Shown here: positions 1 to 64,000 of the stretch, piece after piece
Layout: the number at the start of each line of letters is the position of its first letter
Position numbering within the stretch: position 1 is the stretch's first letter
Assembly (NCBI GenBank): GCA_964532875.1
Contig: CAZHIZ010000001.1
Location: forward strand, 12,100 to 76,099
Length of the DNA stretch: 64,000 bases
Direction of reading: 5' to 3'
Source of the DNA: an uncultured Caldithrix sp.
GTDB lineage: Bacteria > Calditrichota > Calditrichia > Calditrichales > Calditrichaceae
Position numbers and translations under genes: made by a program
The notes under the pieces: model-generated
What the model was told of the DNA's origin: nothing
What the model saw: only the letters and a program-made list of their open reading frames with translations
Databases searched by the model: none

Positions 1-1
1 C

Positions 2-847
2 GTGCTGACTTCGTTGGAAACGGATCATTTGGATATCTATCGGGATCTGGATGATCTGAAGCGAACCTTCACGCAATTTGCCAATCAGGTTACATTCGAC
101 GGTCTCATCATTTTTTGTAACGAAGATCGGAATTTGAAATCGATTCAAACGGAATTTAAAAATACGATGCTTACCTACGGTTTAAATGAGCAATCCCAAA
201 TCCGGGCTGCCAACATTCAGTTCAAAGAAGATCAAACATTGTTTGAAGTGCAAAAGGGGAAAGAGCGTTTGGGCACGATTACCCTGCATGTGCCGGGTGA
301 ACACAATGTGCTTAATGCCCTGGCGGCGGTTACGGTTGGTTTAGAGTTGGAAATCGATTTTAGAACGATAGCCCGGGGATTGGGCGAATTTAAAGGAGTG
401 GAGCGGCGTTTTGAAAAGCATGGCCTGGTTAACGATATCCTGATTGTTGATGATTATGCCCACCATCCCACGGAAATCAGGGCCACATTGCAGGCTGCAC
501 GAAACGGCTGGCAACGCCGCATTGTAGCGGTCTTTCAACCGCATTTATTCTCGCGTACGCGGGATTTCTACAACGAATTTGCCCTAACTCTGCAGGAGGC
601 GGATTTGGCTGTGGTGACCGATATCTACCCCGCCCGGGAAGAGCCGATTCCCGGGGTAACGGGAGAATTGATTACCAATGCCATGGGCAAAAAGGGACAC
701 TTTATTAAAAGCAAAGAAGATGTCTTTGCCTTTTTGGAACGACAATTACGACCGGGAGATTTGCTCCTGTTTATGGGAGCAGGTACCATTAATAAATGGG
801 CGGAAGATTTCAAAGATTATTTGATGAAGGTGACGAACAATGGCTAA
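2..847 (+). CDS. murC: UDP-N-acetylmuramate--L-alanine ligase, C-terminal part (5' end lies outside the window)
   Basis: Mur-ligase central/C-terminal motifs 'VDDYAHHPTEI' and 'FQPHLFSRTRDF'. Sits immediately upstream of ftsQ-ftsA-ftsZ, and its stop overlaps the ftsQ start. Confidence 0.9.
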   Translation: MLTSLETDHLDIYRDLDDLKRTFTQFANQVTFDGLIIFCNEDRNLKSIQTEFKNTMLTYGLNEQSQIRAANIQFKEDQTLFEVQKGKERLGTITLHVPGEHNVLNALAAVTVGLELEIDFRTIARGLGEFKGVERRFEKHGLVNDILIVDDYAHHPTEIRATLQAARNGWQRRIVAVFQPHLFSRTRDFYNEFALTLQEADLAVVTDIYPAREEPIPGVTGELITNAMGKKGHFIKSKEDVFAFLERQLRPGDLLLFMGAGTINKWAEDFKDYLMKVTNNG

Positions 848-1613
848 ACGGAAAACGCATCGTATTCGTTCGACTTTTATCTTTTTGGGCATCATCGTTT
901 TGCTTTCGTTGCTGGCTTACGCCAATCGGCAAATTGAAACGTTCATGGAAAACCGAATTTCCGAATTTCGTTTGCACAATATTCGCATTCACGGGAATTC
1001 GATTTTAGGGCGCCAGGATATTTTGAATCTTTGCGGAGTAAAACCGGGGGCCAAATATTTAAAGATTAAGCCGGCTCTCATTGCCCGTAAATTAAGACGC
1101 TCGCCCTTCATCAAGTCGGCTTCGGCAACGTACAGTTTGCCCTCCACCTTGCACATCACCGTGCAGGAACGTCGTCCCATTGCCTTCGTGTACGACGATC
1201 GCCTGCGTTTGATTGACGATGAAGGAGTGCTTTTACCCATTCCCAAAAACCGGCATCGTGTTTGGGATTTGCCGCTTATTCAGGGCTTTTCGGGCAGCGC
1301 GGGCCAGACGGGGCAGCGTACGGAGCAGGCCAAAATATTGAAAGCCGTGGAAGTGTTGCAATATGTGCGTTTTATTAAATCACCGGTAAATCCGATCATT
1401 GCCGCCATCGACGTGCAAAATCCCAAAACCATGTATTTAACGTTGGTTAAGGGCGGAGCGCGCGTACGTTTTGACGGACAAAAATATCAGGACGAATTGT
1501 ACGTTTTGAGTCAGTACATTCAAAATTATCTGAATTGGGCGCAACTTGCGGATATCGAATACATCGACTTGCGTTTTGCCGATCGTTTGATCATTAAAAA
1601 TAAACGCGGTTGA
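840..1613 (+). CDS. ftsQ: cell division protein FtsQ (POTRA domain)
   Basis: Single N-terminal TM helix 'FIFLGIIVLLSLLAYA' followed by a POTRA-like segment 'IRIHGNSILGRQDILNLCGVKPG'. Canonical position between murC and ftsA. Confidence 0.8.
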   Translation: MAKRKTHRIRSTFIFLGIIVLLSLLAYANRQIETFMENRISEFRLHNIRIHGNSILGRQDILNLCGVKPGAKYLKIKPALIARKLRRSPFIKSASATYSLPSTLHITVQERRPIAFVYDDRLRLIDDEGVLLPIPKNRHRVWDLPLIQGFSGSAGQTGQRTEQAKILKAVEVLQYVRFIKSPVNPIIAAIDVQNPKTMYLTLVKGGARVRFDGQKYQDELYVLSQYIQNYLNWAQLADIEYIDLRFADRLIIKNKRG

Positions 1614-1665
1614 AACGGAGTGCTTAAATTTCGAAAAAATAAATTTAAAATATTAGGTGAAGTCT

Positions 1666-2898
1666 ATGGAAAAAAATGATATTGTTTGCGGATTGGATAT
1701 CGGGACAACCAAAATTGCCGCCATTGTGGGTAAATTGGATGAATACGGGAATTTAAACATTGTCGGAGTGGGGCATCATCCCTCGCACGGCTTGCGGCGG
1801 GGTGTGGTTGTCAATATCGAAAAGACGGTGGATTCCATTCGTCATGCCGTGGAGCAGGCCGAGTTGACCAGCGGGCACAAGATTACCCGTGTGTATGCCG
1901 GCATCGCCGGGGATCATATCCGGTCTTTCAACAGCACGGGTGTTATTGCGGTTAGTGCCAAAGATAAGGTGATTACCCACAAGGATGTGCAACGGGTTAT
2001 TAATGCCGCCCAGGCCTTTTCCATGCCTATGGATCGCGAAATCATTCATGTGCTGCCGCAGGAATTTACCGTGGATAATCAGGATGGCATTAAAAACCCC
2101 GTGGGCATGGCCGGGGTTCGTCTGGAAGCAGAAGTTCACATTATTACGGCCGCAGTGGCTTCGGCCAAAAACATTATTAATTGCATCGATCAGGCCGGAT
2201 ACGAAGTAGCGGACATCGTTCTGGAGCCGTATGCTTCCAGCCTGTCGGTTTTGCATGAGGACGAACGGGATTTGGGTGTGGCCATCATCGATATCGGCGG
2301 AGGTACCACGGATATTGCCATGTTCTTTGACGGGAGCATCCGGCATACTAAGGTTCTGGGAATTGGCGGAGAACATGTTACCGGAGATTTGGCGCAAGGC
2401 CTGCGCACCTCGCGCGATCAGGCCGAGGAAATTAAGAAAAAATACGGTCTGGCCATGCAATCGCTTTTGGAAAAGGATGAGTTGATCAAGGTTCCGGGGG
2501 TCGCCAATCGCCCGTCCCGGGAAATTTCCCGTAGCGTAATTGCCGCTATTGTCGAACCGCGCATGGAGGAGATTTTTCAATTGGCCTTACGTCAAATGGA
2601 AAAATCGGATATTTTTGATTCGCTCGGTGCCGGGGTAGTATTAACAGGTGGGGCTTCTCTTATCGAAGGGGCAGCCGAATTGGCCGAGCGCATCATGGGG
2701 TTGCCGGTGGAGATCGGCTATCCGCGTGTCAGCGGGGGGTTGGTAGAAACGGTACGTAGCCCTATTTACGCCACCGGAGTCGGTTTGATTTATTACGGTT
2801 TACGCTACGGAAAGAATGACCGGCGCATTATTAAAAACAACGGAATTACGGCCATCTGGCAACGATTGAAAGAAATTGTGGATGAATTTTTCGGTTAA
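1666..2898 (+). CDS. ftsA: cell division protein FtsA (actin-like ATPase)
   Basis: 'VCGLDIGTTKI' phosphate-1 motif and 'IDIGGGTTDIA'; position upstream of ftsZ. ATG at 1666 has AGGTGA 6 nt upstream. The ORF-track GTG at 1657 is an alternative start. Confidence 0.93.
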   Translation: MEKNDIVCGLDIGTTKIAAIVGKLDEYGNLNIVGVGHHPSHGLRRGVVVNIEKTVDSIRHAVEQAELTSGHKITRVYAGIAGDHIRSFNSTGVIAVSAKDKVITHKDVQRVINAAQAFSMPMDREIIHVLPQEFTVDNQDGIKNPVGMAGVRLEAEVHIITAAVASAKNIINCIDQAGYEVADIVLEPYASSLSVLHEDERDLGVAIIDIGGGTTDIAMFFDGSIRHTKVLGIGGEHVTGDLAQGLRTSRDQAEEIKKKYGLAMQSLLEKDELIKVPGVANRPSREISRSVIAAIVEPRMEEIFQLALRQMEKSDIFDSLGAGVVLTGGASLIEGAAELAERIMGLPVEIGYPRVSGGLVETVRSPIYATGVGLIYYGLRYGKNDRRIIKNNGITAIWQRLKEIVDEFFG

Positions 2899-2981
2899 GC
2901 AATTGATAATTATTCGCTGGAGATGCCGATAGAGCAGGCTGCAAATAAAATAAGCAAATTCAAATAACGGGAGAAAATAAA

Positions 2982-4187
2982 ATGATCCAGTTTGATGCAT
3001 CCGAAGAACAGGGCGCCAAAATAAAAGTAGTGGGCGTCGGTGGGGCCGGCGGGAATGCCATTAACGGCATGATCGATGCCGGTTTGCAGGGAATCGAATT
3101 TATAGCCATTAACACGGACGCGCAGGATTTGGAAAAAAGTAAAGCGTCCAGCCGGTTGCAAATCGGCAAAAATTTAACCAAAGGCCTGGGAGCCGGGGCA
3201 AATCCGGAAATCGGTTTAAAGGCCATCATGGAAGACAAAGATCGGGTGATCGAAGCCTTGAACGGCGCCGATATGGTTTTTGTCACCTGCGGCATGGGTG
3301 GCGGAACCGGTACCGGAGCGGCTCCGATTATCGCCGAAATTGCCAAGGATTTGGGTGCCCTGACCGTCGGTATTACGACCATGCCTTTCAGTTGGGAAGG
3401 GTTGGTACGTAAGCGCAATGCGCAAAAAGGCATCGAAGCCATGCGTGAGCGGGTTGATACGATTTTGGTTATTCCCAATGACCGAATCTTCTCCATTATC
3501 GAGCCCAACACGCCTTTTATTGCGGCTTTTAAGGAAATCGATTCCATTTTACTGGAAGCTACTCGCAGTATTTCCGATTTGATTAACATGCGGGGTTACA
3601 TTAATCTCGATTTTGCCGATGTACGCACCATCATGTCCGGTATGGGCGATGCCCTGATGGGCAGTGGTGTGGGAGTCGGTGAAAATCGGGCCATTATTGC
3701 CGCCGAACAGGCCATTACCAGCCCTCTGTTGGACGGGGTTGATATTTCCGGCGCCCGTGGTGTTTTGATCAATATTACCGGCGGAAATAATATTTCGATG
3801 CACGAAGTGGGACAGGCCTCTTCGTTAATCCAGCAAACCGTGGGTGAAGAAGCGAATGTGATTTTCGGGGTGGTAATTGATGATAATCTTAGCGAAGAGA
3901 TTCGGGTGACGGTTATTGCCACCGGTTTTAACAAGGATTTTGAAAAAGCCGAAATTTTGCAAAAGCCCAAAGATGAACCCCTCGAACAACCGAACAAAAC
4001 GAAGGACCGTGACAGCACGGATTATCGGGATTACGACAAGCCGACCTTTATTCGTAAACAGACACCGGTGGAAGAACCTCTGGCCCGCAAACCTCAACCG
4101 AAGATTTATTTTTTCAATGAAGACGAGGTTGACGACGATCCCGAAAATCTGGAAATCCCGGCCTTTTTGCGTAAACAAATGGATTAA
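2982..4187 (+). CDS. ftsZ: cell division GTPase FtsZ
   Basis: Tubulin signature 'GGGTGTGAAP', 'NTDAQDL', and the C-terminal conserved peptide 'DDDPENLEIPAFLRKQ'. SD GGGAGA upstream. Confidence 0.97.
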   Translation: MIQFDASEEQGAKIKVVGVGGAGGNAINGMIDAGLQGIEFIAINTDAQDLEKSKASSRLQIGKNLTKGLGAGANPEIGLKAIMEDKDRVIEALNGADMVFVTCGMGGGTGTGAAPIIAEIAKDLGALTVGITTMPFSWEGLVRKRNAQKGIEAMRERVDTILVIPNDRIFSIIEPNTPFIAAFKEIDSILLEATRSISDLINMRGYINLDFADVRTIMSGMGDALMGSGVGVGENRAIIAAEQAITSPLLDGVDISGARGVLINITGGNNISMHEVGQASSLIQQTVGEEANVIFGVVIDDNLSEEIRVTVIATGFNKDFEKAEILQKPKDEPLEQPNKTKDRDSTDYRDYDKPTFIRKQTPVEEPLARKPQPKIYFFNEDEVDDDPENLEIPAFLRKQMD

Positions 4188-4200
4188 TGCGGACTCACCC

Positions 4201-4230
4201 GGTAAAGACGCCGTTCAAGGCGTCTTTACC
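4201..4230 (+). terminator. hairpin downstream of ftsZ (12-bp stem GGTAAAGACGCC/GGCGTCTTTACC)
   Basis: Perfect 12-bp inverted repeat with a 6-nt loop, 14 nt after the ftsZ stop. The T-run (tccttttt) is not immediately adjacent. Confidence 0.55.
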
Positions 4231-4440
4231 CCATTGATCCTTTTTGAGAATGCCCGCTTTTAGCCTGCGGCTCCATTGTGATCTAAGCCATAAAATAGTA
4301 AAAATTTTTTGCCCCAATTGCCATCTTTTCGTTTAATTTTTGAGAAAACAGTATCTTAAAACAGATCGGGACGATTTAAAGATTAAACACCGCCATCCGA
4401 TTAACAATAAAGTAACGGAATACGAAAAAGGAGAATGGAG

Positions 4441-4656
4441 ATGCAAGCGGAACTTTACGGGATCAATGAAGTCGCCTCGCAACTGGGAGTTAGCAGCGAG
4501 GTCATTAAACGTTTTATCCGCATGGGATTTGTTTTTCCGGTCAATAAACAGGGCATGAAGCTGACGCGCTATGGTATTCGCCGTTTAAGAATGGTCCTGG
4601 ATTTGTACGAAAAATCCTATCCTCTGGAACGTATCGAAGCATACTTAAATCATTAA
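4441..4656 (+). CDS. small MerR-type helix-turn-helix protein (71 aa)
   Basis: 'INEVASQLGVSSEVIKRFIRMGFV' resembles the MerR-family HTH. AGGAGA lies 7 nt upstream of the ATG at 4441. The ATG at 4435 sits too close to the SD. Confidence 0.55.
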   Translation: MQAELYGINEVASQLGVSSEVIKRFIRMGFVFPVNKQGMKLTRYGIRRLRMVLDLYEKSYPLERIEAYLNH

Positions 4657-4924
4657 AATACATGCTGCCCTTGGTAACGGGCATTTTTAAATAATCCCGC
4701 TAAAACGGCCGGGGATTGTCATCACCTTATCGGAAATCTATCTGTTTGCAGGGCGCCACAAAGGTGCGGCTTTCTTTAAAAAATACAGGTTCCTTCCTTT
4801 TTTGATTTACCCCATATTTTAAGGTTAAATTGGGTAAAAAGCCCTTTTGCCATTTGATTTTATTCGTTCTCACTTCTATATTATTTTTGTTGCGGAATTA
4901 GCCATATTTACAAGAGGGAGAATA

Positions 4925-6124
4925 ATGGAAAACAACGAATTAAAAAAATTATCGTTCGCCACCTTGTGCGTTCACGGGTCCGGTGGTGCCGACCCGGCTA
5001 CCGGTGCTTTAAGTTTGCCCATTTATCAAAGTTCTACTTTCAAATTTAAAAGCGCCAAGCACGGCGCTCAGATATTTTCCGGGGAACGCGAGGGTTACGT
5101 GTACACCCGTCTGGGCAATCCCACTCAGGCGGCTTTTGAAAGAGAAATGGCATTTTTGGAAGGCGGTGAGGCCGCATTGGCCTTTGCCTCGGGCATGGGG
5201 GCCATTTCGGCTGTTATTTTTTCGCTTTGCGAATCGGGCGATAACTTTATTTCCACCAACACCCTTTACGGCGGTACGCACAACTTGTTCATGGAAACTT
5301 TACCGCGCTATCAAATCGAAGCGCGTGAAGTGGACACGACCAATCTGGAAAATGTTATTAATGCCATTGACGATCACACCCGTTTGATTTACATCGAAAC
5401 GCCGGCAAATCCCACTTTAACCGTAACGGATTTAAAAGCGTGCGCCAAAATCGCCCGTGATTACAAGATTCCTTTAGTGGTGGATAACACGTTTTCCACT
5501 CCGTTTTTCCAACGGCCCATTGCCCTGGGAGCCGATGTGGTTTTGCATTCGGCAACCAAATACATCGGTGGGCACGGAGATACGGTTGCCGGTGTGGTTA
5601 TCGGTAAAAAGGATTTTATCGATCGTTTACGGGCTAATTTTTTGCGGGATTTGGGTGCGGTAATCAGTCCGGTTAATGCCTGGCTTCTGGTACGGGGATT
5701 AAAAACCCTGGCCGTTCGCATGCAGCGACATGAAGAAAACGCGATGAAAATCGCCAAATTTCTGCAATTTCATCCCAAGGTAAAACGGGTTTACTATCCG
5801 GGGTTAACCACGCATCCGCAACATGCGGTTGCTCAAAAGCAAATGTTCGGTTTTGGGGGAATGGTTAGTTTCGAAATTAAAGGAGGGCGCCGGGCCGGCG
5901 AAAAATTAATGGATTCGGTTAAGTTGTTTACTCTGGCCGTCAGTCTGGGCGATGTGGATTCATTAATCGAACATCCGGCCTCCATGACCCATTCTACCTA
6001 TTCAGCGGAAGAATTAGCCGAGTGCGGCATTTCGGAAAGTCTGGTTCGTCTTTCGGTAGGCCTGGAAGATTTCAGGGATTTGATTGCCGATCTTTCCCAG
6101 GCCTTGCGCAAGGTAAAGGTGTAA
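4925..6124 (+). CDS. Cys/Met-metabolism PLP enzyme, methionine gamma-lyase type
   Basis: 'YTRLGNPT', the PLP-lysine motif 'SATKYIGGHGD', and ~399 aa length. Start moved to 'MENNELKK' (SD GGGAGA 5 nt upstream). The ORF-track N-terminal extension has no support. Confidence 0.85.
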   Translation: MENNELKKLSFATLCVHGSGGADPATGALSLPIYQSSTFKFKSAKHGAQIFSGEREGYVYTRLGNPTQAAFEREMAFLEGGEAALAFASGMGAISAVIFSLCESGDNFISTNTLYGGTHNLFMETLPRYQIEAREVDTTNLENVINAIDDHTRLIYIETPANPTLTVTDLKACAKIARDYKIPLVVDNTFSTPFFQRPIALGADVVLHSATKYIGGHGDTVAGVVIGKKDFIDRLRANFLRDLGAVISPVNAWLLVRGLKTLAVRMQRHEENAMKIAKFLQFHPKVKRVYYPGLTTHPQHAVAQKQMFGFGGMVSFEIKGGRRAGEKLMDSVKLFTLAVSLGDVDSLIEHPASMTHSTYSAEELAECGISESLVRLSVGLEDFRDLIADLSQALRKVKV

Positions 6125-6272
6125 AAGAAATTTTGCTTTTTGGAGTTTTTGACTTAAACTATTGCAAAGTTAAAAAAAATGGCGGTTCCCGGAGCTTGAG
6201 TCGGCTGACCTCCGGCTCTTTGGCCTTCGTCCCGGAATAGCGCGGCTCCGGGGCCGTTTTATGAAAAAAATA

Positions 6273-6302
6273 AAAAGGCAAGAGAACGTTCTCTTGCCTT
6301 TT
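6273..6302. terminator. bidirectional rho-independent terminator
   Basis: Perfect palindrome aaaaGGCAAGAGAACGTTCTCTTGCCtttt with A-/T-runs on both sides, between the convergent lyase gene (+) and tRNA-Thr (-). Confidence 0.75.
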
Positions 6303-6314
6303 CTTGCTTATGCG

Positions 6315-6387
6315 AGCCACCGACAGGAGTTGAACCTGCGACCCACTGATTACGAATCAGTTGCTCTACCAACTGAGCTACGGTGGC
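6315..6387 (-). tRNA. tRNA-Thr (anticodon CGU)
   Basis: The reverse complement folds by hand into a cloverleaf. Acceptor stem GCCACCG/CGGTGGC, D stem GCTC/GAGC, anticodon stem ACTGA/TCAGT with loop TTCGTAA, T stem GCAGG/CCTGT with loop TTCAACT. 73 nt, CCA not encoded. Confidence 0.93.
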
Positions 6388-6438
6388 CTTTTATTTTAAG
6401 AGCCGTAAATTTAAGATAAAAATGAATGGAAATCAACC

Positions 6439-6786
6439 TTATCGTAGCGGCCCCTGAATACGAATAATATCCGTGCGGCAAATATCGCACTGGCATAATT
6501 TACGCAATTCGTCGAACTGGAACATGCCCAGATTATGGCCGTCGCTAAAGGTGAACATAATGGCATAGCGTCCAATCATTTGCCACGATTGAAAGGTAAC
6601 CTCTTTGGCCTTTTCGACAAAGGTTTTAAAGGCCCAGGATTCTTCCCCCTCATTCCGGATTTTTTCGCAGGAAGCGCAGGGGCAATGCACTCGCAGATGA
6701 TCGGCAAAATAAATACTTTCGTGCCCGTCGTCCCAGACAATTTGTACAACCTTGTCCGAAAGCAGTTCTATTTTTTGGGGATACAT
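6439..6786 (-). CDS. DUF971-family protein (gamma-butyrobetaine hydroxylase-like N-terminal domain)
   Basis: 'VQIVWDDGHESIYFADHLRVHCPCASC' and 'FSDGHNLGMFQFDELR' match the DUF971 pattern as I remember it. Confidence 0.7.
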   Translation of the reverse strand: MYPQKIELLSDKVVQIVWDDGHESIYFADHLRVHCPCASCEKIRNEGEESWAFKTFVEKAKEVTFQSWQMIGRYAIMFTFSDGHNLGMFQFDELRKLCQCDICRTDIIRIQGPLR

Positions 6787-6830
6787 GATTATTTGCCTTT
6801 TTGCTAAATCGGTTAGCGGATTTCGCCATG

Positions 6831-6862
6831 AAAAACAGGCGCTCTTTTTAAATAAGAGCGCC
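6831..6862 (-). terminator. rho-independent terminator after pepT
   Basis: GGCGCTCTT/AAGAGCGCC stem 10 nt after the pepT stop, followed on the minus strand by tgttttt. Confidence 0.65.
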
Positions 6863-6872
6863 CGCGAATTTT

Positions 6873-8126
6873 TTATTTTTTACTTTTTTCAGCCCAAATT
6901 TGCAACAAGTTAACCAGTGTTTCAACAGCTTTTTCCATATCGTAAATACAAATCCATTCCTTTTTGCTGTGGAAATTATGGCCGCCGGTGAAGATGTTGG
7001 GGGTAAGCAAACCCATGAACGATAGACGGGAACCGTCCGTGCCGCCGCGAATTAAACTGTGCCTGGGTTCAATGCCTGCCCGTTTTACGGCTTCAATGGC
7101 ATATTCCACCACTTTCGGATCTTCATCGATTTTGTATTTCATGTTACGATACGATTCTTCGATGCGCAATTCCACGCTTGCCGGAGCATATTTTTGGGAA
7201 AGTTCATCACACAAATTCTGTAGGAATTTTTCTTTTTCTTCCAGGCCTTCCACCGTAAAATCGCGCACCAAAAAAGTGATTTCCGTCAGTTCTACCGAAC
7301 CTTTAAAAGCGTGAGGGTGCAAGTAACCTTCGCGTCCTTCGGTGGTTTCCGGCGACATGGTGTCCTTGGGCAAACGTTCAATCAGCTCCGCGCCGATTTT
7401 GATACCGTTGATCATTTTACCTTTGGCATAGCCGGGATGCACATTAACCCCTTTTATGGTCACATAAGCCGTATCCGCACAGAAAGTTTCGTCTTCGATT
7501 TCGCCCAACGATTCACCGTCGATGGTGTAGGCGTAGTCGGCACCGAATTTTTTAACGTCAAAGTATTTGGTACCCGTGCCGACTTCTTCATCCACGGTAA
7601 AGGCTACGCGAATGGTCCCGTGTTTGATTTCGGGATTTTCAATTAAATATTGCAATGTGCCCATGATTTCGGCAATGCCCGCTTTGTCATCGGCGCCTAA
7701 AAGCGTGGTGCCGTCGGTCGTGATAATGTCTTTGCCGATGCAATGCTTTAATTCGGGATTTTGATCGAATTTAATGACCTGTTCGGGGTCGTTCGGTAAA
7801 ACGATATCTTGCCCCTGATAATTTTCATGAATGACCGGATGCACATTAGCACCGCTGACCTCCGGTGAGGTATCCATGTGGGAGATCAAACCGATTACCG
7901 GCACATCGTAGTCCACATTGGAAGGCAGGGTGGCAAACACATAGCCGTGTTCATCCATTTCCACATCCTGCAGGCCCAACTCCTTTAATTCTTTCACCAG
8001 ATGACGGCCCAATTCTTTCTGTTTTTCCGTGCTGGGATAGGTTTCGGATTCTTCACTGGATTGGGTGTCGAATTTAACATAGTTTAAAAAACGATCTAAG
8101 AAAAGACGACGATCAATAGGTTTCAT
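6873..8126 (-). CDS. pepT: peptidase T (tripeptide aminopeptidase, M20B)
   Basis: Typical PepT N-terminus 'RFLNYVKFDTQS', 'ISHMDTSPE', 'GADDKAGIAEIM'; 417 aa. Confidence 0.92.
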   Translation of the reverse strand: MKPIDRRLFLDRFLNYVKFDTQSSEESETYPSTEKQKELGRHLVKELKELGLQDVEMDEHGYVFATLPSNVDYDVPVIGLISHMDTSPEVSGANVHPVIHENYQGQDIVLPNDPEQVIKFDQNPELKHCIGKDIITTDGTTLLGADDKAGIAEIMGTLQYLIENPEIKHGTIRVAFTVDEEVGTGTKYFDVKKFGADYAYTIDGESLGEIEDETFCADTAYVTIKGVNVHPGYAKGKMINGIKIGAELIERLPKDTMSPETTEGREGYLHPHAFKGSVELTEITFLVRDFTVEGLEEKEKFLQNLCDELSQKYAPASVELRIEESYRNMKYKIDEDPKVVEYAIEAVKRAGIEPRHSLIRGGTDGSRLSFMGLLTPNIFTGGHNFHSKKEWICIYDMEKAVETLVNLLQIWAEKSKK

Positions 8127-8332
8127 TTTACACCTCGTGTTTTAAATAAGACTGATTTCTAAGCGAAAGCCAAATTTAATAAACAAATCCCTTCGATCCA
8201 AACTTTCTGAAAGGAATTGTACCGACCTTTGTGCGGGCATGCAGAACAATTGACGGCGGCATTTGGAAGGCATTTTTTATGGCAAGCTAAAACCGCATTC
8301 TTTTTGCCGAATCCCGGCTCATTCCGGCCAAT

Positions 8333-8360
8333 AAAAAAAGCCGTTCCGGGACGAAACGGC
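8333..8360 (-). terminator. rho-independent terminator after the YbgF-like gene
   Basis: GCCGTT..AACGGC stem followed by a 7-nt T-run on the minus strand, ~27 nt after the stop. Confidence 0.7.
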
Positions 8361-8386
8361 TTTAAAAAATCATTTAGATTTTTAAA

Positions 8387-9226
8387 TCAATATTTGGCTA
8401 AAATGGCTTCGGCACGACTGACATAGGGGCTGTTGGGAAATTCACTGCGCAACCGCTGAAATTCTTCGCGCGCTTTTTCCACCTCACCTTTGCGCAAGTA
8501 GCACAACACCAGTTTAAACTGGGCATCGGCCATTTTATTGGAATTGGGAAAGGTAAACACTTTTTGAAAATCCATGATGGCGGCATCGTATTTTTTAAGC
8601 GCATAATGACATTCACCGATCCAGTATTGCGCATTGTCGGCCAGGGGATGATTGGGATTGCTGGCAATTAAAGATTGAAATAGGGACAAGGCCGTTTGAT
8701 AGTCGCGTGCTTCAAAGGCGGCGCGGGCTTTTTGGTAGGTGGCTTCGTATTCGCTTCCGGAAACCGTACCCACCGGGGCGGCGGTTGGAGTAGACGAATA
8801 CGTGGCAGCGCTTTCTTTTTTGGATTTTAATCGCGTGATTTCCAAACTCTGCTGATTCAATTGGTCTTTCAATTGCTGAATAATTTGATCTTTGTCTCTT
8901 AGCTGTTGTTGCAGATTTTTAATGCGGCGTTCGTAATCGCGTTTTTCGCGGCTGGATAATCCGTGTGCGGCATTACCTTGCCCGGGACTCACCACTTCAT
9001 TTTCATTTAATAAATTCAATTTATCTTTTTTCTTTTTTTTCGTTGCGGGCTTTTTGGCTGGTTGATTCGTATCGATTCCCAGGAGGGCCTCGATATCCGT
9101 CAGGTCTTTTTCTTGCGTGGCCGCGGCATTGGTTTTATCCGGTTCGCTTTTTTTACGGGTTCCGGCACAGTTGAACATGAAAAATGACAACAAAATCAAA
9201 ATAAATACCGAAAATTTGATGTTCAT
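8387..9226 (-). CDS. coiled-coil + TPR lipoprotein, YbgF/CpoB-like
   Basis: Signal/lipobox 'LLSFFMFNCAG', coiled coil 'RRIKNLQQQLRDKDQIIQQLKDQLNQQSLEITRLK', and C-terminal TPR-like repeats. Start set to the ATG (MNIKF) with GGAGGA upstream. No tol-pal genes are adjacent. Confidence 0.6.
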   Translation of the reverse strand: MNIKFSVFILILLSFFMFNCAGTRKKSEPDKTNAAATQEKDLTDIEALLGIDTNQPAKKPATKKKKKDKLNLLNENEVVSPGQGNAAHGLSSREKRDYERRIKNLQQQLRDKDQIIQQLKDQLNQQSLEITRLKSKKESAATYSSTPTAAPVGTVSGSEYEATYQKARAAFEARDYQTALSLFQSLIASNPNHPLADNAQYWIGECHYALKKYDAAIMDFQKVFTFPNSNKMADAQFKLVLCYLRKGEVEKAREEFQRLRSEFPNSPYVSRAEAILAKY

Positions 9227-9610
9227 AGTTTCCTCCAAGGTCTAAAAGATTTGGCTAACACAATATATTAATCGTTTGGCAATAAGTCAACAATTAATCG
9301 CCATAAGTTTTTTAATAACTAAGGATTAAGAAAGCGATCGGCAAAGGATGTCGTATTTCTTGATGTGATTGAATAAATGAAAGAAAATTACGGTGAGCGG
9401 GGAATTTTGTCGTTTTTAACAGCGATGGTTACTTTTTCGCTTTTTACTCGGGAATCATTCACGAGTTTTATCCAAGAAACGACCAATCGGTTTCCTGGCT
9501 TTTGGACGCTAAGGTCAGTGCGTGGAGCTAAGGAAAAGAACGTATTTTCTTCTTGCATTGAACAAAAAAATAATTTATATTTCGAGTAAAATAATAACTC
9601 GGAAAGCGTT

Positions 9611-10153
9611 ATGATGCTGAAATCGCTTATCACCTCGGAAACACGAGTGAAGCTGCTCATGCGATTGTTTTTGAATCCCGATATGAGCGGTTACCTGCGC
9701 CAGTTGGCCAAAGAATTCGGAGAATCCACCAATAGTATCCGGTTAGAATTGAACAAGCTGACCGAAGCCAAACTGTTGAGTGTGGAAACCGAGGGACGGA
9801 ATAAGGTGTACCGGGCCAATAAAAAGCACCCTTTGTTTGAAGATATTCGCAATATTGTGGTCAAATCCATTGGAATTGACAAAGTAGCGGCCAATATCAT
9901 TAATAAATTGGGCAATGTCCGTTTTGCCTTCATTCGCGGCGATTACGCGGTGGGCAAAGACAGCGGATTGATCGATTTGGTTGTGGTGGGAGACAGAATC
10001 AATATGCAGGAATTGGAGCGTGTGCGCAAAAAAACGGAAAGCCTGATCGGAAGAAAGATCAGTGTATTAACGCTCACTCCCGATGAATACGCCAAGTTGA
10101 AAGAAACTTTTCTGAAAGACCCCGTTTTAATATTGTTGCAGGAGAGTGATTGA
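9611..10153 (+). CDS. winged-helix (ArsR-like) regulator with nucleotidyltransferase-like C-terminal domain
   Basis: 'SETRVKLLMRLFLNPDMSGYLRQLAKEFGESTNSIRLELNKLTEAKLL' is an ArsR-type wHTH. The C-terminal 'GLIDLVVVGD' is NTase-like. Sits directly upstream of glycosyltransferase genes. Confidence 0.65.
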   Translation: MMLKSLITSETRVKLLMRLFLNPDMSGYLRQLAKEFGESTNSIRLELNKLTEAKLLSVETEGRNKVYRANKKHPLFEDIRNIVVKSIGIDKVAANIINKLGNVRFAFIRGDYAVGKDSGLIDLVVVGDRINMQELERVRKKTESLIGRKISVLTLTPDEYAKLKETFLKDPVLILLQESD

Positions 10154-11346
10154 TGCGCATCGGCATGGTGCTGGATCGGGAGTTTCCACCGGACGATCGG
10201 GTAGAAAAAGAGGCCCGGCATTTAATTGAAGCGGGCTTTGAAGTGCATCTGTTGTGTTTTTCATTCGGCAAATTGCCTGCCGCCGAAACCTACAAAGGCA
10301 TTCGGGTTCATCGGGTTTTCATGCCGCGGTTTTTATTCAAAAAACTTTCGGCTTTAATTCTGACCGTGCCTTTTTATGGACGATTCTGGAAAAAACATAT
10401 AGCGCGGTTTGTTCAAGAAAATGAAATTGATGTCCTGCACATCCACGATTTGCCTTTAGTGGGTGTCGGTCTGGAAATTAAACGCAGGTTTAATATTCCG
10501 CTTGTGGCGGATATGCACGAAAATTACCCGATATTTATTTCCGAAATTAAGTTTGCCAATACTTTTTTAGGACGGCTTACCATCAGTAAAAAGAAATGGT
10601 TTGCCAAAGAGCGGGAATGGCTCGGTTCCGTGGATCGCATTGTGGTGGTGGATGATGGGATGGGGCGCCGATTGCAATTGGTATTGGGGCGCAAAGTCGG
10701 GTTCGTTACCGTTCCCAATACGCCGGAGATTAAGGAAGTCTTGCAATCTCAGGTCGATTTGCCGCACCTGCGGGACAAATATCGGCAGCATTTCGTTGTT
10801 TTTTATTTCGGCGGATTGGACAGCCGGCGCGGATTGGACAGTTTGATCGAAGCCGTTCCCTTGTTAAAAGAGCAGATTAAAAATTTGAAAGTGGTCATCG
10901 TAGGTTCCGGTTCGTACCGGAGCGATTTGCAGGGGAAAATTCGAAAACTTAAAATCGAGCCGTGGATTGACTTTGAAGGATGGCATCCGGTCAGTCATTT
11001 GCAGGCTTACATGCGTCTGGTCGGCGTTTGCGTTATTCCGCATTTAAAATCACCGCAAACCGACAATTCCAGTCCCAATAAATTATTTTTGTACATGTTG
11101 TTCAAAAAACCGGTGATTGCCAGTAATTGTCAATCCATTCAGCGTATTATTGAAGAAAACAAATGCGGGTTGGTTTTTCAAAGCGGGAACAGCGAAGAGT
11201 TAGCGCAAAAAATTTTGTATGTACACGACCACGAAGATGAAGCGCGTCAAATGGCTGAGCGCGGTTATCGGGCGGTGGTGGAAAAATACGATTGGAAAAT
11301 CGGAGCGGATCGCTTGATAAAAATGTACAAAGGACTGCTGCAATGA
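10153..11346 (+). CDS. glycosyltransferase, GT4 family
   Basis: GT-B fold pattern with a C-terminal 'PSPQ/E..P.K..EY' like block ('PHLKSPQTDNSSPNKLFLYM'). The ATG at 10153 overlaps the upstream stop (TGATG); GGAG 8 nt upstream. Confidence 0.8.
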   Translation: MRIGMVLDREFPPDDRVEKEARHLIEAGFEVHLLCFSFGKLPAAETYKGIRVHRVFMPRFLFKKLSALILTVPFYGRFWKKHIARFVQENEIDVLHIHDLPLVGVGLEIKRRFNIPLVADMHENYPIFISEIKFANTFLGRLTISKKKWFAKEREWLGSVDRIVVVDDGMGRRLQLVLGRKVGFVTVPNTPEIKEVLQSQVDLPHLRDKYRQHFVVFYFGGLDSRRGLDSLIEAVPLLKEQIKNLKVVIVGSGSYRSDLQGKIRKLKIEPWIDFEGWHPVSHLQAYMRLVGVCVIPHLKSPQTDNSSPNKLFLYMLFKKPVIASNCQSIQRIIEENKCGLVFQSGNSEELAQKILYVHDHEDEARQMAERGYRAVVEKYDWKIGADRLIKMYKGLLQ

Positions 11347-12392
11347 AAATCGCAACGATTGTGGGAGCACGGCCGCAATTCATCAAAGCGGCGGCCGTAA
11401 GTCGCGTGTTACGCAAAAATGCGGGCATACGTGAGGTGCTGATTCACACGGGTCAGCATTACGATGCGAATATGTCCAGGATTTTTTTCGATGAGTTGCA
11501 CATTCCGGAGCCGGATTACAATTTGGAAGTAGGTTCGGGATCACACGGGCGGCAAACCGGTTTAATGCTGGAACGGATTGAGAAGGTGTTGCTAGCAGAA
11601 AAGCCGGATTGGGTGTTAACTTATGGCGATACCAATTCGACGGTAGCCGGTTCGTTGACGTCAGCCAAGCTGCATATTCCCACGGCCCATGTGGAAGCCG
11701 GATTGCGCAGTTTTAATCGCCGAATGCCGGAAGAAATCAACCGCATTGCCACGGATCATATTTCGGATTTGCTGTTTGCCCCCACGCAAAATGCCATGCA
11801 CCTGTTGGCAAAGGAAGGATTGGCGGAGAGGGCTCGCTTTAGCGGCGATGTGATGTTCGATTCCATTTTGCATTACAAGCAACTGGTAAACGAAAGTCAT
11901 CGGCCTGAGGCCCTGGGTGATTTGCAGGATTTTTATTTGGCCACGGTGCATCGGCCGGAGAATACGGATAATCCGCAACGTTTAAAACGCATTTTTTCGG
12001 CATTTGCCCGGTTGCCAAAACCAGTGATCGTTCCTTTGCATCCGCGCACGCAAAAGTTGCTGAGTCAGGTTCCGATTGGTGCGAATGTAAAAATTTTACA
12101 GCCGGTAAGCTATTTGCAAATGCTTTATTTATTGAAGCATTGTGCCATGGTTTTGACCGATAGCGGAGGCCTGCAGAAGGAAGCCTATTTTATGCAGAAG
12201 GCCTGTGTTACTTTGCGCGACGAGACGGAGTGGGTAGAAACCCTGGAGAACGGGTGGAATGTTATTGTGGGGGCGAACGAAGAAAAAATTGTACAGGCGG
12301 TAGCACGCAGGCAACCCGGCGAACAGAGTTTGGCCTTTGGGGACGGGCACGCAGCAGAGAAGATAGTGAGATTTTTACAAAGTTTTATGTGA
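11343..12392 (+). CDS. wecB: UDP-N-acetylglucosamine 2-epimerase (non-hydrolysing)
   Basis: 'KIATIVGARPQFIK', 'YGDTNST', 'HVEAGLRSFNRRMPEE'. The start (ATGA) overlaps the stop of the preceding GT. Confidence 0.9.
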   Translation: MKIATIVGARPQFIKAAAVSRVLRKNAGIREVLIHTGQHYDANMSRIFFDELHIPEPDYNLEVGSGSHGRQTGLMLERIEKVLLAEKPDWVLTYGDTNSTVAGSLTSAKLHIPTAHVEAGLRSFNRRMPEEINRIATDHISDLLFAPTQNAMHLLAKEGLAERARFSGDVMFDSILHYKQLVNESHRPEALGDLQDFYLATVHRPENTDNPQRLKRIFSAFARLPKPVIVPLHPRTQKLLSQVPIGANVKILQPVSYLQMLYLLKHCAMVLTDSGGLQKEAYFMQKACVTLRDETEWVETLENGWNVIVGANEEKIVQAVARRQPGEQSLAFGDGHAAEKIVRFLQSFM

Positions 12393-12604
12393 ATTTTGAA
12401 AACGATCAATAAAGACTATTATTCTAAAATAGTAGTTGCTTGAATGGATGTAAAAATATGGCGAATAATTTAGAAAATCTTATGGGATTTTTAAGTTTTG
12501 ATTAATGGCGCAAATCCACTCTGTTTTGGCTTGGGAATAAAATGGTGAGACTGGTTTTGTTTATGGATCATCAGAGTAATTGACCATATAAAAAATGAAA
12601 GATA

Positions 12605-13762
12605 ATGGTGAAGAAATTACGTATTGCCGTAATCACTTCGTGGTTTCCTAAAGATCAAGCAGATTTTTCGGGAATTTTTATCAGGGAACAGGTGGAAGTA
12701 CTTGGTGAGCGCTTCCAGATCGATGTGGTTCATCCTGAGATAGATTATTCTGTTTTTCGACCGTTCTTTTCAAAAAGAATATCGGAATTCGAAATAAAAG
12801 GGATACCGGTGATCCGAATTCAGGTTCGTCAATCATTCCCTATCTTCAACCAATGGAATTTTTTAGTTGCAACTAAACATTATATTGTGAATCGTTTAAA
12901 GGATCAGAAAATCGATTTGATTCATTGCCATGTTTCCTATCCGGCGGGTGTGTTAGGTATGCTGGTTGCCAATAGGTTAGGAGTTCCTTTTGTTATTACC
13001 GAACATTACGGAGATTTTGTGGGACTTTTTCGTACCCCTATTCATAAATATCTTATACTCCGTGCAATGAGTAAGGCTGCAGGCATAAGTACAGTTTCGC
13101 AGTATTCACGCCGGATAATCCAGCGTTTTACAAATACTCCAATCACCGTTGTTCCGAATGTCATTGATGTTTCTAAATTTTCCTTGATAAAAAACAAGAA
13201 ACCTGAAAAAAGAGAAATAATGGCTGGTTTTTTGGGAGGATTGGATACGGATGTGAAAGGCTTAGATATCTTATTGCGGGCCGTTGCCGAATTGCCTCGC
13301 TTGCCATTGGTCATCAAAATAGGCGGGGACGGGAAATTATTAGGCCATTATAAGGGATTGGCCAGGCAGCTTGGTCTTGCAGAAAAATGTATTTTTATGG
13401 GTAAAATACCGGTTGATCGGCGTTTTGAATTTTTTAATTCTTTAGACTTTTTTATTCTGTCAAGCAGACACGAATCATTTGGCGTTGTCCTGTTGGAGGC
13501 TATGGCCAGCGGTTTGCCGGTCGTAGCCACCCGATGTGGCGGGCCTGAAGAGATAGTAGACAAGGAAAACGGAATTTTGGTAGAAAAAGAAAATCCTCCG
13601 GCTCTGGCAAAAGGATTACAAATAATGATAAAACAGTACGCTTTATTTGATCCTTTAAAAATTCGTACACGAGTGGCCAGATATTTTGGAAAGGAAGCAT
13701 TCCTCACAAGGATGGAAAAATTTTATCTTGGGGTTCTGCAGGGAAGAGAGAAAAATGGCTAA
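12605..13762 (+). CDS. glycosyltransferase, GT4 family
   Basis: 'FFILSSRHESFGVVLLEAMASGLPVVATRCGGPEEIV' is the classic GT4 E-x7-E region. Confidence 0.85.
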   Translation: MVKKLRIAVITSWFPKDQADFSGIFIREQVEVLGERFQIDVVHPEIDYSVFRPFFSKRISEFEIKGIPVIRIQVRQSFPIFNQWNFLVATKHYIVNRLKDQKIDLIHCHVSYPAGVLGMLVANRLGVPFVITEHYGDFVGLFRTPIHKYLILRAMSKAAGISTVSQYSRRIIQRFTNTPITVVPNVIDVSKFSLIKNKKPEKREIMAGFLGGLDTDVKGLDILLRAVAELPRLPLVIKIGGDGKLLGHYKGLARQLGLAEKCIFMGKIPVDRRFEFFNSLDFFILSSRHESFGVVLLEAMASGLPVVATRCGGPEEIVDKENGILVEKENPPALAKGLQIMIKQYALFDPLKIRTRVARYFGKEAFLTRMEKFYLGVLQGREKNG

Positions 13763-14963
13763 AAGATTTCAAACGCTTTATAAATTTTTATTATTTAACG
13801 GATTACGTTTCTTATCCTTTTTTGCTCCGAAAAATCCGCATATTTGGGTATTTGGTGAATTTTACGGTCGGAGTTTTTCTGGGAATCCAAAATATTTCTT
13901 TATGTATCTGTTACGTTATTCTAAAGGCGCTTTACGACCTATTTGGCTGAGCTCGAATGATGTTGTTATCGACGAAGTTCAACATCTGGGCGGTGAAGCT
14001 TATCGCATTAATTCCCTTAAAGCATTGTACTTTGGCCTCCGCGCCAAAGTTTATGTTTATTCTCATGGTGTGGAAGATGTTGGAAATTATGCCGTACGAA
14101 AGGCTGTGTTGATCAATTTGTGGCATGGAATGCCCATCAAAGACATTCGGAAATTTGAACGCTTAAAAAGTGAAAATATTTCTTTATTACGTCAGAAGAA
14201 AATTCGATTTATTCAAAGACTGATCAAATACGAAGAGAAAGGAAATTATGATTTAATTATTTCTACTTCTGATTTGACAGCTAAAACTTTTGAAAGTGCC
14301 TTTCTGAAAAGACCTAAAAAAATTGTAATTACGGGCGAGCCGAAAAACGATTTGTTTTTTTTACGTTCCCGTAATGAAATTTTGCAAAGCTACGGATTAC
14401 ACAAGTGGGTTGAGAAGACGATTATTACTTATATGCCGACGTTCAGAGACAAACGCCTTCCGAAACCATCACAAATTGCTTTTTGGGAAAATTTGACATT
14501 GCCTAAAAACGATACGGTTTTACTGCTTCATTGGCATCCTTCTGACCCATTAAGAAAAGTTTTTTCTGTCGTAAAAACACCGTTTGTTCAAATAGCTAAC
14601 AACCTATCATTAGATGTGCAGGAATTATTATTAATTTCGGATATTTTAGTAACTGATTATTCCAGTTGTTTCATCGATTTTTTATTATTAGACAGGCCGG
14701 TTGTGTTTTTTGCTTATGATCTTGAAGATTACCGCAAATACCGCGGATTTTTATATGAGTATGAGCAAATTTCTCCGGGAGCTATTACACATTCTAAAGA
14801 AGAAACGGCGCGGGTAATCGAGATGTATGCGGCAAACCCGCAATTAGATTTTAACAAACGTCAAAAGAAAAAAAAAATGTTTCATAAATACCAAAAGGGA
14901 CCTTTTTCTCCAAATGTTCTACGAGAAATCACGCTGTGTTTGGCAACGAAAGATAGGGGATAA
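13755..14963 (+). CDS. CDP-glycerol glycerophosphotransferase (TagB/TagF family)
   Basis: 'ITYMPTFRD' and 'LVTDYSSCFIDFLLLDRPVVFFAYDLEDY' match the TagF-type catalytic domain. Start moved to MAKRFQ (ATG 13755), overlapping the upstream stop by 8 nt. Confidence 0.8.
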   Translation: MAKRFQTLYKFLLFNGLRFLSFFAPKNPHIWVFGEFYGRSFSGNPKYFFMYLLRYSKGALRPIWLSSNDVVIDEVQHLGGEAYRINSLKALYFGLRAKVYVYSHGVEDVGNYAVRKAVLINLWHGMPIKDIRKFERLKSENISLLRQKKIRFIQRLIKYEEKGNYDLIISTSDLTAKTFESAFLKRPKKIVITGEPKNDLFFLRSRNEILQSYGLHKWVEKTIITYMPTFRDKRLPKPSQIAFWENLTLPKNDTVLLLHWHPSDPLRKVFSVVKTPFVQIANNLSLDVQELLLISDILVTDYSSCFIDFLLLDRPVVFFAYDLEDYRKYRGFLYEYEQISPGAITHSKEETARVIEMYAANPQLDFNKRQKKKKMFHKYQKGPFSPNVLREITLCLATKDRG

Positions 14964-14965
14964 TT

Positions 14966-16495
14966 ATGTGTGGAATTTTAGCGGTTATCAATCTTAATAT
15001 CGATAAAGGTAAATTTTTGAAAGCATTGCAATTAATGGAACATCGGGGGCCTGACAATTCAGGTATTTTCCATGATCATAATAATTGGTTTGGACATAAT
15101 AGGCTAAGTATTCTCGATTTGAATGAACGTTCGAATCAACCTTTTTTTTACAAAGACTATCTAATTATTTACAATGGAGAAGTTTACAATTACAAAGAGT
15201 TGGCGCAGGAGCATCAAATTCAAACCGATACGACTTCCGATACGGAAGTTGTATTAAAAATGTTTATCAAATACGGTGAAAAAGCTCTTGAATTTTTCAA
15301 TGGGATGTTTGCTTTTGTTATTTACAATTTAAAAAGCAAAGAAATTTTTGTCGCTCGTGACCGTTTGGGTATTAAACCGCTTTATTACAGAGAGATTGAC
15401 GGGGGTATCATTTTCTCAAGTGAAATTGCTCCTATCTTATATTTATATGAAGATTCGATAAGTGATTTTGCCATACGCCAATACAAAAAGTTGCGTATGA
15501 CCGTGCAAAATCATACGCTTTACGAACATATTTTTTTCTTTCCCGCCGCTCACTATTTTAAAAACAATCAATTCCATATTTATTGGGAATTGGATTATTC
15601 ACCAAAAGAGCCACCCCGTGATGATGAATTGCGTTGGTTAATTGAAGATGCCGTGCGCTTACGTAAACGTTCGGATGTACCAGTGGGAAGTTATTTAAGC
15701 GGTGGTTTGGACAGTACGGTATTGACCTATCTTTTACGTCCTGACCATACATGGACTGTCGGTTTTGATGAATTGAATGAGTTTAAGTGGGGACGATTGG
15801 CGGCACGGAATTTATCTTCAAAGCATCACGAAGTTTTAGTAAATAAAGATCAATTTTTGCAAACGACAGAGTGGATGGTAAAAAAACGTAAAGAACCGTT
15901 ATCGGTTCCAAATGAAGTGCTGCTGTTTTTAATGACACGGGAAGTAAAAAAAGAAAATACGGTAGTGTTATCCGGAGAAGGGGCAGATGAGTTGTTTTGG
16001 GGTTACGATCGTATTTTTAAGTGGGCCCATCAGGCTAATGAACTAACCTTTGAAGCCTTCGACCAATATTATTGTTACGGTTCCGAGAAAGATGATGAAA
16101 TAATTGCTTTTGCTCTACAGGATTTACCATCCGGCTCAGTGGAACAAAAAATCGGATATTATTTTCAAACCGTCCATTTACACGGACTATTGAGGCGAGT
16201 GGATAATTCGACCATGCTGAATAGTGTGGAAGCTCGCGTTCCGTTTGTAGATCACCGTTTAGTCGAACGTTTGGCGGGTGTGCCATTTGAATGGAAAATG
16301 GGGAATTCATTTAAAGAGCCGCTAAAACGGCTATTTAAAGATTTGATTCCGAAAGAAATTATAGCGCGGAAGAAAGTGGGGTTTCCGGTCCCCTTGGAAA
16401 CTATTTTTTTGTCAATACCGGATGGAAAGAAACCGTATGACGCCTGGTTTTCTTTTAACTTAAACCTATTAAAAACGGAGGTAGAAGATGTCTAA
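14966..16495 (+). CDS. asparagine synthase (glutamine-hydrolysing)-like amidotransferase
   Basis: N-terminal nucleophile 'MCGI' and PP-loop 'SYLSGGLDST'. Its position inside a polysaccharide locus suggests a sugar/uronate amidotransferase role (inference). Confidence 0.85.
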   Translation: MCGILAVINLNIDKGKFLKALQLMEHRGPDNSGIFHDHNNWFGHNRLSILDLNERSNQPFFYKDYLIIYNGEVYNYKELAQEHQIQTDTTSDTEVVLKMFIKYGEKALEFFNGMFAFVIYNLKSKEIFVARDRLGIKPLYYREIDGGIIFSSEIAPILYLYEDSISDFAIRQYKKLRMTVQNHTLYEHIFFFPAAHYFKNNQFHIYWELDYSPKEPPRDDELRWLIEDAVRLRKRSDVPVGSYLSGGLDSTVLTYLLRPDHTWTVGFDELNEFKWGRLAARNLSSKHHEVLVNKDQFLQTTEWMVKKRKEPLSVPNEVLLFLMTREVKKENTVVLSGEGADELFWGYDRIFKWAHQANELTFEAFDQYYCYGSEKDDEIIAFALQDLPSGSVEQKIGYYFQTVHLHGLLRRVDNSTMLNSVEARVPFVDHRLVERLAGVPFEWKMGNSFKEPLKRLFKDLIPKEIIARKKVGFPVPLETIFLSIPDGKKPYDAWFSFNLNLLKTEVEDV

Positions 16496-16919
16496 CTTAG
16501 TAATCGGTTACACAACCGGTGTATTTGATTTGTTTCACATTGGCCATTTAAATTTGTTGCGCAATGCCAAAGCGCTTTGTGATAAATTAATTGTGGGGGT
16601 ATCAACGGATGAATTAGTAGCGTACAAAAATAAAAGAGCTGTCATTCCATTCCATGAGCGTATGGAAATTGTACGGCATATTGATGTAGTTGATGCTGTT
16701 ATTCCACAAGAAGATATGAATAAATTCGAAATGTGGAAAAAATTGAAGTTTGATATCATGTTTGTTGGCGATGACTGGTACAATACACCAAAATGGGAAG
16801 ATTTCGAGCGTCAATTCAAAGAAGTTGGCGTACGAATTGTTTACTTTCCATATACCAAAGGAACGTCTTCGACTTTAATCAATGAAACGTTAAAAAAGTT
16901 ACGAAACGAATCATTATAA
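16488..16919 (+). CDS. tagD: glycerol-3-phosphate cytidylyltransferase
   Basis: 'GYTTGVFDLFHIGHLNLLRNAK' (HxGH), 'VGDDW', 'GTSST'; ~140 aa. Overlaps the upstream gene by 8 nt. Confidence 0.88.
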   Translation: MSNLVIGYTTGVFDLFHIGHLNLLRNAKALCDKLIVGVSTDELVAYKNKRAVIPFHERMEIVRHIDVVDAVIPQEDMNKFEMWKKLKFDIMFVGDDWYNTPKWEDFERQFKEVGVRIVYFPYTKGTSSTLINETLKKLRNESL

Positions 16920-16934
16920 ATCTGAGATTTCCCT

Positions 16935-18389
16935 GTGGCCACCGTCAAAGATCATCTGAAAATTGCTGCAAAAAATTCCGCTATTTATAGTTTAGGACCA
17001 CTTTCCTCAAAAGTGGCCGGATTTGTGTTGCTTCCGCTTTACACTTCTCACCTTACGTTGTCGGAATATGGGATTTTGGGTATTGTAGATGTAACAATGC
17101 AAATCTTTGTTTCCATTTTCGGTTTTGGGCTAAATTGGGCATTTAACCGTTGGTATTGGGACAAAGAATATATTCACAAACAAAAAATTATTTTTTTTAG
17201 CTTATTCGTTTTTTTGGCTGCCACCAGTTTGGTGATGTTTGTACTATTTTTGCCTTTTACTAAGCAATTTTCAATTCTTTTATTTAATAGTGCAAAATAC
17301 GATTATGTATTCAAATTGATGTTAGTGGCTGCAGGTTTGCAAATTTTGACCAATTTACCTAATACGTTGCTTAAACTACAACAGCGGCCTTTTTTATTCT
17401 CTTTATCGAATACAGCTAAGTTAGTTATTTCGCTGACGTTTACCGTGTTGTTTATCGTACAATTTCATAGGGGTATTCGCGGAATTTACGAAGCCCTGAT
17501 CCTTGGATTTATTATGTATTTTTTGTTGTTGGTAAAATACATTTACAGAAATTTGGAATTTAAATTCGATTGGACTATCATTAAGGAAATGTTGTTGTTT
17601 AGCTTACCCTTAATGGGCTCTTCTACGGCGACCGTTGTACTTTCCTTTGCCGATCGATATGTGCTAAAGTTTATCGGCGGGTTAAACGATGTAGGGATTT
17701 ATTCTTTAGGGTATAAACTTTCTAATACCATAAAAGTATTTATCATTCAATCGGTCATTTTAGCTATCTCGCCTATTATTTACAAGGTGATGTATGATGA
17801 AAACAGTGGTGAATTTTATTCGCGTTTGATGACTTATTTCGCCTTCCTTTTAATGGTTGTCGTGGTAGGGGTTTCCTTATTTGGAAAAGAATTAGTAATG
17901 GTTTTGGCTAAAAACAAAGATTATTGGGATGCATACAAAGTTATTCCCATATTATCTCTGGCCATGTTGTTTATCGGTATACGTTATATTGCTGAAATTG
18001 GTTTGAATATCGAAAAAAAGACAGGGACAAAAGCAAAGATTGTGGTGTTTGTTTCTTTAATTAATATTATTTTGAACATCTTATTAATTCCGCTTTGGCA
18101 ATCGATTGGGGCATCTGTGGCAATGCTTATTTCACAGATTTTATATTTTGTGTTGAATTATTATTATGGGCAAAAATATTATTTTATTCCATTCGAATTG
18201 AAACGATTAAATATTATTTTGTTTCTTACGGGGGGGTATATTTTAGGGGCGTTATTAATAAATACTCAATTTTCCGTGATGCGCTTAATAATAAAAGCGG
18301 GGATGTTTCTATCAATCCCCGCTCTGCTCTATTTTTCTCGTTTTTTTAAAAAAGAAGAATTGAATGTACTAAAAAATATGTTGAAATAA
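16935..18389 (+). CDS. polysaccharide flippase (Wzx-like, MOP superfamily)
   Basis: 484-aa highly hydrophobic multi-TM protein at the end of a glycosyltransferase operon. GTG start; very AT-rich coding sequence. Confidence 0.75.
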   Translation: MATVKDHLKIAAKNSAIYSLGPLSSKVAGFVLLPLYTSHLTLSEYGILGIVDVTMQIFVSIFGFGLNWAFNRWYWDKEYIHKQKIIFFSLFVFLAATSLVMFVLFLPFTKQFSILLFNSAKYDYVFKLMLVAAGLQILTNLPNTLLKLQQRPFLFSLSNTAKLVISLTFTVLFIVQFHRGIRGIYEALILGFIMYFLLLVKYIYRNLEFKFDWTIIKEMLLFSLPLMGSSTATVVLSFADRYVLKFIGGLNDVGIYSLGYKLSNTIKVFIIQSVILAISPIIYKVMYDENSGEFYSRLMTYFAFLLMVVVVGVSLFGKELVMVLAKNKDYWDAYKVIPILSLAMLFIGIRYIAEIGLNIEKKTGTKAKIVVFVSLINIILNILLIPLWQSIGASVAMLISQILYFVLNYYYGQKYYFIPFELKRLNIILFLTGGYILGALLINTQFSVMRLIIKAGMFLSIPALLYFSRFFKKEELNVLKNMLK

Positions 18390-18400
18390 TATTAGAGTTG

Positions 18401-19639
18401 TTACCAGAAAATCGGCCGTGCATACCAAAAATAGTCATGCCCGTGCGTTATTTGTTCTAATGTGTTGGTATCTAAATCCCATCTAAAAAGTTGGCGATCC
18501 CGGTGTGTAGGGCCTACAATTAATGAAACAACCACCGATTTTTGATCAGGAGTGAACGTAGGGTAGGTCGGTTCACCGATTTCTGTTACATTTATTTCTT
18601 TCATTTCACCAATTTTATTCTTTACTACGATGGACATATACGTCGAATCTAAGGCCATTCTTGTATAAACATATTGGTTCCCATCTAAACTGAAAGCTAA
18701 AAATTCATCGTGATAGTTAGTCTCATTAATGAAAGACTCTTCTTGTGTGCCATCATGTTTAATACGAAAGATAGATTCGTTTCCTACTTTGTTTGTATGA
18801 TAATAGATCCAATCTTCTGTTGGGGGTGTTACCGGATATTTCTCAAAGAAACTATCGGCAATGATTGTATGAAAATCATTACCATTAATATCCACAGATC
18901 CTAAATTCCAATCATTATAAAGATCTCCATATTGTTTATAATTAAATAAAATCCGGTTTAAAGTTTGGGAATAAAATAAAAAGTTCGCATTGACATTGAG
19001 TTGCGCAATGGGAACAATTTTATGTTGAGGAATATTATATTTGCTGAGTATATCACGACCTTGTAAAAAGTAGAATTCAGCTCTTTTGGGATCTTCGTTT
19101 ACAACAAAAGGGTAACGTCCTTCGCCAAAGTCGACAATTTTTTTGGTTCTCAGGTTGAGCCCAATAATATGCCAAATATTTTCAGGAGTTAAAGCCATCA
19201 TTAGAAAATTTTGTTCGGTTACTTCTCCCCAACTTACCGTAATAATTAACCCACCGGTAACGGGATTGAGCTGCAAGTACACAGGGATGATTTGGCCGGG
19301 CTCTACCGTTACATTGGTATGACCGGTGTATAATAAAGTATTTTGTGCATCAAACGCATCGACTTGTAAGTACCAATCGCCGGGTAAAAGGTTTTCTACC
19401 TTGGCTATCGCTTTATCGCCTCTAATTTCAAAGGTAAAGAAAACGGTGTCTGCATCGGCGCGGGCTAAAAAGCCCTTAATAGCGGCAACATTCTGCGGCG
19501 CTGCCGACATGTCCATATTAAAAGTGATGCTTCCTTCGTTTGCAGGACCAGGAACGGGTTGGGTGGGATTGTCGTTCAGATTGGTGCAGTAGTTTAATAA
19601 CAACACCGCACCGATCAACAGAGCTATTTTTTTAAGCAT
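18401..19639 (-). CDS. lipoprotein: shared ~135-aa N-terminal module + PD40/TolB-like beta-propeller-type C-terminal region
   Basis: N-terminus 'MLKKIALLIGAVLLLNYCTNLNDNPT' is identical to the two downstream paralogs. The C-terminal 'FSLDGNQYVY', 'PTFTPDQKSVVV' are PD40-like. Confidence 0.7.
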   Translation of the reverse strand: MLKKIALLIGAVLLLNYCTNLNDNPTQPVPGPANEGSITFNMDMSAAPQNVAAIKGFLARADADTVFFTFEIRGDKAIAKVENLLPGDWYLQVDAFDAQNTLLYTGHTNVTVEPGQIIPVYLQLNPVTGGLIITVSWGEVTEQNFLMMALTPENIWHIIGLNLRTKKIVDFGEGRYPFVVNEDPKRAEFYFLQGRDILSKYNIPQHKIVPIAQLNVNANFLFYSQTLNRILFNYKQYGDLYNDWNLGSVDINGNDFHTIIADSFFEKYPVTPPTEDWIYYHTNKVGNESIFRIKHDGTQEESFINETNYHDEFLAFSLDGNQYVYTRMALDSTYMSIVVKNKIGEMKEINVTEIGEPTYPTFTPDQKSVVVSLIVGPTHRDRQLFRWDLDTNTLEQITHGHDYFWYARPIFW

Positions 19640-19650
19640 GGCCTTACCTC

Positions 19651-20739
19651 CTAATGTTTTATCCCGTTTAAAATAATATTTTGAATGTCACGCTGGGAAA
19701 GTGCCCCGTTAAAAATGGCGAATTCATCTATCTTGCCTTTAAAATACCGATGTATCATCCGCTCAACCGGTGGTACGGCCCCTAATGTAATGGGAGCTTC
19801 GGAATGATAAAGAGTGCCGCCAAATGCTATTTCTTTAAGCAATTCACCGTTCAGATACAGATACATACGATGATTATTGACAATACCCGCAATATGATAC
19901 CAGGTACGGGGTGAAATAGCTTGATAAACTTTTAGAAAAATTAAGGAATCGCCATGGTCATAAATCGAAAAATTAAGATGAAACGGAGAATGTTGCCCTC
20001 CGATAAGAATAGAGAAATCACGGAATTTGCTAGTATCGTAAGCCTTAAAAATCAATCCTTGCACATCGTCCCATCCCGGGGTATCTTCGATGGTACTATC
20101 GGATTTGTAAAACCAAAAAACAATTGAGTATATGTCTTTATTGTAGGCATTAATATGGGGAATCAGCGCATAGCCGGTTTTACCGTCCAATTCCAACGCT
20201 AAACCCTGTATCCCTTGAGAGAAAACGGTATTCCCGAACCGTTGTCCATGATTGTGAAACGGGCTTAAATCTTCCATGTCCCCTTCAAACGGAAAATAGG
20301 CTAAAATCGAAGGCAAATGCGCATTCGTCCATTCTACAACAATGATCAAACTTCCGGTGACCGGATTTAATTGTAAATATACCGGTATCGTTTGCCCGGC
20401 CCTTACCAAAACCGTAGTATGGCCGGAATAACATTTTGTACTATCTTTATCAAATGCATCGACTTGTAAATACCAATTGCCGGGTAAAAGGTTTTCTACC
20501 CTGGCGACTGCTTTTTCGCCTTGAATCTCAAAAGTAAAGAAAACGGTGTCTGCATCGGCGCGGGCTAAAAAGCCCTTAATGGCCGCAACATTCTGCGGTG
20601 CTGCCGACATGTCCATATCAAGAGTGATACTCCCAGCGCTCAACGGTTCGGGAACGGGCCGGGTGGGATTGTCGTTCAGATTGGTGCAGTAGTTTAATAA
20701 CAACACCGCACCGATCAACAGAGCTATTTTTTTAAGCAT
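19651..20739 (-). CDS. lipoprotein: shared N-terminal module + LamG/concanavalin-A-like lectin domain (copy 1)
   Basis: 'LAYFPFEGDMEDLSPFHNHG', 'WYHIAGIVNNHRMYLYLNGELL', 'FKGKIDEFAIFNGALSQRDIQ' are typical Laminin_G_3 patterns. Confidence 0.8.
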   Translation of the reverse strand: MLKKIALLIGAVLLLNYCTNLNDNPTRPVPEPLSAGSITLDMDMSAAPQNVAAIKGFLARADADTVFFTFEIQGEKAVARVENLLPGNWYLQVDAFDKDSTKCYSGHTTVLVRAGQTIPVYLQLNPVTGSLIIVVEWTNAHLPSILAYFPFEGDMEDLSPFHNHGQRFGNTVFSQGIQGLALELDGKTGYALIPHINAYNKDIYSIVFWFYKSDSTIEDTPGWDDVQGLIFKAYDTSKFRDFSILIGGQHSPFHLNFSIYDHGDSLIFLKVYQAISPRTWYHIAGIVNNHRMYLYLNGELLKEIAFGGTLYHSEAPITLGAVPPVERMIHRYFKGKIDEFAIFNGALSQRDIQNIILNGIKH

Positions 20740-20750
20740 GGCCTTACCTC

Positions 20751-21839
20751 CTAATGTTTTATCCCGTTTAAAATAATATTTTGAATGTCACGCTGGGAAA
20801 GTGCCCCGTTAAAAATGGCGAATTCATCTATCTTGCCTTTAAAATACCGATGTATCATCCGCTCAACCGGTGGTACGGCCCCTAATGTAATGGGAGCTTC
20901 GGAATGATAAAGAGTGCCGCCAAATGCTATTTCTTTAAGCAATTCACCGTTCAGATACAGATACATACGATGATTATTGACAATACCCGCAATATGATAC
21001 CAGGTACGGGGTGAAATAGCTTGATAAACTTTTAGAAAAATTAAGGAATCGCCATGGTCATAAATCGAAAAATTAAGATGAAACGGAGAATGTTGCCCTC
21101 CGATAAGAATAGAGAAATCACGGAATTTGCTAGTATCGTAAGCCTTAAAAATCAATCCTTGCACATCGTCCCATCCCGGGGTATCTTCGATGGTACTATC
21201 GGATTTGTAAAACCAAAAAACAATTGAGTATATGTCTTTATTGTAGGCATTAATATGGGGAATCAGCGCATAGCCGGTTTTACCGTCCAATTCCAACGCT
21301 AAACCCTGTATCCCTTGAGAGAAAACGGTATTCCCGAACCGTTGTCCATGATTGTGAAACGGGCTTAAATCTTCCATGTCCCCTTCAAACGGAAAATAGG
21401 CTAAAATCGAAGGCAAATGCGCATTCGTCCATTCTACAACAATGATCAAACTTCCGGTGACCGGATTTAATTGTAAATATACCGGTATCGTTTGCCCGGC
21501 CCTTACCAAAACCGTAGTATGGCCGGAATAACATTTTGTACTATCTTTATCAAATGCATCGACTTGTAAATACCAATTGCCGGGTAAAAGGTTTTCTACC
21601 CTGGCGACTGCTTTTTCGCCTTGAATCTCAAAAGTAAAGAAAACGGTGTCTGCATCGGCGCGGGCTAAAAAGCCCTTAATGGCCGCAACATTCTGCGGTG
21701 CTGCCGACATGTCCATATCAAGAGTGATACTCCCAGCGCTCAACGGTTCGGGAACGGGCCGGGTGGGATTGTCGTTCAGATTGGTGCAGTAGTTTAATAA
21801 TAACACCGCACCGATCAACAGAGCTATTTTTTTAAGCAT
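20751..21839 (-). CDS. lipoprotein: shared N-terminal module + LamG-like domain (copy 2, protein identical to copy 1)
   Basis: The 362-aa translation is identical to 19651..20739. Its DNA is identical to copy 1 except one synonymous change at 21801. Confidence 0.8.
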   Translation of the reverse strand: MLKKIALLIGAVLLLNYCTNLNDNPTRPVPEPLSAGSITLDMDMSAAPQNVAAIKGFLARADADTVFFTFEIQGEKAVARVENLLPGNWYLQVDAFDKDSTKCYSGHTTVLVRAGQTIPVYLQLNPVTGSLIIVVEWTNAHLPSILAYFPFEGDMEDLSPFHNHGQRFGNTVFSQGIQGLALELDGKTGYALIPHINAYNKDIYSIVFWFYKSDSTIEDTPGWDDVQGLIFKAYDTSKFRDFSILIGGQHSPFHLNFSIYDHGDSLIFLKVYQAISPRTWYHIAGIVNNHRMYLYLNGELLKEIAFGGTLYHSEAPITLGAVPPVERMIHRYFKGKIDEFAIFNGALSQRDIQNIILNGIKH

Positions 21840-22562
21840 GGCCTTATCTCCTGATATTTTGAAATAATTTCGGGCCTACTGTTTGGCGAAACACCACGCA
21901 AAACGTGGTATTCCCAAGAATATTACCACCCAAATATTGCCTGAAGCCTTCATCTGACCGCCAATCTGCAATGCATCGTTTTACAACTCTGAGCAAAAAT
22001 GGAGGTGTATCGCAGTAAATTTCTATTTTTGCAATCTTACCGTTATGCGTTCGAGGTCAATAAACTAAATTCGTAACAGGGATTCACTTTGCCGAATCGA
22101 AAATCAAGACTGTCATTTGAAAATATACTAAAATCAAAAAAATTGCAAGAGAAAATAACCTCTCTTTCGCTAAAAAGTTCATCATCTTGTTTAGAAAAAA
22201 CAATAATTATGCCAGACAGCAAATTCCGCAAGAAAAATAAGAATCGACAGAGTCAATGCAAGCAATGCTTGCGATTCGGATTTTCGGTAATATGTTCCGA
22301 TGAACCGTAAAATGAAATTGTAAAAGCTGACGCGAATTTTTTTAGGACAAAGCGAAAATAATTCGTAGTATCCGCAGATTGAAAATTAGGAAAACACAAA
22401 AAAAGTCGTATTAAGTTGGATCATAAAAGATTAGAAGAAACGGAGGCTTTGGTAAAATTGTTAACGTCTTTTGAACAAATTAAAAATTCAATTGCCCCTT
22501 TTTCTGCTTTTCAATAAATTCATTTTGTGCCATTTGAAAAATGAAGGAAGGAACATCATAAT

Positions 22563-23693
22563 ATGACAAAACAAATAACCGTACCGTTGCTTGACTTAAA
22601 GGCTCAATATCAAACCATTCGTTCTGAAATCGAACCCGTGGTTAAAGATGTGATCGAATCGCAGTATTTTATTTTAGGGCCCAAAGTAAAAGAATTCGAA
22701 GAGAATGTGGCTCGTTATTGTCAGACGAAATATGCACTGGGGGTTTCTTCGGGAACGGATGCTTTGCTGATTGCCCTGATGGCATTGGATATTCAGCCTG
22801 GCGACGAGGTTATTACGACCGCTTATTCGTTCTTTGCCACGGCGGGTTCCATTGCGCGCCTTCATGCCAAGCCGGTTTTTACGGATATTGATCCGCAAAC
22901 ATTTAACATCGATGCGGCTAAAATCGAAGAAAAGATCACCGCGAGAACCAAAGCGATTATTGCCGTGCATCTTTACGGTCAAACGGCCGATATGGGGCCG
23001 ATCATGGAAATCGCTGACAAGCATGGACTGTACGTGATCGAAGATGCGGCGCAAGCAATTGGTAGTGAATATGAAGACGGTCGGCGTGCCGGCAGCATGG
23101 GGCATATCGGTTGCTTTTCCTTTTTTCCAAGCAAGAATTTAGGCGGCTTCGGCGACGGCGGATTGGTTACCACCAATGACGAAGCGTTGTTTACCAAATT
23201 AAGTTATTTGCGTAATCACGGAGCGCATCCCAAGTATTATCACAAAATGATCGGTGGCAACTTTCGCCTGGATGCTTTGCAGGCGGCCGTGCTCAATGTA
23301 AAATTAAGGCACTTGGACGATTGGACGGCCGGAAGGCAAAAGAATGCCGATTTCTATGATGCGGGAATTAAGGCCCGCGGGCTGGAAAAGTGGATTGTAC
23401 CGCCGATACGTAAAGCCAATTATCGGCACATCTTTAATCAATACATCATTCGTGCGCAAAACCGGGATGATTTGTTGAAGTATTTAAAAGAACATCGTGT
23501 AGGATGTGAAATTTACTATCCGGTTACTTTTAACAATCAGGAGTGCTTTCGATATCTGGGTTACCGAGAGGGAGATTTCCCCGAAGCGGAGAGAGCGGCC
23601 CGGGAAACACTGGCCATTCCCATTTATCCCGAATTGACGGATGAACAAAAAAACTACGTTTTGGATCGCATTGCGGATTTTTATGGGGAATAG
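22563..23693 (+). CDS. DegT/DnrJ/EryC1/StrS-family sugar aminotransferase
   Basis: 'VPLLDLKAQY', 'FILGPKVKEFE', and the PLP-lysine block 'FSFFPSKNLG'. Confidence 0.9.
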   Translation: MTKQITVPLLDLKAQYQTIRSEIEPVVKDVIESQYFILGPKVKEFEENVARYCQTKYALGVSSGTDALLIALMALDIQPGDEVITTAYSFFATAGSIARLHAKPVFTDIDPQTFNIDAAKIEEKITARTKAIIAVHLYGQTADMGPIMEIADKHGLYVIEDAAQAIGSEYEDGRRAGSMGHIGCFSFFPSKNLGGFGDGGLVTTNDEALFTKLSYLRNHGAHPKYYHKMIGGNFRLDALQAAVLNVKLRHLDDWTAGRQKNADFYDAGIKARGLEKWIVPPIRKANYRHIFNQYIIRAQNRDDLLKYLKEHRVGCEIYYPVTFNNQECFRYLGYREGDFPEAERAARETLAIPIYPELTDEQKNYVLDRIADFYGE

Positions 23694-23707
23694 GTAGAAA
23701 TACAGGC

Positions 23708-23746
23708 AGCCGGAGACAAATTGCAAAACATTCTTTGTCTCCGGCT
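23708..23746. terminator. bidirectional hairpin between the convergent DegT and receiver genes
   Basis: 13-bp stem AGCCGGAGACAAA/TTTGTCTCCGGCT. The right arm overlaps the stop codon of the minus-strand gene. Confidence 0.6.
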
Positions 23747-24161
23747 ACAATTTATTTATCATGCCTTGCAACTTTTCCATATCGTACGGTTTTTCAAGAA
23801 AGCCGACAACCTGAAGATTTTTCAGGCCGTCTTTGTGGGCGACATCGCTTATTCCGGTTGATAAAATAATGGGAATTGTGGGGTCGATTTTACGCAATTC
23901 CTGGTAGCATTCCTTGCCGTTCATATCGGGCATTAACAAATCGACAATGACCAGATCGATTTCATCTTTTTTTTCGAGAAAAATCTTTAAGCCTTCTTGG
24001 GCGGATGAAGCCAAAAACGGTTTATGCCCTAAATAAGAAAGCATTTCACCGGCAATGTCCAAAATCATTGATTCGTCGTCGATTATGAGAATACGGAGAT
24101 TTTCTTTTCGTTTTTCCAAAATGGCCCCACTCTGGTTAGAACAAACTTTTCGATGAAACAA
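23745..24161 (-). CDS. single-domain response regulator (CheY-like receiver)
   Basis: 'LRILIIDDE', 'DLVIVDLLMPDMNG', 'PIILSTG'. No output domain and no adjacent kinase. The true start may be internal (TTG near 24119). Confidence 0.8.
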   Translation of the reverse strand: MFHRKVCSNQSGAILEKRKENLRILIIDDESMILDIAGEMLSYLGHKPFLASSAQEGLKIFLEKKDEIDLVIVDLLMPDMNGKECYQELRKIDPTIPIILSTGISDVAHKDGLKNLQVVGFLEKPYDMEKLQGMINKL

Positions 24162-24378
24162 CCATCGAAACGATTAAACAGCACATCCTGTTTTTGCAAA
24201 CGTCCAATGGATATTCATTCGGAATAATCGACTTTAAACTTTAGACAAATTAATAGGAAGGGTGCAAAGGGGTAAAAACGGCAAGCATCCGAGTTGCGGA
24301 AAATGGTGCCTGCCGTTTAATTATTCGGAAAAAACCTTTGTTTGACAAGGAATTAAAAGAAGTAAAATTTACCTACCG

Positions 24379-25662
24379 TTAACCTTTTATTTTTTCGTCC
24401 AGGAAAGGTTTAATCTCTTCGATTGCCAGTCGTTCCTGTGCCATGGAGTCACGGTAGCGCACAGTAACGGTATTGTCTTCCAACGTCTGAGAATCCACGG
24501 TAAAACAGAAGGGGGTGCCGGCTTCGTCCATGCGGCGGTAGCGGCGGCCGACCGAACCGCTTTCATCGTAAAAAACGCGGAAATCACCGCGCAGATCGTT
24601 GATGATTTTTTGGGCAATTTCGGGCATGCCGTCCCGTTTGACCAGCGGGAATACAGCCGCTTTAATCGGGGCGATGGCGGGCGCCAATTTAAGCACTACC
24701 CGTTCTTCCTCTTCGGTGTAAGCATCAACCAGACAGGTGAGTAAGGTGCGATCACAACCAACGGAAGTTTCGATGACATAGGGAATGAACCGTTCTTTGG
24801 TTTGATCGTCGAAATAGCGCAGATCTTTTCCCGAATATTCCATGTGACGCTTCAAATCAAAATCGGTACGATTGTGAATGCCTTCCACTTCGTTCCAGCC
24901 AAAGGGGAATTCGTATTCGATATCGAAGGCCGCCTTGGCATAATGGGCCAATTCGTCTTTACCATGCTGATGAAAACGGAGCTTATCCTGGTTCAATCCC
25001 AAACGTTGATACCACTTGCGGCGGGTTTCTTTCCAGTATTCAAACCATTTTTCGTCTTCACCCGGGCGCACGAAAAATTGCATTTCCATCTGTTCGAATT
25101 CACGGGTGCGAAAAATAAAATTACCCGGTGTTATTTCGTTACGAAAAGCTTTTCCGATTTGGGCGATCCCGAAAGGCAGTTTGCGCCGGGCCGCTTCGCG
25201 CACATTGTGGAAATTAACGTAAATTCCCTGAGCCGTTTCGGGGCGCAAATAGACGATGTTGGCCGAATCTTCCACAGGGCCCATGAATGTTTTAAACATC
25301 AGATTAAATTGGCGCGCTTCGGTGAAGGTGTTTTTATTACCGCAAACCGGACACGGTTTGGAAAGATCGATTTGATCGGCACGGAATCGTGATTTACACA
25401 CCTTGCAGTCGACCATGGGATCGGTGAAACCTTCCACATGACCGGAAGCTTCCCAAACTTTGGGGTGCATCAGAATACTGGCGTCCAAACCTTCGATGTC
25501 GTCGCGTTCGTAAACCATGCTTTTCCACCAGAGTTCCTTGATATTTTTTTTCATTTCCACACCTAAGGGACCGTAATCGTAGCAGGAGTTAATACCGCCG
25601 TAGATTTCGCTGCTCTGGAAAATGAAACCGCGTCGTTTAGCTAATGAGACTAATTTATCCAT
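24379..25662 (-). CDS. glyQS: glycine--tRNA ligase (dimeric class II type)
   Basis: '[17 protein letters not shown]', 'YLRPETAQG', 'GKAFRNEI'. Start moved to MDKLVSL, which matches the usual GlyRS N-terminus. The ORF-track extension of 23 aa is unsupported. Confidence 0.92.
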
Positions 25663-25979
25663 TATGGAATTTGCATTGTTTTTACCCACCGAAGTTCTCC
25701 TTGTTTTGCCTTGATTTTTGTAAAGTGCCAAATATAATGGATTTTCGCTAAAAACTCTAAAAAAAATGGGAGCAGGGTACGAATGAAGGCGGGGAAACGA
25801 TTGCGGGTTTGGGGTAAAAGGGGGGAATTTTCGGCGATGGTCTCAAAAATAAAGAATGGCATCGCGGTGATTTTGCCCACGGGATTATTACTTATGCTGT
25901 TTTTTTAAGCAGGCGAATAGGTCGTGACGGAAGAATTACGCAAAAAATGTGTAGCCATGGATTGATTTTTGGATAAAGA

Positions 25980-25997
25980 TACCATATATTTATGGTA
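25980..25997. promoter_or_regulatory. candidate operator palindrome TACCATA-TATT-TATGGTA
   Basis: Perfect 7-4-7 inverted repeat 25 nt upstream of the cassette-1 receptor start, followed by a third half-site ACCATA at 26000..26005. Confidence 0.2.
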
Positions 25998-26021
25998 AGA
26001 CCATAAAATAGTAGAAATTCA

Positions 26022-28940
26022 ATGATGAAGCCTTTATTCTATTTTATCCTTCCGCTTTTTTTTGTTGTATCCGTTTGGGCCCAGGTTCCAGGGAAAATAG
26101 TCGGTAGAGTTACGGATCAATCGAATAATCCTTTACCCGGGGTTAATGTTATTGTTGAGGGGCAGCCATTGGGAGCCAGCACCGATACGGACGGCTATTA
26201 CATGATTTTGAATATTGCGCCCGGGACGTATCGGCTGACGGCCAACTATGTGGGCTATCACCCAGTAACGGTTAAAGGCGTGGTTGTGCGGCCCGATTTG
26301 ACCACGCGGGTTGATTTTACGTTGCAAGAAGAAGTGATGGAGTTGGGGCAGGCGATTGTTGTTACGGCCGAACAGCCGGTCATTCAGCGGGACGCCACGG
26401 CCAAAGTAACGACTTTTAATGCGGAAGAAATCAAGTCGTTGCCAGTGGAGAATTTACAAGAAATTTTGTCCATTCAATCGGATGTTTCGGTTTTGACGAA
26501 TACGCCGAATGCCAAACCGGGTTACAATATTCGCGGCATTGATGACATCCGCATGCGTGGCGGGCGTAATAATGAAGTGGCTTTATTAATTGACGGGGTT
26601 AAGGTTTCCAACCCGGTTTTCGGCGGGTTCGGGACTCAAATAGGGAAAAATGCCATTGAGCAAATTTCGATTGAAGCGGGCGGGTTCAGTGCCAAATACG
26701 GCAATGCGCTATCCGGTGTGATTAATCTCACCACCAAGGAAGGGCGCGCAAAAACTTCCGGATCATTTCGCTATTACACTTCCCGGCCTTTCGGATTGCA
26801 GGCCTTGATTCCTGCGCATGGGCGTGCTTTAAATCGACAAAATTATCAATACACATTGGGCGGGCGTTTACCGTTCTTAAAGAAATCGAGTTACTTTATT
26901 TCCGGTGAGGTGAATACGCAACGCGGCACGGTTTTGTTGTTTGATCGTATTTTATGGAATGACCACCGCACCATCGGACTGGATTTAAATGGCGATCAAA
27001 TTGCCGATTCGACGGTAACATTACCCACGTCGCAGGAAATCATAAAAGGATATTTGCAATACGGTAATTTGGATTCCATTCAGCACGGATTGGCCCGCAA
27101 CTGGCGTAAGGTCATTGGTCCGGACGGTCGCAAGATTAATCCTTTGGATCGGTATGCCGGATGGACGGGCCTGGGCTGGAATAATTATTTAAATGTTTTT
27201 GCGAAGGTGAGCTATCAAATTACCCCATCATTGAAGATTCGGTTTTCTAATTTATGGGATCAACGTTACCGCCAGATCAATAATTTTAACGCCTGGTACG
27301 ATTACAATATGGCCGGGCAGAATGTGCAAATTTTAGGCAGCAATAAGCAAACACTTTCGATTAATCATGCCTTATCGGCTAAAACATTTTATGATTTTAA
27401 ATTATCCCGCTTTTTCGAATCACGAAAGATTCGCATTTTAAGAGATTACGATCGGAAATTTCGTTCGCGTTTTAATGTATTTTATCCTGATCCTAATAAT
27501 CTCAAAACGCCAGATGAGTACATACCTTATCGCAGTACGAAGGCGGTTATTGATCCGTTTGAGACGGCCTTTTATTTAAAGGCGGATAATCGCTGGTATT
27601 CGGGTGACCGGAGCACCAATTGGGAGGCGCGTCTGGATTTTACGTCGCAAATCAGCAAAGCGACTAAAATCGAGACGGGATTTCAATTCAATTATATCGA
27701 TTTGCATTATCATTCCTATCAAAATATCAGTCAAAAAGATCCGTTTCCTACTATTTACCATCGTCAGCCCAAAGAAGGAGCATTGTATTTACAGGGGAAG
27801 TCGGAATATGACAAGTTAATTCTGAATGTGGGTGTGCGTTTGGATTATCAGGATACCGGCGATCGGTTCTGGAAAAATCCTTTTGATCCGTTGGCCAAAC
27901 AAAGCGGACAGGATGATTCGTTAGAGATAAATCCTTTGATTCCGGTAAAGCCAAAATATCATGTTAGCCCGAGGATCGGTCTGGCTTATCCGCTGACTTC
28001 TACGACGGTTTTATTTTTTAATTTCGGGCATTTTTATCAAAATCCGAATTACCGTGATTTGTATCGGGCTACCGGTAATACGCGGTTGGTGAGTTTGATG
28101 CGCGGAAATATTTTGGGGAATCCCAATTTGCAACCGGAAAAGGCGGTGCAATATGAGATTAGCTTGCAACAGCAAATTGGCAGGGACATTGGGGTTAAAA
28201 TTAATTTGTGGTCTAAGGAAACGACGAATCAGGTAGGCTCGGTTGTCGTGCCGGCTTATTCCGATCCCGGGCGGGATAATCCGTTTACCTACGCGGTATT
28301 TGTGAATAATAATTTCGGATCGGCGCGGGGAATTGATATTGAGGTGAAGAAGGTTTTACGTAAAAATTTCGGTTTCCAGATCAATTACACCTATTCAAAA
28401 GCCAAGGTGCTTTTGCCCACGTCGTGGGATGGGTACTGGTCGGGAGATACCCAAGAAGATTTGCCGAAACATGAAACAACCGCACCCTGGGATCAACCCC
28501 ATGTGATGCGTGCCAATATGCAGTATTATTTTAATGGAAAGGAAGGCGTGCGCATCGGTCATGTTTACCCGTTGGAAAACACCGTTTGGAGTTTGATTTA
28601 CTACGGAGAGAGCGGAATGCCTTATACACCATCGATACCCGGCGGCGTAATTGTGGAACCGTATTCGGCACGATGGCCGGCCACCCATCGGGTGGATGTG
28701 CGCGTTTCGAAGCAATGGCGGTTGTGGAAACAACGGTTTCGGATGTTTTTTGAGATCAAAAATGTGTTTGATCGTAAGAACGTGCTAACCGGATACACGC
28801 GAACCGGCTCGGCGACCGATCCGGGAACAGCGGCCTACTACACCTATTCTTCGACGTATTGGGATTCGAGGAATAATAATAATTTTGGATTGAGACGTTT
28901 GTTTTATTTGGGGCTGGAAGTGATATTCGGAGGAAGATAG
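26022..28940 (+). CDS. TonB-dependent-receptor-like outer-membrane barrel with N-terminal CarboxypepD_reg domain (cassette 1)
   Basis: Signal peptide 'FFVVSVWAQ', then 'GKIVGRVTDQSNNPLPGVNVIVEG...TDTDGYYMILNIAPGTYRLTANYVGY' (carboxypeptidase-regulatory-like fold). Plug-like 'ISIEAGGFSAKYGNALSGVINLTTKEG' and a ~700-aa beta-rich region. Paralog of 51506..54352. Confidence 0.85.
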   Translation: MMKPLFYFILPLFFVVSVWAQVPGKIVGRVTDQSNNPLPGVNVIVEGQPLGASTDTDGYYMILNIAPGTYRLTANYVGYHPVTVKGVVVRPDLTTRVDFTLQEEVMELGQAIVVTAEQPVIQRDATAKVTTFNAEEIKSLPVENLQEILSIQSDVSVLTNTPNAKPGYNIRGIDDIRMRGGRNNEVALLIDGVKVSNPVFGGFGTQIGKNAIEQISIEAGGFSAKYGNALSGVINLTTKEGRAKTSGSFRYYTSRPFGLQALIPAHGRALNRQNYQYTLGGRLPFLKKSSYFISGEVNTQRGTVLLFDRILWNDHRTIGLDLNGDQIADSTVTLPTSQEIIKGYLQYGNLDSIQHGLARNWRKVIGPDGRKINPLDRYAGWTGLGWNNYLNVFAKVSYQITPSLKIRFSNLWDQRYRQINNFNAWYDYNMAGQNVQILGSNKQTLSINHALSAKTFYDFKLSRFFESRKIRILRDYDRKFRSRFNVFYPDPNNLKTPDEYIPYRSTKAVIDPFETAFYLKADNRWYSGDRSTNWEARLDFTSQISKATKIETGFQFNYIDLHYHSYQNISQKDPFPTIYHRQPKEGALYLQGKSEYDKLILNVGVRLDYQDTGDRFWKNPFDPLAKQSGQDDSLEINPLIPVKPKYHVSPRIGLAYPLTSTTVLFFNFGHFYQNPNYRDLYRATGNTRLVSLMRGNILGNPNLQPEKAVQYEISLQQQIGRDIGVKINLWSKETTNQVGSVVVPAYSDPGRDNPFTYAVFVNNNFGSARGIDIEVKKVLRKNFGFQINYTYSKAKVLLPTSWDGYWSGDTQEDLPKHETTAPWDQPHVMRANMQYYFNGKEGVRIGHVYPLENTVWSLIYYGESGMPYTPSIPGGVIVEPYSARWPATHRVDVRVSKQWRLWKQRFRMFFEIKNVFDRKNVLTGYTRTGSATDPGTAAYYTYSSTYWDSRNNNNFGLRRLFYLGLEVIFGGR

Positions 28941-28950
28941 CGCCCTATTT

Positions 28951-28983
28951 GGGCAAAAGAGGTGTAAGAGATGGGCAGCGCCC
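28951..28983. repeat. left inverted repeat GGGCAAAAGAGGTGTAAGAGATGGGCAGCGCCC
   Basis: Its reverse complement matches 29511..29543 at the outer 10 and inner 17 positions. Contains the small palindrome GGGCAGCGCCC. Confidence 0.8.
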
Positions 28984-29020
28984 TGATTTTTTTCACATAT
29001 AGAGAAGGAGAGAGAAAATC

Positions 29021-29473
29021 ATGGCCCAATCATTATCACAAATTTATTTACACATTATTTTTAGTACGGCAAACAGAGCCCCTTTTTTACATGAAACGAT
29101 TTGTAAAGACTTGTACGCCTATATGGCACAAATACTAAATAATAATAATTGTCATGCCTATTTGATTAACGGAACGGAGAATCACGTTCATATTGCCTGT
29201 AATTTATCCAGAACAATAACCGTGAGTCAGATTTTAGAGGAAGTAAAAAGGAGTTCTTCCAAGTGGATTAAAGGGAAAGGTAGGGAGTTTAAATCGTTTA
29301 GTTGGCAAAAAGGATACGGTGCCTTTTCTTTTGGCAGATCTCAATTGGATGACGTTTTAAAATATATTGAACATCAAGAAAGAATACACGAAAAGAAAAA
29401 TTTTAAAGATGAATATTTGGAATTTCTTAACAAATATGAAGTGGAGTATGATGAAAAATATTTGTGGGATTAA
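29021..29473 (+). CDS. IS200/IS605-family Y1 (HUH) transposase-like protein, RAYT type
   Basis: 'LSQIYLHIIFSTANRAPFL', HUH motif 'NHVHIACN', and the catalytic-Tyr block 'WQKGYGAFSF'; 150 aa. SD GAAGGAGAG upstream. Confidence 0.88.
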   Translation: MAQSLSQIYLHIIFSTANRAPFLHETICKDLYAYMAQILNNNNCHAYLINGTENHVHIACNLSRTITVSQILEEVKRSSSKWIKGKGREFKSFSWQKGYGAFSFGRSQLDDVLKYIEHQERIHEKKNFKDEYLEFLNKYEVEYDEKYLWD

Positions 29474-29492
29474 GGTAAATCCAGTTTGGAAT

Positions 29493-32400
29493 ATGGTGCG
29501 ATCTATTCAAGGGCGCTGCCCATCTCTCTTTTCTCTTTTGCCCCGCTGGGGCGCGCTGTTCCTCATTTTTAATTTTATTCTCCTCTTCACCTTCTTCGCC
29601 CCAACTTCTCTCTTCTCCAGTCCTCCTCACGAACAAAATCGCCACAGCCGCTCTTTCCTGGCCAAACCGGCCTCTGTCTTTGATCGCGCCACCGGCTTTA
29701 TGGATGCCGGTAAAATGAAGGTCATGGGTGTGGAAAATTTCGGTCTTCTCTGTGGATGGGACCACCCCGGTTACCAGAGTTGGTATCCCGGTGCTTTTCA
29801 CGGTGATTGGGGCGAAGTCCGCTGGATTGCACCGGTTATTCTCATGCCCAAAGGCCCCTGGGGGGCCAGGCACACCAATGGCCCGGATCTGCCCGAAGAC
29901 CGTAGCGACCAATACAATGCCATCGAATCCTTTTCAGCCATCCATCTGCACGATGGAGACGGCCCGAATTTTACGGATTGGGAAGCCTTGGACGGCAGTG
30001 CCGAACATTATCACGGAACGCTAACGCAAGATAACATCCCGGTTATTGCCACCAGCACCTTGCCCAACTCCTGGCCCGAAGGCTATTACGATAAAAACGA
30101 CCATTGGGTCTCTACGCCCGGTGAGCATCATTGGCCCGGGCATTGGGCCCTCGATCCGGACGAAAGTTCCCCCACCTACGGCAAACCCTTACCCGGGGAA
30201 TTCGTATCCAATCAGGATATCTTTTTCATTGCCAGCGATAAATACAACGGAATACGTCCCGGTGCCGTGACCGCACGTTACGGTTACCCTGTGGGCATCG
30301 ATATGGAAGTTAGTGGCTACAGTTATTCTACACCCTTGTACGAAAATGTGGTGTTCTTTAATATTAATTTTATTTTTCGCACCAAAGAACAACTGACCGA
30401 CCCCAACAGTCGCTTTTATGATCCCAATCGTCATTTCTACGACGGGACCATCGACAGTGTGTATTTCGCCTTCTTTGTGGATCCCGATCTGCCGGGCCGC
30501 TACTTGGTCCCCGGCTCCAATTACCGTCAGGCCACGCCCTGGGCCGAAGACGATTACGGATTGATTTACGATTATGATGGCGATGGCAAAATCGATGTCT
30601 TTTTGGCCTTTGACAAAAAGGATTATTTTCAGGATCAGGTTTACCCCCAAAACGCAGGCCCCGTTTCCGCCTACGGAATCAATTTTTTCCGAACTCCCCT
30701 GGTTAATCCGTCCGACCCGAACAGTCCCGAATTGGGCATTACCGGCTTCCACTGGTTCGATCAGGACGAAGCCATGCGACCGTCAAAAATAAATGCGCAA
30801 TGGGAAAAAACACTTTACGCCCTTTCCGCTGGTAAACCGCAACTCATGCCTCCGACCGAACGCCCCAAGTGGTTCCACGGAGATAATCCCAATCAGGACG
30901 ATGTCTCTCTGCTAAAAGATTATCAGGAATCCTTCCCCGTGGGCAGTCGACCCGATATTCAGTTCTGGTTTAGTTCCGGTCCCTTCTCCATTTCTCCCGG
31001 CGACACCATCCCCATTCACATTGGCATCGTAGGAGCCACTCCAGACCCGGGACCCTTGGATGCCGAAGGATTTCCCACCAATCCGCCGGACGTTCGTTTT
31101 GCCTCCGTGTTCGAAGCCTTGCGCCAGGCCGATAGCCTGTACAAAAACAATTTCATCGGATTCCGGCCGCCCAAAGCGCCCACATTAAATGCCGTGGGCA
31201 CCAAAGTCATCGATAAATACGATTTGCCCGTTGTTTACGGAGAAAACGGTAAAGTAACCTTGTATTGGGACGACAAGGCGGAAAAGTCATTCGAAATCAT
31301 TACCCGCGAATACGATTTTGAAGGCTACCGCATCTATCGTACGCAGGCCGCAGTGGAAGGTCAGGGCCAGCCCGATTGGGGAACACCCATTTACGATTAT
31401 TCCGGTAAAAACATCGTCGGATATCAACCCTTGGCTCAATATGATTTAATCGACCAATGGCAGGGGCCGGATCCTCTCAATCCCTTTTTTAATTTGGGTA
31501 AAAATAGCGGCTTACATTACACATTTGTCGATCGTAACGTCATCAACGGTGTGCGCTACCGTTACACCATCACCGCCTATGATCATCCCAATTTAAAGGC
31601 GGGGCAGCCCGCTCTGGAATCCTCTCGCGGCAACGATCCGCGACTCATTCAGACCGTCGACGTCATTCCGGGCCTGCAACCGCAGGGATTCGTCGGAGGA
31701 AGTGTCGATTCCAATGTGGTTCATCTCTCGGGAAACGCCACCGGTTACATCTTTGTGCAACCAATCGATCCCATGAATGTTAGCGGGCATACCTATCGCG
31801 TAACGTTTAAAGATTCCTTAACCGCACTTAAACTTGATATTTATGATGAAGATGCACAAAAATATCTGTTTACCGACTACGACAATATCTGGCAGGAAGC
31901 CGATTTACCCATCGCCCAACCACGTCCCATTTTTGATGGTATCGGACTTAAGATCATTAATCACAATGTGGTTGAAGAATTAAATCAAGGCTGGCAAAAA
32001 GTTACCGCCGATACTTCAACCTATCGGTTCGGGGTCTTGACCAAAACCGCGGATAACATCACCGCTCCCTACGACTATGCGCTTGTTTTCGGAGATTCCA
32101 CTTCCAAGTTTGCCGCTTCCGGCAACGCCGCCTACGTTCCCTTTCAGGTCTTTAACATCACCAAAGACCCGCAAATGAAGCATCCGTTGAAATTGTTCGT
32201 ACGCAATCCGGCGCTCCCCTGGCAAAGCGGCGATTTTATCTATTTCCTCGAACCGGATGTTCATCATAAAACCTGGACAATCACCATCGAATGGGATGCC
32301 GGAGCCAAAGCCCCCAATCCCGGCGATATCTATGTGTACCGCACCAAAAAACCGTTTAAGCAAGGCGATGTTTACGAAATACGTACCAATGCCTATTATA

Positions 32401-32729
32401 ATGATACCAAACACATCGACTTAAGCGCTGTTAAAGTCGTACCGAATCCGTACATGGTGTACAATTTGGCCGAACAGGCCTCCACGCATCCCGACCGATT
32501 TACGCACGAACTGCGATTTACCCATCTGCCGCCTAAATGTACCATTAAAATTTACACGGTCAAGGGCGATTTGGTTAAAACGATTCGGCACAATGCCCCC
32601 ACCATTGGGGAAGAACGTTGGAATTTGCAATCCGATGAAAATCTCGAAGTGTCTTACGGCGTGTATGTGTACACCGTAAAAACACCGGACGGTAAGAAAA
32701 AAATAGGCAAATTTGCCATTATTTGGTAA
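29493..32729 (+). CDS. large secreted FN3-containing protein with divergent T9SS-type C-terminal domain (cassette 1, middle gene)
   Basis: Paralog of 54374..57160, sharing blocks 'YDFEGY.IY', 'PLAQYD.ID', 'NVINGV.Y.Y..TAYD', 'PNPY.V' and the tail 'GKFAII'. Start set to the first ATG after the RAYT stop. The ORF-track start at 29367 would overlap the transposase gene by 107 nt. Confidence 0.75.
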   Translation: MVRSIQGRCPSLFSLLPRWGALFLIFNFILLFTFFAPTSLFSSPPHEQNRHSRSFLAKPASVFDRATGFMDAGKMKVMGVENFGLLCGWDHPGYQSWYPGAFHGDWGEVRWIAPVILMPKGPWGARHTNGPDLPEDRSDQYNAIESFSAIHLHDGDGPNFTDWEALDGSAEHYHGTLTQDNIPVIATSTLPNSWPEGYYDKNDHWVSTPGEHHWPGHWALDPDESSPTYGKPLPGEFVSNQDIFFIASDKYNGIRPGAVTARYGYPVGIDMEVSGYSYSTPLYENVVFFNINFIFRTKEQLTDPNSRFYDPNRHFYDGTIDSVYFAFFVDPDLPGRYLVPGSNYRQATPWAEDDYGLIYDYDGDGKIDVFLAFDKKDYFQDQVYPQNAGPVSAYGINFFRTPLVNPSDPNSPELGITGFHWFDQDEAMRPSKINAQWEKTLYALSAGKPQLMPPTERPKWFHGDNPNQDDVSLLKDYQESFPVGSRPDIQFWFSSGPFSISPGDTIPIHIGIVGATPDPGPLDAEGFPTNPPDVRFASVFEALRQADSLYKNNFIGFRPPKAPTLNAVGTKVIDKYDLPVVYGENGKVTLYWDDKAEKSFEIITREYDFEGYRIYRTQAAVEGQGQPDWGTPIYDYSGKNIVGYQPLAQYDLIDQWQGPDPLNPFFNLGKNSGLHYTFVDRNVINGVRYRYTITAYDHPNLKAGQPALESSRGNDPRLIQTVDVIPGLQPQGFVGGSVDSNVVHLSGNATGYIFVQPIDPMNVSGHTYRVTFKDSLTALKLDIYDEDAQKYLFTDYDNIWQEADLPIAQPRPIFDGIGLKIINHNVVEELNQGWQKVTADTSTYRFGVLTKTADNITAPYDYALVFGDSTSKFAASGNAAYVPFQVFNITKDPQMKHPLKLFVRNPALPWQSGDFIYFLEPDVHHKTWTITIEWDAGAKAPNPGDIYVYRTKKPFKQGDVYEIRTNAYYNDTKHIDLSAVKVVPNPYMVYNLAEQASTHPDRFTHELRFTHLPPKCTIKIYTVKGDLVKTIRHNAPTIGEERWNLQSDENLEVSYGVYVYTVKTPDGKKKIGKFAIIW
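29511..29543. repeat. right inverted repeat GGGCGCTGCCCATCTCTCTTTTCTCTTTTGCCC
   Basis: Partner of 28951..28983. Lies inside the first codons of the downstream cassette gene. Confidence 0.8.
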
Positions 32730-32764
32730 GACCTGAAAATCTGTTCATGTTAAAAGGACAGCAA

Positions 32765-33835
32765 ATGAAAAAGAAATTGATATTAAAACGATTGGCCTTC
32801 GGGCAACGGACTAAATTTGTGTTAATGTTATTAATTGGAGGGATGCTTTGTCATGGCGCCATGGCCGGAGAGTTAACCAAGGTGGGCACGACAGCGGCCA
32901 ATTTTCTCCAGTTGCGTGTCGGGGCCCGCGCCATTGCCTTGGGCGGCGCCTTTGTAGGGCTGGCCGATGATGCCAGTGCCCTCTACTGGAATGCCGCCGG
33001 TATCACCCACCTAACCGGTTTGCAGGTTTTTTATCAAAACAGCAGGCTTTACGCAGGATTAAAACACCAGACGTTCGGTTTAACGTACGCCCTCACTGCC
33101 CAGAATCATCTGGGAATTTTAGTCAATCATTTGGATATGGGCGTCATGCGGCAAACCACTTTGCAGTATCCGGAAGGGACAACCCAAAAGTTCGATGCGG
33201 CCTCCATGGCACTGGGCCTGACCTATGCCCGTCAATTAACCGATCGGGTCTCTTTCGGAGTAACGGCCAAGTACATTCAGGAACGCATCTGGCTGGAAGT
33301 GGCGCGCGGTTATGCCTTTGATATTGCCACCCTGTATGTCATCCCGGAAAAGGGACTGCGCATCGGAATGAATTTAAGTAATCTCGGCCCGGATATGGGC
33401 ATCGGCAAGGCACCCCATCTGGAATTTTACAAACGGAAACCGGATGATTTCCCGGGTAGCCCCCAACCGAAATCCCAGCTTGCCACCAAAGAATTCCCAT
33501 TGCCCTTGGCTTTCTCTCTTGGTCTCGCTTTGGATATTTGGGGACAAAATGCCCTGTTGTTTCCAAATGAAGAACATCGGCTTACAACTTCAATGAGTAT
33601 TACCGACGGTTACGACAGCCCGTTACGGACAAATTTTGGTCTGGAATATGTTTGGCACGAAGTGTTTGCCCTGAGAGCGGGCTACTACCTGGGGTACGAT
33701 ACCGAAAACTACGCTCTGGGTTTCGGATTGAATATTTACAAATACGCAAAAATCAATTTGCAAATCGATTATGCCTGGATGAATTACGGCGATTTGGGCA
33801 GCATTAACACCTATGCTTTGCAATTTAGATTTTAA
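32765..33835 (+). CDS. PorV/PorQ-family outer-membrane beta-barrel (cassette 1)
   Basis: 'GELTKVGTTAANFLQLRVGARAIALGGAFVGLADDASALYWNAAGITHL' is the hallmark N-terminal block of PorV/PorQ-type barrels. The protein ends in an aromatic residue '..YALQFRF'. Start at MKKKLILK (AAGGA upstream). Confidence 0.75.
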   Translation: MKKKLILKRLAFGQRTKFVLMLLIGGMLCHGAMAGELTKVGTTAANFLQLRVGARAIALGGAFVGLADDASALYWNAAGITHLTGLQVFYQNSRLYAGLKHQTFGLTYALTAQNHLGILVNHLDMGVMRQTTLQYPEGTTQKFDAASMALGLTYARQLTDRVSFGVTAKYIQERIWLEVARGYAFDIATLYVIPEKGLRIGMNLSNLGPDMGIGKAPHLEFYKRKPDDFPGSPQPKSQLATKEFPLPLAFSLGLALDIWGQNALLFPNEEHRLTTSMSITDGYDSPLRTNFGLEYVWHEVFALRAGYYLGYDTENYALGFGLNIYKYAKINLQIDYAWMNYGDLGSINTYALQFRF

Positions 33836-33892
33836 GCGCTGCGCTTTAGATGCGCGTCACCATAAAAAAAGAGCAGGAGAGTAATACGGCCC

Positions 33893-35638
33893 ATGCACAT
33901 TGTTAGCGCAAAAAACGAATATCCCGAAGTAACCTGGCAAGCTATCGTGGTGGGGGTATTTATCGGTTTGCTCATGACCGTGAGTTTTTCTTACGCCGCT
34001 TTGGTGCTCGGATTTTCCACCAATGGTTCGCCGGTTGCCGCCATTTTGGGCTGGGGCATCATGCGCTCGCTTTTTAAGCGCGGAACTATTGTGGAAAATA
34101 ATATCATTCAGACCATTGCTTCCGGTATTAATACGGCCACGGCCGGAGTCATTTTTACGGTTCCCATATTGCTCATCCGCGGAGCTCCTTTTAATGTCTG
34201 GTGGGTGGGTGCCGCCACGGTGGCCGGGGCCATTTTAGGGGTTGGCTTCATCATCCCTATCCGTAAACAGATGATTGATATCGATCGTTTGCGTTTTCCC
34301 TCCGGTACGGCCATTGCTTCCATTTTACGTTCACCGGCCGAAGGCATGAAAAAATCCCGTTTACTCATCTATGGAGCCTTACTCTCGGCAACGGTTTACG
34401 TAATCACCCAATTCCCGCGGCTCGGCTTACCGATTCTGATCCCTTCTTCCATCGATTTGGGCCGGTTGCTGCATTTGCCCTCGTACATCAATAATGTCTG
34501 GGCCGTTTCTTTGCTGAGTCTGGGCATCGGTTTTATTGCCGGACGTAACGGCCTGTTCGTCCTGGCCGGAGGTATTTTAGCCTATTGGTTTATTACGCCT
34601 TTTATGATTCATTTGGCCTGGGTACCGCCGGAATTAAGCGGCACGCAAATCACCTCTTTTATTCATAGTAAAATGACCCGGCCCCTTGGCATCGGCATGT
34701 TGATCGGCGGATCGTTGATTAGCATCGTGTTAACCCTGCCGGCTATTAAAGCCACACTGAAAAGTTTCAACTTAAAAAAAATTAAAAATGAAACATACGA
34801 CGAGTTGTCTATTAAAATTTTGTACACCGTTATTCTGGCCGCTTTTATTCTGTTCTTTTTAGCTGCCTATTTTACCTCTTCCATCGGTATTGTGGCCGCT
34901 TTAATTGTTTCTTTAGTGGGCACACTCTGGCTTTGGTTTGCCGGCATCATCGTTTCGCAAGCTACGGGCATGACCGATTGGACACCCATCAGCGGCATGT
35001 CGTTGTTAGCCGTGGCCATTTTAATGCTGTTTTTGCCTTCCGATCAAGTGGTTACGGCTGTCTTGATCGGGGCGGCCGTTTCGGTGGCCATTGCCGAATG
35101 CGCCGATATGATGCAGGACTTGAAGACCGGCTACCTGGTGGGCAGTCGTCCTTATCGCCAGCAGGCTTTACAACTGATGGTAGCCTGGATCGGGCCGGTG
35201 GTTTCCATTGCCGTGATGCTCCTCATCTGGAATAGCGGCGGTACCGATCCCTTAACCGGCCATAAATTACCGGGATTCGGTCCGGGTACCGATATCGAAG
35301 CACCGCAGGCCGTGGCTCTGGGCGCTACCATCGATAGCGTCATCAAAGGCAACGTACCCGTGCAAAAATATTTGGCCGGGGGCATTCTGGGCGCCTTGCT
35401 CTCTTTTTCGGGAATTCCCGGTTTGGGAGTTATCATGGGAATCGCCATGTACCTGTCCATTAAATACATTTTACCTTACGGATTGGGCAGCCTAATCTAT
35501 TTGCTTGTGGCATGGAAATTTGGCAAAGAGTGGGCCGAAAAATGGGGCGTGCCCTTTGCGGCCGGACTCATTGTCGGCGAAGCATTACTCATTATTACTT
35601 TTGCCATGTTAACGGTTAGCGGAGTGATTGCAGGATGA
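33893..35638 (+). CDS. OPT-family oligopeptide transporter
   Basis: 581-aa polytopic membrane protein with an OPT-superfamily-like N-terminus ('TWQAIVVGVFIGLLMTVSFSYAALVLGFS.NGSPVAAILGW') and 'DLKTGYLVGS'. Confidence 0.8.
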   Translation: MHIVSAKNEYPEVTWQAIVVGVFIGLLMTVSFSYAALVLGFSTNGSPVAAILGWGIMRSLFKRGTIVENNIIQTIASGINTATAGVIFTVPILLIRGAPFNVWWVGAATVAGAILGVGFIIPIRKQMIDIDRLRFPSGTAIASILRSPAEGMKKSRLLIYGALLSATVYVITQFPRLGLPILIPSSIDLGRLLHLPSYINNVWAVSLLSLGIGFIAGRNGLFVLAGGILAYWFITPFMIHLAWVPPELSGTQITSFIHSKMTRPLGIGMLIGGSLISIVLTLPAIKATLKSFNLKKIKNETYDELSIKILYTVILAAFILFFLAAYFTSSIGIVAALIVSLVGTLWLWFAGIIVSQATGMTDWTPISGMSLLAVAILMLFLPSDQVVTAVLIGAAVSVAIAECADMMQDLKTGYLVGSRPYRQQALQLMVAWIGPVVSIAVMLLIWNSGGTDPLTGHKLPGFGPGTDIEAPQAVALGATIDSVIKGNVPVQKYLAGGILGALLSFSGIPGLGVIMGIAMYLSIKYILPYGLGSLIYLLVAWKFGKEWAEKWGVPFAAGLIVGEALLIITFAMLTVSGVIAG

Positions 35639-36192
35639 ATAAATACGTCGAAACATTCAATATTCTGTTGATGATAGCAAGCGTGATTGCCGCCTCCGTC
35701 TGGGCCGCGCACATTCCTCCGTTGTGGTTGCCCTTTGGTCTTGCCGTGGCCGTGCTGCTGTTTACCTTAACGGTGCATCGCAAAGGGACGAAAACGCGTC
35801 TGCAAACGGCCCGCTCGGAACACCATCCCTTGCATGTCTTCGGGGAAATGATTAGCGGCAGTTTGCATTTGGTTTCCGCTTTAATGCACAAGAATGAGAT
35901 CACCCCCGAAGATGTCGATCGGCTGGAAGATTTGGTAGAAGCCAACACGACTCGCATGGAACGCATTCATCCTCAGCTTACGGAAACCCTGGGCATGAAG
36001 ACGTTTATCGATCTTATTCTGCCTTTTGCCCGTTCCGAGCGTATGATTAACCGGGCCTTGTCGGCCATGATGGATGGTTACTTCGATGAGGCGAAAAGGG
36101 ATTTGCAAGAGAGTCTTCCTTATTTACAAAAAAGCGAACGGATTTTAAAGGAAATAACCAAATTAAATCTTCAAAGTGAACCAATTAAATAA
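35635..36192 (+). CDS. hypothetical membrane protein (2 TM + helical cytoplasmic domain)
   Basis: The start overlaps the OPT stop (ATGA). Two hydrophobic helices, then a charged helical region. No family recognised. Confidence 0.55.
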   Translation: MNKYVETFNILLMIASVIAASVWAAHIPPLWLPFGLAVAVLLFTLTVHRKGTKTRLQTARSEHHPLHVFGEMISGSLHLVSALMHKNEITPEDVDRLEDLVEANTTRMERIHPQLTETLGMKTFIDLILPFARSERMINRALSAMMDGYFDEAKRDLQESLPYLQKSERILKEITKLNLQSEPIK

Positions 36193-36206
36193 AAACGGGA
36201 TGTGCC

Positions 36207-37040
36207 ATGGCTACACCTAAAAAAGAGAACAAAATCGGGAAAAAGATTAAAGATACGCTTAATGCCTTTGGTATTACCGTCAAAGAGCTGTCCCGCAAAA
36301 CGGGAATCGAAGCGCAAACATTGTACTCCATCATCAACGGGCACCACCAGGCCAGTGTGGAGAAGCTGGAAAAAATTTGTAAAACTCTCCACTTGAGCAT
36401 GGATGCCCTATTGGATATGGAAGTGAATACCTTTCCCATTTTCCCTCAACAGTACGAAGAGAGCTTAAGTTACGCCCATTTTGAGGACGTGTGGTTCGGC
36501 CCTTCGGGAGGCGAACGCATTTCGGTTTCCCGTAATTTCAGTATCATGAACCAATCGGTGGAACTACGTCGCCAATTTCTGAAGAATATTTACGAAATTC
36601 CGGAAGATCGGCTGGAGCAGGCGATCAGTGCTTTTAAAAAACGCCAGGAGGTGATTAAACGAAAAGAGAAACGTCGTCTGGAAATCGTGGTGGAAAGTGA
36701 AGTGGTTGATTTCATCCACCAGCGGGAGCCGTTTGATCGGCTGGATAAGTCGTTGATTGTGGACTGTATCGAAAACATCATCGATCGCCTTAAAAACGAA
36801 CCGCTGAATTTCGAGGTCATCCTCATCCCCCGTCAATTCTTTTTGGTAAATTACGAAATCATTAACCGTGAAGTTATTCTGTTTGACCTTGGGAGTGTCT
36901 TTTTTCGGCAAACCCATCCCAGCTTGCTGGAACATTTTTTGAATGAAGTACAGGATTTTAAATTCAAACGCGCTTCCATCGCTCAACGGGACCATGTACT
37001 GCAATTCTTAGAGGAGCACTTAAATGCAGCCAGAAAATAA
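36207..37040 (+). CDS. XRE-family HTH regulator with ~200-aa C-terminal domain of unknown function
   Basis: 'IGKKIKDTLNAFGITVKELSRKTGIEAQTLYSIINGHHQASVEKLEKICKTLHLSMDALL' is a Cro/C1-type HTH. Confidence 0.8.
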   Translation: MATPKKENKIGKKIKDTLNAFGITVKELSRKTGIEAQTLYSIINGHHQASVEKLEKICKTLHLSMDALLDMEVNTFPIFPQQYEESLSYAHFEDVWFGPSGGERISVSRNFSIMNQSVELRRQFLKNIYEIPEDRLEQAISAFKKRQEVIKRKEKRRLEIVVESEVVDFIHQREPFDRLDKSLIVDCIENIIDRLKNEPLNFEVILIPRQFFLVNYEIINREVILFDLGSVFFRQTHPSLLEHFLNEVQDFKFKRASIAQRDHVLQFLEEHLNAARK

Positions 37041-38172
37041 ACAGCAGGAAATTCTGAACACGATCCGGGACTTGATTCGCTTTCGTACGGTCGATGGCAA
37101 TTTCAAAGAGTTTGAAAAAGCCGTGGACTATGTGCAGAACTTTTTCAAGAACACGCCGCTTTTGGTTCAAAAATATCGGTTCAACGGGTATCCGGCTTTG
37201 GTTATTGCGCGGTCCGGCAAAAAACATCCCCGCTTTTTTCTGCAAGGCCATTTGGATGTGGTGGATGGTAAAGACGAACAGTTTTTAGCGCGCATTCAGG
37301 GCGATGCCCTGTTCGGGCGCGGCGCCGTGGATATGAAAGGCTTCGATGCCGTGGCCATGCATTTGCTACGGGATTTGGCTCGTCAGGCGCCGCAGATTGA
37401 TGCCGGTTTAATGCTTACCTTCGACGAGGAGATCGGCGGGCAAAACGGGGCGCAAAAGCTGGCCGAAATGGCATATTTCCCGGAAATTTTGATTAACGGC
37501 GACGGCGGTTACAATTACGCGGTCATCCATGCCGAAAAGGGCATTCTTAAAATCAAATTAAGCGCCAGCAGTGAATCGGGGCGCCATCCTTATCCCTGGG
37601 ACGGACAAAACGCATTTGATTTGTTAGTCCGTGATTACCAAAAAATAATGCAGCTCTTCGAAAAACAAAAACTGGCTACGGAAGACAACAATTGGTACAC
37701 CACCTACTCATCTTATGATATCAGGGTAGAAAATGAACCGTTCTTTGCCCCTCATCGCGCGGAGATGAAAGTGAATATTTATTTCACGGATGATTTAACG
37801 GCCGATGAAATGTTCGAACGTGTGAAAAGCGTGATTCGTTATTCCACCATCGAAAAATTGAGCGCCAGTGAACGGGTTTATTTGCCACCGAATGACGAAC
37901 ATGTTCTAAAAATGCGTGCCATCATGGAACGCCATTTCAGTCACCCCATTGAAATCCGTGCGGAAAACGGCTCTTCGGACGCCCGTTTCTTTACCAACAA
38001 GGGCTTTCCCATCATCATCGTCAAGATGCCGGGAGAAGATCACCACGGGCCGGACGAACGCCTTTTTATTTCCGGCTTGTTACCCATGTATCATTCGTTA
38101 AAAGAATTTTTGGGGTATTATCATGCAATCCGAGAGGACGTAAAAAATGAACAAGCTGCCACGTTATTTTAA
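37024..38172 (+). CDS. M20-family metallopeptidase (ArgE/DapE/acylase type)
   Basis: 'LQGHLDVVDG', 'GRGAVDMKG', 'FDEEIGGQNG'. Overlaps the upstream gene by 17 nt. Confidence 0.85.
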   Translation: MQPENKQQEILNTIRDLIRFRTVDGNFKEFEKAVDYVQNFFKNTPLLVQKYRFNGYPALVIARSGKKHPRFFLQGHLDVVDGKDEQFLARIQGDALFGRGAVDMKGFDAVAMHLLRDLARQAPQIDAGLMLTFDEEIGGQNGAQKLAEMAYFPEILINGDGGYNYAVIHAEKGILKIKLSASSESGRHPYPWDGQNAFDLLVRDYQKIMQLFEKQKLATEDNNWYTTYSSYDIRVENEPFFAPHRAEMKVNIYFTDDLTADEMFERVKSVIRYSTIEKLSASERVYLPPNDEHVLKMRAIMERHFSHPIEIRAENGSSDARFFTNKGFPIIIVKMPGEDHHGPDERLFISGLLPMYHSLKEFLGYYHAIREDVKNEQAATLF

Positions 38173-40147
38173 AAGGCTGACCCTTTTTGCAGGATTGCTT
38201 ATTTTGCTTTCCTGCCACACGGGCGGCCCGCAAAAAGTTGTGTACAAGGCGCAGGCGCTAAAAGCCCCCGTAGCCACACTCCAATTGGGGCCTTCCGTTT
38301 TTGTCCCGCAAATCATACTGCGGCAGCTTCATGTCTCCGAAGGCACTCCGGTTCGGGTGACCGTGAACCGCAAAAGCGAAGAATTACGCATTTACCGCCT
38401 GATCCGTCCCAGGGCCGGTTTCGCTTTGCACCGAAAATACCGCCAACAATTTGCCGTGGAATTGGGAAAAACCTATTCCCTGATTTTGCAAAAAATTCCG
38501 GCCGGTCAGGCCAGGCTTAAAGCGAAGCCGGTACGTTTTTGGGTGGAAAATTATCACGGAGACACCGCGCTGTGGAAACGTGTGGCCATCGGCGCACCGC
38601 ACGGCGATTGCGATCTGGAAACCGGTGCGGTGGTGCATTACTTGCAGAAAGAATTTCATGTTCCGGCAACAGCCGCTTACGGCGGAAGGCTTTCCTACCA
38701 CGGCATTTGGTACGATGTCAATCGACCCTTAATGAAATTGCCCAAAAAGGGCGGCGGGGTTATTCCCGAACGGGTTTGGAATGCCAAGGCCGAGAAAGTG
38801 TATCGTACCTATCAAGACAGCGTTTGGCGCAATAGCGGCCTGCATTTCGGGCAACGCTTCCGCTTTTTTACCAGTTTTCACGGTCATGATTTGACGGTGA
38901 AGTTGGCCAACGGTAAGGTAATCCAGCGCCCGGTGATCGAAGCGATGGGCATTGGTTTTAGTAAAAAAGATTTACGCAAAATCAAACGCTTTTACAATTC
39001 CCGTAAAAACGATTACTACGACAATCCGCCCATGTTGGTGTTCGGAAATTTGCCGGAAGATCGCGTTTATTATTATCAAAACATTCCGCTCAAATTTTTT
39101 TACAGCGGATTGGGTACGCGGGTGTACGGTTCTTTGCGCAGCGATCTCATTCGTTACGGATTGCATATCGAAACACCCAACAGCATGCGACTCGATCCGA
39201 AAGTGCAGCCGAAAACCGCACGCTTTTTGCACGATCTCTACCAATTTGTTCTGCAGGAAATTATTCAGCCCAAAGAAAACCGGCCTGACCTCTCAAAGTC
39301 CCTGCCCCCTGTTGCGCGGCAAATCCACCCCCGCATGATAACCGTTCCGGGCGGAGAATTTTTGATGGGAGCGCCACAAAGTGTAGGCTGGGCCAGCGAG
39401 CATCCCCAACATGCGGTGCGGGTTTCGCCCTTTAAAATAGATGCCTATGAAGTTACCAATGGGGAATTTGCCCGTTTTTTGAACCGCTGGTTTAAAAAGG
39501 GGCTGTTGGTTGTGGACAGCGGTCTGGTCAAAAACGCCCGGCATCCGGCGGAAATTTGGTTTCGTACCAGGGAAGCCGCCCCCATGAGTGAAATTTCCTT
39601 TAACGGTCGGGAATTTCAAGTGCTTAAAGGACGGGACGTATTTCCCGTGATTTACGTGAGTTGGTACGGGGCCAACGCGTTTGCTCTGGCCCAGGGCAAA
39701 CGTCTGCCCACGGAAGCCGAATGGGAAATGGCCGCTTCCTATGATTTTAAAACAAAGCACAAATATCTTTACGCCTATTCATCCGACAAAATCGACGAAA
39801 AACATTGCAACTTCCAGGACAGTCACGATCCCTTTGAATATGTTTCCGGTGCGGCTACCACACCGGTAAACTATTATTCCGTCGGCTCTCCCGAGGGCGT
39901 GTACGGAATGTCGGGCAATGTCATGGAATGGTGCTCGGATTATTATCAATACGATTATTACAAAAAGAACAAACAAAAAATCTGGGACAACCCGCAGGGG
40001 CCGGCAAAGGGGACCATGCGCACGGTGCGTGGCGGCGCCTGGAATCTGGAGCCGTGGATCGGCCGAACCACCTTTCGTCTGGGAATTAGTCCCAAAGCCA
40101 CGCTGGTCAATGTAGGGTTTCGTTGTGCCCGATCGCTGGCAAATTAA
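38147..40147 (+). CDS. lipoprotein: N-terminal unknown (possibly zinc-amidohydrolase-like) region fused to a C-terminal formylglycine-generating-enzyme (FGE/SUMF1)-type domain
   Basis: Lipobox 'LLILLSCHTG'. C-terminal 'MITVPGGEFLMGA', 'PQHAVRVSPFKIDAYEVTNGEF', 'LPTEAEWEMAAS', 'GNVMEWCSDYY', 'RTVRGGAWN', 'GFRCARS'. Confidence 0.8.
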   Translation: MNKLPRYFKRLTLFAGLLILLSCHTGGPQKVVYKAQALKAPVATLQLGPSVFVPQIILRQLHVSEGTPVRVTVNRKSEELRIYRLIRPRAGFALHRKYRQQFAVELGKTYSLILQKIPAGQARLKAKPVRFWVENYHGDTALWKRVAIGAPHGDCDLETGAVVHYLQKEFHVPATAAYGGRLSYHGIWYDVNRPLMKLPKKGGGVIPERVWNAKAEKVYRTYQDSVWRNSGLHFGQRFRFFTSFHGHDLTVKLANGKVIQRPVIEAMGIGFSKKDLRKIKRFYNSRKNDYYDNPPMLVFGNLPEDRVYYYQNIPLKFFYSGLGTRVYGSLRSDLIRYGLHIETPNSMRLDPKVQPKTARFLHDLYQFVLQEIIQPKENRPDLSKSLPPVARQIHPRMITVPGGEFLMGAPQSVGWASEHPQHAVRVSPFKIDAYEVTNGEFARFLNRWFKKGLLVVDSGLVKNARHPAEIWFRTREAAPMSEISFNGREFQVLKGRDVFPVIYVSWYGANAFALAQGKRLPTEAEWEMAASYDFKTKHKYLYAYSSDKIDEKHCNFQDSHDPFEYVSGAATTPVNYYSVGSPEGVYGMSGNVMEWCSDYYQYDYYKKNKQKIWDNPQGPAKGTMRTVRGGAWNLEPWIGRTTFRLGISPKATLVNVGFRCARSLAN

Positions 40148-40157
40148 AGGAGAGCGC

Positions 40158-42158
40158 ATGTCCGCTTTTTTTAAAACGATTGTCCCATTACTATTTTTGC
40201 TGTACGGTTTTGCTTTGCCCAAAGCGGTAACTCAAAAGCAAGCCTTGCGTGTGGCAAATACGGTTTTGCAAAGAGAAAAAGAATTCGCGGGCCACGGTCC
40301 CTTTGCGGTTGGCGAAATACGTAAAATTGCTTGCTCGGCCCCAACGGATTCTTTGTACCTCGTTTCGCTTAAACCGCGGGGCTTTTTGCTGCTGAATGCC
40401 GACGACCGATTAAGGCCGCTGATCGGCTATTCGCGGCAAAATACTTTTTCCGGCGGGGCAACGGTACGGCTATTATTGGAAAAAATAGTGCGGGTGCAAC
40501 GTCGCGTGGCTCTCTTCGATACCCGCTGGGTGCAAAAAAATCGCCTGAACTGGCGCTCGTTATCAAAAGGCGGTAGCCCGGTTTTGGCCAAAACGAGCGG
40601 GGACAGCGTGTATTATTTTCCCACGCCGGTTTGGGGCCAGGGCATGGTGAACGGCGTGTACGTGTTCAATTATTACACGCCGAATCACTGGTCGGCCGGA
40701 TGTGTGGCCACGGCTCTGGCCGAAGTATTGGCCTTTTTCCGGTGGCCGCCGGTGGGAACCGCTTCTCATTGCTACACGGAAAACGATGCCGGCCAACTGT
40801 GCGCCGATTACCAAAATACCCATTACGATTGGCCTGACATTCTGCCGAAATACATCAATGAGCACACCACAGCGCAGCAGCGCCGCGCAGCGGGATTGTT
40901 GACTTACCATGCGGCTATCAGCGTGAATATGGATTTTTCGGCCAACGGTTCAACGGCCAATGTGTCTAACGTTCCCTATGCCTTGCACCATTATTTTCGC
41001 TTTAGCGGTCATTACAAATCGGCCGGAGAAACCGATTTTTGGACGGAGCTTATCCATAACATGAAAGATGCCCGTCCGGCGATTTTGGCCATTTCCCGTT
41101 CCAGCGACGGATTCGGCCATGCGATTGTTGCCGACGGCTATTCCGAACACAACGGGTTATTCCATTTGAATATGGGCTGGAACGGCAGCGATAACGGTTG
41201 GTACGATATTCGCGGCGATTGGAACGTGAGTGGCTACGACATCGTCAACGGAGCCACCAAGGGCATCGTCCCCAGTCCCATGATTTGTCCCGAGGTAACC
41301 ATGCTTTCTGCCAGGCAGTTTATTTTAAGCTGGCGTGTCAGCCGCTACCAGAAAGCCTGCTACTACCAGGTGCAGCAGGCTCAGGCTGCCGGCGGGCCCT
41401 GGACCACCCTTGCGGAAGCGGTGACCGATACCTTTTTGCAGATCAGCGTACCGCAAATATCGCGCTATTACTATCGGGTACGTGCGCGCCGGGACGATAT
41501 TTGGTGGGATTGGTCGGCCGTGCAGTCGGTTAGTTTGGGCGGCCCGCGCTACCTGACCTTTAATGTGGACATGCGTTACCAGACCCTGACGCAAGGCGAC
41601 AGCGTAGTTTTGCGCGGTAATGTGCCGCCGCTGAAAGGAAGTGTAAACAGTCGGGCTTTGCAGGATGAAGACGGCGATTCGGTTTATTCTCTTACCTTGC
41701 CCTTTGACGTGGCCTATGTGGGACATGAATTGTTGTACCGCTTTGCCATTGCCGGTGCCGCCGGTACGCATCTGGAATCCTTTAACCGGAGCTATGTGAT
41801 CGGAGCTCAGGAATACCAGAATTTGGATACGGTTTTTTTCGATGATTACACGGCATTGGCTAGGCAGGATTTGCTTCCCGAGCATAGCCGATTGATCGGT
41901 AATTTCCCCAATCCCTTCAATCCGGTTACGTTCATTCGCTATCGCATTGCCAAAGAGAAAGGGCGCCCTTCCGTGCATGTCCGGCTGACGATTTACAACG
42001 TTTTGGGACAAACCGTAGCGCGATTGATCGATAAGAATCAATCGGCCGGAGAATATCGCGTTCGTTTCCGGGCCGACGGTTTACCGGCCGGTTTGTATTT
42101 TTGTCGCTTACAGACGGATGATTGCAGCGGAGTGCGTAAGATGATTTTAATCAAATAA
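40158..42158 (+). CDS. C10 (streptopain-like) cysteine peptidase with Spi-type propeptide, Ig/CBM-like domain and T9SS C-terminal sorting domain
   Basis: Catalytic Cys 'WSAGCVATALAEVLAFF' and His 'GHAIVADGY', then 'MGWNGSDNGWYD'. CTD 'FPNPFNPVT...LTIYNVLGQTV...GLYFCRL...RKMILIK'. Start at MSAFFK (AAGGAGAG upstream). Confidence 0.85.
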   Translation: MSAFFKTIVPLLFLLYGFALPKAVTQKQALRVANTVLQREKEFAGHGPFAVGEIRKIACSAPTDSLYLVSLKPRGFLLLNADDRLRPLIGYSRQNTFSGGATVRLLLEKIVRVQRRVALFDTRWVQKNRLNWRSLSKGGSPVLAKTSGDSVYYFPTPVWGQGMVNGVYVFNYYTPNHWSAGCVATALAEVLAFFRWPPVGTASHCYTENDAGQLCADYQNTHYDWPDILPKYINEHTTAQQRRAAGLLTYHAAISVNMDFSANGSTANVSNVPYALHHYFRFSGHYKSAGETDFWTELIHNMKDARPAILAISRSSDGFGHAIVADGYSEHNGLFHLNMGWNGSDNGWYDIRGDWNVSGYDIVNGATKGIVPSPMICPEVTMLSARQFILSWRVSRYQKACYYQVQQAQAAGGPWTTLAEAVTDTFLQISVPQISRYYYRVRARRDDIWWDWSAVQSVSLGGPRYLTFNVDMRYQTLTQGDSVVLRGNVPPLKGSVNSRALQDEDGDSVYSLTLPFDVAYVGHELLYRFAIAGAAGTHLESFNRSYVIGAQEYQNLDTVFFDDYTALARQDLLPEHSRLIGNFPNPFNPVTFIRYRIAKEKGRPSVHVRLTIYNVLGQTVARLIDKNQSAGEYRVRFRADGLPAGLYFCRLQTDDCSGVRKMILIK

Positions 42159-42209
42159 AATGAGTAACAGATAAAAGGCTTTAACAACCTTAAAAAAGGA
42201 GGGTAATCA

Positions 42210-44531
42210 ATGAATAAGATTGTTACCGTACTCATCTTGCTTTTAAGCATGGCCTTTTTGTGGGCGCAAGAGAATTTGAGTAAGGTGTGCGAAGTGGACT
42301 ATTTTAACGCCACCCGTTACAGCGGGGGACGCAACATCGCGCGTACACCTTCCGGAAATGTGGTGGTGGTTTTCGAACCCGGGGCCAATTACACCAACGG
42401 CAGTCAGGATATTCATTACGCCATTTACAACAGTATTTTCGGTAGTTGGGATGTGGCTAAACTGAGCAATTCGCCTTCCAATGCCGCCGGAACACCGGCC
42501 ATTGTTTCCGATCCCGATTCCAATGTTTGCTATGCCGTGTGGAAGCAAAAAAACGAAAGCGGCGACCGCGATTTGATGTTTTCCAAATTGACCTTTCTCG
42601 ATCCCTACACGAGCACCTGGAGTGAACCCGTGGTAGCGGACAACGTGAACACCAATACCGGCGTGTGCACCGTGGATATTGCGGATAACGGCGTCCTGTT
42701 CGGTTTGTTTTCCGTCTGGGATAAGGGCCTGAACTATCCGGCCAACATCTATTGCAGTCGTAGCGAAGACGGCGGAGCAACCTGGACAACCGACAATTTA
42801 ACTTCGGAATTTCCCACGCCCAATGAACTGCCTTTCGAATGGATAGATGTTTCCTTAGCTCCCGGTAAAAACGGGGTCATGTATGCCGCCTGGGAAGACA
42901 AACCCAAGGAATTGACCAATTCTTACGAAATTCTGTTCACCAAATACACGCCGGGACAGGGTTGGGAACGCCCGCAGGTTATTACACCCATCGTGGAAGG
43001 GGAAGCCTTTTTGCAACACTATGTGGATGGCTGTACGCCCCGTCCGGGTGCCGTTTCCGTTTACGAAATGGGGCCTGCCTCGTACAAGTTCGCCGGAGAA
43101 AGCTCGGTTATTTATTACGATAACGGGACTTCGGAAGCATTGTCTTGCATGTTCAATCCCTACTACATCGTTCCGCCCGAAACCAAAGATCAATGGGTAG
43201 CGGATGTGGTTCATTTTTTCAACCTGAATTCGGGTGACAGCATCTTGTTTGTGGATGATGACAATAAGTACAATAACGAAAAGATCATGACCGATGCCCT
43301 GGATAAGATGAACGCCCCTTACACGACATTCGATTGCGGTAATCTGGACGGCATGCCCGAACGGGTTCCCGACGCCGATTTGTTGAAACGCTACGCTCTG
43401 GTTATCTGGTTTACCGGTGATGACTACAACGGCAATTTGGCTTTTTGGGATATCAACGATACGCTGAACACGGATTTGAAAAATTACATGGATACGCAAG
43501 GTAAAAAATTGTGGGTCATCGGACGCGATTGGATTTACGATCGCTACGGAGCGGCTCCGGATACGTTCCGCACGGGCGACTTCATGTACGATTATCTGGG
43601 TATTGCTTCCTACGATTGTCAATCCTGGGCAGACGACGGCAAGACCGGAGTTTCCGAACTGGATTTGGTGAGCGACAACGGCTTGCAAATGACCGATATC
43701 GAAAAATTATCCTGGGGGAATGCCGGTATTTGGCAGGGCAAGGTATCCATGGCCAGCGATCCCGCGGGCAATGTGCACATCGTGTACGATCAGGACAAGG
43801 GCAAGCACGTATTTTACATGATGTTCGACGGTACGAATTGGAGCGATCCGATCCAAATCGACGCCACGCCCGATTCCGTACCTATCGTGCGCCCCAACAT
43901 TGCTTGCGATCCCAATTACGGCTTGTACGTTGTCTGGACTCAGGCCACGGGCAAGGACACGGTGGAAGGTAAGGAAAAAACGGTGTACAATGTCTTCTAC
44001 GCGACTTCGCCCGACGGCGGCAAAACCTGGAACGCTCCGCAGCAATTAAGCCAAACCACCGTGGCCGATGCCAAAGGCTATTCCGTAAGAAATCCGACCA
44101 TTGGCGAACAGGTGCGTAAACCCATTGAAGGCGTGTTCGAAGGCGGTGCCGATGTGGTGTGGACGGAATACAATCCGGAATCGACTATGGGATATTACAT
44201 CATGTACGCACGCATCCCGTATGTGGGTACCTTAACCTCCATCGATCAGGGCAAAAGCGGGCATCCGTACACGTTTGCCTTACGCGCCAACTATCCCAAT
44301 CCGTTCAATCCGCAAACGACATTGCGCTTCGAAATTCCCCGACAGAGTCGTGTGCGTCTGGAAATTTACAACGCCCTGGGGCAAAAGGTGGCCACATTGA
44401 TCGATGAGATGATGAAGGCCGGAAGCTACCGGAAAACCTGGCAGGCAGGAAGCATGCCCAGCGGAATCTATTTTGCCCGTTTAAAAGCCGCAGGCAGGGA
44501 AGCGGTTCAAAAAATGATCTTGCTTAAGTAG
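42210..44531 (+). CDS. BNR/sialidase-like beta-propeller protein with an inserted ~240-aa domain and T9SS CTD
   Basis: BNR motifs 'SRSEDGGATWT' and 'SPDGGKTWN'. An insert at residues ~268-510 is homologous to domains in the next gene. CTD 'NYPNPFNPQTT...LEIYNALGQKV...GIYFARL...QKMILLK'. AGGAGG SD. Confidence 0.8.
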   Translation: MNKIVTVLILLLSMAFLWAQENLSKVCEVDYFNATRYSGGRNIARTPSGNVVVVFEPGANYTNGSQDIHYAIYNSIFGSWDVAKLSNSPSNAAGTPAIVSDPDSNVCYAVWKQKNESGDRDLMFSKLTFLDPYTSTWSEPVVADNVNTNTGVCTVDIADNGVLFGLFSVWDKGLNYPANIYCSRSEDGGATWTTDNLTSEFPTPNELPFEWIDVSLAPGKNGVMYAAWEDKPKELTNSYEILFTKYTPGQGWERPQVITPIVEGEAFLQHYVDGCTPRPGAVSVYEMGPASYKFAGESSVIYYDNGTSEALSCMFNPYYIVPPETKDQWVADVVHFFNLNSGDSILFVDDDNKYNNEKIMTDALDKMNAPYTTFDCGNLDGMPERVPDADLLKRYALVIWFTGDDYNGNLAFWDINDTLNTDLKNYMDTQGKKLWVIGRDWIYDRYGAAPDTFRTGDFMYDYLGIASYDCQSWADDGKTGVSELDLVSDNGLQMTDIEKLSWGNAGIWQGKVSMASDPAGNVHIVYDQDKGKHVFYMMFDGTNWSDPIQIDATPDSVPIVRPNIACDPNYGLYVVWTQATGKDTVEGKEKTVYNVFYATSPDGGKTWNAPQQLSQTTVADAKGYSVRNPTIGEQVRKPIEGVFEGGADVVWTEYNPESTMGYYIMYARIPYVGTLTSIDQGKSGHPYTFALRANYPNPFNPQTTLRFEIPRQSRVRLEIYNALGQKVATLIDEMMKAGSYRKTWQAGSMPSGIYFARLKAAGREAVQKMILLK

Positions 44532-44543
44532 AAAAGAAAAAAG

Positions 44544-44612
44544 GGTCATTGCATGAAACGCCATGACGCGCGCTGGGGGGCTTGCGAAACAAAGCGTTTT
44601 TTTGCAATGACC
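44544..44612 (+). terminator. long imperfect hairpin (outer stem GGTCATTGCA/TGCAATGACC, inner AAACGC/GCGTTT)
   Basis: Nested inverted repeats 13 nt after the stop of 42210..44531. An internal T-run (gcgttttttt) precedes the outer closing arm. It could be a terminator or a REP-like element. Confidence 0.4.
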
Positions 44613-44668
44613 TCCTTTAAATTAAACAAAATTTTATTAAAGTGAAATGTTTAAGTAAAGGAGAAAAG

Positions 44669-47491
44669 ATGCGAAGAACTTTTGCTTATTTAATGGTAGG
44701 AATGTTCCTTTTGTTAAGCGTACATTCCGTTTTTTCGGGTACGCTCAAAATCCTTTTAGTGGATGATGATAATTATTCCAGTCCGGATCATCTGCCCTAC
44801 ATCGAACAGGCCATTACCGATGCCGGTTACACCTACGATCTGTTCAATGCACAGGATAGCGCCCGTTCGCCCGATGCGGCTCTCATGTCGCAGTACAATC
44901 TGGTGTTCTGGTACAATGCCAATGACGGTGTGGGCGGTTATTTTTGGGACGGCCGCGACACCGTAAATACCCAGATCGTTTCCTATTTAAATCAGGGCGG
45001 CTGGATGTGGATCATGGGCAACGACATTATTTACGATCGATACGGCGGCGCTCCGGATACGTTTTCTACCGGCGATTTTTTGTACGATTATTTCGGTTTG
45101 CAGCGCTACGACGTACAATCCAAAAAAGATGACGGCGGAAGCGGTGTGCCCATGCTCATTCGCGTGCCCGGGCAGGATGTGGCTTCGGCTCCGGACACCA
45201 TTCGGTGGAAATATTCCGGCCTGTATTATGTGGACGGTTGTACGCTGCGCCCGGAAGCACAGGCCGTGTACAACATGGGCGACGATTCCTACGTTCTGGC
45301 CGGTTACACGTCCGCTTCGTTTTACGATAACGGAACGTTCAAAGCGTTCGGCTGCTATTTTGATGCCTATTACATTAAACCGGAGGAAGACCGCACCACC
45401 TTGTTCAAAAGCGTTTTGGATTATTTCGCCTCACAATTGGCGCCGACTTTTCCCCCGACGGAATTTTCTTTGCAGCAACCGGAGAACGGACGTTGGTTTG
45501 CCGTAGGCCAGGCCGATGATTTCGTGCATTTTAGTTGGGAGAAAAGCAGTGACCCGGACGGGACACCCGTAATCTATCGCTTGTATTTGGGAACCACGGC
45601 GGATGTCTCGGAAAGTTCAGTTCTGGAAATGGATACTTCGGCCACGGCGGTGGATATTTCGAATCGTGATTTGCAAAATTTAGTGGCCGTCGGCGATACG
45701 CTTCACCTGTATTGGAGCGTGCGGGCTAAAGACGGAGAGGGCGAAACCACCTGGGCCAGCGATACATTTGCCGTTACTCTGGTGAATATCGAAAATCAGC
45801 CACCGAGCGCGTTTCATTTGCAGCAACCGGAAGACGGTGCCTCGTACGCGGTTACCAATATGACGGATAGTTTGGTGTTCTCATGGCAAAGCAGTAACGA
45901 TCCGGAAGGCGGGACGTTGCAGCAGACCTTTTACTATTGGAGCAGCGGAGAAGGCGCCTTTCACGAAATGCTTTCTGTGCCCCAGGGGGAACATTCCGCT
46001 GCTCTGAGCAACGAACGCTTGCTTTCTTTGCTCGGCGGACAGGATAGCCTGCGCCTGCTGTGGACAGTGGTAGCAAGTGATGTCTTTGGCGCCGAAACCG
46101 CTGCCGATACGTTTGCCGTGGTCATCATCAATCAATACAATGTGATTACTCAGGGCCCTGAGTTGCAATATCCGGTGAATCATCATCATTTCTTTTTCCG
46201 TCAGGGCGGAGCCGCCGAACTGCATTTTTCATGGAAACCGGCTCAGGCCTATCACAATCCTTTGTACACCGTGAAAGTTCGGGACGAAGCCGATAATGTC
46301 GTGTTGCAAAGCGATACCACGGGCACAGAGACAACGCTGAATTTTGCTCCCGTGCTTGATGCCCTCACGGCCGATACGGTGAACTTCACGTGGAATGTAA
46401 CCGCCTCTCTGACCGATTCGGTCCATCAAATGGCCGTTAACGGGCCTTACACTCTTACCTTCGTGCGTCAGGTGGCCAAAGTAATGGTGGTGTTCGATGA
46501 CAACCACACCAATCACAACGATATCATTCGGGATGCTTTGAACGATCTTAATCTGGATTACACGGATTTTGATTGCGGAAACGACGGCAGCGATCTCCCG
46601 GCCCAGATTCCCACTTTTGATCAACTGAAAGCAAACGATCTCGTTTTTTGGTTCACGGGCAATGACGGCAAGGGATTGGCCCTGTGGAACGGACACGACA
46701 CGTTAAACACGGATTTGCAGCACTATCTGGATAACGGTGGCAAATTATGGGTGGCCGGAATCGACTTCTTGTACGATTTGTACGGCGGCGCGCCGGATAC
46801 GTTTCAGGCCGGTGATTTCGTCTTCGATTATTTGGGCATTAGCAGTTACGACGCCCAGTCCAAAAAGGACGACGGTGGTAAAGGGTTACCAATGGCCATT
46901 TTAGACCGCAATGATGCCCCGCAGGGTTTGGAGAGCATCGACACCTTGCTCTGGAAATACAGCACTCTGTGGTACGTGGATGCCATTACCCCGGTGGAAG
47001 GCGCCAAGGTGGTCTATCGTATGGGGCCGGCCGATTATGCTCTGGCCGGTGATCCGGTTTTTATCTGTTACCAGACGCCGGATTTCCTGACTTTGACCAC
47101 GACCTTTAATCCGCGGCAGTTTAAGGAAGACGAGCATCGTAAAATGTTAAAGCACTTTTTGTTCGACGGATTGAACTGGATGCAACGGCAAACCTTAACC
47201 GCTCTGCCCGGCAAAGAGACCGTCCTACCCACGGCTTTTACCATCAGCCAGAATTTTCCCAATCCGTTTAATCCCACAACGTCGATTCCCGTGGCCTTAC
47301 CGGCAACAGGAAAGGTGGCCTTAACGATTTACAACGTTCTTGGGCAAAAGATTGTGCAAAAGGAATATCGCCTAAGTGCCGGCCGTCATCTGCTCAGGGT
47401 AAACGGCTTGAATATGGCATCCGGGATTTATTATTATCAGGTCACTTTCAAGAAACATTCTCTTACGGGTAAGATGATTTTGCTCAAATAA
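44669..47491 (+). CDS. multi-domain T9SS cargo: unknown domain X, three ~105-aa Ig/FN3-like repeats, a second domain X, then the CTD
   Basis: Signal peptide 'MVGMFLLLSVHSVFSG'. Two internal copies of the 'VDDDN...LVFWF.GNDG...LW..G.D..YD.YGGAPDTF..GDF..DY.G...YD.QSKKDDGG.G.P' domain. CTD 'NFPNPFNPTT...LTIYNVLGQKI...GIYYYQV...GKMILLK'. Start at MRRTF (AAGGAGA upstream). Confidence 0.85.
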   Translation: MRRTFAYLMVGMFLLLSVHSVFSGTLKILLVDDDNYSSPDHLPYIEQAITDAGYTYDLFNAQDSARSPDAALMSQYNLVFWYNANDGVGGYFWDGRDTVNTQIVSYLNQGGWMWIMGNDIIYDRYGGAPDTFSTGDFLYDYFGLQRYDVQSKKDDGGSGVPMLIRVPGQDVASAPDTIRWKYSGLYYVDGCTLRPEAQAVYNMGDDSYVLAGYTSASFYDNGTFKAFGCYFDAYYIKPEEDRTTLFKSVLDYFASQLAPTFPPTEFSLQQPENGRWFAVGQADDFVHFSWEKSSDPDGTPVIYRLYLGTTADVSESSVLEMDTSATAVDISNRDLQNLVAVGDTLHLYWSVRAKDGEGETTWASDTFAVTLVNIENQPPSAFHLQQPEDGASYAVTNMTDSLVFSWQSSNDPEGGTLQQTFYYWSSGEGAFHEMLSVPQGEHSAALSNERLLSLLGGQDSLRLLWTVVASDVFGAETAADTFAVVIINQYNVITQGPELQYPVNHHHFFFRQGGAAELHFSWKPAQAYHNPLYTVKVRDEADNVVLQSDTTGTETTLNFAPVLDALTADTVNFTWNVTASLTDSVHQMAVNGPYTLTFVRQVAKVMVVFDDNHTNHNDIIRDALNDLNLDYTDFDCGNDGSDLPAQIPTFDQLKANDLVFWFTGNDGKGLALWNGHDTLNTDLQHYLDNGGKLWVAGIDFLYDLYGGAPDTFQAGDFVFDYLGISSYDAQSKKDDGGKGLPMAILDRNDAPQGLESIDTLLWKYSTLWYVDAITPVEGAKVVYRMGPADYALAGDPVFICYQTPDFLTLTTTFNPRQFKEDEHRKMLKHFLFDGLNWMQRQTLTALPGKETVLPTAFTISQNFPNPFNPTTSIPVALPATGKVALTIYNVLGQKIVQKEYRLSAGRHLLRVNGLNMASGIYYYQVTFKKHSLTGKMILLK

Positions 47492-47509
47492 TGACGCATG
47501 GTTCCCGAT

Positions 47510-47548
47510 CCCTCGCATGCAAATGAGGTGTGCGGGGGATTTTATTTG
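47510..47548 (+). terminator. rho-independent terminator after 44669..47491
   Basis: Stem CCCTCGCA/TGCGGGGG (one G-U pair) followed by ATTTTATTT. It lies inside the ORF-track N-terminus of 47517..47909. Confidence 0.6.
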
Positions 47549-47549
47549 G

Positions 47550-47909
47550 ATGAAACGGTTCTTGTTAAGAAAAGTGCCAAACTGGTGGTCGCTAACGGTG
47601 CCGATTTTAAGGTTAATAATGGCAGCTGAACTGTTTGAAAGTATATGCCGCTTTCGGCTGTACCAGAATTATCCCAATCCGTTTAACAGCGTCACAAGCG
47701 TTAAATTTGACTTGCCTTTTATCAGCGATGTGGAATTAACCGTATTTAATGTGCTCGGTCAACAAATCATCAAGGTGAAAAAGGCGCAGCTTGCAGCGGG
47801 AAGTCACGTCATCCGTCTGGATATGAATCGGCAGGCTTCGGGTCTCTATTTTTATCGTCTTAAAGCCGGACGCCGGAAAGCCATTAAAAAACTTTTGTTA
47901 GTTAAGTGA
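47550..47909 (+). CDS. CTD-only minigene (weak signal-peptide-like N-terminus + T9SS C-terminal sorting domain, no cargo domain); possibly a gene remnant
   Basis: 'YQNYPNPFNSVTSVKFDL...VELTVFNVLGQQI...GLYFYRLKAG..KAIKKLLLVK' is a complete CTD. Only ~30 aa precede it. No convincing SD. The start was chosen downstream of the terminator. Confidence 0.45.
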   Translation: MKRFLLRKVPNWWSLTVPILRLIMAAELFESICRFRLYQNYPNPFNSVTSVKFDLPFISDVELTVFNVLGQQIIKVKKAQLAAGSHVIRLDMNRQASGLYFYRLKAGRRKAIKKLLLVK

Positions 47910-47992
47910 AGCTTTTATTAAATTGTAAAGCATTTGCGGATTTTAAAATGGTGTCGTTTCGTCAAAGAATTAACAGGAAAGGATTTTAGTGC

Positions 47993-49369
47993 ATGACCCG
48001 AACAACAGTGGATTTGGAAAAGATTGCGCAAGGTAAAACGATTGAATTCATCGATTTGAAAGTTTGTGACCTGCAAGGACGCTTACACCATTTGTCGTTG
48101 CCCTATTCCGAAAAAACCATGCAAATTTTAATGCAAGACGGAGTCGGGTTCGACGGTTCCAGTTACGGATTTAAACGCGTGGAAAACAGCGATATGATCA
48201 TGAAACCCGATTTAGAGACCTGCATGATCGATCCCTTCCGGCAGGCCGTAACGCTGAGTTGTTTTACCAGAATATTCAATACCGATGCCCATAATACACC
48301 CTATCGCTACGATCTGCGCAACATGGCCCAACGCGCCGAACAGTTGCTGCAAAAATACGGCATTGCCCACGCCTCCATGTGGGGGCCGGAATTTGAATTC
48401 TATATTATGAAAAATGTGGAATTCAAAACGGCGGCTCATCATGCTTACATTAAGATCGATTGCGAAGAGGATTTTAGCGCCAACGGGTATCACATTGCCA
48501 ATCCTTCGGATTTGTACGACGATTTCAGGGACGAAGCTTCCCGTTTATTGCTAAAAGCCGGCATTCCGGTAAAATATCATCATCACGAGGTGGGCAATTG
48601 CGGGCAGCAGGAAATCGAAACCTTTTTTAATCCTTTGCTTAAAACTTCGGACAATATTTTGCTTACCAAATACATCCTGCACAATTTAGCGGCGGAAAAG
48701 GAACTGCGTGTTACGTTTATGCCCAAGCCCATTTACAAACAGGCCGGATCCGGCATGCACGTGCACACCTTTTTGGTAGATGAAAACGGAAAGAATCGTT
48801 TTTATGCCCGGGAAGGGTATGCGCATCTCAATCAAACCGCTTTGTATTACATCGGCGGTGTGCTCAAACACGCACCGGCTTTAAGTGCGCTCACCAATCC
48901 CACTACCAATTCCTACAAACGTTTGGTGCCGGGGGTCGAAGCACCCACAGCCATCAACTTCGGCCAGGCCAATCGCGCTAGTTGCGTGCGCATTCCGCGT
49001 TACGTCAAGGATCCCCAGCAGACGCGCTTCGAATACCGCCCGCCGGATGCTATGGCCAATCCTTACCTGGCTTTGACGGCCATTCTGTTAGCCGGAATCG
49101 ACGGGGTCATCAACAAAATCGATCCGATTAAAGAGGGTTTCGGCCCGTACGAAGCGGATGACTATAATCCCAAAATCGAAATGCACTACTTGCCCTTCAG
49201 TTTAAACGCCGCTCTGGAAGCTCTGGAAAAAGATTACCAGTTCCTGTTGCGCGACGGGATTTTCGATATCGAACTTATTGAACACTGGATTAAAGTGAAA
49301 AACGATGAATTCAATCGGGTTTCCAACTGGCCCAATCCGGTGGAATATCGTCTGTATTTTGATATGTAA
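47993..49369 (+). CDS. glnA: glutamine synthetase, type I
   Basis: 'MWGPEFEFYI' (beta-grasp signature), 'KPIYKQAGSGMHVH' (ATP site), and 'NSYKRLVPG.EAP'. Confidence 0.92.
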   Translation: MTRTTVDLEKIAQGKTIEFIDLKVCDLQGRLHHLSLPYSEKTMQILMQDGVGFDGSSYGFKRVENSDMIMKPDLETCMIDPFRQAVTLSCFTRIFNTDAHNTPYRYDLRNMAQRAEQLLQKYGIAHASMWGPEFEFYIMKNVEFKTAAHHAYIKIDCEEDFSANGYHIANPSDLYDDFRDEASRLLLKAGIPVKYHHHEVGNCGQQEIETFFNPLLKTSDNILLTKYILHNLAAEKELRVTFMPKPIYKQAGSGMHVHTFLVDENGKNRFYAREGYAHLNQTALYYIGGVLKHAPALSALTNPTTNSYKRLVPGVEAPTAINFGQANRASCVRIPRYVKDPQQTRFEYRPPDAMANPYLALTAILLAGIDGVINKIDPIKEGFGPYEADDYNPKIEMHYLPFSLNAALEALEKDYQFLLRDGIFDIELIEHWIKVKNDEFNRVSNWPNPVEYRLYFDM

Positions 49370-49398
49370 TTTCAGCCTGAAAAAATTTAATCTGTCGG

Positions 49399-49436
49399 AT
49401 CAGGCACAATGCCGCGCGGTTGTGCCTGATTTTATT
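49399..49436 (+). terminator. rho-independent terminator after glnA
   Basis: 11-bp stem ATCAGGCACAA/TTGTGCCTGAT with a GC-rich loop, followed by TTTTATT. Confidence 0.8.
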
Positions 49437-49688
49437 CCTTAAAAATAAGCCGTCAACTTTCTCATTTTTCTTTTGACATAATTAATCTTTTTTATTAAAA
49501 TACAAATAAGCGAATAAAATAGAATTTTAAATATGTTTTATTTAATTCCAAAATCTACTACAAGTGCTTTTTTCCTGTTCCGATTGCATGTTTACGGAAA
49601 TAAATACAAAAAATAAAATAGAAAACAGAATTTTTAATAGTTCATTACAATTCATAGTACTATTTTTTCATCAATTAAAGGAGGTGTT

Positions 49689-51392
49689 ATGAGGGGTTTA
49701 TTTACTATCCTAACTATCTTGTTTTTTACTTTCTGTCTGACGGCTTCGTTGCAGGCGCAGGATCCGGATTACGTGGCCGACGGGTACAGCAAAGTATTGA
49801 CGATCAACAAGTTCGAGAATGCCACGCATTGGCCGATTGTAGCTGACGAAGTTCATGCCGGATTCGATTTGGACAAAGACGGCAATCAGGAATTTATCGT
49901 TTTGGCCGACAATTCCGATCCCAACGGCCCGACCGGTGCCGGTTGGGAAGATGGACACTCTATTTTCGTCTATGAATGGAATCCCACCAGCAGTCAGTAT
50001 GAACTCATGTGGTCATGGGCCGACACGTCATTAAAGACGGGCGGTGCCAGTTTCCCCACGATGGCCGTAACCGATTTGGATGGTGACGGTAACCAGGAAA
50101 TCACACTGGGTATGCCCAGTGGTTCCGGATGGCCTGCACCCGATGTAAGCCCGACGGTTTTCTATGTCTTCGAATTTGGAGATGAAGGTTTGCCCACCGA
50201 GCCTACTGCCACCTGGACGGCAGAAACTGGGCCCGGTTCCAATACGCGTCCTTCGGCCATGGCAGCTGCCGATATTGACGGTGACGGACAGGAAGAAGTG
50301 GCCGTAGCTTTTCGTAAATTCAGCGATGCCGGTACGAACGACGCTTTAATGATCTTCTCGCTGGATGGGGAGTTCATGGGCGATTTTACCCAGTTCAAGA
50401 TCGAGATGATCGACACGACCGGTGACTGGGGCAGTGTGTATGCTGCTGACATTACGGACTTGGACAATGACGGCAATTTGGAAGCCTATTTTTCCACGGA
50501 TTACCACACCATTTATGAAGCGACCGGCCCCGATTCTTACAAATTGTATTACGAAGAAAAACCCAAATACGGTCCCTGGACGATTCAGGCCACGGCTCAA
50601 TGGGATATTGATGGCGACGGTACCAATGAACTTGTTTTCGGAAAAACAAACGGTTCGTTGTGCATTTTGCACGGAATCAAAGATTTGGCCAACATCGACT
50701 CCACCAACGAAGCATTAATCAAGGAAGTGGAACCCGGTGGTTGCCGCGGGTTAACCGTTGGCGATTATGACGGTGACGGCAAGACCGATATTTTTATGGG
50801 CGGCAATTATGCGGGTAGTGTATGGCGCATCAAATACAAAGGTGGCGATATTACCGATTCCTCCAGCTATTCGTTTGAAAAGGTCTTCCAGGACACTACA
50901 CCCAGCGGCGGTGCACGTGTTTATTCGGTTTCATTTCCCGGTGACTATCTTTCCACCAAAGAAGGCGGCAGCAAGGTTAACGACATGAATAAAAACGGTC
51001 AGCCGGAATTGTTGATTGCCTACGAAGACGGCGATTCTCTGCAAAATTGGATTGTCATGCTCGAAGGTAACGGCGTAACGGGTATTGAATTGAATCCTGG
51101 TGAACAGGTTTTGAATACCTACACCTTGAATCAAAATTATCCCAACCCGTTCAACCCCACGACGGCCATTTCTTTTACCATTCCCAAGGCCCAACATATT
51201 TCTCTGAAGATTTACAACATGCTCGGTCAGGAAGTGAAGACCTTGGTTGATGACGATTTGAATCCCGGAAGCTATTCCAAAGTTTGGGACGGCACCAATA
51301 ATATGGGACAGAATGTGCCCAGCGGGGTTTATGTGTATACCTTGCAAGCCGGTCAGCATAAACTGAGTAAAAAGATGACGCTGATACGCTAA
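49689..51392 (+). CDS. FG-GAP/VCBS-repeat beta-propeller protein with T9SS CTD
   Basis: Repeated Ca-binding-like loops 'DLDKDGNQE', 'DLDGDGNQE', 'DIDGDGQEE', 'DLDNDGNLE', 'DIDGDGTNE', 'DYDGDGKTD'. CTD 'NYPNPFNPTT...LKIYNMLGQEV...GVYVYTL...KKMTLIR'. AGGAGG SD. Confidence 0.85.
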   Translation: MRGLFTILTILFFTFCLTASLQAQDPDYVADGYSKVLTINKFENATHWPIVADEVHAGFDLDKDGNQEFIVLADNSDPNGPTGAGWEDGHSIFVYEWNPTSSQYELMWSWADTSLKTGGASFPTMAVTDLDGDGNQEITLGMPSGSGWPAPDVSPTVFYVFEFGDEGLPTEPTATWTAETGPGSNTRPSAMAAADIDGDGQEEVAVAFRKFSDAGTNDALMIFSLDGEFMGDFTQFKIEMIDTTGDWGSVYAADITDLDNDGNLEAYFSTDYHTIYEATGPDSYKLYYEEKPKYGPWTIQATAQWDIDGDGTNELVFGKTNGSLCILHGIKDLANIDSTNEALIKEVEPGGCRGLTVGDYDGDGKTDIFMGGNYAGSVWRIKYKGGDITDSSSYSFEKVFQDTTPSGGARVYSVSFPGDYLSTKEGGSKVNDMNKNGQPELLIAYEDGDSLQNWIVMLEGNGVTGIELNPGEQVLNTYTLNQNYPNPFNPTTAISFTIPKAQHISLKIYNMLGQEVKTLVDDDLNPGSYSKVWDGTNNMGQNVPSGVYVYTLQAGQHKLSKKMTLIR

Positions 51393-51406
51393 GCGTAACT
51401 CTGGAG

Positions 51407-51437
51407 AAAAAAGGGAGATTTTTTCTCCCTTTTTTTT
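51407..51437 (+). terminator. rho-independent terminator
   Basis: AAAGGGAGA/TCTCCCTTT stem followed by an 8-nt T-run. Confidence 0.8.
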
Positions 51438-51505
51438 GTGCTTGGTGTTTTTTTGTTTAACATATTCCTCTGCCAAAATTTGAGGTGTGTTAGGAGGTAA
51501 TTTTA

Positions 51506-54352
51506 ATGAATAACAAATTAATGCTCTTCATCTTTATTCTATCTTTTTTATTGAGTAGTGCCTTTGCCGCCACAACGGGTAAAATTGTAGGGCGGGTAAC
51601 GGATGCAGCTACCGGCGAACCTCTGGCGGCAGCGAACATCGTTATTAAAGGCATGCCCCTGGGTGCAGCTACCGATCTGGACGGTTATTATGTGATATTA
51701 AATGTTCCTCCCGGGGTTTACACCTTGCAAGCCATTTATGTGGGCTACTCGGTGAGCGAAGTAAAAAATGTGGAAGTGAAAGTCGGATTAACCACTACCA
51801 TCAATTTTAAATTAAAAGAAGCCAGTTATGAAGGCGAAACCATTGTAACGGTTGCGGAACGCCCTTTAATTCAAAAAGACGCTACGGCTACGGCGGCCGT
51901 AGTTACCGCCCAGGAAATGAAAGCTTCTCCGATCGAGAATTTTACAGATATTGCTCAAATTAAAGCCGGCGTTAACGTGGGCCCGGACGGCGCCTTGCAC
52001 TTTAGAGGCGGGCGCTCCTCGGAAGTGGCTTATATCGTCGATGGTATCCCCGTAACCAATGCCATCGACGGGGGAATGTCCATGGATGTTTCGACCAATG
52101 CCATTGAAGAGCTTTCATTGATTACCGGTTCGTTTAATGCGGAATACGGGCAGGCCATGTCGGGTGTGGTCAACATCGTGACCAAGGAAGGCGGTTCCAA
52201 GTTTAGCGGTAATGTTTCCGTGCATGCCGGTGATATCGTAACACGCCCCCAAAACAGTAAATATTTTTTACCGGAAATAAAAAAGATCGATCCCCTTAAC
52301 ACCGTCGATACGCGTTTCGGCCTTTCCGGCCCGTTATTCAAAGACCGGGTAACATTTAATGTTTCCGGTCGTTATTTGCGAGACAACGGTTACCTGTACG
52401 GACAGCGTATTTATGATACACGCAATATCTTTTTTTCCAATGTTACCGGCGACAGTGCCTATGTTTCGCTCAATTCGCAAAAACGTTTCAACCTGCAAAG
52501 TAAATTGAAATTTCGCCTGACCAATTCCATCGATTTTTATTTTACGACTCTGTATGAAAACAGAAAATACCAAAACTATAATCACCGCCGGAGCAAAGTT
52601 CCGCAAGGGATCCCGTGGAATTTCGACAATTCGTTGCAGTTTATCGGTAAAATCAATCACCAATTCAGTTCCAAGGCTTTCTATTCTTTAGCAGTAGGTT
52701 TTCTGAATAGAAATTACAAATATTATCTTGATAAAGATCCGTTCTCTACCAAATATGTGTGGAGCGGTTACAGTACGGGCCAATATTTTTATCCCGGCGG
52801 AACGGATAATCATCGCGTGTTTGAAGATCAAAAACAATTAACGCTCAAATGGGATTTGACCTCCCAGATATTAAAAAATCATGAAGTGAAAACCGGGCTG
52901 GAATTCAAGTACCTTTCGCTGGCCCGTCATTCCTATTATGTGGATCCGGACCGCCGCGACGAACCGTATGTGGACGCCAATCATAACGGCATGTACGATC
53001 CGGGAGAAGAATTCACCGATATTAATTTCGACGGCAAATGGAATCCGGCCAGAGACGACAACGGCGACGGAATTCCCGGGAATATTATCGAATTACAAGG
53101 GTGGACGAATGACAAATGGCACCGCTATCCCAAGGAATTTGCCTATTATGTACAGGATAAAATCGAATTGAAAGATATGGTCTTGAATGTGGGTTTGCGT
53201 TTCGATTATTTTGAACCGGACGGACACGTTTTGGCCGATCCTACCGATCCGGATATCAATTCGCCCATCAAAAACGAAAACATTTGGAAAGATTACGGGA
53301 CGGACGGCATCCCCAATACGCACGATCCCGACGGTACCGAGGGTAACGGTGTGCAGGATCCGGGAGAACCCATTGTTACTTTGCAGGAAAGGGAAAAGTA
53401 TTGGTACAAAGATGTCAAACCCAGCATGCAGCTAAGTCCGCGTATTTCGTTTGCCTTTCCCATTTCGGCAAACGGTAAGTTGTTCTTTTCCTACGGACAT
53501 TTTTTCCAATTGCCGCCCTATCGCTTTTTGTACACCGATTACAATAATCACGTAAAACCCGGTTTAATTCGTACAGATATGGGAAATCCGGCCCTGAAGC
53601 CTCAAAAGACGATTAGCTACGAGGTGGGTATTGAGCAACAATTAATGCCCGGTGTGGCCGGTTATTTAAAAATCTACCAACGCGATATTCGCAATATCAT
53701 CGGACAAAAGATCATTATTTTGCCCAATACCGATGCCTATGCCCTTTACATAAACCATGATTACGGGCGCGTGCGCGGTATTAATTTTAGTGTGGTCAAA
53801 CGCTTCTCCAGTCATTTTTCGGCAACGATCGATTACACTTATCAAATTGCCGAAGGAAATGAATCCAGTCCCACGGCTACACGAACTAAGTTCCGCTTAA
53901 AAGAAGAAGCCATTAAGAAAATCGTGCCGCTCGATTGGGATCAAACCCATACGCTTCGATTAAACGGCATGTATTCCAAACCGGAAGATTGGATGGTCAG
54001 CATGATCGGGCGCATCGAATCGGGATATCCGTACACACCTATGGGAATCAATGAAATTGTCAAGATTTCGGAAGAAAACAGTGCGCGTAAAATTCCCATT
54101 ATCAAATTCGATTTAACCTTGCGTAAATACTTCAAATTGCAGATGGCCGATACCAAATATCTCTTTTCGGTTTATGCCAAAGTGTACAACTTGTTTGATC
54201 GGTTGAATGAAAAATACGTTTGGGATTCGACAGGACGCGCCACGTACGGTTTAGGCTTGTTCGGCGGTAAATTCGATGAAGATTGGCAGCGCAGACCGCA
54301 TTGGTTCTACAAACCGCGTGAAATCTTTTTAGGCGTTGAATTTAGTTTTTGA
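51506..54352 (+). CDS. TonB-dependent-receptor-like outer-membrane barrel with N-terminal CarboxypepD_reg domain (cassette 2)
   Basis: 'GKIVGRVTDAATGEPLAAANIVIKGMPLGAATDLDGYYVILNVPPGVYTLQAIYVGY'. Plug-like 'LSLITGSFNAEYGQAMSGVVNIVTKEG'. Terminal '...FLGVEFSF' with C-terminal Phe. AGGAGG SD. Confidence 0.87.
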   Translation: MNNKLMLFIFILSFLLSSAFAATTGKIVGRVTDAATGEPLAAANIVIKGMPLGAATDLDGYYVILNVPPGVYTLQAIYVGYSVSEVKNVEVKVGLTTTINFKLKEASYEGETIVTVAERPLIQKDATATAAVVTAQEMKASPIENFTDIAQIKAGVNVGPDGALHFRGGRSSEVAYIVDGIPVTNAIDGGMSMDVSTNAIEELSLITGSFNAEYGQAMSGVVNIVTKEGGSKFSGNVSVHAGDIVTRPQNSKYFLPEIKKIDPLNTVDTRFGLSGPLFKDRVTFNVSGRYLRDNGYLYGQRIYDTRNIFFSNVTGDSAYVSLNSQKRFNLQSKLKFRLTNSIDFYFTTLYENRKYQNYNHRRSKVPQGIPWNFDNSLQFIGKINHQFSSKAFYSLAVGFLNRNYKYYLDKDPFSTKYVWSGYSTGQYFYPGGTDNHRVFEDQKQLTLKWDLTSQILKNHEVKTGLEFKYLSLARHSYYVDPDRRDEPYVDANHNGMYDPGEEFTDINFDGKWNPARDDNGDGIPGNIIELQGWTNDKWHRYPKEFAYYVQDKIELKDMVLNVGLRFDYFEPDGHVLADPTDPDINSPIKNENIWKDYGTDGIPNTHDPDGTEGNGVQDPGEPIVTLQEREKYWYKDVKPSMQLSPRISFAFPISANGKLFFSYGHFFQLPPYRFLYTDYNNHVKPGLIRTDMGNPALKPQKTISYEVGIEQQLMPGVAGYLKIYQRDIRNIIGQKIIILPNTDAYALYINHDYGRVRGINFSVVKRFSSHFSATIDYTYQIAEGNESSPTATRTKFRLKEEAIKKIVPLDWDQTHTLRLNGMYSKPEDWMVSMIGRIESGYPYTPMGINEIVKISEENSARKIPIIKFDLTLRKYFKLQMADTKYLFSVYAKVYNLFDRLNEKYVWDSTGRATYGLGLFGGKFDEDWQRRPHWFYKPREIFLGVEFSF

Positions 54353-54373
54353 CAGCTTTGGTGGAGGAAAATC

Positions 54374-57160
54374 ATGAATAAAAATAAAATCGTTGCGTTC
54401 ATTCTGATACTCTTTGCATTTTTAAGCCTTTCCCCGACGGCTTATGCCCAAAATGCGCCGCATGTTCGGAAGCTGATGAAATATTGGACGCAGCAACAAT
54501 TTGAAAATTGGGGTAAGTGGAATCATAAAGTCCAATTGCTCAAATCGGCCGGTGCCGCCGATCGGCGACAGGGCATCATGGACGGAAATAAAATAACCAC
54601 TGTGTTTTACAATTACGGCTCCATCGGCCGTCCCAATACCGAGCCGTCGATCGAATGGCCCAGCGGCAGCAATCATGGTTACGCTTATGAATTCGGGCCG
54701 CTGGTTGGTGCCGAAGTGGTGGACATTTACGGCGACACCGTACACATCATTTCCGATGCTCTAATCGACGGCGGCGATCGCGCGCCCAGTGGCAAAGTTT
54801 GGGGATGGCAGCCGCTGCCGCAGTATTTGAATCCGACGGCTTCCACACCGGCCATGAGTAACAATCCGGCCAGTTGGCCGCAAACCATGTCGCCTTCGAA
54901 TCCGTTTTACAATCCCAATGCCACCGGACCCGACGACCGCTTTTTATGGCCTGGCGTACACAAGCAAGGCGAAGTTTCGGCTGATCTGGAAGCCTATTGG
55001 GTCATGGACGATCGGGATAATGATGAGTTCGCTTATTATCCCTTTATTAACGATTCGTCACGGCGCGGTTTAGGTGTTCAACTGACCTGTCGTCTAATGC
55101 AATTTGCGGCCACTCCGGCGGAAGATATCATTTTTTACATCATTAAAATCGAAAATGTCAGCGACAAACCCTTGAAAAAAGTGGTCGTCGGGATGTACGG
55201 CGATCCGCATATCGGCGGCCCGGGTGATTTTGCCGATGATATGGCCGGATTCGATCGGGAAAAGAATATGGTCTTTTCCTGGGACAAGGAAGGTTCCAGT
55301 AACGATTTTGGCATTCCCTGGGACGAGTTGGGTTGGTTGGGATTTAAATTCTTGGAAAGTCCCAAAGACAGCCTGGGTAATCAGTTGGGCTTAACCAGCA
55401 TGACCGCTCCGGTGTACGCTTCGGCCGAAGCGACACCCTCCAATGATGACATTATGTGGAAGCAGTTGACCCCGGGGCAGTTCGACGAAAACAATATCAT
55501 TCAGGAATCGGACAATGTTTTCCTGTTCGGTTCGGGATACTTTTCGCTGGCACCGGGTGAATCGCAACAATTTTCCGTTGCCATTATCCTGGGCAAGGGG
55601 AAGGACGATTTATTTGCCAATGCCGAAATTGCTCAGGAAATTTACGATTTGAACTACAAGTTCACCAAGGCTCCGGATCCGCCGCACGTTACGGCCGTAC
55701 CGGGAGACGGGGAAGTAACGTTGTATTGGGATACGTCCGCCGAAAATGCCTATGACGATTTCTTTAAAGCGTATGACTTCGAAGGATACAAAATTTACAA
55801 GAGCACGGACAAAGGACAAACCTGGGGCCCGGTGATTACCAATTCCTACGGTCAGGAAGTGGGTTTTAAACCTCTGGCCCAATACGATGTGATCGATGAT
55901 AAAGAAGGATTGTTCCCCTACGACAAGGACGGGTACAAATTCGATCTTGGTAAAAATACCGGTCTGGTACACACCTTTACCGATCACAATGTTATTAACG
56001 GAGTCACCTATTACTATGCGGTTACGGCGTATGATTCGGGATATGCTTCGCGCAATGTCACCCCGTCCGAATCCGGCAAGTACAAAGGGCGCAATATGGT
56101 GGCCGTCATGCCCACCCCGCGGGCGGCCGGATACAGCGATGCCACGACGCAAGTGGAACATGCCGCCGGATTTTCCACGGCTCAGGTGCAGGCTAAGGTG
56201 ATTGATCCGCTCAAAGTGACCGGAAAAGATTACATTGTGAGCATCGACGACACCTCTTCTTCAAATAAAATGGTTAACATCACCGATGCCGACGGAAAAG
56301 AAATTGTTACAAATTTCTCCCATTTAGACGGGTTCCCGGTTATTTTCGACGGCATCATGGCTTCGTTTAACGACGTGACTTTTGTGACACCGATTGATTC
56401 GTTAACCGGATGGAGCGAAACTACTTCGCAAACCACCAAGGATTCCGTGCAATTGGAAGTTAGCCTTTTTACCGGCGGTGTGCGTCTGGAACGCGATTTG
56501 GAAATTCGCTTTTTCGACGACATCGTGGATACGACGTACAACCATAAACCGGTTCCCTTCGAGATATGGAATACCACGGATAACGAACAATTAAATTCGT
56601 TTTACGTGGATAAAAATCAAAAAGGTGTGCTGGATAAAGGCGATAAGATTGTGGCCCTGACGGAAGTAAACGGACGTTTAAAAGGTGCCTGGCAGGCGGA
56701 AGTAAAAAGCGAAAACGCCTGGCAACCGAAAAAAGGCGATGTGTATGTCATTAAGATCGCCAAGCCGTTCCGCAATACGGATCAATATGTCATTCACACC
56801 ACACCGGCGGGAATTGACGAGAACAAGGCCAAAAATTCCCTGGATAAAATCGCCGTTATTCCCAATCCGTATGTGGTTACTTCCAGTTTTGAAACGCAAC
56901 CGTTGTCGGTCTTCAGTGCCGGACGCGGTGAACGGCGCATCTATTTTATCAATCTGCCTCAGAAATGCACCATACGAATTTACACAACTGCCGGGGAGCT
57001 CATTCGTACCTTACATCATGATAAACCGATCTTAAACGGTACGGAACCCTGGGACTTATTGACGGATGAAGGCCTGGAAATCTCCTACGGGATTTATGTT
57101 TACCATGTGGATGCCGGGCCCATCGGTGAGAAGACTGGTAAATTCGCAATAATTAAATAA
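54374..57160 (+). CDS. large secreted FN3-containing protein with divergent T9SS-type C-terminal domain (cassette 2, middle gene)
   Basis: Signal peptide 'IVAFILILFAFLSLSPTAYAQ'; FN3-like 'GEVTLYWDTSAENAYDDFFKAYDFEGYKIYKSTDKGQTW'. Tail 'CTIRIYTTAGELIRTL...YGIYVYHV....GKFAIIK'. GGAGGAAA SD 4 nt before the ATG. Confidence 0.82.
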   Translation: MNKNKIVAFILILFAFLSLSPTAYAQNAPHVRKLMKYWTQQQFENWGKWNHKVQLLKSAGAADRRQGIMDGNKITTVFYNYGSIGRPNTEPSIEWPSGSNHGYAYEFGPLVGAEVVDIYGDTVHIISDALIDGGDRAPSGKVWGWQPLPQYLNPTASTPAMSNNPASWPQTMSPSNPFYNPNATGPDDRFLWPGVHKQGEVSADLEAYWVMDDRDNDEFAYYPFINDSSRRGLGVQLTCRLMQFAATPAEDIIFYIIKIENVSDKPLKKVVVGMYGDPHIGGPGDFADDMAGFDREKNMVFSWDKEGSSNDFGIPWDELGWLGFKFLESPKDSLGNQLGLTSMTAPVYASAEATPSNDDIMWKQLTPGQFDENNIIQESDNVFLFGSGYFSLAPGESQQFSVAIILGKGKDDLFANAEIAQEIYDLNYKFTKAPDPPHVTAVPGDGEVTLYWDTSAENAYDDFFKAYDFEGYKIYKSTDKGQTWGPVITNSYGQEVGFKPLAQYDVIDDKEGLFPYDKDGYKFDLGKNTGLVHTFTDHNVINGVTYYYAVTAYDSGYASRNVTPSESGKYKGRNMVAVMPTPRAAGYSDATTQVEHAAGFSTAQVQAKVIDPLKVTGKDYIVSIDDTSSSNKMVNITDADGKEIVTNFSHLDGFPVIFDGIMASFNDVTFVTPIDSLTGWSETTSQTTKDSVQLEVSLFTGGVRLERDLEIRFFDDIVDTTYNHKPVPFEIWNTTDNEQLNSFYVDKNQKGVLDKGDKIVALTEVNGRLKGAWQAEVKSENAWQPKKGDVYVIKIAKPFRNTDQYVIHTTPAGIDENKAKNSLDKIAVIPNPYVVTSSFETQPLSVFSAGRGERRIYFINLPQKCTIRIYTTAGELIRTLHHDKPILNGTEPWDLLTDEGLEISYGIYVYHVDAGPIGEKTGKFAIIK

Positions 57161-57173
57161 ACGGAGCATGATC

Positions 57174-58187
57174 ATGAGAACAATACATTTGATTTTTATT
57201 CTTCTGTTGAGCATTGCACTCGGGTCTGCCGGTGAAATTACCAAAAAAGGTACCAGCGCCGCCCAATTTTTGAAGATCGGTGTCGGTGCTCGGGCAACGG
57301 CCATGGGCGAAAGTTTCGTGGCCGAAGCCAACGATGCCTCGGCGGTCTATTGGAATCCGGCCGGTCTGGCTCATTTGACGCGTAATGAATTGTTGCTGGT
57401 GCGTACCAATTGGATCGCCGGTATGACCTACGATTTCGCCACGGTTACCATACCGATGCAGTCAATCGGAACGTTCGGGCTATTCTACCAGGCCTTGAAT
57501 ATGGGCGAGATGAAAGTCCGCACGGAATATCAGCCGGACGGTACGGGCGAATTGTTTGATGCCAGTAGCTTTTCCCTTGGACTGAGTTATGCCCGAACCA
57601 TGACCGACCGATTCGCTTTCGGTCTTACGGCCAAATACATTCGGGAGCAAATTTGGCACGAGTCCGCTGCTACCATGGCTATTGATTTGGGCATTACCTA
57701 CCGAACTTCCATTAAAAATTTGCGTCTGGGAATGGCTATTTTAAACTACGGCGGAAAAATGCAAATGAACGGCAAAGATCTGCTCACCTTTGTGGATGTG
57801 GATCCTAATTTAAAGGGAAATAACGAGTACATCGTCTCCCGTTTGAATACCGAAAAATTCGATATTCCTCTGAACTTTCGTATCGGCCTGGCTTATGATC
57901 CGATTAAAACCGATTTTTCGCGGGTAACGATTACCATGGACGGCGTTTCACCTAATGATTTTAACGAATATTTGAACGTGGGCATGGAATATGCCTTCCG
58001 CAACATGGTCTTTTTACGCACCGGTTTCAAAGGGATTGGAATTCACAATGCCGAAGGCGGTTTTTCGGCTGGTGCCGGTATTAAATACAAAATGACCGGC
58101 CAATTGGGTTTGGTCATCGATTACGCCTATGTGGATTTCGGGCGTTTGAATAATGTTCAACGTTTTTCCCTGCGTATCTTGTTCTAA
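57174..58187 (+). CDS. PorV/PorQ-family outer-membrane beta-barrel (cassette 2)
   Basis: 'GEITKKGTSAAQFLKIGVGARATAMGESFVAEANDASAVYWNPAGLAHL'; ends '..FSLRILF'. The ATG at 57174 has better SD spacing than the ORF-track 57168. Confidence 0.78.
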   Translation: MRTIHLIFILLLSIALGSAGEITKKGTSAAQFLKIGVGARATAMGESFVAEANDASAVYWNPAGLAHLTRNELLLVRTNWIAGMTYDFATVTIPMQSIGTFGLFYQALNMGEMKVRTEYQPDGTGELFDASSFSLGLSYARTMTDRFAFGLTAKYIREQIWHESAATMAIDLGITYRTSIKNLRLGMAILNYGGKMQMNGKDLLTFVDVDPNLKGNNEYIVSRLNTEKFDIPLNFRIGLAYDPIKTDFSRVTITMDGVSPNDFNEYLNVGMEYAFRNMVFLRTGFKGIGIHNAEGGFSAGAGIKYKMTGQLGLVIDYAYVDFGRLNNVQRFSLRILF

Positions 58188-58199
58188 TCTTTTGCCTCC

Positions 58200-58232
58200 G
58201 GGGCTGTCTGATCGGGCAGCCCCTTCTCTTTT
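58200..58232 (+). terminator. rho-independent terminator after cassette 2
   Basis: GGGGCTG/CAGCCCC stem followed by TTCTCTTTT, 13 nt after the stop. Confidence 0.65.
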
Positions 58233-58352
58233 GCCGCCTGAATACACTTTTGCGTTTTCCCTTTTCTCGTAAATTCCTGCCCAAGGGTAAATCATTTCCA
58301 AATGGTCAGATATTTTCCTAAATTCCGGTTCAGATAAAACCGGGAGTTCAAT

Positions 58353-59921
58353 ATGAAAAAGTTCCTATCTGTTCTGTTTGTTTTTCTTTCCTTCGCATTG
58401 ATCATCCAATGCAGCCGTTCTTCGTATCCCGAAAACGTGCGGGAAGCATTGAGACAGGCCGGCAAAAATCGAAGCGCTTTGGAAAGCGTGATCCGCCATT
58501 ATCAAAAAAGAGCACAGGATTCTCTCAAATTAAAAGCCGCTTATTATTTGATCGGCAATATGCCCGGACACGGCTATGTGACCTACGTGTTAAAAGATAC
58601 GGCCGGAAGGGAAGTGCCGTTTAATGTGCTCGCTTATCCGGATTACAAAACCATGGTTGCTGCCTGGGATTCCATTGCCGCCATTCGTGGCAAATTGGAT
58701 TTCACCAAAAAAGAATTTGTTGAGGATGTGAAAGTCATTAGCGCCGGTTTTTTGATTAAGAATATTGATTTGTCATTTAAAGTGTGGCACGAAAAACCGT
58801 GGGCCCGATTTTTGAGTTTCGATCAATTTTGTCGTTACATTTTACCCTACCGCGGCAGCAACGAACCGCTCGAAGATTGGCGCAGCTATTTTTACCGCAA
58901 ATACCGTTGGCTCGATTCGGCTTATGCCCACTCGCGGAATGTGGTGCAGGTGGCCACGGCCATTAATGAAGATTTGAAGTCGTGGTTTACCTTTGATTCG
59001 CGTTTCTACCGCCATCCCACCGATCAGGGATTGCATGAAATGTTAAAAAACAAAATGGGCCGTTGCGAGGATATGGCCAATTTGGCCATTTTTGCCATGC
59101 GTGCAAACGGCTTGGCCGTGACCAGCGATTACACCCCGTATTGGGCCGATGCGGCTAATAATCATGCCTGGAACGCTCTGATCGATACGTCCGGCAAGGC
59201 CATTCCGTTTATGGGCAGCTTATTTGATCCCGGCAAATATACGTTACCCAACCGTATTGCCAAAGTTTATCGTAAAACCTACGAATATCATCGGGAGAAT
59301 TTGATTTTTAAAGTTAAAAACAAACGGCTTGTCCCGCGTTGGCTCTCCGGTAAAAGTTACATTGATGTCACCAAAGAATATGTTCCCACGGCCGATGTGA
59401 CGATTCGCTTAAATGCCGCCCATCCCGATTCCATTCATTATGCCTATTTGTGTGTGTTTAATACGGGCGAATGGCAACCCATTCACTGGGGGCAAATCCG
59501 TAATGGTCAGGTCACGTTTACGGCTATGGGTAAAAATTTGGCCTATTTGCCGGCTTACTACATAAAACAAAAAATACAACCGGCCGCTCCGGCCTTTATT
59601 CTGCAAAAAGACGGCCAGGTGCATTTCTTACGAGCCGATACCAACCATGTCACATCGCTCGCCTTAATTTCCACAATGAAACGTGTGACCCAACAAGCCA
59701 CGGACAGCAAGAAAAAGAGTTTTTTGGACAAAGGAGCGGAATACGAGTTATTCTACTGGCAAAACGGTTGGCGTTCGTTGGGGAAAAAGAAGGCACCCGG
59801 GCAGGGGGCATTGATCTTTAAACGCGTACCGGAGAATGCTTTATTCTGGTTGGTCAAAGAAGGATCGAAAAAATACGAACGTATTTTTATTTATCGCCAC
59901 GGCCGGCAAATTTGGTATTAG
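58353..59921 (+). CDS. transglutaminase-like cysteine-peptidase-fold lipoprotein
   Basis: Lipobox 'ALIIQCS'. Catalytic-core-like 'GRCEDMANLAIFAMRANG' (Cys) and 'NHAWNALID' (His). Confidence 0.75.
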   Translation: MKKFLSVLFVFLSFALIIQCSRSSYPENVREALRQAGKNRSALESVIRHYQKRAQDSLKLKAAYYLIGNMPGHGYVTYVLKDTAGREVPFNVLAYPDYKTMVAAWDSIAAIRGKLDFTKKEFVEDVKVISAGFLIKNIDLSFKVWHEKPWARFLSFDQFCRYILPYRGSNEPLEDWRSYFYRKYRWLDSAYAHSRNVVQVATAINEDLKSWFTFDSRFYRHPTDQGLHEMLKNKMGRCEDMANLAIFAMRANGLAVTSDYTPYWADAANNHAWNALIDTSGKAIPFMGSLFDPGKYTLPNRIAKVYRKTYEYHRENLIFKVKNKRLVPRWLSGKSYIDVTKEYVPTADVTIRLNAAHPDSIHYAYLCVFNTGEWQPIHWGQIRNGQVTFTAMGKNLAYLPAYYIKQKIQPAAPAFILQKDGQVHFLRADTNHVTSLALISTMKRVTQQATDSKKKSFLDKGAEYELFYWQNGWRSLGKKKAPGQGALIFKRVPENALFWLVKEGSKKYERIFIYRHGRQIWY

Positions 59922-59929
59922 CATTACCA

Positions 59930-59972
59930 AAAAAGGGTGCAAAACTCAAAGAGATGAATTTGCACCCTTCAT
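59930..59972. terminator. bidirectional hairpin between convergent genes
   Basis: GGGTGCAAA/TTTGCACCC stem flanked by an A-run on the left and T-rich sequence on the right. Confidence 0.6.
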
Positions 59973-59993
59973 AAATCAACACATCGTGATAAT

Positions 59994-61241
59994 TTAAATC
60001 GCCGCCGGAATGGAGGCATTATTCTTCATTTCCTGAAAATATTCTTCTTCCAGAAACAGTTCGTCCGCCTTTTGCAAAATTTTGCGGGCGGCCTTTTCTT
60101 CCAATAAGCCCAGATAATCACGCAGTTCGGCCTGAACCCGATAGGCCGGAATACTCTCGAAATGTACGCGCTGCAAGAAAAGCTGAATATCGTACAGCGA
60201 GCGGCCCATGGCCTGGTACGAACGCAAAGCGGCTTCCTGCGGATTTTCTTTGACCCATTGCACCGCCTCTTCGGTTTTTTGCAGGAAGAGTCGCGTTAAT
60301 TCGGGGTATTCCCGTGTGAATGCTCCCTTAAAGACCAAACCAGCATTGGGTAAACCGTGACTTTCCGGTTTCAATTGTTTCCACAAATCCGAATAGGAAA
60401 AAGCTACCTGAATTTCCGGATGAGCGTTCAGGGCATAGCTTACTTCCGGTTCGCGAATTAAGGCCGTATCGATGGAACCGTCCATCAGTTTTTGGGCGAT
60501 TTCTTCGGGCCGCCCAAACGGTTCTCCGTAAACAAAATTGAACTCATCGGGATTCTGGCCGAAGCGACGCATCAAGTAGTGCGTTACCTGGGCCGGAGGC
60601 GCCTTGCGGAAGAGCGGCATGTGAATTTCTTTTCCCTTTAAATCGGCGAATGATCGGGCCCGATAACCGCGAGTGACTATGTAGAAATTGTCCCAGACGG
60701 AAACCGTTGCCAATTTCACATCGTTTTCTTTACCCAACAGGTTGGCCGATGCAATGATGGCCGAAAAAGAAATATCCGCTTTTCCGCTTACAATCCAACC
60801 CAAATGCTTTTCCGTTTCTTGCCAGACTTTGACTTCGCGAACATCAAAATGAGATTTGATTTGCGGGTCGTCCAGCACACGGAGTAAAACGGGGTACACC
60901 ACCGGCGTGGCGGACTGAATAACTACGGGCACTTTTTTCGAACTTCGTACGTGCGGCGTTTCTGCGGAAAAGTCATCCGCATCGGATTGGGATGTGTCGG
61001 CCGCACGCTTGAAAAAAATGCGGAATTCTTCCTGCGAGACTTTACGGGTAAAATGCTCCCAGCCTTCCTTTTCCATGACGCCGTAAAGCGGAACGGGTTC
61101 AAAACTTTGAATGATTTCCAGGCCCTGATCGGCTGGTAACGATTGTGCCGTTGTGATTATTTTTTGTAAAAAAAATCCTTCCAGGGCACGGGCATCTATG
61201 GTTACAAAGGATAATTGCCGAATCCATTGCGGTTCCTGCAT
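59994..61241 (-). CDS. fusion protein: N-terminal DUF2249-like domain + NMT1/NitT-TauT-type substrate-binding-protein fold, no signal peptide
   Basis: The N-terminal 'TIDARALEGFFLQKIITTAQSLPADQGLEIIQSFEPVPLYGVMEKEGWEH' resembles the adjacent small protein. The remainder looks like a periplasmic-binding-protein type 2 fold ('GKEIHMPLFRKAPPAQV', 'GSIDTALIREPEVS'). Confidence 0.65.
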   Translation of the reverse strand: MQEPQWIRQLSFVTIDARALEGFFLQKIITTAQSLPADQGLEIIQSFEPVPLYGVMEKEGWEHFTRKVSQEEFRIFFKRAADTSQSDADDFSAETPHVRSSKKVPVVIQSATPVVYPVLLRVLDDPQIKSHFDVREVKVWQETEKHLGWIVSGKADISFSAIIASANLLGKENDVKLATVSVWDNFYIVTRGYRARSFADLKGKEIHMPLFRKAPPAQVTHYLMRRFGQNPDEFNFVYGEPFGRPEEIAQKLMDGSIDTALIREPEVSYALNAHPEIQVAFSYSDLWKQLKPESHGLPNAGLVFKGAFTREYPELTRLFLQKTEEAVQWVKENPQEAALRSYQAMGRSLYDIQLFLQRVHFESIPAYRVQAELRDYLGLLEEKAARKILQKADELFLEEEYFQEMKNNASIPAAI

Positions 61242-61256
61242 GGATATCTCCTTTCT

Positions 61257-61607
61257 CTATTTGAAGCTAAGTATATCGTTTTGTTTAATGAAATAGCTTT
61301 CGTAATGATCGTCGATTTTTCGGGTACGGTACAAAAATCCCATTTTGCCCAGCACCGCGTACAGGGGCGCCGGCTCAAAATTTTGTTTAACCAAAAGCAC
61401 CTGTCCCGATTTTAAAAGACGCGCTTTTGCCATGATGGCCGGCAGAAAAAATCCCGATAACCGACGGGCATCCAAACAGTTCACCGGATAGTTTGAAAGC
61501 AAAGAGCTTAACGATACATTTTCGGGCAAGGCATATTCCCGGATTTTTTGGTAATCGGTTTTTTTACGCAAGCGATCGATTTTCGCATTTAAATTCAGTG
61601 CAACCAT
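61257..61607 (-). CDS. DUF2249-like small protein
   Basis: 'CLDARRLSGFFLPAIMAKARLLKSGQVLLVKQNFEPAPLYAVLGKMGF'. Start moved to MVALNL (GGAG 4 nt upstream). The ORF-track extension is hydrophobic junk upstream of the SD. Confidence 0.65.
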   Translation of the reverse strand: MVALNLNAKIDRLRKKTDYQKIREYALPENVSLSSLLSNYPVNCLDARRLSGFFLPAIMAKARLLKSGQVLLVKQNFEPAPLYAVLGKMGFLYRTRKIDDHYESYFIKQNDILSFK

Positions 61608-61676
61608 TTGGCTCCTGTTTTTAATTGTTAAAGTTAAATAAGTAAAACAAAAGTTAATGTAATGAAATATGAAATG

Positions 61677-61708
61677 CAAAAAAATCGGGAGAAATTCATT
61701 CTCCCGAT
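61677..61708 (-). terminator. rho-independent terminator after the qNOR gene
   Basis: ATCGGGAGA/TCTCCCGAT stem followed by a 7-nt T-run on the minus strand. Confidence 0.8.
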
Positions 61709-61721
61709 TTTAAAAATACAA

Positions 61722-63938
61722 TTAAGCGATTTTTTTGTTGAAATAGATTTTTTTAGCCAAATCATAAAAGACTAAAAGGCCTCCCAAGATCATCATGCCG
61801 TCCGGTAAAATACGGAACCACATCCAGTTTTTCATGGGTTCCACGGCGCTACGTAAACGAGCGAAATAATAACCCATGTTCATGGAAATTTCGGCTTGAT
61901 GCATACCGATGATTAATGTGGGAATGGCAAAGATCAAGACACCGGCGGTTAAGAGTCCAAAGCCCCAATTGGAAACTTTGGAATTCCATTCCAGATTGTT
62001 GGCCAGAGTGTAAGTACGTGCGGTCATGTACAAAAAGGCGATGGAAAGATAACCGAAAGCGCCGAGCAAAGCGACATGCCCGTGCGGCATGATCAAATAG
62101 GTTCCGTGCGCATAGTAGTCGATGGTCGGGGTATTGATGACCATGCCGAAAAAGCCGGCACCAATCCAGTTTAAGAACGCCGAACCGGCCAACCACATGA
62201 ACACCGTATTAAATTGAAATCCGTTTTCGCTTTTATTGAGTTCGCGCTGTTGTTTCCAGGCTTCGAGTAACAACAAGGCCAGGGGTAACGGCTCCAAAGC
62301 GGAGAAGATACCGCCGATGGCGATCCAGTATTGATCGAGACCTTGCCACCAATAATGGTGACCAACACCCAGCGTTCCGCTTAACATAATCAAAAACAGT
62401 TCGAAGAACATGGTGCGAACGGCCACTTTGTGTGAAACCAGCCCCAGGCTTACGGTAAAGAAAGCCAAGACACCGGTGGCAAACAATTCGAAGGTCAATT
62501 CCACCCAAAGATGGATGACCCACCAGCGGTAATAATCATCTACCGTGTAGTTCGGCATAATTTTGTGGATGGGCATCATACCGGCAATGTACAGGGTGGC
62601 GATGGCAAAAGCCGACCAGATGATGGTGCTAACTAAAGGATTGTTTGTGGCCGCTTTTTTAATCAGAGAGATGATCAGCAAGAACCAGAAAACCAGACCG
62701 ACCACCAAACCGATGTCCCAAACGCGTCCCAGATTAATTAATTCACGGCCCTCGTTACCGAACCAAAACCACAGATTACGCATTTGTCCGGTAGCCCCCA
62801 TGTACAAGCCGACAATACCGCCGACAGCCACGATTAACAGGGCCCACCAGAGTACATCCACCAGCCAGGGGTATTTGTGGTCTTTGTTGGCTACCCAGGG
62901 CGCAATGAGCAAACCGCCTACCAACCAGCCGACTGCGACCCAAAGAATGGCGATTTGCGTGTGCATGGAACGTAAAACGTTAAAAGGCAAAATATGCTGG
63001 GAGAGAATAAAATTTTTGCTCGGCTCGGTGTAAATATGGGCCAAATACCCGCCGAGAATTAATTGGACCACAAATAAAGCGGCCACAACCGGTACGTATT
63101 TTAAAAGCTTTTTCTGGGATTTGAACATACCGGTGATTTTTAATGCCGGCTGTAACTCTTCGTCTTCTTCTTTTTTAAACAGATATTCGTAGCTGAGAAA
63201 AATAACCACAATCGTCAAAGTCCAAAGGGCTAAGAATTCCCACAGAGAAATACTGTTGTTAATCCATGAGTTACCCTGATCGACTAAAGGTTCGTTCGGC
63301 CAATTATTGGACCAACTGCGTTCGGTTCCGGGGCGCCAGGATGAGGCAACTAACTGGGACCAATCCACAAAAGCGGCAATTTTTTTGGCTTCCTCAGGGC
63401 GAATAAAACCACCCGGGAAGGCGCGTTCCTTATCACCGTTGACCAATAAATCCACGAGATATTGAACGTTCTTTTTAAATGCTTCTGCCGAGGCGGAAGT
63501 GTACACGACCTTGTCGGCGTTCAATTCGGTTTGTTTGTGGAAATCTTGCTTAACGCGTTCTTTTACGGCACCGCGTTCGATGTCCGTTAAATCCTTATTG
63601 GATTTGCCGTACATCATTTGGCCGTAAAAATCGTACAAATATTCGGCGCGTTTGTGCATAAAGTCCGTTGTGAAGTCCGGGCCAATATAGGCACCCATAC
63701 CTAACAACGTGCCCCAGTCCGTTAAATCGAATTCCTGAAAGTAGCCTTTCCCTTCAACCACATCGTTGTAGGTGTAAAGAACTTCTCCGGAATCGGATAC
63801 CACTTGTTGGGGAATGGGGGGTACTTCTTTTTGCAAGGTTGCCGTGTAATAGATCAGGATAGTTACCATGAAAATGGCAATAATCCAAAAGGCGGAATAC
63901 AGCCCCTTGCGACTCATGAAACGGTCCAGTAAGGTCAT
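61722..63938 (-). CDS. norZ: quinol-dependent nitric-oxide reductase (qNOR, heme-copper oxidase superfamily, single large subunit)
   Basis: 738 aa with one N-terminal TM helix and a ~200-aa soluble extension before a 12-TM core. His ligand blocks 'GVGHHYWWQG' and 'MPHGHVALLGAFG'. GGAGGA SD. Confidence 0.85.
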   Translation of the reverse strand: MTLLDRFMSRKGLYSAFWIIAIFMVTILIYYTATLQKEVPPIPQQVVSDSGEVLYTYNDVVEGKGYFQEFDLTDWGTLLGMGAYIGPDFTTDFMHKRAEYLYDFYGQMMYGKSNKDLTDIERGAVKERVKQDFHKQTELNADKVVYTSASAEAFKKNVQYLVDLLVNGDKERAFPGGFIRPEEAKKIAAFVDWSQLVASSWRPGTERSWSNNWPNEPLVDQGNSWINNSISLWEFLALWTLTIVVIFLSYEYLFKKEEDEELQPALKITGMFKSQKKLLKYVPVVAALFVVQLILGGYLAHIYTEPSKNFILSQHILPFNVLRSMHTQIAILWVAVGWLVGGLLIAPWVANKDHKYPWLVDVLWWALLIVAVGGIVGLYMGATGQMRNLWFWFGNEGRELINLGRVWDIGLVVGLVFWFLLIISLIKKAATNNPLVSTIIWSAFAIATLYIAGMMPIHKIMPNYTVDDYYRWWVIHLWVELTFELFATGVLAFFTVSLGLVSHKVAVRTMFFELFLIMLSGTLGVGHHYWWQGLDQYWIAIGGIFSALEPLPLALLLLEAWKQQRELNKSENGFQFNTVFMWLAGSAFLNWIGAGFFGMVINTPTIDYYAHGTYLIMPHGHVALLGAFGYLSIAFLYMTARTYTLANNLEWNSKVSNWGFGLLTAGVLIFAIPTLIIGMHQAEISMNMGYYFARLRSAVEPMKNWMWFRILPDGMMILGGLLVFYDLAKKIYFNKKIA

Positions 63939-64000
63939 AGGTCCTCCAAATAAATACTACATTGAAATAGAAATTAGATTATTAAAAAAACCGGCTTCGC

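What the first reader, a model, noticed from the sequence alone, without database searches (positions are those of the whole stretch)
26022..33835. Three-gene outer-membrane cassette, copy 1: TonB-receptor-like barrel / ~1,000-aa FN3+CTD protein / PorV-PorQ-like barrel
**Seen in sequence**
- Gene order and protein-level paralogy match 51506-58187.
- The receptors share 'GKIVGRVTD..G.PL..[AV]N[IV][IV][IV].G.PLGA.TD.DGYY.ILN..PG.Y.L.A.YVGY'.
- The middle proteins share 'YDFEGY.IY', 'PLAQYD.ID', 'LGKN[ST]GL', 'NVINGV.Y.Y..TAYD', 'PNPY.V' and the tail 'CTI.IYT..G.L..T..H...YG.YVY.V....GKFAII'.
- The third proteins share 'GE.TK.GT.AA.FL...VGARA.A.G..FV..A.DASA.YWN.AG..HL'.

**Established knowledge**
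- That last block is typical of PorV/PorQ-family T9SS barrels.
- In Porphyromonas the CTD-retaining proteins PorU and PorZ are held at the surface by PorV and PorQ.

**Inference**
- Each cassette may encode a self-contained surface complex. The large CTD protein would dock on its private PorV/PorQ-like barrel beside a SusC-like TonB-dependent transporter.
- That would be a SusD-independent, T9SS-anchored capture/uptake unit.
- I do not recall this trio being described as a unit, and I cannot check that without databases.
Basis: partly seen in the sequence, partly recalled or inferred. Interest (0 to 1): 0.8.

Follow-up and report, generated by a model that had tools for sequence, protein, structure and literature searches.

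The report
TonB receptor with PorV-anchored surface partner
Two copies of a three-gene outer-membrane module (a TonB-dependent receptor, an unannotated ~1,000-residue surface protein with an unusual type IX secretion tail, and its own PorV-like barrel) sit in this Calditrichota genome; the same trio is conserved in order across many related phyla and seems undescribed, so it may be how these bacteria build nutrient-capture complexes without SusD-type lipoproteins.

Summary
Cassette 1 (26022-33835) and cassette 2 (51506-58187) are paralogous: receptors 29% identical (E 2e-101), middle proteins 31% (E 9e-66), barrels 36% (E 1e-64).

- **Gene 1** is a TonB-dependent receptor with a CarboxypepD_reg N-domain. 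It is not SusC/RagA.
- **Gene 3** passes the NCBIfam PorV/PorQ family model. Its model superposes best on solved PorV (TM 0.72; FadL about 0.52).
- **Gene 2** belongs to a family with no Pfam or NCBIfam model and more than 2,300 homologues. It is all-beta and ends in a CTD-like beta-sandwich.

In 79 genome loci from about ten FCB-type phyla, 68/68 middle genes follow a receptor and 64/66 precede the barrel. An FG-GAP+CTD gene is usually adjacent.

The tail is a conserved variant CTD (VVPNPY…GRGERR…CTIRIYT…GKFAIIK) that fails the type A models. Four relatives with a canonical type A tail have no barrel beside them, and none shows a receptor.

My best reading (confidence about 0.5) is a type IX-exported capture protein held on a private PorV-like barrel, serving the receptor. 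Docking, uptake and substrate are all inferred. I found no description of the trio in the literature. I rate it a new variant of known kinds.

The parts
26022..28940 (+). TBDR1: TonB-dependent receptor, 972 aa. It has a signal peptide, a CarboxypepD_reg domain (26-102), a TonB-box-like 'AIVVTAEQP', a Plug (122-233) and a beta-barrel (411-915).
   Evidence: Pfam hits are all above their cut-offs. The SusC/RagA model TIGR04056 scores 102.9 bits against a cut-off of 368. It is 29% identical to TBDR2.
28930..29564 (+). IS200/Y1-transposase-like (RAYT-like) gene at 29021-29473, with flanking 55-nt inverted repeats at 28930-28984 and 29510-29564. It lies between TBDR1 and MID1. It is a passenger, not part of the conserved trio.
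   Evidence: Y1_Tnp scores 3.7e-24. The inverted repeat is, and its 15-mer core is unique to these two sites in the window. The same gene and palindromes sit at the same place in a related Caldithrix MAG, about 80% nt identical. They are absent from the more distant orthologous locus L085.
29490..32729 (+). MID1: about 1,079-aa secreted all-beta protein. The start is uncertain: the ORF is open from 29367, and the candidates are ATG 29490 and TTG 29535. It ends in the variant CTD '…VVPNPYMV…HELRFTHLPPKCTIKIYT…YGVYVYTV…GKFAIIW'.
   Evidence: Translation is. There is no Pfam hit. Only weak C-terminal hits appear: PorU, PorZ and TIGR04183 (14.6 bits against a cut-off of 23). It is homologous to MID2 over the full length. 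It has its own orthologue group at 40-85% identity.
32765..33835 (+). BAR1: PorV/PorQ-family 14-strand outer-membrane barrel, about 356 aa. The ORF is open from 32723, and an alternative start is at 32747.
   Evidence: NF033709 PorV_fam scores 177.2 bits against a cut-off of 90. It falls below the PorV, PorQ and PorV2 equivalog cut-offs. It is 36% identical to BAR2.
33893..35638 (+). OPT-family oligopeptide transporter, 57 bp downstream of BAR1 with no terminator-like hairpin between them. It is the likely inner-membrane step for cassette 1 in this lineage, but it is not conserved family-wide.
   Evidence: Pfam OPT scores 3.7e-60. It is present in L084 and absent in L085.
49689..51392 (+). FG-GAP beta-propeller protein with a canonical type A CTD. 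It is a frequent fourth gene of the module.
   Evidence: Pfam gives FG-GAP_3 at 7e-21 and Por_Secre_tail at 31 bits. TIGR04183 scores 40 bits. Full-length homologues lie next to the trio in about 40 of about 60 loci with enough flank.
51506..54352 (+). TBDR2: TonB-dependent receptor, 948 aa, with the same architecture as TBDR1.
   Evidence: Pfam and NCBIfam results are. In the PDB sequence search only the plug region matches (CirA, YncD, PqqU, FepA-type receptors), plus the N-domain to carboxypeptidase D; no SusC-like chain matches.
54374..57160 (+). MID2: 928-aa secreted protein.
- Signal peptide, with 'AYA|Q' at about residues 24-25.
- Conserved N-terminal beta-supersandwich, about 68-435.
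- FN3-like domain, about 436-585.
- Two variable beta-sandwiches, about 586-815.
- Variant CTD, about 816-928, with a disordered insertion at 832-853.
   Evidence: The AlphaFold2 model has pLDDT 79.4. The conservation profile over 73 homologues is. The exact protein is in public data, and Caldithrix abyssi Calab_3298 is 63% identical.
57168..58187 (+). BAR2: PorV/PorQ-family barrel, 339 aa, with 14 strands and an N-terminal plug.
   Evidence: NF033709 scores 225 bits against a cut-off of 90. The AF2 model has pLDDT 91.1. Foldseek gives F. johnsoniae PorV 8gl6_F at E 2e-15 and TM 0.72, and 6h3i_F at TM 0.71. FadL scores about 0.52 and BamG 0.47-0.50.
51403..51428 (+). Terminator-like hairpin between the FG-GAP gene and TBDR2.
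   Evidence: 10-pair stem followed by a T run.
58200..58223 (+). Terminator-like hairpin 13 nt after the BAR2 stop codon. It bounds a three-gene transcription unit.
   Evidence: 10 pairs, 7 of them G-C, followed by a T-rich tail.

Best explanation
Each cassette encodes a three-protein outer-membrane nutrient-acquisition unit.

**Proposed mechanism**
1. The middle protein (MID) is exported by Sec. This step rests on a cleavable signal peptide with no lipobox, read directly from the sequence.
2. MID crosses the outer membrane by the type IX secretion system, using its C-terminal beta-sandwich. This is inferred.
3. The tail is not removed and replaced by a glycolipid anchor. It stays bound to the extracellular face of the barrel encoded immediately downstream (BAR, PorV/PorQ family). 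This is inferred by analogy with PorU-PorV, PorZ-PorQ, and type B CTD substrates with their PorP/SprF shuttles.
4. MID is thereby tethered at the surface. It presents its conserved N-terminal supersandwich and FN3 domains, plus two variable beta-sandwich domains, to capture a ligand.
5. The co-transcribed TonB-dependent receptor imports that ligand. This is also inferred.

**Accessory parts and substrate**
- The FG-GAP propeller protein with an ordinary CTD, often encoded alongside, is probably a further surface accessory.
- In this lineage the substrate of cassette 1 is most likely peptides. The cassette heads a conserved co-directional cluster with an OPT peptide transporter, an M20 peptidase and a CTD-bearing C10 protease.
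- Across the whole family the substrate is not defined.
For: **Parts identified**
- The receptor is identified.
- The barrel is PorV-like by curated model and by fold.
- The tail is a CTD-like sandwich.

**The trio is an obligate unit**
- Among 79 genome loci from Calditrichota, Fidelibacterota/Marinimicrobia, Zixibacteria, KSB1, WOR-3, Stahlbacteria, Kryptonia, Ignavibacteriales and Bacteroidota (Rhodothermales, Chitinophagales, Cytophagia), 68/68 MID genes follow a receptor.
- 64/66 precede a barrel. The two exceptions are a frameshift split and an extra MID copy.
- The same order appears in independent look-ups.
- The intergenic gaps in cassette 2 are 21 and 7 bp, and the cassette is bounded by terminator-like hairpins.
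- All parts are co-inherited: pairwise-distance correlations are 0.75-0.92.

**The tail is special and tracks the barrel**
- It is among the most conserved parts of MID across phyla, on a par with the N-terminal and FN3-like domains.
- It carries an insertion between the first two strands.
- It fails the type A models, which ordinary CTDs in the same window pass at 36-44 bits.
- Four MID relatives with a canonical 'NYPNPFN…KM.LLK' tail have no barrel beside them, and none shows a receptor; for one (P0458) the upstream flank is cut by the contig end.

**Other support**
- The window encodes at least five ordinary CTD cargo proteins, so a type IX system is presumably present.
- Precedent for retained tails and cognate barrels: PMC10202324, PMC12618676.
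- Peptide theme for cassette 1: OPT, M20 and C10+CTD are conserved in L084, and M20 and C10+CTD also in L085. M20 follows the cassette-2 orthologue in Caldithrix abyssi.
Against: - There is no direct evidence for any protein-protein contact, for surface exposure or for transport.
- The tail's weak similarity to the PorU and PorZ tails is not specific. Two of four ordinary CTDs in the window also hit PorU, and one of four hits PorZ.
- Partial correlations of evolutionary distances gave no tail-barrel-specific signal, about 0. That test is confounded by the short length of the tail.
- Beyond the trio and the FG-GAP gene, neighbourhoods are heterogeneous: 123 Pfam families among 101 flanking ORFs. 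Substrate cannot therefore be read from context across the family.
- The N-domain is strongly conserved. This is unlike the diversifying SusD-type binders and could instead indicate an enzymatic or structural role.
- The presence of the type IX core machinery in each lineage was not checked.
Confidence: 0.5

Rival explanations
1. BAR is only a dedicated secretion shuttle for MID, like the PorP/SprF proteins for type B substrates. It collects MID from the translocon and hands it on. MID is then released, or attached in another way, and there is no stable MID-BAR-receptor complex. The receptor is linked only functionally, importing what MID binds or produces.
For: - Cognate shuttles encoded next to their substrates are established for type B CTDs (PMC12618676).
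- PorV itself is a shuttle (PMC5562754 title; 8gl6 is the top Foldseek hit).
- The synteny and the tail-barrel co-occurrence fit this reading equally well.
Against: - The tail lacks the features that ordinary cleaved type A tails share.
- It is far more conserved than a mere export tag needs to be.
- A signal-peptide protein with no lipobox needs some anchor if it is to serve a receptor at the surface.
Confidence: 0.2
2. The module is not a nutrient importer. The trio, with the FG-GAP protein, would be a structural, adhesive or envelope-biogenesis complex in which the receptor-like barrel serves as a platform. This would be comparable to the Bacteroidota BAM, where the FadL-like BamG holds surface proteins.
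For: - The N-domain and FN3 of MID are highly conserved across phyla, unlike typical substrate binders.
- Wider neighbourhoods lack a consistent catabolic theme.
- No riboswitch or obvious nutrient regulator lies upstream.
- There is a BamG precedent for a FadL-type barrel holding surface proteins (PMC12578637).
Against: - The receptor keeps a complete Plug domain and a TonB-box-like segment (sequence read directly), which are the hallmarks of active import.
- BAR is closer to PorV (TM 0.72) than to BamG (0.47-0.50), and the BamG model scores 23.7 bits against a cut-off of 250.
- Several paralogous cassettes per genome, and tandem arrays, are typical of uptake systems.
- Cassette 1 sits with a peptide transporter and peptidases.
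Confidence: 0.12
3. BAR anchors a different protein, for example the neighbouring FG-GAP propeller + CTD protein (a PorZ-PorQ-like pair). MID would instead bind the receptor directly as a lid, with its tail serving only for export.
For: - BAR's best equivalog-level hit is PorQ (84-102 bits).
- PorZ is a propeller + CTD protein held by PorQ (PMC10202324).
- The FG-GAP protein's tail hits the PorU and PorZ models more strongly than MID's tail does.
- The FG-GAP gene is adjacent in about two thirds of loci.
Against: - MID-BAR adjacency is essentially invariant (64/66).
- The FG-GAP gene is missing from a third of loci, including cassette 1 here.
- Its orientation varies.
- MID relatives with ordinary tails lack BAR.
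Confidence: 0.08
4. BAR is a working FadL-type channel for a hydrophobic or amphipathic compound that MID binds or releases. The cassette would then have two import routes, and the CTD-like tail would be incidental.
For: - BAR2 nearly reaches the Pfam Toluene_X cut-off (28.2 bits against 29.7).
- It has the FadL-type 14-strand barrel with an N-terminal plug.
Against: - It is structurally and by curated model nearer to PorV than to FadL, TodX or TbuX.
- BAR co-occurs with the variant tail.
Confidence: 0.05

Closest known systems
PorU-PorV and PorZ-PorQ pairs of the type IX attachment complex (Porphyromonas gingivalis)
   Same: - A large secreted protein keeps its C-terminal beta-sandwich and is held at the surface by a PorV/PorQ-family 14-strand barrel (PMC10202324).
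- From my own knowledge, porU and porV are neighbouring genes, as MID and BAR are here.
- BAR passes the PorV/PorQ family model and superposes on PorV.
   Different: - MID is not PorU or PorZ. Only about 70-95 C-terminal residues match, at 19-20 bits against cut-offs of 420 and 260. Its body is all-beta with no peptidase domain.
- BAR is below the PorV, PorQ and PorV2 equivalog cut-offs.
- The pair comes in several copies per genome.
- The pair is always preceded by a TonB-dependent receptor.
Type B CTD substrates with cognate PorP/SprF shuttle proteins (Flavobacterium johnsoniae, e.g. SprB-SprF)
   Same: - A non-standard secretion tail is genetically linked to a private outer-membrane barrel that determines the substrate's fate (PMC12618676).
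- The barrel gene lies next to the substrate gene.
   Different: - The tail here is a variant of type A, not type B. No member matched the type B model TIGR04131.
- The barrel belongs to the PorV/PorQ family, not PorP/SprF.
- A receptor is part of the unit.
[quoted passage not shown] A type A-like tail with its own barrel would be an exception.
SusC/SusD-type transporter-lid pairs, and other TonB-dependent transporter + surface lipoprotein complexes of Bacteroidota (e.g. BtuB-BtuG)
   Same: - A TonB-dependent barrel with a CarboxypepD_reg-type N-domain is co-encoded with a large surface protein presumed to capture substrate.
- Several paralogous loci occur per genome.
   Different: - The receptor fails the SusC/RagA model (85-103 bits against a cut-off of 368).
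- There is no SusD-like gene.
- The partner is not a lipoprotein, as it has no lipobox.
- Its predicted anchor is a separate barrel.
- The module is found mainly outside Bacteroidota.
IhtA-IhtB of P. gingivalis (TonB-dependent receptor plus a surface partner)
   Same: - A receptor is co-transcribed with a surface-exposed accessory protein that processes the ligand (PMC12094164).
- From my own knowledge, IhtB is a type IX CTD cargo.
   Different: - IhtB is small and CbiK-like. From my own knowledge, it is anchored by the general glycolipid route after tail removal.
- There is no private barrel.
- There is no sequence relationship to MID.
BamG-BamH of the Bacteroidota BAM complex
   Same: A FadL-type 14-strand barrel serves as a platform for a surface protein (PMC12578637).
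   Different: - BAR scores 23.7 bits against a cut-off of 250 on the BamG model.
- It superposes worse on BamG (TM 0.47-0.50) than on PorV (0.72).
- BamH is a lipoprotein.

Membership tests
TonB-dependent receptor | Plug domain and 22-strand barrel domain above the curated Pfam cut-offs | tested here: met
   Plug scores 51.9 and 44.2 bits against a cut-off of 23.9. TonB_dep_Rec_b-barrel scores 96.9 and 84.8 bits against a cut-off of 27.
TonB-dependent receptor | TonB box N-terminal to the plug | tested here: inconclusive
   'AIVVTAEQP' (TBDR1) and 'ETIVTVAERP' (TBDR2) lie between the CarboxypepD_reg domain and the Plug. They were read from the alignment. No scoring model was applied.
SusC/RagA family (TIGR04056) | Whole-protein score at or above the curated cut-off of 368.25 bits | tested here: not met
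   Scores are 102.9 and 84.9 bits, and the best-scoring stretch covers only the N-terminal 220-250 residues. No SusC-like chain appeared in the PDB sequence search.
SusC/RagA family (TIGR04056) | Adjacent SusD-family lipoprotein gene | tested here: not met
   The downstream gene (MID) has no SusD or other Pfam match. It has a signal peptide with no lipobox.
PorV/PorQ family (NF033709) | Score at or above the curated cut-off of 90 bits | tested here: met
   BAR1 scores 177.2 bits and BAR2 scores 225 bits, both over the full length of the profile.
PorV/PorQ family (NF033709) | 14-strand FadL-type barrel closest in structure to PorV | tested here: met
   The AF2 model has pLDDT 91.1 and 14 strands. 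PorV chains 8gl6_F and 6h3i_F rank first and second at TM 0.71-0.72, against about 0.52 for FadL.
PorV (NF033710), PorQ (NF033711), PorV2 (NF052325) equivalogs | Score at or above the equivalog cut-offs of 250, 220 and 325 bits | tested here: not met
   - PorV: 67 and 82 bits.
- PorQ: 84 and 102 bits.
- PorV2: 67 and 90 bits.

BAR is therefore a separate subfamily.
T9SS type A CTD (TIGR04183 / PF18962) | Score at or above the curated cut-offs (23 bits / 27 bits) | tested here: not met
   - MID1 scores 14.6 bits on TIGR04183, and MID2 has no hit.
- 0 of 51 family tails hit PF18962 at E<=0.01.
- 18 of 51 hit TIGR04183, all weakly.
- Ordinary CTDs in the same window score 36-44 bits.
T9SS type A CTD (TIGR04183 / PF18962) | Seven-strand Ig-like beta-sandwich at the extreme C-terminus, with a 'PNP' start and a basic residue near the end | tested here: met
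   - The AF2 model has strands at 827-830, 856-859, 864-871, 876-883, 891-893, 906-913 and 919-926, with pLDDT of about 80-90.
- 'VVPNPY' and the terminal 'GKFAIIK' are conserved.
- A 15-25-residue insertion follows the first strand.
T9SS type A CTD (TIGR04183 / PF18962) | Dependence of export on the type IX machinery | not testable with these tools
   This needs genetics or proteomics in a cultured member such as Caldithrix abyssi.
T9SS type B CTD (TIGR04131) with PorP/SprF partner | Tail matches the type B model and the neighbouring barrel is PorP/SprF | tested here: not met
   TIGR04131 is not among the families hit by any of the 51 tails. No PorP/SprF model is among the BAR hits at E<=0.1.
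PorU sortase (NF033707) / PorZ (NF052228) | Full-length match above the cut-offs (420 / 260 bits) | tested here: not met
   Scores are 19.7 and 18.6 bits, covering only the last about 70-95 residues. In the PDB the only match is the PorU tail of 6za2, at E 0.12.
BamG (NF053685) | Score at or above 250 bits | tested here: not met
   BAR2 scores 23.7 bits. TM to the BamG chains 9hiv_F, 9hjm_F and 9n2d_B is 0.46-0.50.

The most novel reading that the evidence does not exclude
The MID tail may define a third class of type IX sorting domain. It would be a type A-derived sandwich with a conserved insertion (VVPNPY…E…GRGERR…LP..CTIRIYT…GKFAIIK) that is never cleaved and serves as a dedicated plug-in anchor for its own PorV/PorQ-family barrel.

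The resulting receptor-MID-barrel machine, often with an FG-GAP propeller, would be the widespread, lipoprotein-independent counterpart of SusCD-type capture complexes across the FCB-type phyla. It might even predate them.
Probability: 0.3. Interest if true: 0.85.

Novelty: new variant of a known kind. Interest (0 to 1): 0.66.

Why it matters
- **Anchoring outside Bacteroidota.** TonB-dependent transporters with surface-exposed partners are central to how Bacteroidota feed. How the many related, mostly uncultured phyla (Calditrichota, Marinimicrobia/Fidelibacterota, Zixibacteria, KSB1, Ignavibacteria and others) equip their receptors is largely unknown. These phyla matter in sediments and the deep ocean. 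The trio would give them a defined, recognisable module.
- **Unannotated protein families.** It would attach a role to a family of over 2,300 'hypothetical' proteins of about 1,000 residues. It would do the same for a large share of the proteins now labelled only 'PorV/PorQ family protein' (over 3,000 homologues of BAR2).
- **Type IX secretion.** It would extend the 'cognate shuttle' principle from type B tails to a type A-derived tail. It also offers a natural comparison set for finding what specifies tail-barrel recognition, because the same protein family occurs with an ordinary tail and no barrel.
- **Testability.** Caldithrix abyssi is cultured and carries the cassette (Calab_3298 and its neighbours), so the predictions can be tested.

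Tried and rejected
1. **Modelling the tail-barrel complex as a fused chain with a paired alignment.**
   - Using whole database proteins as unpaired rows made MAFFT misalign the chimeric query. MID C-terminal halves were forced onto barrel columns.
   - I abandoned this, so no complex model exists.
2. **'PorU/PorZ-like tail' as evidence for retention.** 40/51 and 35/51 family tails hit the PorZ and PorU C-termini. The control showed that ordinary CTDs in the window do too, so I do not count it.
3. **Mirror-tree partial correlations.** These showed co-inheritance of all parts but no tail-barrel-specific term. The result is inconclusive because the tail is short and the long receptor acts as the best proxy for the shared history.
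4. **Reading the substrate from gene neighbourhoods.**
   - The immediate downstream genes hint at peptide or cell-wall-fragment metabolism: M20, M14, M28, M55, Amidase_2, SpoIID, NlpC/P60 and SBP_bac_5, each in only 1-2 loci.
   - The wider flanks are heterogeneous.
   - Only for the cassette-1 lineage is a peptide theme conserved.
5. **Riboswitch or other RNA upstream.** None was found.
6. **Function of the MID body.**
   - There is no Pfam or NCBIfam family.
   - Foldseek relates the N-domain only to the non-catalytic N-terminal supersandwich of GH94/GH116/GH149/GH161 enzymes, at low TM of 0.15-0.2.
   - The N-domain occurs nearly always at the N-terminus of this one protein family.
7. **The idea of two MID subtypes with unrelated N-termini.** I rejected this because profile comparison shows homology over the full length. 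Many members only carry an Asp-rich insertion.
8. **MID as a divergent PorU, or BAR as BamG or FadL.** I rejected both on model scores and fold.

Full report
**1. The observation**

Both cassettes exist as described.
- Cassette 1: receptor 26022-28940 (972 aa), middle protein with ORF open from 29367 to 32729, and barrel 32723-33835.
- Cassette 2: receptor 51506-54352 (948 aa), middle protein 54374-57160 (928 aa), and barrel 57168-58187 (339 aa).

The three pairs are clear paralogues.
- Receptors: 29% identity over the full length, E 2e-101.
- Middle proteins: 31% identity over the C-terminal 600 residues, E 9e-66.
- Barrels: 36% identity, E 1e-64.

Two corrections apply to cassette 1.
- A 150-aa IS200/Y1-transposase-like ORF (29021-29473, Pfam 3.7e-24) lies between the receptor and the middle gene. 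It is flanked by 55-nt inverted repeats at 28930-28984 and 29510-29564.
- The middle gene therefore probably starts at ATG 29490 or TTG 29535. The barrel probably starts at 32747 or 32765.

**2. What the three genes are**

*Gene 1* has CarboxypepD_reg, Plug and TonB-dependent barrel domains, all above the Pfam cut-offs.
- It is not a SusC/RagA protein. TIGR04056 gives 103 and 85 bits against a cut-off of 368, and the best-scoring stretch covers only the N-terminal part.
- Against solved structures, only the plug matches receptors such as CirA, YncD, PqqU and FepA-type; the only other hit is the N-domain to carboxypeptidase D.

*Gene 3* passes NCBIfam's PorV/PorQ family model (177 and 225 bits against a cut-off of 90).
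- It stays far below the PorV, PorQ and PorV2 equivalog cut-offs.
- An AlphaFold2 model of BAR2 (pLDDT 91.1) is a 14-strand barrel with an N-terminal plug.
- The best structural matches are the PorV chains of the Flavobacterium translocon: 8gl6_F at E 2e-15 and TM 0.72, and 6h3i_F at TM 0.71.
- These rank ahead of FadL and TodX (about 0.52) and BamG (0.47-0.50).

*Gene 2* (MID) matches no Pfam or NCBIfam family in its body. The MID2 model (pLDDT 79.4) shows these regions.

| Residues | Region |
|---|---|
| 1 to about 24 | Signal peptide, with no lipobox |
| about 68-435 | Large beta-supersandwich |
| about 436-585 | FN3-like domain |
| about 586-815 | Two further beta-sandwiches |
| about 816-928 | Seven-strand C-terminal sandwich, with a disordered loop at 832-853 after the first strand |

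- Foldseek relates the N-domain only to the non-catalytic N-terminal sandwich of GH94/GH116/GH149/GH161 enzymes (probability 1.0 but TM 0.15-0.2). It lists PorZ second.
- A search of 1.84 billion representatives with the N-domain alone finds 818 clusters. Nearly all of those listed carry the domain at the N-terminus, and most are 900-1,600 residues long, the shorter ones probably being fragments. The domain therefore appears specific to this family.
- MID1 and MID2 are homologous over their whole length.
- Many members differ only by an Asp-rich insertion.

**3. The trio is a conserved unit**

MID2 has more than 2,300 homologues, all labelled 'hypothetical'.
- The exact protein is in public data, and Caldithrix abyssi Calab_3298 is 63% identical. 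The window is therefore Calditrichota.
- A scan of one genome per GTDB species returned 79 loci. They come from Calditrichota, Fidelibacterota/Marinimicrobia, Zixibacteria, KSB1, WOR-3, Stahlbacteria, Kryptonia, Ignavibacteriales, and Bacteroidota (Rhodothermales, Chitinophagales, Cytophagia).

I searched the ORFs of these loci with the window proteins.
- 68 of 68 MID genes with room upstream follow a receptor on the same strand.
- 64 of 66 with room downstream precede a barrel.
- The two exceptions are a frameshift-split MID and an extra MID copy in front of a complete trio.
- Independent look-ups with precomputed Pfam calls agree. These cover C. abyssi, a Fidelibacterota chromosome, Zixibacteria and Stahlbacteria.

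Cassette 1 has its own orthologue group at 40-85% identity, with the same trio.

Further features of the unit:
- Tandem cassettes are common in Marinimicrobia.
- A full-length homologue of the FG-GAP propeller + canonical-CTD protein (49689-51392 here) lies next to the trio in roughly two thirds of loci, in either orientation.
- In cassette 2 the gaps between genes are 21 and 7 bp. Terminator-like hairpins lie just before the receptor gene (51403-51428) and 13 nt after the barrel gene (58200-58223).
- Pairwise distances of all parts correlate at 0.75-0.92 across 54 complete trios. The parts are therefore inherited together.

**4. The tail**

Across phyla the MID tail is strikingly conserved: VVPNPY..E…GRGERRI.F..LP..CTIRIYT..GELV.T..H…G.E.WNLL..D…AYG.YIYHVDAPG.GEK.GKFAIIK.
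- The conservation profile gives N-domain 0.58, FN3 0.62 and tail 0.61.
- The two middle sandwiches score 0.38-0.41.

The tail fails the curated type A models.
- 0 of 51 tails hit PF18962, and only 18 of 51 hit TIGR04183, weakly.
- Four ordinary CTDs in the same window score 36-44 bits.
- Most tails weakly match the C-termini of PorZ (40/51) and PorU (35/51).
- The only PDB sequence hit of the family profile is the PorU tail (6za2, E 0.12).
- The control shows that ordinary CTDs can also hit PorU and PorZ. I do not count this as evidence for retention.

The most informative result is a natural comparison.
- Four MID relatives carry a canonical tail (NYPNPFN…G.YFYR…KM.LLK; P0101, P0456, P0458, P0459).
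- None of the four has a barrel next to it, and none shows a receptor. For P0458 the upstream side is cut by the contig end.
- The variant tail, the private barrel and the receptor therefore go together.

**5. Mechanism**

What is shown:
- the identities of the three parts;
- their obligate linkage and co-inheritance;
- the CTD-like fold and special sequence of the tail;
- its co-occurrence with the barrel;
- the presence of ordinary type IX cargo in the window.

What is inferred: MID is exported through Sec and the type IX system, and its uncleaved tail stays bound to BAR. This follows the pattern described for PorU-PorV and PorZ-PorQ (PMC10202324) and for type B tails with cognate PorP/SprF shuttles (PMC12618676). 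The tethered MID would then capture a ligand for the receptor.

For cassette 1 the ligand is probably peptides.
- The cassette heads a co-directional cluster of OPT transporter, HTH regulator, M20 peptidase, an FGE-sulfatase-domain protein, a C10 protease with CTD, and further CTD proteins.
- This cluster is conserved at 85% MID identity. All but OPT is also conserved at 51% MID identity.

Across the whole family the flanks are heterogeneous, and no riboswitch is present. Substrate is therefore open.

I put about 0.5 on the anchored-capture model. The main rival, at 0.2, is a transient-shuttle version of the same idea. Smaller weights go to a non-uptake structural role, to BAR holding the FG-GAP protein instead, and to BAR acting as a FadL-type channel.

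**6. What I could not do**

- The permitted unpaired version was wrecked by misalignment.
- The partial-correlation test found no tail-barrel-specific signal. That test is weak for a 113-residue domain.
- Whether every trio-bearing lineage has the type IX core genes was not checked.

**7. Comparison with what is known, and novelty**

Each ingredient has precedent:
- TonB-dependent receptors with surface partners (SusCD, BtuBG, IhtAB);
- retained tails on PorV/PorQ barrels;
- cognate shuttles for type B tails;
- a FadL-type barrel holding surface proteins in the Bacteroidota BAM (PMC12578637).

What appears new:
- the combination and its fixed gene order;
- the unannotated MID family;
- the variant type A-derived tail tied to a private PorV/PorQ-family barrel;
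- the breadth of its distribution, mostly outside Bacteroidota.

Full-text searches combining PorV or PorQ, TonB-dependent receptors and the relevant phyla found no description. A recent paper states that type A tails are all handled by PorV (PMC12618676). I therefore rate it a new variant of known kinds, of real interest to people working on type IX secretion and on outer-membrane uptake. The mechanism is still inferential.

Noticed in passing
window 28930-29564: An IS200/Y1-transposase-like gene (29021-29473) is bracketed by 55-nt inverted repeats, between the receptor and middle genes of cassette 1. The gene and its palindromes sit at the same spot in a related Caldithrix MAG (L084) at about 80% nt identity. 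It is therefore an old, vertically inherited resident (RAYT-like) rather than a fresh insertion. The downstream repeat overlaps the start of MID1.
   Followed up: partly
window 19651-20739 and 20751-21839 (- strand): Two tandem genes encode 100% identical 362-aa lipoprotein-like Laminin_G_3 (concanavalin-like) proteins. This is either a very recent tandem duplication or an assembly artefact.
   Followed up: partly
window 33893-47491: A co-directional, tightly packed cluster lies downstream of cassette 1: OPT transporter, a 185-aa unknown, an HTH protein, M20 peptidase, a 666-aa protein with a C-terminal FGE-sulfatase domain, C10 protease+CTD, BNR+CTD and SusE-like+CTD. Most of this array follows the orthologous trio in L084 and L085. 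FGE-sulfatase is also the fold of the type IX ring proteins PorK/GldK. The role of this copy is unknown.
   Followed up: partly
window 49689-51392; loci L005-L083: An FG-GAP beta-propeller protein with a canonical type A CTD accompanies the trio in about two thirds of loci, upstream in either orientation or downstream. It may be a fourth component.
   Followed up: partly
L086-L089 (KSB1 and a metagenome contig): Relatives of the middle protein carry an ordinary type A tail. They stand without a barrel or a visible receptor, next to BNR/sortilin-type CTD proteins. They are useful natural controls for tail-barrel specificity.
   Followed up: yes
L037/L003 (Zixibacteria) 4870-6597; L044 3-3053: Some loci carry an extra MID-related gene. 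In Zixibacteria a 563-aa CTD-bearing protein lies between the receptor and MID. In a Bacteroidota MAG a MID-like gene lies in front of a complete trio.
   Followed up: no
alignment A9, columns after 'GWLG.KFLESP': Many family members carry an insertion in the N-domain, rich in DxDxDG-type Asp repeats and resembling calcium-binding repeats. MID2 lacks it.
   Followed up: no
window 58353-59921 and 61722-63938: A transglutaminase-core protein follows cassette 2, after the terminator-like hairpin. A NorB-type nitric-oxide reductase with a fused cytochrome c-like domain lies on the minus strand near the end of the window.
   Followed up: no

Follow-up and report, generated by a model that had tools for sequence, protein, structure and literature searches.

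A circular permutant of a cell-surface domain with a predicted amidotransferase-like fold, inserted in a sialidase-like propeller next to its canonical copies

Results

Two adjacent genes encode three copies of one domain

The stretch of DNA analyzed here (the window) covers 64,000 nucleotides from an uncultured Caldithrix sp. (contig CAZHIZ010000001.1, positions 12,100 to 76,099) and contains two adjacent genes, A and B; all features given below lie on the + strand. Gene A (42210..44531) is an open reading frame of 773 aa for a protein with a signal peptide, an interrupted BNR propeller and a T9SS type A C-terminal sorting domain at aa 695-770 (44292..44528; PF18962, E 6.9e-9; TIGR04183, E 4.3e-10). 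Gene B (44669..47491) encodes 940 aa with a signal peptide, a first canonical copy of the domain studied here (B1), SusE-like/Ig-like spacer modules, a second canonical copy (B2) and a T9SS type A sorting domain at aa 863-937 (47255..47479), assigned with Pfam/NCBIfam. Judged by sequence, both N-termini are signal-like and hydrophobic, and TIGR04183 gave 39.4 bits for A and 38.3 bits for B against a curated cut-off of 23. With a signal peptide and a type A sorting domain above the cut-off, both proteins have the features of T9SS cargo, as an initial annotation of this DNA had proposed. Upstream of A lie the gene of a secreted C10 (streptopain-family) cysteine protease (40125..42158; PF01640, E 7.8e-41), whose product carries an I69 propeptide and a T9SS sorting domain, and the gene of a lipoprotein-like 666-aa protein with a C-terminal FGE-sulfatase domain (38147..40147; PF03781, E 1.5e-49).

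Alignments and HMM envelopes placed B1 at B aa 25-254 (44741..45430) and B2 at aa 603-838 (46475..47182); B2 was also modeled by AlphaFold2 (pLDDT 83.3, pTM 0.85). The two copies share 40% identity across 232 columns (E 5e-58), and the insert in A is about 45% identical to B2, so that the three copies first counted in the two genes were all recovered. The spacer of B contains a SusE-like module at aa 281-343 (45509..45697; PF14292, E 5.7e-7, 30.1 bits for a cut-off of 25.2). BLAST detected no internal repeats in the spacer.

The host of the insert is a sialidase-like propeller

The propeller of A is split into an N-terminal part (aa ~23-262; 42276..42995), for which the model secondary structure predicts four beta-sheets, and a C-terminal part (aa ~508-677; 43731..44240). 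Each part carries an Asp-box in its sequence, SRSEDGGATW at aa 183-192 and ATSPDGGKTW at aa 598-607, respectively. The flanks scored 30.0 bits with Pfam BNR_2, slightly below the cut-off of 31.4. The AlphaFold2 model of full-length A (pLDDT 88.1) matched sialidases in Foldseek with E values of 7e-10 to 1e-5, and the alignments cover both flanks. At the sequence level, a profile of the whole A family matched PDB sequences in the sorting domain and the Asp-box regions only, the match to sialidases (E 0.08) being limited to the latter. About 58 full-length orthologues of A were found at 44-88% identity. A search for counterparts of the sialidase Arg triad, Tyr/Glu nucleophile pair and acid/base Asp recorded nine propeller residues as invariant in the family (R41, R45, R120, R561, E56, E229, E240, Y573 and Y666). 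The host thus shows the beta-propeller and the Asp-boxes that characterize GH33. As the models indicate, the two flanks form one BNR/sialidase-like propeller with the insert inside it, which agrees with the placement of the block in a BNR propeller by the initial annotation.

The insert is a circular permutant of one whole domain

The HMM envelopes delimit the insert to nt ~43017-43730, within about 10 nt of the limits first assigned to it (43011-43739). Its first piece (aa 270-338; 43017..43223) corresponds to the canonical C-terminal segment, HMM positions 160-228, and starts with 'YVDG...'; in the AlphaFold2 model it consists of four strands (273-313) and the terminal helix (323-336). A linker of aa 339-343 (43224..43238) connects the old C-terminus to the old N-terminus and is similar in length to the 8-residue linkers of natural tandem arrays. 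The second piece (aa 344-~507; 43239..43730) corresponds to the canonical N-terminal segment, HMM positions 3 to ~160. It contains in order the motifs 'ILFVDDDN', 'LVIWFTGDD', 'LWVIGRDWIYDRYGAAPDTF' and 'QSWADDGKTG', and ends at the invariant W502. The cut site is therefore located just ahead of the 'YVD' motif. BLASTP of A against B gave the same exchange of segments, with A aa 270-337 aligned to B 186-253 (C-terminal) and A aa 345-484 to B 28-163 (N-terminal).

The permutation, already suspected from the order of motifs, was evaluated by aligning the insert with tandemly doubled canonical copies. With doubled B2, query positions 4-241 aligned to 168-404 in one collinear block of 244 columns at 45% identity (E 3e-60), the 237 positions amounting to exactly one domain length; with doubled B1 the identity was 43% (E 1e-58). 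Reciprocally, the re-circularised insert aligned end-to-end with canonical copies at 43-48.5% identity. Furthermore, the B2 model has 18 secondary-structure elements, and a comparison of element order found 17 of them again in the A model, permuted and with a pLDDT of around 90. The break at HMM position ~157-161 and the order of the segments are common to all 59 of the 59 A-like proteins retrieved, and the permuted order was found only in the A-type host.

The insert could also be read as two partial adjoining copies, the tail of one followed by the head of the next, either non-functional or separately folded. As sequence, a C-terminal part followed by an N-terminal part indeed resembles a piece cut out of a tandem array, and arrays of this kind can be aligned with the insert. 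However, the two pieces sum to exactly one domain of 237 positions with nothing missing or duplicated, they are connected by a linker of 5-8 residues, and both are modeled at a pLDDT of about 90 with all strands and all helices except one short helix predicted. In addition, all residues of the putative pocket are strongly constrained in 50 orthologues of A down to 46% identity. Because the alignment runs end-to-end over exactly one domain length, the insert is one domain and not two partial copies; the latter reading, rejected here, keeps hardly any credibility. These data establish that the insert of A is a true circular permutant of one whole domain.

The permutant is collinear with natural tandem arrays

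Tight tandem arrays of the canonical domain exist among the relatives: in P0068 and P0070, linkers of 8 residues separate the copies. The insert of A is collinear across the junction of copy 1 and copy 2 of these two proteins over 242-246 columns, at 35-36% identity (E 3e-38 and 1e-37). In the trees, the permuted copies and the canonical copies of P0105 and P0117 formed one clade in 99 of 100 bootstraps. The permuted copies by themselves were monophyletic in BLOSUM62 neighbor joining, while strict monophyly was absent with Kimura distances and had bootstrap values of 19/60 and 23/100. The claim on origin is therefore confined to the 99% clade that includes the canonical copies of P0105 and P0117. 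Proteins P0019-P0024 contain canonical and permuted forms together in one polypeptide.

In the scheme that we propose, a stretch that started midway in one copy and ended midway in its successor would have been excised from a tight tandem array, a mechanism of duplication and subsequent trimming. The new domain would then have its two ends within one former loop, which would allow it to be spliced by short connectors into an inter-blade loop of the propeller. This origin of the A copy is in part observed and in part reconstructed. The permutation most likely took place as a single event in the lineage of B-like proteins, a view which follows mainly from the shared host and the shared break point.

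The domain adopts a predicted amidotransferase-like fold and lacks the triad

The best PDB match of the B2 model in Foldseek was domain B of GH42 (5xb7; E 2e-7, TM 0.52-0.59). Further matches comprised class I amidotransferases (1qdl_B, 1wl8, 3fij, GMP synthase and others; E 1e-6 to 1e-4, TM ~0.5), OST48/Wbp1, NDST1 and Agd3. On the basis of these models, the domain is assigned a class I glutamine-amidotransferase-like (flavodoxin-like alpha/beta) fold. The initial annotation had offered a flavodoxin-like, ThuA-like or class-I-glutamine-amidotransferase-like fold from the strand and helix pattern, with which AlphaFold2 and Foldseek concur.

No Cys or His is conserved in the 88 canonical or the 50 permuted copies, and the domain is therefore not an amidotransferase; a functional enzyme of that class was ruled out. 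The site of the nucleophile Cys, in the turn after strand 4, is occupied by Asp, and in the A family by Asp in 27 of 50 sequences and by Ser in the other 23; the site equivalent to the His, after the last strand, is Asn or Asp. Since hhalign of the domain profile with E. coli PabA (an approximate sequence) returned a probability of 0.1, these equivalences are drawn from the order of the modeled secondary-structure elements only, and the assignment of triad positions is putative.

The conserved residues are of the types Asp, Asn, Trp, Tyr, Gln and Gly, and they occupy the loops that follow strands 1, 3, 4 and 5 and the final strand, where amidotransferase-like folds usually have the edge of the ligand pocket. 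In B2 numbering, the set of conserved positions comprises D9, D10, N11, W60, W72, D76, N79, G96, D98, D102, Q129, D134, W161, D170, Y182 and N213. D9 is invariant in the canonical and the permuted sets, and D98, D134 and D170 are conserved at >=90% in the canonical set; the A family has D444 (equivalent to D102), N352, N420, Q471, D273 and N316 without exception. From the order of elements and the general rules of the fold, these residues would form one pocket. That many acidic residues are strongly conserved would likewise be compatible with an enzyme or a metal site.

A purely structural or oligomerization scaffold without a ligand pocket of its own, like domain B of GH42, was also considered. 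The best structural matches are to this non-catalytic domain, the other matches are to accessory domains of OST48/Wbp1, NDST1 and Agd3, and the catalytic triad is missing, all of which would suit a scaffold. Yet about a dozen Asp, Asn, Trp and Gln residues of surface loops are near-invariant across phyla, which is unexpected for such a role, and most members are a single domain with a sorting tail and have nothing to scaffold. We regard a scaffold as improbable.

A large family without a named model

Neither Pfam nor NCBIfam matched any of the three copies of the window at E <= 0.1. Of two profiles searched against PDB sequences at E <= 10, one had no match and the other a single chance-level match (E 1.8). 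ThuA (PF06283) was weakly matched in 2 of 88 single-domain relatives (E 0.016), and membership in ThuA was rejected, the copies of the window being unmatched at E <= 0.1. DUF4159 (PF13709) was touched in 3 of 38 multi-domain relatives with a best E value of 1.2e-6. Among these matches only that of P0101 was seen in detail; it reached 21 bits, below the cut-off of 25.9, and covered profile positions 33-88 of 202, the region of strands 3-4. Membership in DUF4159 was likewise rejected, since no copy of the window matches and P0101 stays below the gathering score. The likeness to the GH42 middle domain (GH42M) is structural only, and no GH42 domain is present in A, B or their relatives; membership in GH42M was rejected as well.

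A confident match to a well-characterised family was looked for and not found, no literature description of the domain was found, and the absence of a named family, noted from the start, stands for Pfam, NCBIfam and PDB sequences. The domain is thus a new family of a known fold. Word-indexed searches returned 6 matches when one sequence was the query and 15 when the query was a profile of 25 sequences, all of them unnamed; because of these small numbers an exhaustive search was needed to reveal the family, and it retrieved 1,383 cluster representatives (50% identity level) at E <= 1e-3. The members are distributed among Calditrichota, Bacteroidota and allied MAGs. Most consist of a single domain and a T9SS sorting tail, others have two to four copies arrayed in one protein, and the multi-domain relatives show fusions to Ig-like, lectin-like and SusE-like modules, the latter in B and in 5 of 38 relatives. 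These data define an extracellular, T9SS-exported domain of ~230 residues, which occurs singly or arrayed on cell-surface proteins.

The C10 protease gene is a conserved neighbor of A-type and multi-copy domain genes

The triad of FGE-sulfatase, C10 and A genes, with the FGE gene first, is kept down to 52% identity, and B-like genes have a C10 gene downstream. Five loci of the Bacteroidota type contain one to three multi-copy domain genes, followed after a gap of 27-70 nt by a gene for a Peptidase_C10 protein with a sorting domain. In 4 of these 5 loci, FecR and then a SusC-like transporter are encoded downstream; a weak SusD match was seen in one and a divergent ECF sigma factor in two. The C10 gene is a conserved neighbor of A-type and multi-copy domain genes. 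Single-domain Bacteroidota members have no conserved neighborhood and no C10 gene, and the C10 link is therefore confined to A-type and multi-copy proteins. Upstream in the window are also genes for a TonB receptor, an OPT oligopeptide transporter and an M20 peptidase. PorV-like genes are present within the 64-kb window. No RNA run contained the locus; the runs that hold its sequence are DNA, from vent metagenomes.

The adjacency suggests that the domain proteins might be partners of the C10 protease, acting as its surface anchor, chaperone, inhibitor or preferred processing substrate instead of binding nutrients. The adjacency is tight and repeated, with gaps of 27-70 nt, in both Calditrichota and Bacteroidota, and T9SS proteases of the gingipain type form complexes with adhesin domains. 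However, the C10 genes encode their own I69 inhibitory propeptide, hundreds of single-domain members lack a C10 neighbor, and the fold gives no hint of an inhibitor. A partnership of this kind appears very improbable to us.

Discussion

A possible role in substrate capture

We tentatively propose that the domain is a surface module for the capture of a polymer, either a glycoprotein or protein or its glycan, a role that seems possible and falls short of even odds. The domain proteins would work beside the secreted C10 protease and TonB-dependent/SusC-like importers, in a manner that would resemble the SusE/F-type binding proteins of polysaccharide utilisation loci. In A, the insert would be held rigidly against the propeller, touching its active face if the order of elements is a guide, and the two might offer a composite binding or active surface. 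Taken as a whole, the explanation that combines the fold family, the origin of the permutation and the capture role has, in our estimate, a probability of roughly 0.55.

The main competing function is that of a hydrolase (glycosidase, esterase, amidase or peptidase) which would re-use the amidotransferase pocket and process a substrate beside C10, its chemistry being provided by the acidic residues of the pocket or by Asp/Ser acting as nucleophile in the elbow that follows strand 4. The very strong polar conservation at the pocket edge (D9, D98, D134, D170, D444, etc.) and the Asp or Ser at the site of the nucleophile Cys speak for it, and the amidotransferase-like fold hosts the peptidase families S51, C26 and C56. 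Nevertheless, an essential nucleophile does not usually alternate between Asp (27/50) and Ser (23/50) as the elbow residue does, a conserved general base is missing (neither His, whose equivalent is Asn/Asp, nor another residue), and sequence searches gave no link to a catalytic family. Furthermore, arrays of two to four copies and Ig-like or lectin-like partners resemble binding proteins. We consider a hydrolase unlikely, and retain capture as the preferred role.

A bolder reading, which we hold to be doubtful, joins two ideas. The domain would be a new T9SS-anchored capture or processing module that defines 'protein/glycoprotein utilisation loci', composed of domain proteins, C10, FecR and a SusC-like importer in Bacteroidota, Calditrichota and their allies; in addition, A would be a composite enzyme, with an active site built jointly by the sialidase-like propeller and the permuted insert. 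More generally, the links to C10, to OPT/M20 and to TonB/SusC-like genes point to a surface machinery that degrades proteinaceous polymers, and the domain occurs in lineages that are frequently found in sediments and at hydrothermal vents. The proteins are now labelled 'hypothetical' or 'T9SS sorting domain-containing', and one model would annotate at least 1,383 representatives.

Comparison with known systems

The predicted fold is that of the class I amidotransferases (TrpG/PabA, the N-domain of GuaA, HisH), with which the domain shares the order strand 1, helix, strand 2, helix, strand 3, helix, strand 4, elbow, helix, antiparallel section and C-terminal helix. In contrast to these enzymes, it has no Cys-His-Glu triad and no sequence signal to them, and it is extracellular and T9SS-anchored, with no synthase domain as its partner. 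Domain B of GH42 (Glyco_hydro_42M), from beta-galactosidases and alpha-L-arabinopyranosidase, likewise has an amidotransferase-like fold without the triad and belongs to a carbohydrate-active context. The present domain differs from it by the lack of the Pfam match and of an adjoining TIM barrel, by other conserved residues, and by its presence on the cell surface as a single domain or an array. ThuA and DUF4159, which are uncharacterised and belong to the same Pfam clan, are often secreted and triad-less, and a few relatives of the domain carry faint sequence echoes of them.

As for the host, the sialidases NanI, NanA/B/C and NanJ, which are among the top Foldseek matches of A, likewise have a BNR propeller broken by an extra domain. 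In these enzymes blade 2 contains the insert, a small beta-domain, whereas the insert of A is an alpha/beta domain of 240 residues after the fourth sheet. The proposed role recalls the SusE/SusF proteins, which are also multi-module, located at the cell surface and encoded near SusC/SusD-like transporters under sigma/anti-sigma control. This likeness would be an analogy of role only: the fold is different, T9SS anchoring replaces lipidation, and the partner enzyme is a C10 protease and not a glycoside hydrolase.

For the permutation itself, the closest parallels are the swaposins as compared to the saposins and the permuted DNA methyltransferases, in which, as here, one domain shows the C-terminal part followed by the N-terminal part. 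Ponting and Russell are said to have described the former in 1995 as a natural permutation by duplication and trimming, and Jeltsch reportedly gave the same explanation for the methyltransferases in 1999. As precursor we postulate a tight tandem array, and such arrays are extant in relatives and collinear with the A insert. Unlike swaposins or permuted methyltransferases, the A permutant also serves as an insertion in a foreign host protein, and the two forms, canonical and permuted, are encoded by adjacent genes or even within one polypeptide. The record of this natural permutation is unusually complete, since canonical copies, tight arrays, the permutant and proteins with both forms are all extant, and it provides a test case for permutation-aware search tools and for domain-insertion engineering.

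Domain copies in genes A and B

Gene A (42210-44531, +; 773 aa) and gene B (44669-47491, +; 940 aa counted from the ATG) lie on the same strand, separated by 137 nt. Both products have a hydrophobic signal-like segment at the N-terminus and a type A sorting domain of the type IX secretion system (T9SS) at the C-terminus (TIGR04183, 39.4 bits for A and 38.3 bits for B, NCBIfam cut-off 23 bits; the Pfam model PF18962 also matches). Protein B carries two canonical copies of an unnamed domain, B1 (nt 44741-45430, +) and B2 (nt 46475-47182, +), which share 40% identity over 232 columns (E 5e-58). The initial annotation had noticed that the segment order is swapped in a third copy, inserted in A, and BLASTP of A against B gave the same picture: residues 270-337 of A correspond to the domain tail (B 186-253) and residues 345-484 to its head (B 28-163). 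When the insert was aligned to a tandemly doubled B2, a single colinear block was obtained (insert 4-241 on doubled-B2 168-404, 45% identity, E 3e-60); doubled B1 gave 43% identity (E 1e-58). The block on doubled B2 covers exactly one domain length, with no part absent or duplicated, which at the sequence level identifies the insert as a circular permutation, cut immediately before 'YVD'. Two partial copies in A are essentially excluded because the colinear block spans exactly one domain. Both the early observation and its interpretation stand.

Conservation and origin of the permuted insert

About 58 full-length relatives of A (44-88% identity) were retrieved from MAGs labelled Chlorobi, Bacteroidota and Marinimicrobia, their best name on record being 'T9SS type A sorting domain-containing protein'. 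When mapped with an HMM built on the canonical domain, 59/59 fetched A-like proteins showed the order 'positions ~160-228, then 3-~155', which was seen in no other host among the fetched proteins. Seven proteins of ~995 residues (P0019-P0024 and P0031) possess, besides the permuted insert, a canonical copy after the propeller. Across 50 orthologues, the constraint on the insert equals that on the remainder of A, and the invariant insert residues include D273, N316, V348, D350, D351, N352, W400, G403, W413, N420, D444, G464, Q471, G480 and W502. The first residue past the insert, at the propeller junction (aa 508, nt ~43731-43733), is Arg in 45 of the 50 orthologues and Trp in the window protein and four others. 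P0056, an A-like protein of 1,003 aa encoded on a 3.6-kb JGI contig, has a partial duplication of the insert, in the order C-part, truncated N-part (HMM 3-108), C-part, full N-part and a further fragment (HMM 107-155). A recent internal duplication or a mis-assembly may account for this arrangement, which shows the insert region to be prone to unequal recombination.

Duplication followed by trimming is the classical route to circular permutation, and the permutant of A fits this route. Tight tandem arrays with 8-residue linkers occur in the relatives P0068 (23-252 / 260-485) and P0070 (24-253 / 262-451), and the A insert is colinear across the copy1/copy2 junction of both (242-246 columns, 35-36% identity, E 3e-38 and 1e-37). 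The linker joining the old C-terminus to the old N-terminus in A (aa 339-343) is similar in length to those of the arrays, and the re-circularised insert aligns end to end with canonical copies (43-48.5% identity). Plausible precursors of the permutant therefore still exist. Among the proteins mapped with the domain HMM, none had the order 'N-part / propeller / C-part', which would favour permutation of the whole gene. In neighbour-joining trees of 218 domain copies, the permuted copies form a clade with the canonical copies of P0105 and P0117, which are B-like (99/100 bootstraps); their strict monophyly was obtained with BLOSUM62 distances but not with Kimura distances, and it appeared in only 23/100 bootstraps. 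Since host, insertion site and break point are all shared, a single event is the parsimonious reading.

Fold and position in the propeller

The initial annotation had included a class I glutamine-amidotransferase-like fold among its guesses. The AlphaFold2 model of B2 (8-sequence alignment; pLDDT 83.3, pTM 0.85) has this fold, as does every one of its 44 Foldseek matches in the PDB at E <= 1e-3, among them TrpG, PabA, GuaA and HisH-type amidotransferases, OST48/Wbp1, NDST1 and Agd3. Domain B of GH42 is another of these matches (5xb7, E 2e-7, TM 0.52-0.59); that our domain, like the GH42 module, serves purely as a scaffold or in oligomerisation seems improbable. In the full-length model of A (50-sequence alignment; pLDDT 88.1, ~90 across the insert), 17 secondary-structure elements out of the 18 in the B2 model reappear in permuted order with constant offsets. 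The A model matched sialidases, a pseudaminidase and further BNR propellers (E 7e-10 to 1e-5), and these alignments cover both flanks of the insert, showing that the flanks form a single propeller. Secondary structure and Asp-box positions put the insert between two sheets, after the final strand of the fourth and before the initial strand of its successor, and so in an inter-blade loop. A cut within a loop would leave both chain ends adjacent, as an inserted domain requires. Inter-blade loops of this kind lie on the active-site face by usual propeller geometry, which would place the insert loop of A on that face.

By the order of elements, D98 (B2 numbering) takes the position of the amidotransferase nucleophile Cys, and 'F-N/D-P' past the last strand that of 'F-H-P-E'. 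No Cys or His is conserved among the domain members aligned; the domain is thus not an amidotransferase. Among distant members, conservation is highest at V7 and D9 (where strand 1 ends), W60 (where strand 3 ends), W72, D76 and N79 (loop after strand 3), W93, G96 and D98 (strand 4 with its elbow), and at D102, F111, G122, Q129, D134, G138, W161, D170, Y182 and Y189. The Asp, Asn, Trp, Tyr and Gln at the C-terminal edge of the sheet would suit a putative pocket that binds sugars, cations or polar polymers. An enzyme using this acidic pocket is conceivable on these residues, although we consider it unlikely: the elbow residue in the A family is Asp in 27/50 and Ser in 23/50 orthologues, a mixture that speaks against an essential nucleophile at this position.

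Relation to named families, and range

In agreement with the initial annotation, which recognised no named family, Pfam and NCBIfam searches left the domain unmatched in both A and B (E <= 0.1) and gave no covering match in any of 88 single-domain relatives, and two profiles run against all PDB sequences returned no credible homologue. The domain therefore represents a new family inside a known superfamily. ThuA was touched by 2/88 single-domain relatives (E 0.016) and DUF4159 by 3/38 multi-domain relatives (best E 1.2e-6); one of the latter, P0101, reached 21 bits against a cut-off of 25.9, over profile positions 33-88 of 202 only. The domain and the ThuA and DUF4159 families share no more than a clan.

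An exhaustive profile search yielded 1,383 representatives with E <= 1e-3, of which 374 reach <= 1e-10 and 144 reach <= 1e-30. The best 150 are for the most part ~345 residues long, with the layout 'signal + domain + sorting tail'. A genome scan located the domain, nearly always in MAGs, in Calditrichota, which hold the closest relatives of B2 (68-75% identity), Melioribacteraceae and Bacteroidota (Flavobacteriales, Chitinophagaceae, Lewinellaceae, Cytophagia, Bacteroidales, Lentimicrobiaceae). The window DNA itself was found in hydrothermal-vent metagenomes only. Fusion partners in the 38 multi-domain relatives are adhesion or binding modules (Big_2, SusE, LTD, Big_5, Laminin_G_3, PKD, NPCBM, dockerin, cohesin), and a protease is never among them. 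In three giant proteins of 1,742-4,805 aa (P0228, P0229, P0240), only strands 1-4 of the domain, its first ~100 positions, recur, three to five times per protein; this may be a shorter related module.

Genomic context

The genes leading to A and B encode, in order, a TonB-dependent receptor, a 1,120-aa protein without Pfam match, a PorV-like protein, an OPT oligopeptide transporter, a small ORF, an HTH regulator, an M20 peptidase, an FGE-sulfatase lipoprotein and a C10 (streptopain-family) protease with a sorting tail. The run from PorV to A is kept even where the identity of A has dropped to 52%, in one other genome, and a relative's contig (L027) has a similar run of a cut 1,058-aa product without Pfam match on record, in the place of the 1,120-aa protein, PorV and OPT. 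The triad of FGE and C10 genes (38147-42158, +) with A was found again in other genomes (L025-L029, L006). Junctions between the FGE lipoprotein, C10 (I69 propeptide and sorting tail) and A genes are very short or overlapping, which suggests an operon. The FGE-sulfatase domain is C-terminal in its protein, the N-terminal half (~390 residues) having no Pfam match.

In close Calditrichia MAGs, a large C10-family gene comes after the B orthologue. The window has a 130-aa ORF at 47517-47909 (+) that consists of a T9SS sorting domain and nothing else (PF18962, E 1.9e-11). Over its last 85 residues, this ORF shares 70.6% identity with the C-terminal end of a 1,148-aa C10-family protein, which a related Calditrichia MAG encodes after its B orthologue (L002, 8055-11501); the ORF seems to be what is left of a deleted gene.

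Independently, a common pattern appears in five Bacteroidota-type loci (L010, L011, L035, L036, L037): one to three genes encode proteins with two or three domain copies, and after a gap of 27-70 nt comes a gene for Peptidase_C10 with a sorting tail. FecR comes next in four (the L011 stretch ends just past the C10 gene), then a SusC-like transporter in three of those four (the L010 stretch ends soon past FecR). L036 has a weak SusD match, and L036 and L037 a divergent ECF sigma factor. The genes are arranged as in a polysaccharide-utilisation locus, except that a cysteine protease is present and a glycoside hydrolase absent. This C10 / FecR / SusC neighbourhood was not found around the single-domain genes examined. 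A-type and multi-copy proteins are thus repeatedly linked in genomes to secreted C10 proteases and outer-membrane importers. That the domain is a partner of the C10 protease itself, as this proximity might suggest, is very improbable.

Elsewhere in the window, two paralogous three-gene sets (26022-33835 and 51506-58187, +) each encode a TonB-dependent receptor with CarboxypepD_reg, a ~930-1,120-aa protein without Pfam match and a PorV-like outer-membrane protein (29%, 31% and 36% pairwise identity). Tandem genes for 362-aa Laminin_G_3 lipoprotein-like proteins (19651-20739 and 20751-21839, -) are identical at 1,088/1,089 nt and in protein; the pair is due to a tandem duplication of very recent date or else to the assembly. 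G+C falls to 0.36-0.40 over ~12000-20000, against 0.45-0.50 elsewhere, a composition suggesting a variable or acquired locus; a surface-polysaccharide synthesis cluster starting at ~10150 lies partly within it (GT4 glycosyltransferases, UDP-GlcNAc 2-epimerase, CDP-glycerol glycerophosphotransferase, asparagine synthase, Polysacc_synt flippase).

Significance

These data establish a new triad-less family of amidotransferase fold in T9SS surface proteins and a true, conserved permutation inserted in a sialidase-like propeller. The outcome is a new family of known fold, accompanied by a natural circular permutation and insertion that is clean and well documented. It is useful for annotation, makes a good case for teaching and engineering, and offers a lead into protease-centred utilisation loci. 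Our functional reading is a prediction (probability about 0.35): tentatively, the domain would serve the protease/importer system by capturing a polymeric substrate, or presenting it, at the cell surface. In A, the permuted domain and the propeller would form a rigid composite surface. In its proposed role, the domain would be analogous to the SusE/F proteins. The finding does not amount to a new kind of system.

Follow-up and report, generated by a model that had tools for sequence, protein, structure and literature searches.

The window analysed here, the whole stretch of 64,000 nucleotides taken from an uncultured Caldithrix sp., contains two copies of a three-gene cassette (Table 1). Positions 51506-58187 (copy 2) are an intact three-gene operon, a conserved outer-membrane module of the FCB superphylum, which encodes in order a TonB-dependent transporter (TBDT), a middle protein (MID) and a PorV-like barrel. 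The first two genes are separated by 21 nt containing GGAGGAAA, and the second and third by 7 nt or 13 nt, depending on whether gene 3 starts at ATG 57168 or ATG 57174; the latter is more likely, as GGAG at 57163-57166 sits 7 nt upstream of it. The upstream terminator closes the FG-GAP/T9SS-tail gene and marks the 5' limit of the unit. The downstream one ranks first in the terminator scan, which found no plus-strand terminator of comparable strength inside the cassette. Spacing and terminators support a single predicted transcription unit for the trio, in agreement with the preliminary description of a compact copy with gaps of 21 nt and at most 13 nt, bracketed by clear terminators and apparently transcribed as one unit.

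Table 1. Features of the two cassettes and their surroundings (window positions)
Feature	Position	Strand	Characteristics and basis
Copy 1 gene 1, TBDT, 972 aa	26022..28940	+	Pfam domains; 29% identity to copy 2
IS200-like (RAYT-like) insertion between copy-1 genes 1 and 2	28930..29564	+	PF01797, 3.7e-24
Copy 1 gene 2, MID paralogue, 1078 aa from ATG 29493	29493..32729	+	Homologous to copy-2 MID over whole length
Copy 1 gene 3, PorV/PorQ-family barrel	32723..33835	+	NF033709; 36% identity to copy 2
Conserved block downstream of copy-1-type cassettes	33893..42158	+	Pfam; synteny with L081, L082
FG-GAP repeat protein with T9SS tail, separate transcription unit	49689..51392	+	Pfam FG-GAP_3, Por_Secre_tail
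Intrinsic terminator	51403..51437	+	10-bp stem, then T-run
Copy 2 gene 1, TBDT, 948 aa	51506..54352	+	Pfam domains
Copy 2 gene 2 (MID), secreted all-beta protein, 928 aa	54374..57160	+	AF2 model, Foldseek, CTD HMM
Copy 2 gene 3, PorV/PorQ-family outer-membrane barrel, 339 aa (337 aa if start is ATG 57174)	57168..58187	+	NF033709, Pfam, PDB
Intrinsic terminator closing copy-2 operon	58200..58232	+	10-bp stem, 7 GC pairs, then TTCTCTTTTG

The copy-2 TBDT, whose ATG is preceded at 8 nt by the SD GGAGG, consists of a signal peptide, a CarboxypepD_reg-like N-terminal domain (PF13715/PF13620, 5e-18), the TonB-box-like ETIVTVA, a plug (2.9e-11) and a beta-barrel (PF00593, 1.5e-23). ETIVTVA is only consensus-like; of 60 cassette receptors, 24 contain the strict TonB-box motif. 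The SusC/RagA model TIGR04056 is matched in residues 26-243 only, at 84.9 bits (cut-off 368). The protein terminates in ...LGVEFSF, with the aromatic residue (VEFSF) already read by the earlier observer. The copy-1 TBDT possesses the TonB box QAIVVTA and ends in ...EVIFGGR. This non-aromatic terminus is a family trait and not damage, because it is present in the insertion-free copy-1 orthologue L082 and in 17 of the 60 cassette receptors.

The copy-2 MID has an SPI signal peptide (AYA/Q), lacks a lipobox, as do all 60 MIDs inspected, and matches no Pfam or NCBIfam family. The layout predicted from the AF2 model (pLDDT 86.6; 85 for the copy-1 MID) comprises an N-terminal beta-supersandwich (residues ~60-430), an FN3 domain (~435-585), variable beta-sandwiches (~590-815) and a ~105-aa type-A-like T9SS CTD at 825-928, which ends in FAIIK and has a low-confidence loop between strands 1 and 2. 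Foldseek matches include GH94-type N-terminal supersandwiches, FN3 arrays and PorZ, as well as adhesin repeats and one S-layer protein. The sole PDB sequence matches of the family lie in the CTDs of PorU (6za2) and PorZ (5m11) and are weak (E 0.037 and 0.59). The family is large: it spans more than 2,300 clusters when grouped at 90% identity, and 2,375 of the representatives at 50% identity match with E<=1e-30. Both CTDs of the window fall below the Pfam Por_Secre_tail threshold (no match for copy 2; 12.9 bits vs 27 for copy 1); that of copy 1 gives weak matches to CHU_C/FlgD_ig/Por_Secre_tail and PorU/PorZ, the CHU_C/type B model reaches 17.7 bits (cut-off 27), and PF18962 is carried by some family members. 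The MID-CTD HMM scores 120-180 bits on 89 of 89 MID ORFs; 65 neighbours with ordinary T9SS tails reach 20-35 bits (best E 6e-10). A separate, unusually conserved CTD subclass (53% identity) points to a dedicated partner.

Conservation along MID is lowest in the central stretch 590-815 (26% identity vs 41-53% elsewhere), while the N-terminal domain (41%) shows the strongest co-variation with the transporter. The latter domain is similar to the supersandwich found in enzymes of families GH94, GH65, GH116 and GH161. Its acidic residues E106, D213, D277, D289 and D304 and its aromatic residues W95 and W192 are invariant; given the acidic ones, its function may be catalytic and not binding alone. 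MID would then serve nutrient uptake as a surface enzyme that processes polymer at the transporter mouth and not as a passive binder, which would suit the resemblance, the invariant residues and the co-variation alike. We nevertheless hold this to be rather unlikely: the supersandwich is an accessory domain in the enzymes named, no catalytic domain, (alpha/alpha)6 or otherwise, can be recognised in the MID model, no enzyme was matched in Pfam, NCBIfam or PDB sequences, and one conserved N-terminal domain is found beside peptide-type and glycan-type loci alike.

Trio loci come from Calditrichota, Ignavibacteria, Kryptoniota, Marinimicrobia, Rhodothermales, Stahlbacteria and KSB1. The order TBDT-MID-PorV on one strand is encountered in essentially all of the 84 loci where the contig permits, with the order TBDT-PorV-MID instead in three, and a genome or contig often carries several divergent cassettes. 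Distance matrices of the three components correlate (r = 0.76-0.88), and their NJ trees have 35-39 of 57 splits in common, compared with 0.15 by chance. The component phylogenies, a comparison proposed at the outset, are therefore congruent; the congruence owes something to the common species phylogeny. No published description of the trio was found in the literature, and it appears to be undescribed.

The copy-2 barrel matches NF033709 (PorV_fam) over its full length with 225 bits, and the copy-1 barrel scores 177 bits (cut-off 90). The former stays under the equivalog cut-offs of PorV, PorQ and PorV2, matches Pfam PorV at 2.4e-11, and has F. johnsoniae PorV (6h3i_F, 3.3e-12) as its sole PDB match. 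The copy-1 ORF is listed from TTG 32723, with the start likely at ATG 32747 or 32765. PorV is a member of the FadL fold class, the third protein also weakly matches FadL/Toluene_X and OMP_b-brl, and co-evolution specific to the CTD and the PorV-like protein was not demonstrable (partial Mantel r 0.13, transporter controlled for). All three observations would fit a barrel that acts as an independent FadL-type channel for small or hydrophobic solutes, MID being merely co-regulated, its CTD cleaved and the protein LPS-anchored like ordinary T9SS cargo. This seems quite improbable, as it is the PorV/PorQ family that is matched over the full length, whereas FadL reaches 28 bits, under its cut-off; strict adjacency and congruent trees across phyla, together with a CTD subclass well separated from ordinary tails, also argue against it.

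Copy 1 (26022-33835) differs by the insertion between its first two genes, which contains a Y1 transposase gene (29021-29473), 55-nt inverted repeats at 28930-28984 and 29510-29564 that are 78% complementary, and a GC content of 0.32 vs 0.45-0.50 in the cassette genes. Its right inverted repeat encodes the n-region of the copy-1 MID signal peptide. An IS200-like gene in this position and a receptor without a terminal aromatic residue might suggest that copy 1 is a transposon-disrupted, decaying remnant, or that the cassettes arose by a recent or accidental duplication. However, the insertion (present in L081, absent from L082) is shared with a relative whose MID is 86% identical, and the copy-1 genes show a dN/dS of 0.05-0.07 against that relative; all three ORFs are intact. 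Copy 1 is thus not decayed: the insertion is old, yet dN/dS is ~0.05. Copy 2 had been called the intact reference version, and intact it is; the damage thereby implied for copy 1 is not borne out.

Pairwise alignment of the three protein pairs, as the preliminary description had advised, gave identities of 29% (receptor), 31% (MID) and 36% (PorV-like), and blastn of cassette against cassette found one 26-nt match only. The middle proteins measure 928 and 1078 aa (copy 1 from ATG 29493), the difference of 150 aa being that estimated before. BLASTP between them aligns only the C-terminal ~550 aa, while profile-profile comparison gives a probability of 100% (E 9e-166, 846 columns). The statement that little is shared outside the motif blocks holds, with the refinement that the middle proteins are homologous end to end. 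Among 60 cassettes, all three copy-2 proteins have their nearest relatives in one set of foreign cassettes (L001, L002, L083 and L084) and all three copy-1 proteins in L081 and L082; the copy-1 MID orthogroup comprises ~60 clusters from Calditrichota and Marinimicrobia. In a first set of 55, consisting of 53 cassettes from other genomes and both window copies, copy 2 is closer to other-phylum cassettes (~41% identity) than to copy 1, which is 52nd-54th of 54 by closeness. The window copies are ancient paralogues from different orthogroups, as expected from the earlier view of an old duplication with both copies maintained. Elsewhere in the window a truly recent duplication (19651-21839) is 100% identical. 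Recent duplication or decay of copy 1, to which we would assign only a minimal probability, is refuted by the 29-36% identity, the separate orthogroups, the dN/dS and the common insertion, and the non-aromatic tail recurs in the insertion-free orthologue and elsewhere in the family.

The FG-GAP/T9SS-tail gene is a conserved upstream neighbour of copy-2-type cassettes, found in C. abyssi (L083) and L084, and in C. abyssi an M20 peptidase lies downstream; inside the window copy 2 has no diagnostic catabolic neighbour. The block downstream of copy 1 encodes an OPT oligopeptide transporter, a small protein, an HTH_3 protein, an M20 peptidase, an FGE-sulfatase-domain protein and a C10 cysteine peptidase with T9SS tail, with identical gene content and order in L081 and L082; copy 1 is part of a conserved peptide-utilisation locus. 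In other phyla, recurrent neighbours are LacI regulators, GH13, GH3, GH94, SSF symporters, ABC sugar permeases and CBM4_9 proteins with a T9SS-type FlgD_ig tail. The different conserved neighbours of each copy are consistent with the specificity-diversified function suggested earlier.

A different reading makes the cassette a surface-assembly or secretion device, in which MID is an adhesin or S-layer-like protein, the barrel its private T9SS shuttle or anchor, and the TonB-dependent protein either works outward like Oar of Myxococcus or is a structural partner. It accords with the fold matches of MID to FN3 arrays, adhesin repeats and an S-layer protein, with the PF13620 domain of the receptor, and with the clustering of T9SS cargo genes with cognate PorV-like barrels (PMC10202324); moreover, Oar of Myxococcus xanthus is a TonB-dependent transporter that secretion of the protein PopC requires (PMC6434023). 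Against these points, cassette loci contain LacI regulators, glycoside hydrolases and inner-membrane importers of sugars or peptides. The numerous divergent paralogues of single genomes and the hypervariable central domain suit ligand specificity better than a structural role, and MID has its own T9SS signal, which leaves a second exporter unneeded. This role is accordingly judged unlikely.

We favour, with slightly better than even confidence, a SusD-independent nutrient-uptake module in which MID is tethered by its CTD to a dedicated PorV-like barrel beside the transporter. From the domain content, homology, synteny, co-inheritance, CTD homology and neighbour functions demonstrated here, we infer CTD retention, complex formation, an uptake role and the ligands. 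MID would be exported by Sec and pass the outer membrane via T9SS, not as a lipoprotein. Its CTD would remain uncleaved and dock on the cognate PorV-like barrel, as the CTDs of PorU and PorZ do on PorV and PorQ, tethering MID on the cell surface beside the transporter. The supersandwich and FN3 domains may touch the transporter, while the hypervariable central domains would catch an oligosaccharide or peptide ligand and pass it on for TonB-energised import.

Several known systems may be compared with the trio. By published gene order, the xylan locus Rmar_1067-1073 of Rhodothermus marinus mirrors the cassette in its usual setting: a LacI regulator, a CBM/GH enzyme with Por tail and Xyn10A with Por tail are followed by Rmar_1070 (TonB-dependent receptor), Rmar_1071 (hypothetical with Por CTD) and Rmar_1072 (hypothetical), the last two treated as unexplained hypothetical proteins (PMC6987092). 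No Rmar-named protein is among the best 120 matches of the homologue search. Oar also has a PF13620 domain and, by domain content, is likewise a large TonB-dependent barrel with N-terminal CarboxypepD_reg; the cassette context, in contrast, gives no sign of outward transport, and MID has its own T9SS signal. In the SprB/SprF system of Flavobacterium johnsoniae, the cargo gene similarly adjoins its own PorV-like barrel gene (PorP/SprF), and the type B CTD is thought to be uncleaved and to anchor the cargo (PMC10202324). The MID CTD, however, is type-A-like, cross-matching PF18962-type tails and staying under the type B cut-off, and the cassette barrel is of the PorV/PorQ family rather than PorP/SprF.

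The PorU-PorV and PorZ-PorQ pairs of Porphyromonas gingivalis also join a CTD-bearing protein to a PorV/PorQ-family barrel, PorU and PorZ retain their CTDs and remain barrel-bound (PMC10202324), and it is in this CTD that MID finds its only PDB sequence matches. MID lacks the peptidase domains of PorU and the beta-propellers of PorZ, the cassette barrel scores too low for the PorV, PorQ and PorV2 equivalogs, and the MID/barrel pair is gene-linked to a TBDT and catabolic genes; it is also multi-copy per genome and so not a core T9SS part. SusC/SusD and the 'utilisomes' of Bacteroidota polysaccharide utilisation loci share with the cassette a TBDT with N-terminal CarboxypepD_reg-like domain directly upstream of a surface-exposed partner, loci with regulator, glycoside hydrolases and inner-membrane importers, and many divergent paralogous copies per genome. 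Unlike SusC, the cassette transporter fits the SusC/RagA model over no more than the first ~220 residues and scores far under the cut-off; unlike SusD, MID is without Pfam match, all-beta rather than TPR-like and without lipobox, and its anchoring would use a T9SS CTD and the third-gene PorV-like barrel instead of lipid. If the uptake reading is true, the trio is a SusD-independent counterpart of SusC/SusD, in which T9SS/PorV-type anchoring replaces lipid anchoring.

Cassette copy 2 groups together three genes that encode a TonB-dependent transporter (receptor, gene 1), a middle protein of about 930 amino acids that is here named MID (gene 2), and a PorV-like barrel (gene 3). Copy 1 is a paralogous cassette of the same trio in the same window. 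The preliminary description had presented copy 2 as a compact, terminator-bracketed unit whose receptor ends in an aromatic residue, and each of these points is borne out. Genes 1 and 2 are separated by 21 nt (54352 to 54374), a spacer that includes GGAGGAAA, and genes 2 and 3 by 7 nt if gene 3 starts at ATG 57168 or by 13 nt if it starts at ATG 57174, within the limit of 13 nt first given; the latter start is judged the likelier one for its GGAG 7 nt upstream. Hairpin-plus-T-run terminators lie on both sides of the cassette, and none of comparable strength was detected on the + strand inside it. The receptor ends in F (...GVEFSF). A sigma-70 promoter scan yielded 17 hits against 20 expected in shuffled sequence, that is, no excess; a Bacteroidota-type TTTG...AAAATTTG pair, visible by eye at about 51452-51482, is a candidate promoter. 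No riboswitch or other RNA element was found upstream of the receptor, and Rfam over the whole window gives a tRNA only.

Coordinates of the two cassettes and of features associated with them
Feature	Position	Strand	Remarks
Cassette copy 1	26022-33835	+	paralogous cassette
55-nt inverted repeats of IS200-like insertion	28930-28984 and 29510-29564		flank the Y1 gene
IS200-like Y1 transposase gene	29021-29473		between copy-1 genes 1 and 2; PF01797, 3.7e-24, 121/121 model positions
FG-GAP/VCBS repeat protein with T9SS tail	49689-51392		conserved upstream neighbour of copy-2-type cassettes
Terminators bracketing copy 2 (hairpin plus T-run)	51403-51437 and 58200-58232	+	
Cassette copy 2	51506-58187	+	
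Copy-2 gene 1, receptor	51506-54352	+	948 aa ORF
Copy-2 gene 2, MID	54374-57160	+	928 aa ORF
Copy-2 gene 3, PorV-like	57168-58187	+	339 aa ORF

The closest homologues of MID are found in Calditrichota (63% identity with Calab_3298 of Caldithrix abyssi), and further relatives in Fidelibacterota/Marinimicrobia, WOR-3, KSB1, Stahlbacteria, Zixibacteria and Bacteroidota sensu lato; all are annotated 'hypothetical'. A genome scan with one genome per GTDB species returned at least 590 confirmed loci, and an exhaustive profile search of 1.84 billion representatives at 50% identity returned 2,375 MID proteins at E<=1e-30. Synteny was assessed in 80 loci from the genome scan and four further ones, the copy-1-type relatives L081 and L082 and the copy-2-type relatives L083 (C. 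abyssi) and L084, in which ORFs were called and assigned to classes by BLASTP. The order receptor-MID-PorV-like on one strand is kept in the scan loci wherever the contig is long enough, and the same order is found in L081-L084; a variant order, receptor-PorV-like-MID, occurs in three loci (L046; L057, from a Neomarinimicrobiota MAG; and L080, from a Melioribacteraceae MAG). Seven loci (L002, L035, L039, L055, L058, L075 and L084) carry a second, tandem cassette on the same contig, and two or more loci come from each of several MAGs; many genomes have the module in several copies, like the SusC/D pairs of Bacteroidia.

Phylogenies of the components had been proposed as a check on their co-evolution, and they agree to a large extent. 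The NJ trees of the three proteins from 60 complete trios have 35-39 of 57 splits in common, against a mean of 0.15 and a maximum of 3 in label-shuffled trees, and the pairwise distance matrices correlate at r = 0.76-0.88. Part of this congruence is owed to species phylogeny. Paralogues from one genome separate cleanly in the trees of all three components: the copy-2 proteins, all three, are nearest to those of L001, L002, L083 and L084, and the copy-1 proteins to those of L081 and L082.

The two copies in the window are distant from each other. Pairwise identities are 29% for the receptors, 31% for the MIDs (in a BLASTP alignment limited to the C-terminal ~550 aa) and 36% for the third proteins, and at the DNA level the cassettes have one 26-nt match in common. 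The scarcity of likeness outside motif blocks noted in the preliminary description thus stands at these levels, but not for the MID families as a whole, as the two subfamilies are homologous end to end by profile-profile comparison (probability 100%, E 9e-166, 846 columns). The length difference of ~150 aa between the middle proteins was also correct: copy-1 MID is 1078 aa from ATG 29493, and its extra 150 residues are insertions within the N-terminal domain. Among the first 55 cassettes, comprising 53 from other genomes and the two window copies, copy 1 ranks 52-54 of 54 by closeness to copy 2, the most or nearly the most distant, and copy 2 shares ~41% identity with cassettes from other phyla. 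These ranks and identities date the split between the copies to the divergence of these phyla or earlier, provided that the evolution of copy 1 has not been unusually fast; whichever age holds, the three genes were duplicated and inherited as a unit. The old duplication with both copies maintained, as first supposed, is therefore upheld by the distance of copy 1 from copy 2 together with the low dN/dS in copy 1 (0.065 for the receptor and 0.047 for MID). Recent duplication or gene conversion is rejected for the cassettes, given the single 26-nt DNA match. A contrast case to these anciently split copies is a tandem pair of Laminin_G_3 lipoprotein-like ORFs (19651-20739 and 20751-21839, - strand; 362 aa each, period 1100 nt) whose proteins are 100% identical, the result of a tandem duplication of very recent date or else of an artefact in the assembly. 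The pair is located on the margin of a polysaccharide-biosynthesis island of low GC content (0.36) at ~14-20 kb.

Copy 1 differs from copy 2 in an insertion between genes 1 and 2 that possesses both a Y1_Tnp domain and flanking repeats, the defining features of IS200/IS605 Y1 elements. The Y1 gene has a GC content of 0.32 against 0.45-0.50 in the cassette genes. The left inverted repeat overlaps the final codons of the copy-1 receptor and the right one encodes the n-region of the signal peptide of copy-1 MID; all three copy-1 ORFs are nevertheless intact. The insertion is also present in L081, whose MID is 86% identical, and this conservation makes it look like a domesticated RAYT/REP-type element. 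It is absent from L082 (70% identical), where 3 nt separate the receptor stop from the MID start. The copy-1 receptor ends without an aromatic residue (...EVIFGGR). This terminus is not caused by the insertion, since the insertion-free receptor of L082 ends ...FYLGGD and a terminal aromatic residue is absent from 17 of 60 cassette receptors. The dN/dS values of the copy-1 receptor and MID come from comparison with L081, with dS near saturation, and the adjoining OPT gene has a similar value of 0.067. Copy 1 as a pseudogene is rejected on the grounds of its intact ORFs, its dN/dS of 0.047-0.065 and the commonness of non-aromatic ends in the family; it is a paralogue that has been maintained and is presumably functional, and the explanation by a recent or decaying duplication is refuted. 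The preliminary description of copy 2 as the intact version therefore holds in so far as copy 2 is compact and uninterrupted, but intactness does not set it apart from copy 1.

The receptors of both copies possess the plug and 22-strand barrel domains that define TonB-dependent transporters, with PF07715 at 2.9e-11 and PF00593 at 1.5e-23 in copy 2, and at 1.2e-13 and 3.2e-27 in copy 1. Pfam places a CarboxypepD_reg-like domain N-terminal to the plug and barrel of the copy-2 receptor, and the PDB match of the plug is Cir. The TonB box QAIVVTA at residue 110 of the copy-1 receptor fits the strict motif, which is found in 24 of 60 family receptors; ETIVTVA of the copy-2 receptor resembles the consensus and lies outside the strict pattern. 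Neither receptor reaches the SusC/RagA cut-off of 368 (TIGR04056; 84.9 bits for copy 2 and 102.9 bits for copy 1), the likeness being confined to the first ~220 residues (model positions 2-219). No SusD/RagB-family lipoprotein lies beside the receptor, the adjacent gene being that of the all-beta MID, which has no Pfam or NCBIfam match. A lipobox is present in none of 60 MIDs.

The third proteins belong to the PorV/PorQ family, exceeding the NF033709 cut-off of 90 with 225 bits (copy 2; model positions 1-324 of 326) and 177 bits (copy 1; 1-326). The copy-2 barrel stays below the cut-offs of the equivalog models for PorV (NF033710, 82/250), PorQ (NF033711, 102/220) and PorV2 (NF052325, 90/325), and the copy-1 barrel scores lower still on all three. 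An unlikely alternative to a PorV-type partner of MID is an independent FadL-like channel; the only PDB match of copy-2 gene 3 is PorV of F. johnsoniae.

MID was assigned to no family on searching Pfam and NCBIfam. Its AlphaFold2 model, built from 53 homologues (mean pLDDT 86.6), is nearly all beta with hardly any helix, and comprises a supersandwich (~60-430), an FN3 domain (~435-585), beta-sandwich domains (~590-815) and a C-terminal domain (CTD, 825-928) of ~105 residues, in which a low-confidence loop separates strands 1 and 2. The signal peptide is cleavable (AYA|Q) and without cysteine. By Foldseek, the N-terminal domain resembles the accessory supersandwich of GH94, GH161, GH116 and GH65 enzymes (E 1e-9 to 1e-5) and the remainder FN3 arrays and PorZ; the model and Foldseek results of copy-1 MID agree with these. 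MID as a GH94-like enzyme was rejected, since only the accessory supersandwich fold is common to both: the (alpha/alpha)6 catalytic domain of GH94 is absent, with no PF06165 or PF17167 match and an almost helix-free model. That MID is a surface enzyme rather than a binding protein, a sub-case of an uptake system, is improbable; Foldseek identified no catalytic domain in the model. Residues invariant in the supersandwich (alignments A1 and A2; copy-2 residues 64-304) are R64, N80, W95, E106, W192, D213, D277, D289 and D304, a GDPHIGG-like motif being included among them, and could form a metal-binding, ligand-binding or active site. Mean identity within the family is 41% in the N-terminal domain, 48% in FN3 and 53% in the CTD, and 26% in region 590-815, a pattern that would fit conserved docking surfaces with a variable ligand-binding part.

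The CTD of MID has relatives among T9SS proteins. Of all PDB sequences, the MID family profile matches only the CTDs of PorU (6za2, E 0.037) and PorZ (5m11, E 0.59), and copy-1 MID has weak NCBIfam matches to PorU and PorZ C-termini, as well as a weak FlgD_ig match. With Por_Secre_tail (PF18962, threshold 27 bits) copy-1 MID scores 12.9 bits and copy-2 MID has no match, although PF18962 is precomputed for some members of the family. An HMM of the MID CTD scores 120-180 bits on 89 of 89 MID ORFs of the fetched loci, whereas the C-termini of 65 other neighbour proteins reach 20-35 bits, with E down to 6e-10; among these 65 is the FG-GAP protein of the window, which has Pfam Por_Secre_tail. These cross-matches and the PF18962 hits argue that the MID CTD is a homologue of type A T9SS sorting domains, yet a distinct and highly conserved subclass; 56 of 60 MIDs end in [ILV][IV]K. 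Type B sorting, defined by a PF13585/TIGR04131 CTD with a PorP/SprF barrel, does not describe the cassette, as copy-1 MID scores 17.7 bits on CHU_C against a cut-off of 27, copy-2 MID has no match, and the adjoining barrel is assigned to PorV/PorQ. Several ordinary T9SS cargo proteins are encoded in the window, and the organism therefore has a T9SS. A test for co-evolution of the MID CTD with the PorV-like barrel gave a partial Mantel r of 0.13 with the transporter controlled for, a value that is not counted in favour of the docking proposed below.

The two cassette types differ in their conserved neighbours. Downstream of copy 1 are found, in order, an OPT oligopeptide transporter, a small unknown protein, HTH_3, an M20 peptidase, an FGE-sulfatase-domain protein and a C10 cysteine peptidase with a T9SS tail, identically in the window, L081 and L082; the order from OPT through the first large T9SS-tail protein is kept in L081 and L082 as far as the loci extend. 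In the window this block (33893-47491) encodes an unknown protein of 185 aa, an FGE-sulfatase-domain protein of 666 aa and a C10 peptidase with a propeptide-inhibitor domain, and also holds two more large T9SS-tail proteins, one BNR-like and one SusE-like. The copy-1 locus has a putative protein/peptide utilisation layout, and C. abyssi has been described as fermenting peptides (PMC5317091). The FG-GAP/T9SS-tail neighbour of copy 2 is conserved in C. abyssi and also in L084, whose two cassettes are flanked by two genes of this kind; in C. abyssi an M20 peptidase and an Asp/Glu racemase-like gene come after the cassette. The window copies are clear-cut ancient paralogues, duplicated as whole units and each with conserved gene partners of its own. 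In other phyla, where neighbours were clustered and recurrent clusters annotated by Pfam, the regulators beside the cassette are of the LacI type (mostly upstream), the enzymes are GH13 amylases, GH3 and GH94, and the transporters are SSF symporters and ABC sugar permeases; CBM4_9 and other T9SS-tail proteins and a SurA-like PPIase also recur. Such recurrent catabolic, regulator and importer neighbours suggest that the cassette is the outer-membrane element of polysaccharide- or peptide-utilisation-type loci outside Bacteroidia. In the published xylan locus of Rhodothermus marinus (PMC6987092), LacI and two xylan enzymes with T9SS tails are listed with a TonB-dependent receptor and two proteins called 'hypothetical', the first of which has a Por CTD. 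This pattern equals that of the cassette and its surroundings and is a lead to a possible member of the family; no Rmar-named protein (Rmar_1071 was sought) was among the best 120 matches of a homologue search with a Rhodothermus MAG MID. Elsewhere the window carries housekeeping and respiratory genes of an ordinary kind: the last part of a cell-division cluster (2-4187; Mur ligase, FtsQ, FtsA, FtsZ), tRNA-Thr(CGT) (6314-6387) and a quinol-type NorB-like nitric oxide reductase with an N-terminal cytochrome c-like domain (61722-63938).

In the T9SS, PorU and PorZ retain their CTDs and stay on PorV and PorQ, respectively; type B cargo genes cluster with cognate PorP/SprF barrels thought to anchor the cargo, and cognate PorV-like barrels have been suggested to shield CTDs against cleavage (PMC10202324). 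By analogy, MID would be exported first by Sec and next by the T9SS, and its special CTD would remain docked on the dedicated PorV-like barrel, tethering MID beside the TonB-dependent transporter. There MID would capture substrate for TonB-energised import, in the role of the SusD and SusE-type lipoproteins of Bacteroidia. On balance, the cassette is probably such a nutrient-uptake module. A less likely rival is a surface-assembly or secretion device in which the receptor would work outward, Oar-like (PMC6434023). More tentatively, the nutrient-uptake module may represent a second, SusD-independent TonB-dependent nutrient-capture architecture in the FCB superphylum, possibly an ancestral one, in which a T9SS-exported receptor protein is held at the surface by its uncleaved CTD on a dedicated PorV paralogue, in a stable three-protein complex with the transporter; PorV-type barrels would then serve as modular surface anchors in general, beyond their part in secretion.

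Ignavibacteria, Rhodothermales, Calditrichota, Marinimicrobia, Kryptoniota and related lineages rank among the main degraders of polymers in the ocean, in sediments and in hot springs. To our knowledge, outer-membrane uptake in these groups is usually described merely as 'TonB-dependent receptor plus hypothetical proteins'. Two such hypothetical proteins and the receptor form a strictly co-inherited module with at least ~2,400 clusters at 50% identity, for whose central protein no family model exists. Should the anchoring model be true, T9SS biology and TonB-dependent uptake become linked fields, PorV paralogues acquire a new role, utilisation loci outside Bacteroidia gain a marker, and the cultivable C. 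abyssi, R. marinus and Melioribacter roseus offer a testable system. Searches of the open-access literature on PorV and PorV-like proteins, TonB, the FCB phyla and PUL-like loci turned up no description of the trio, of the MID family or of a PorV paralogue anchoring a transporter partner. The components are each of a known kind, namely a TonB-dependent transporter, a T9SS CTD protein and a PorV-family barrel, and the logic of their combination resembles that of SusC/SusD.
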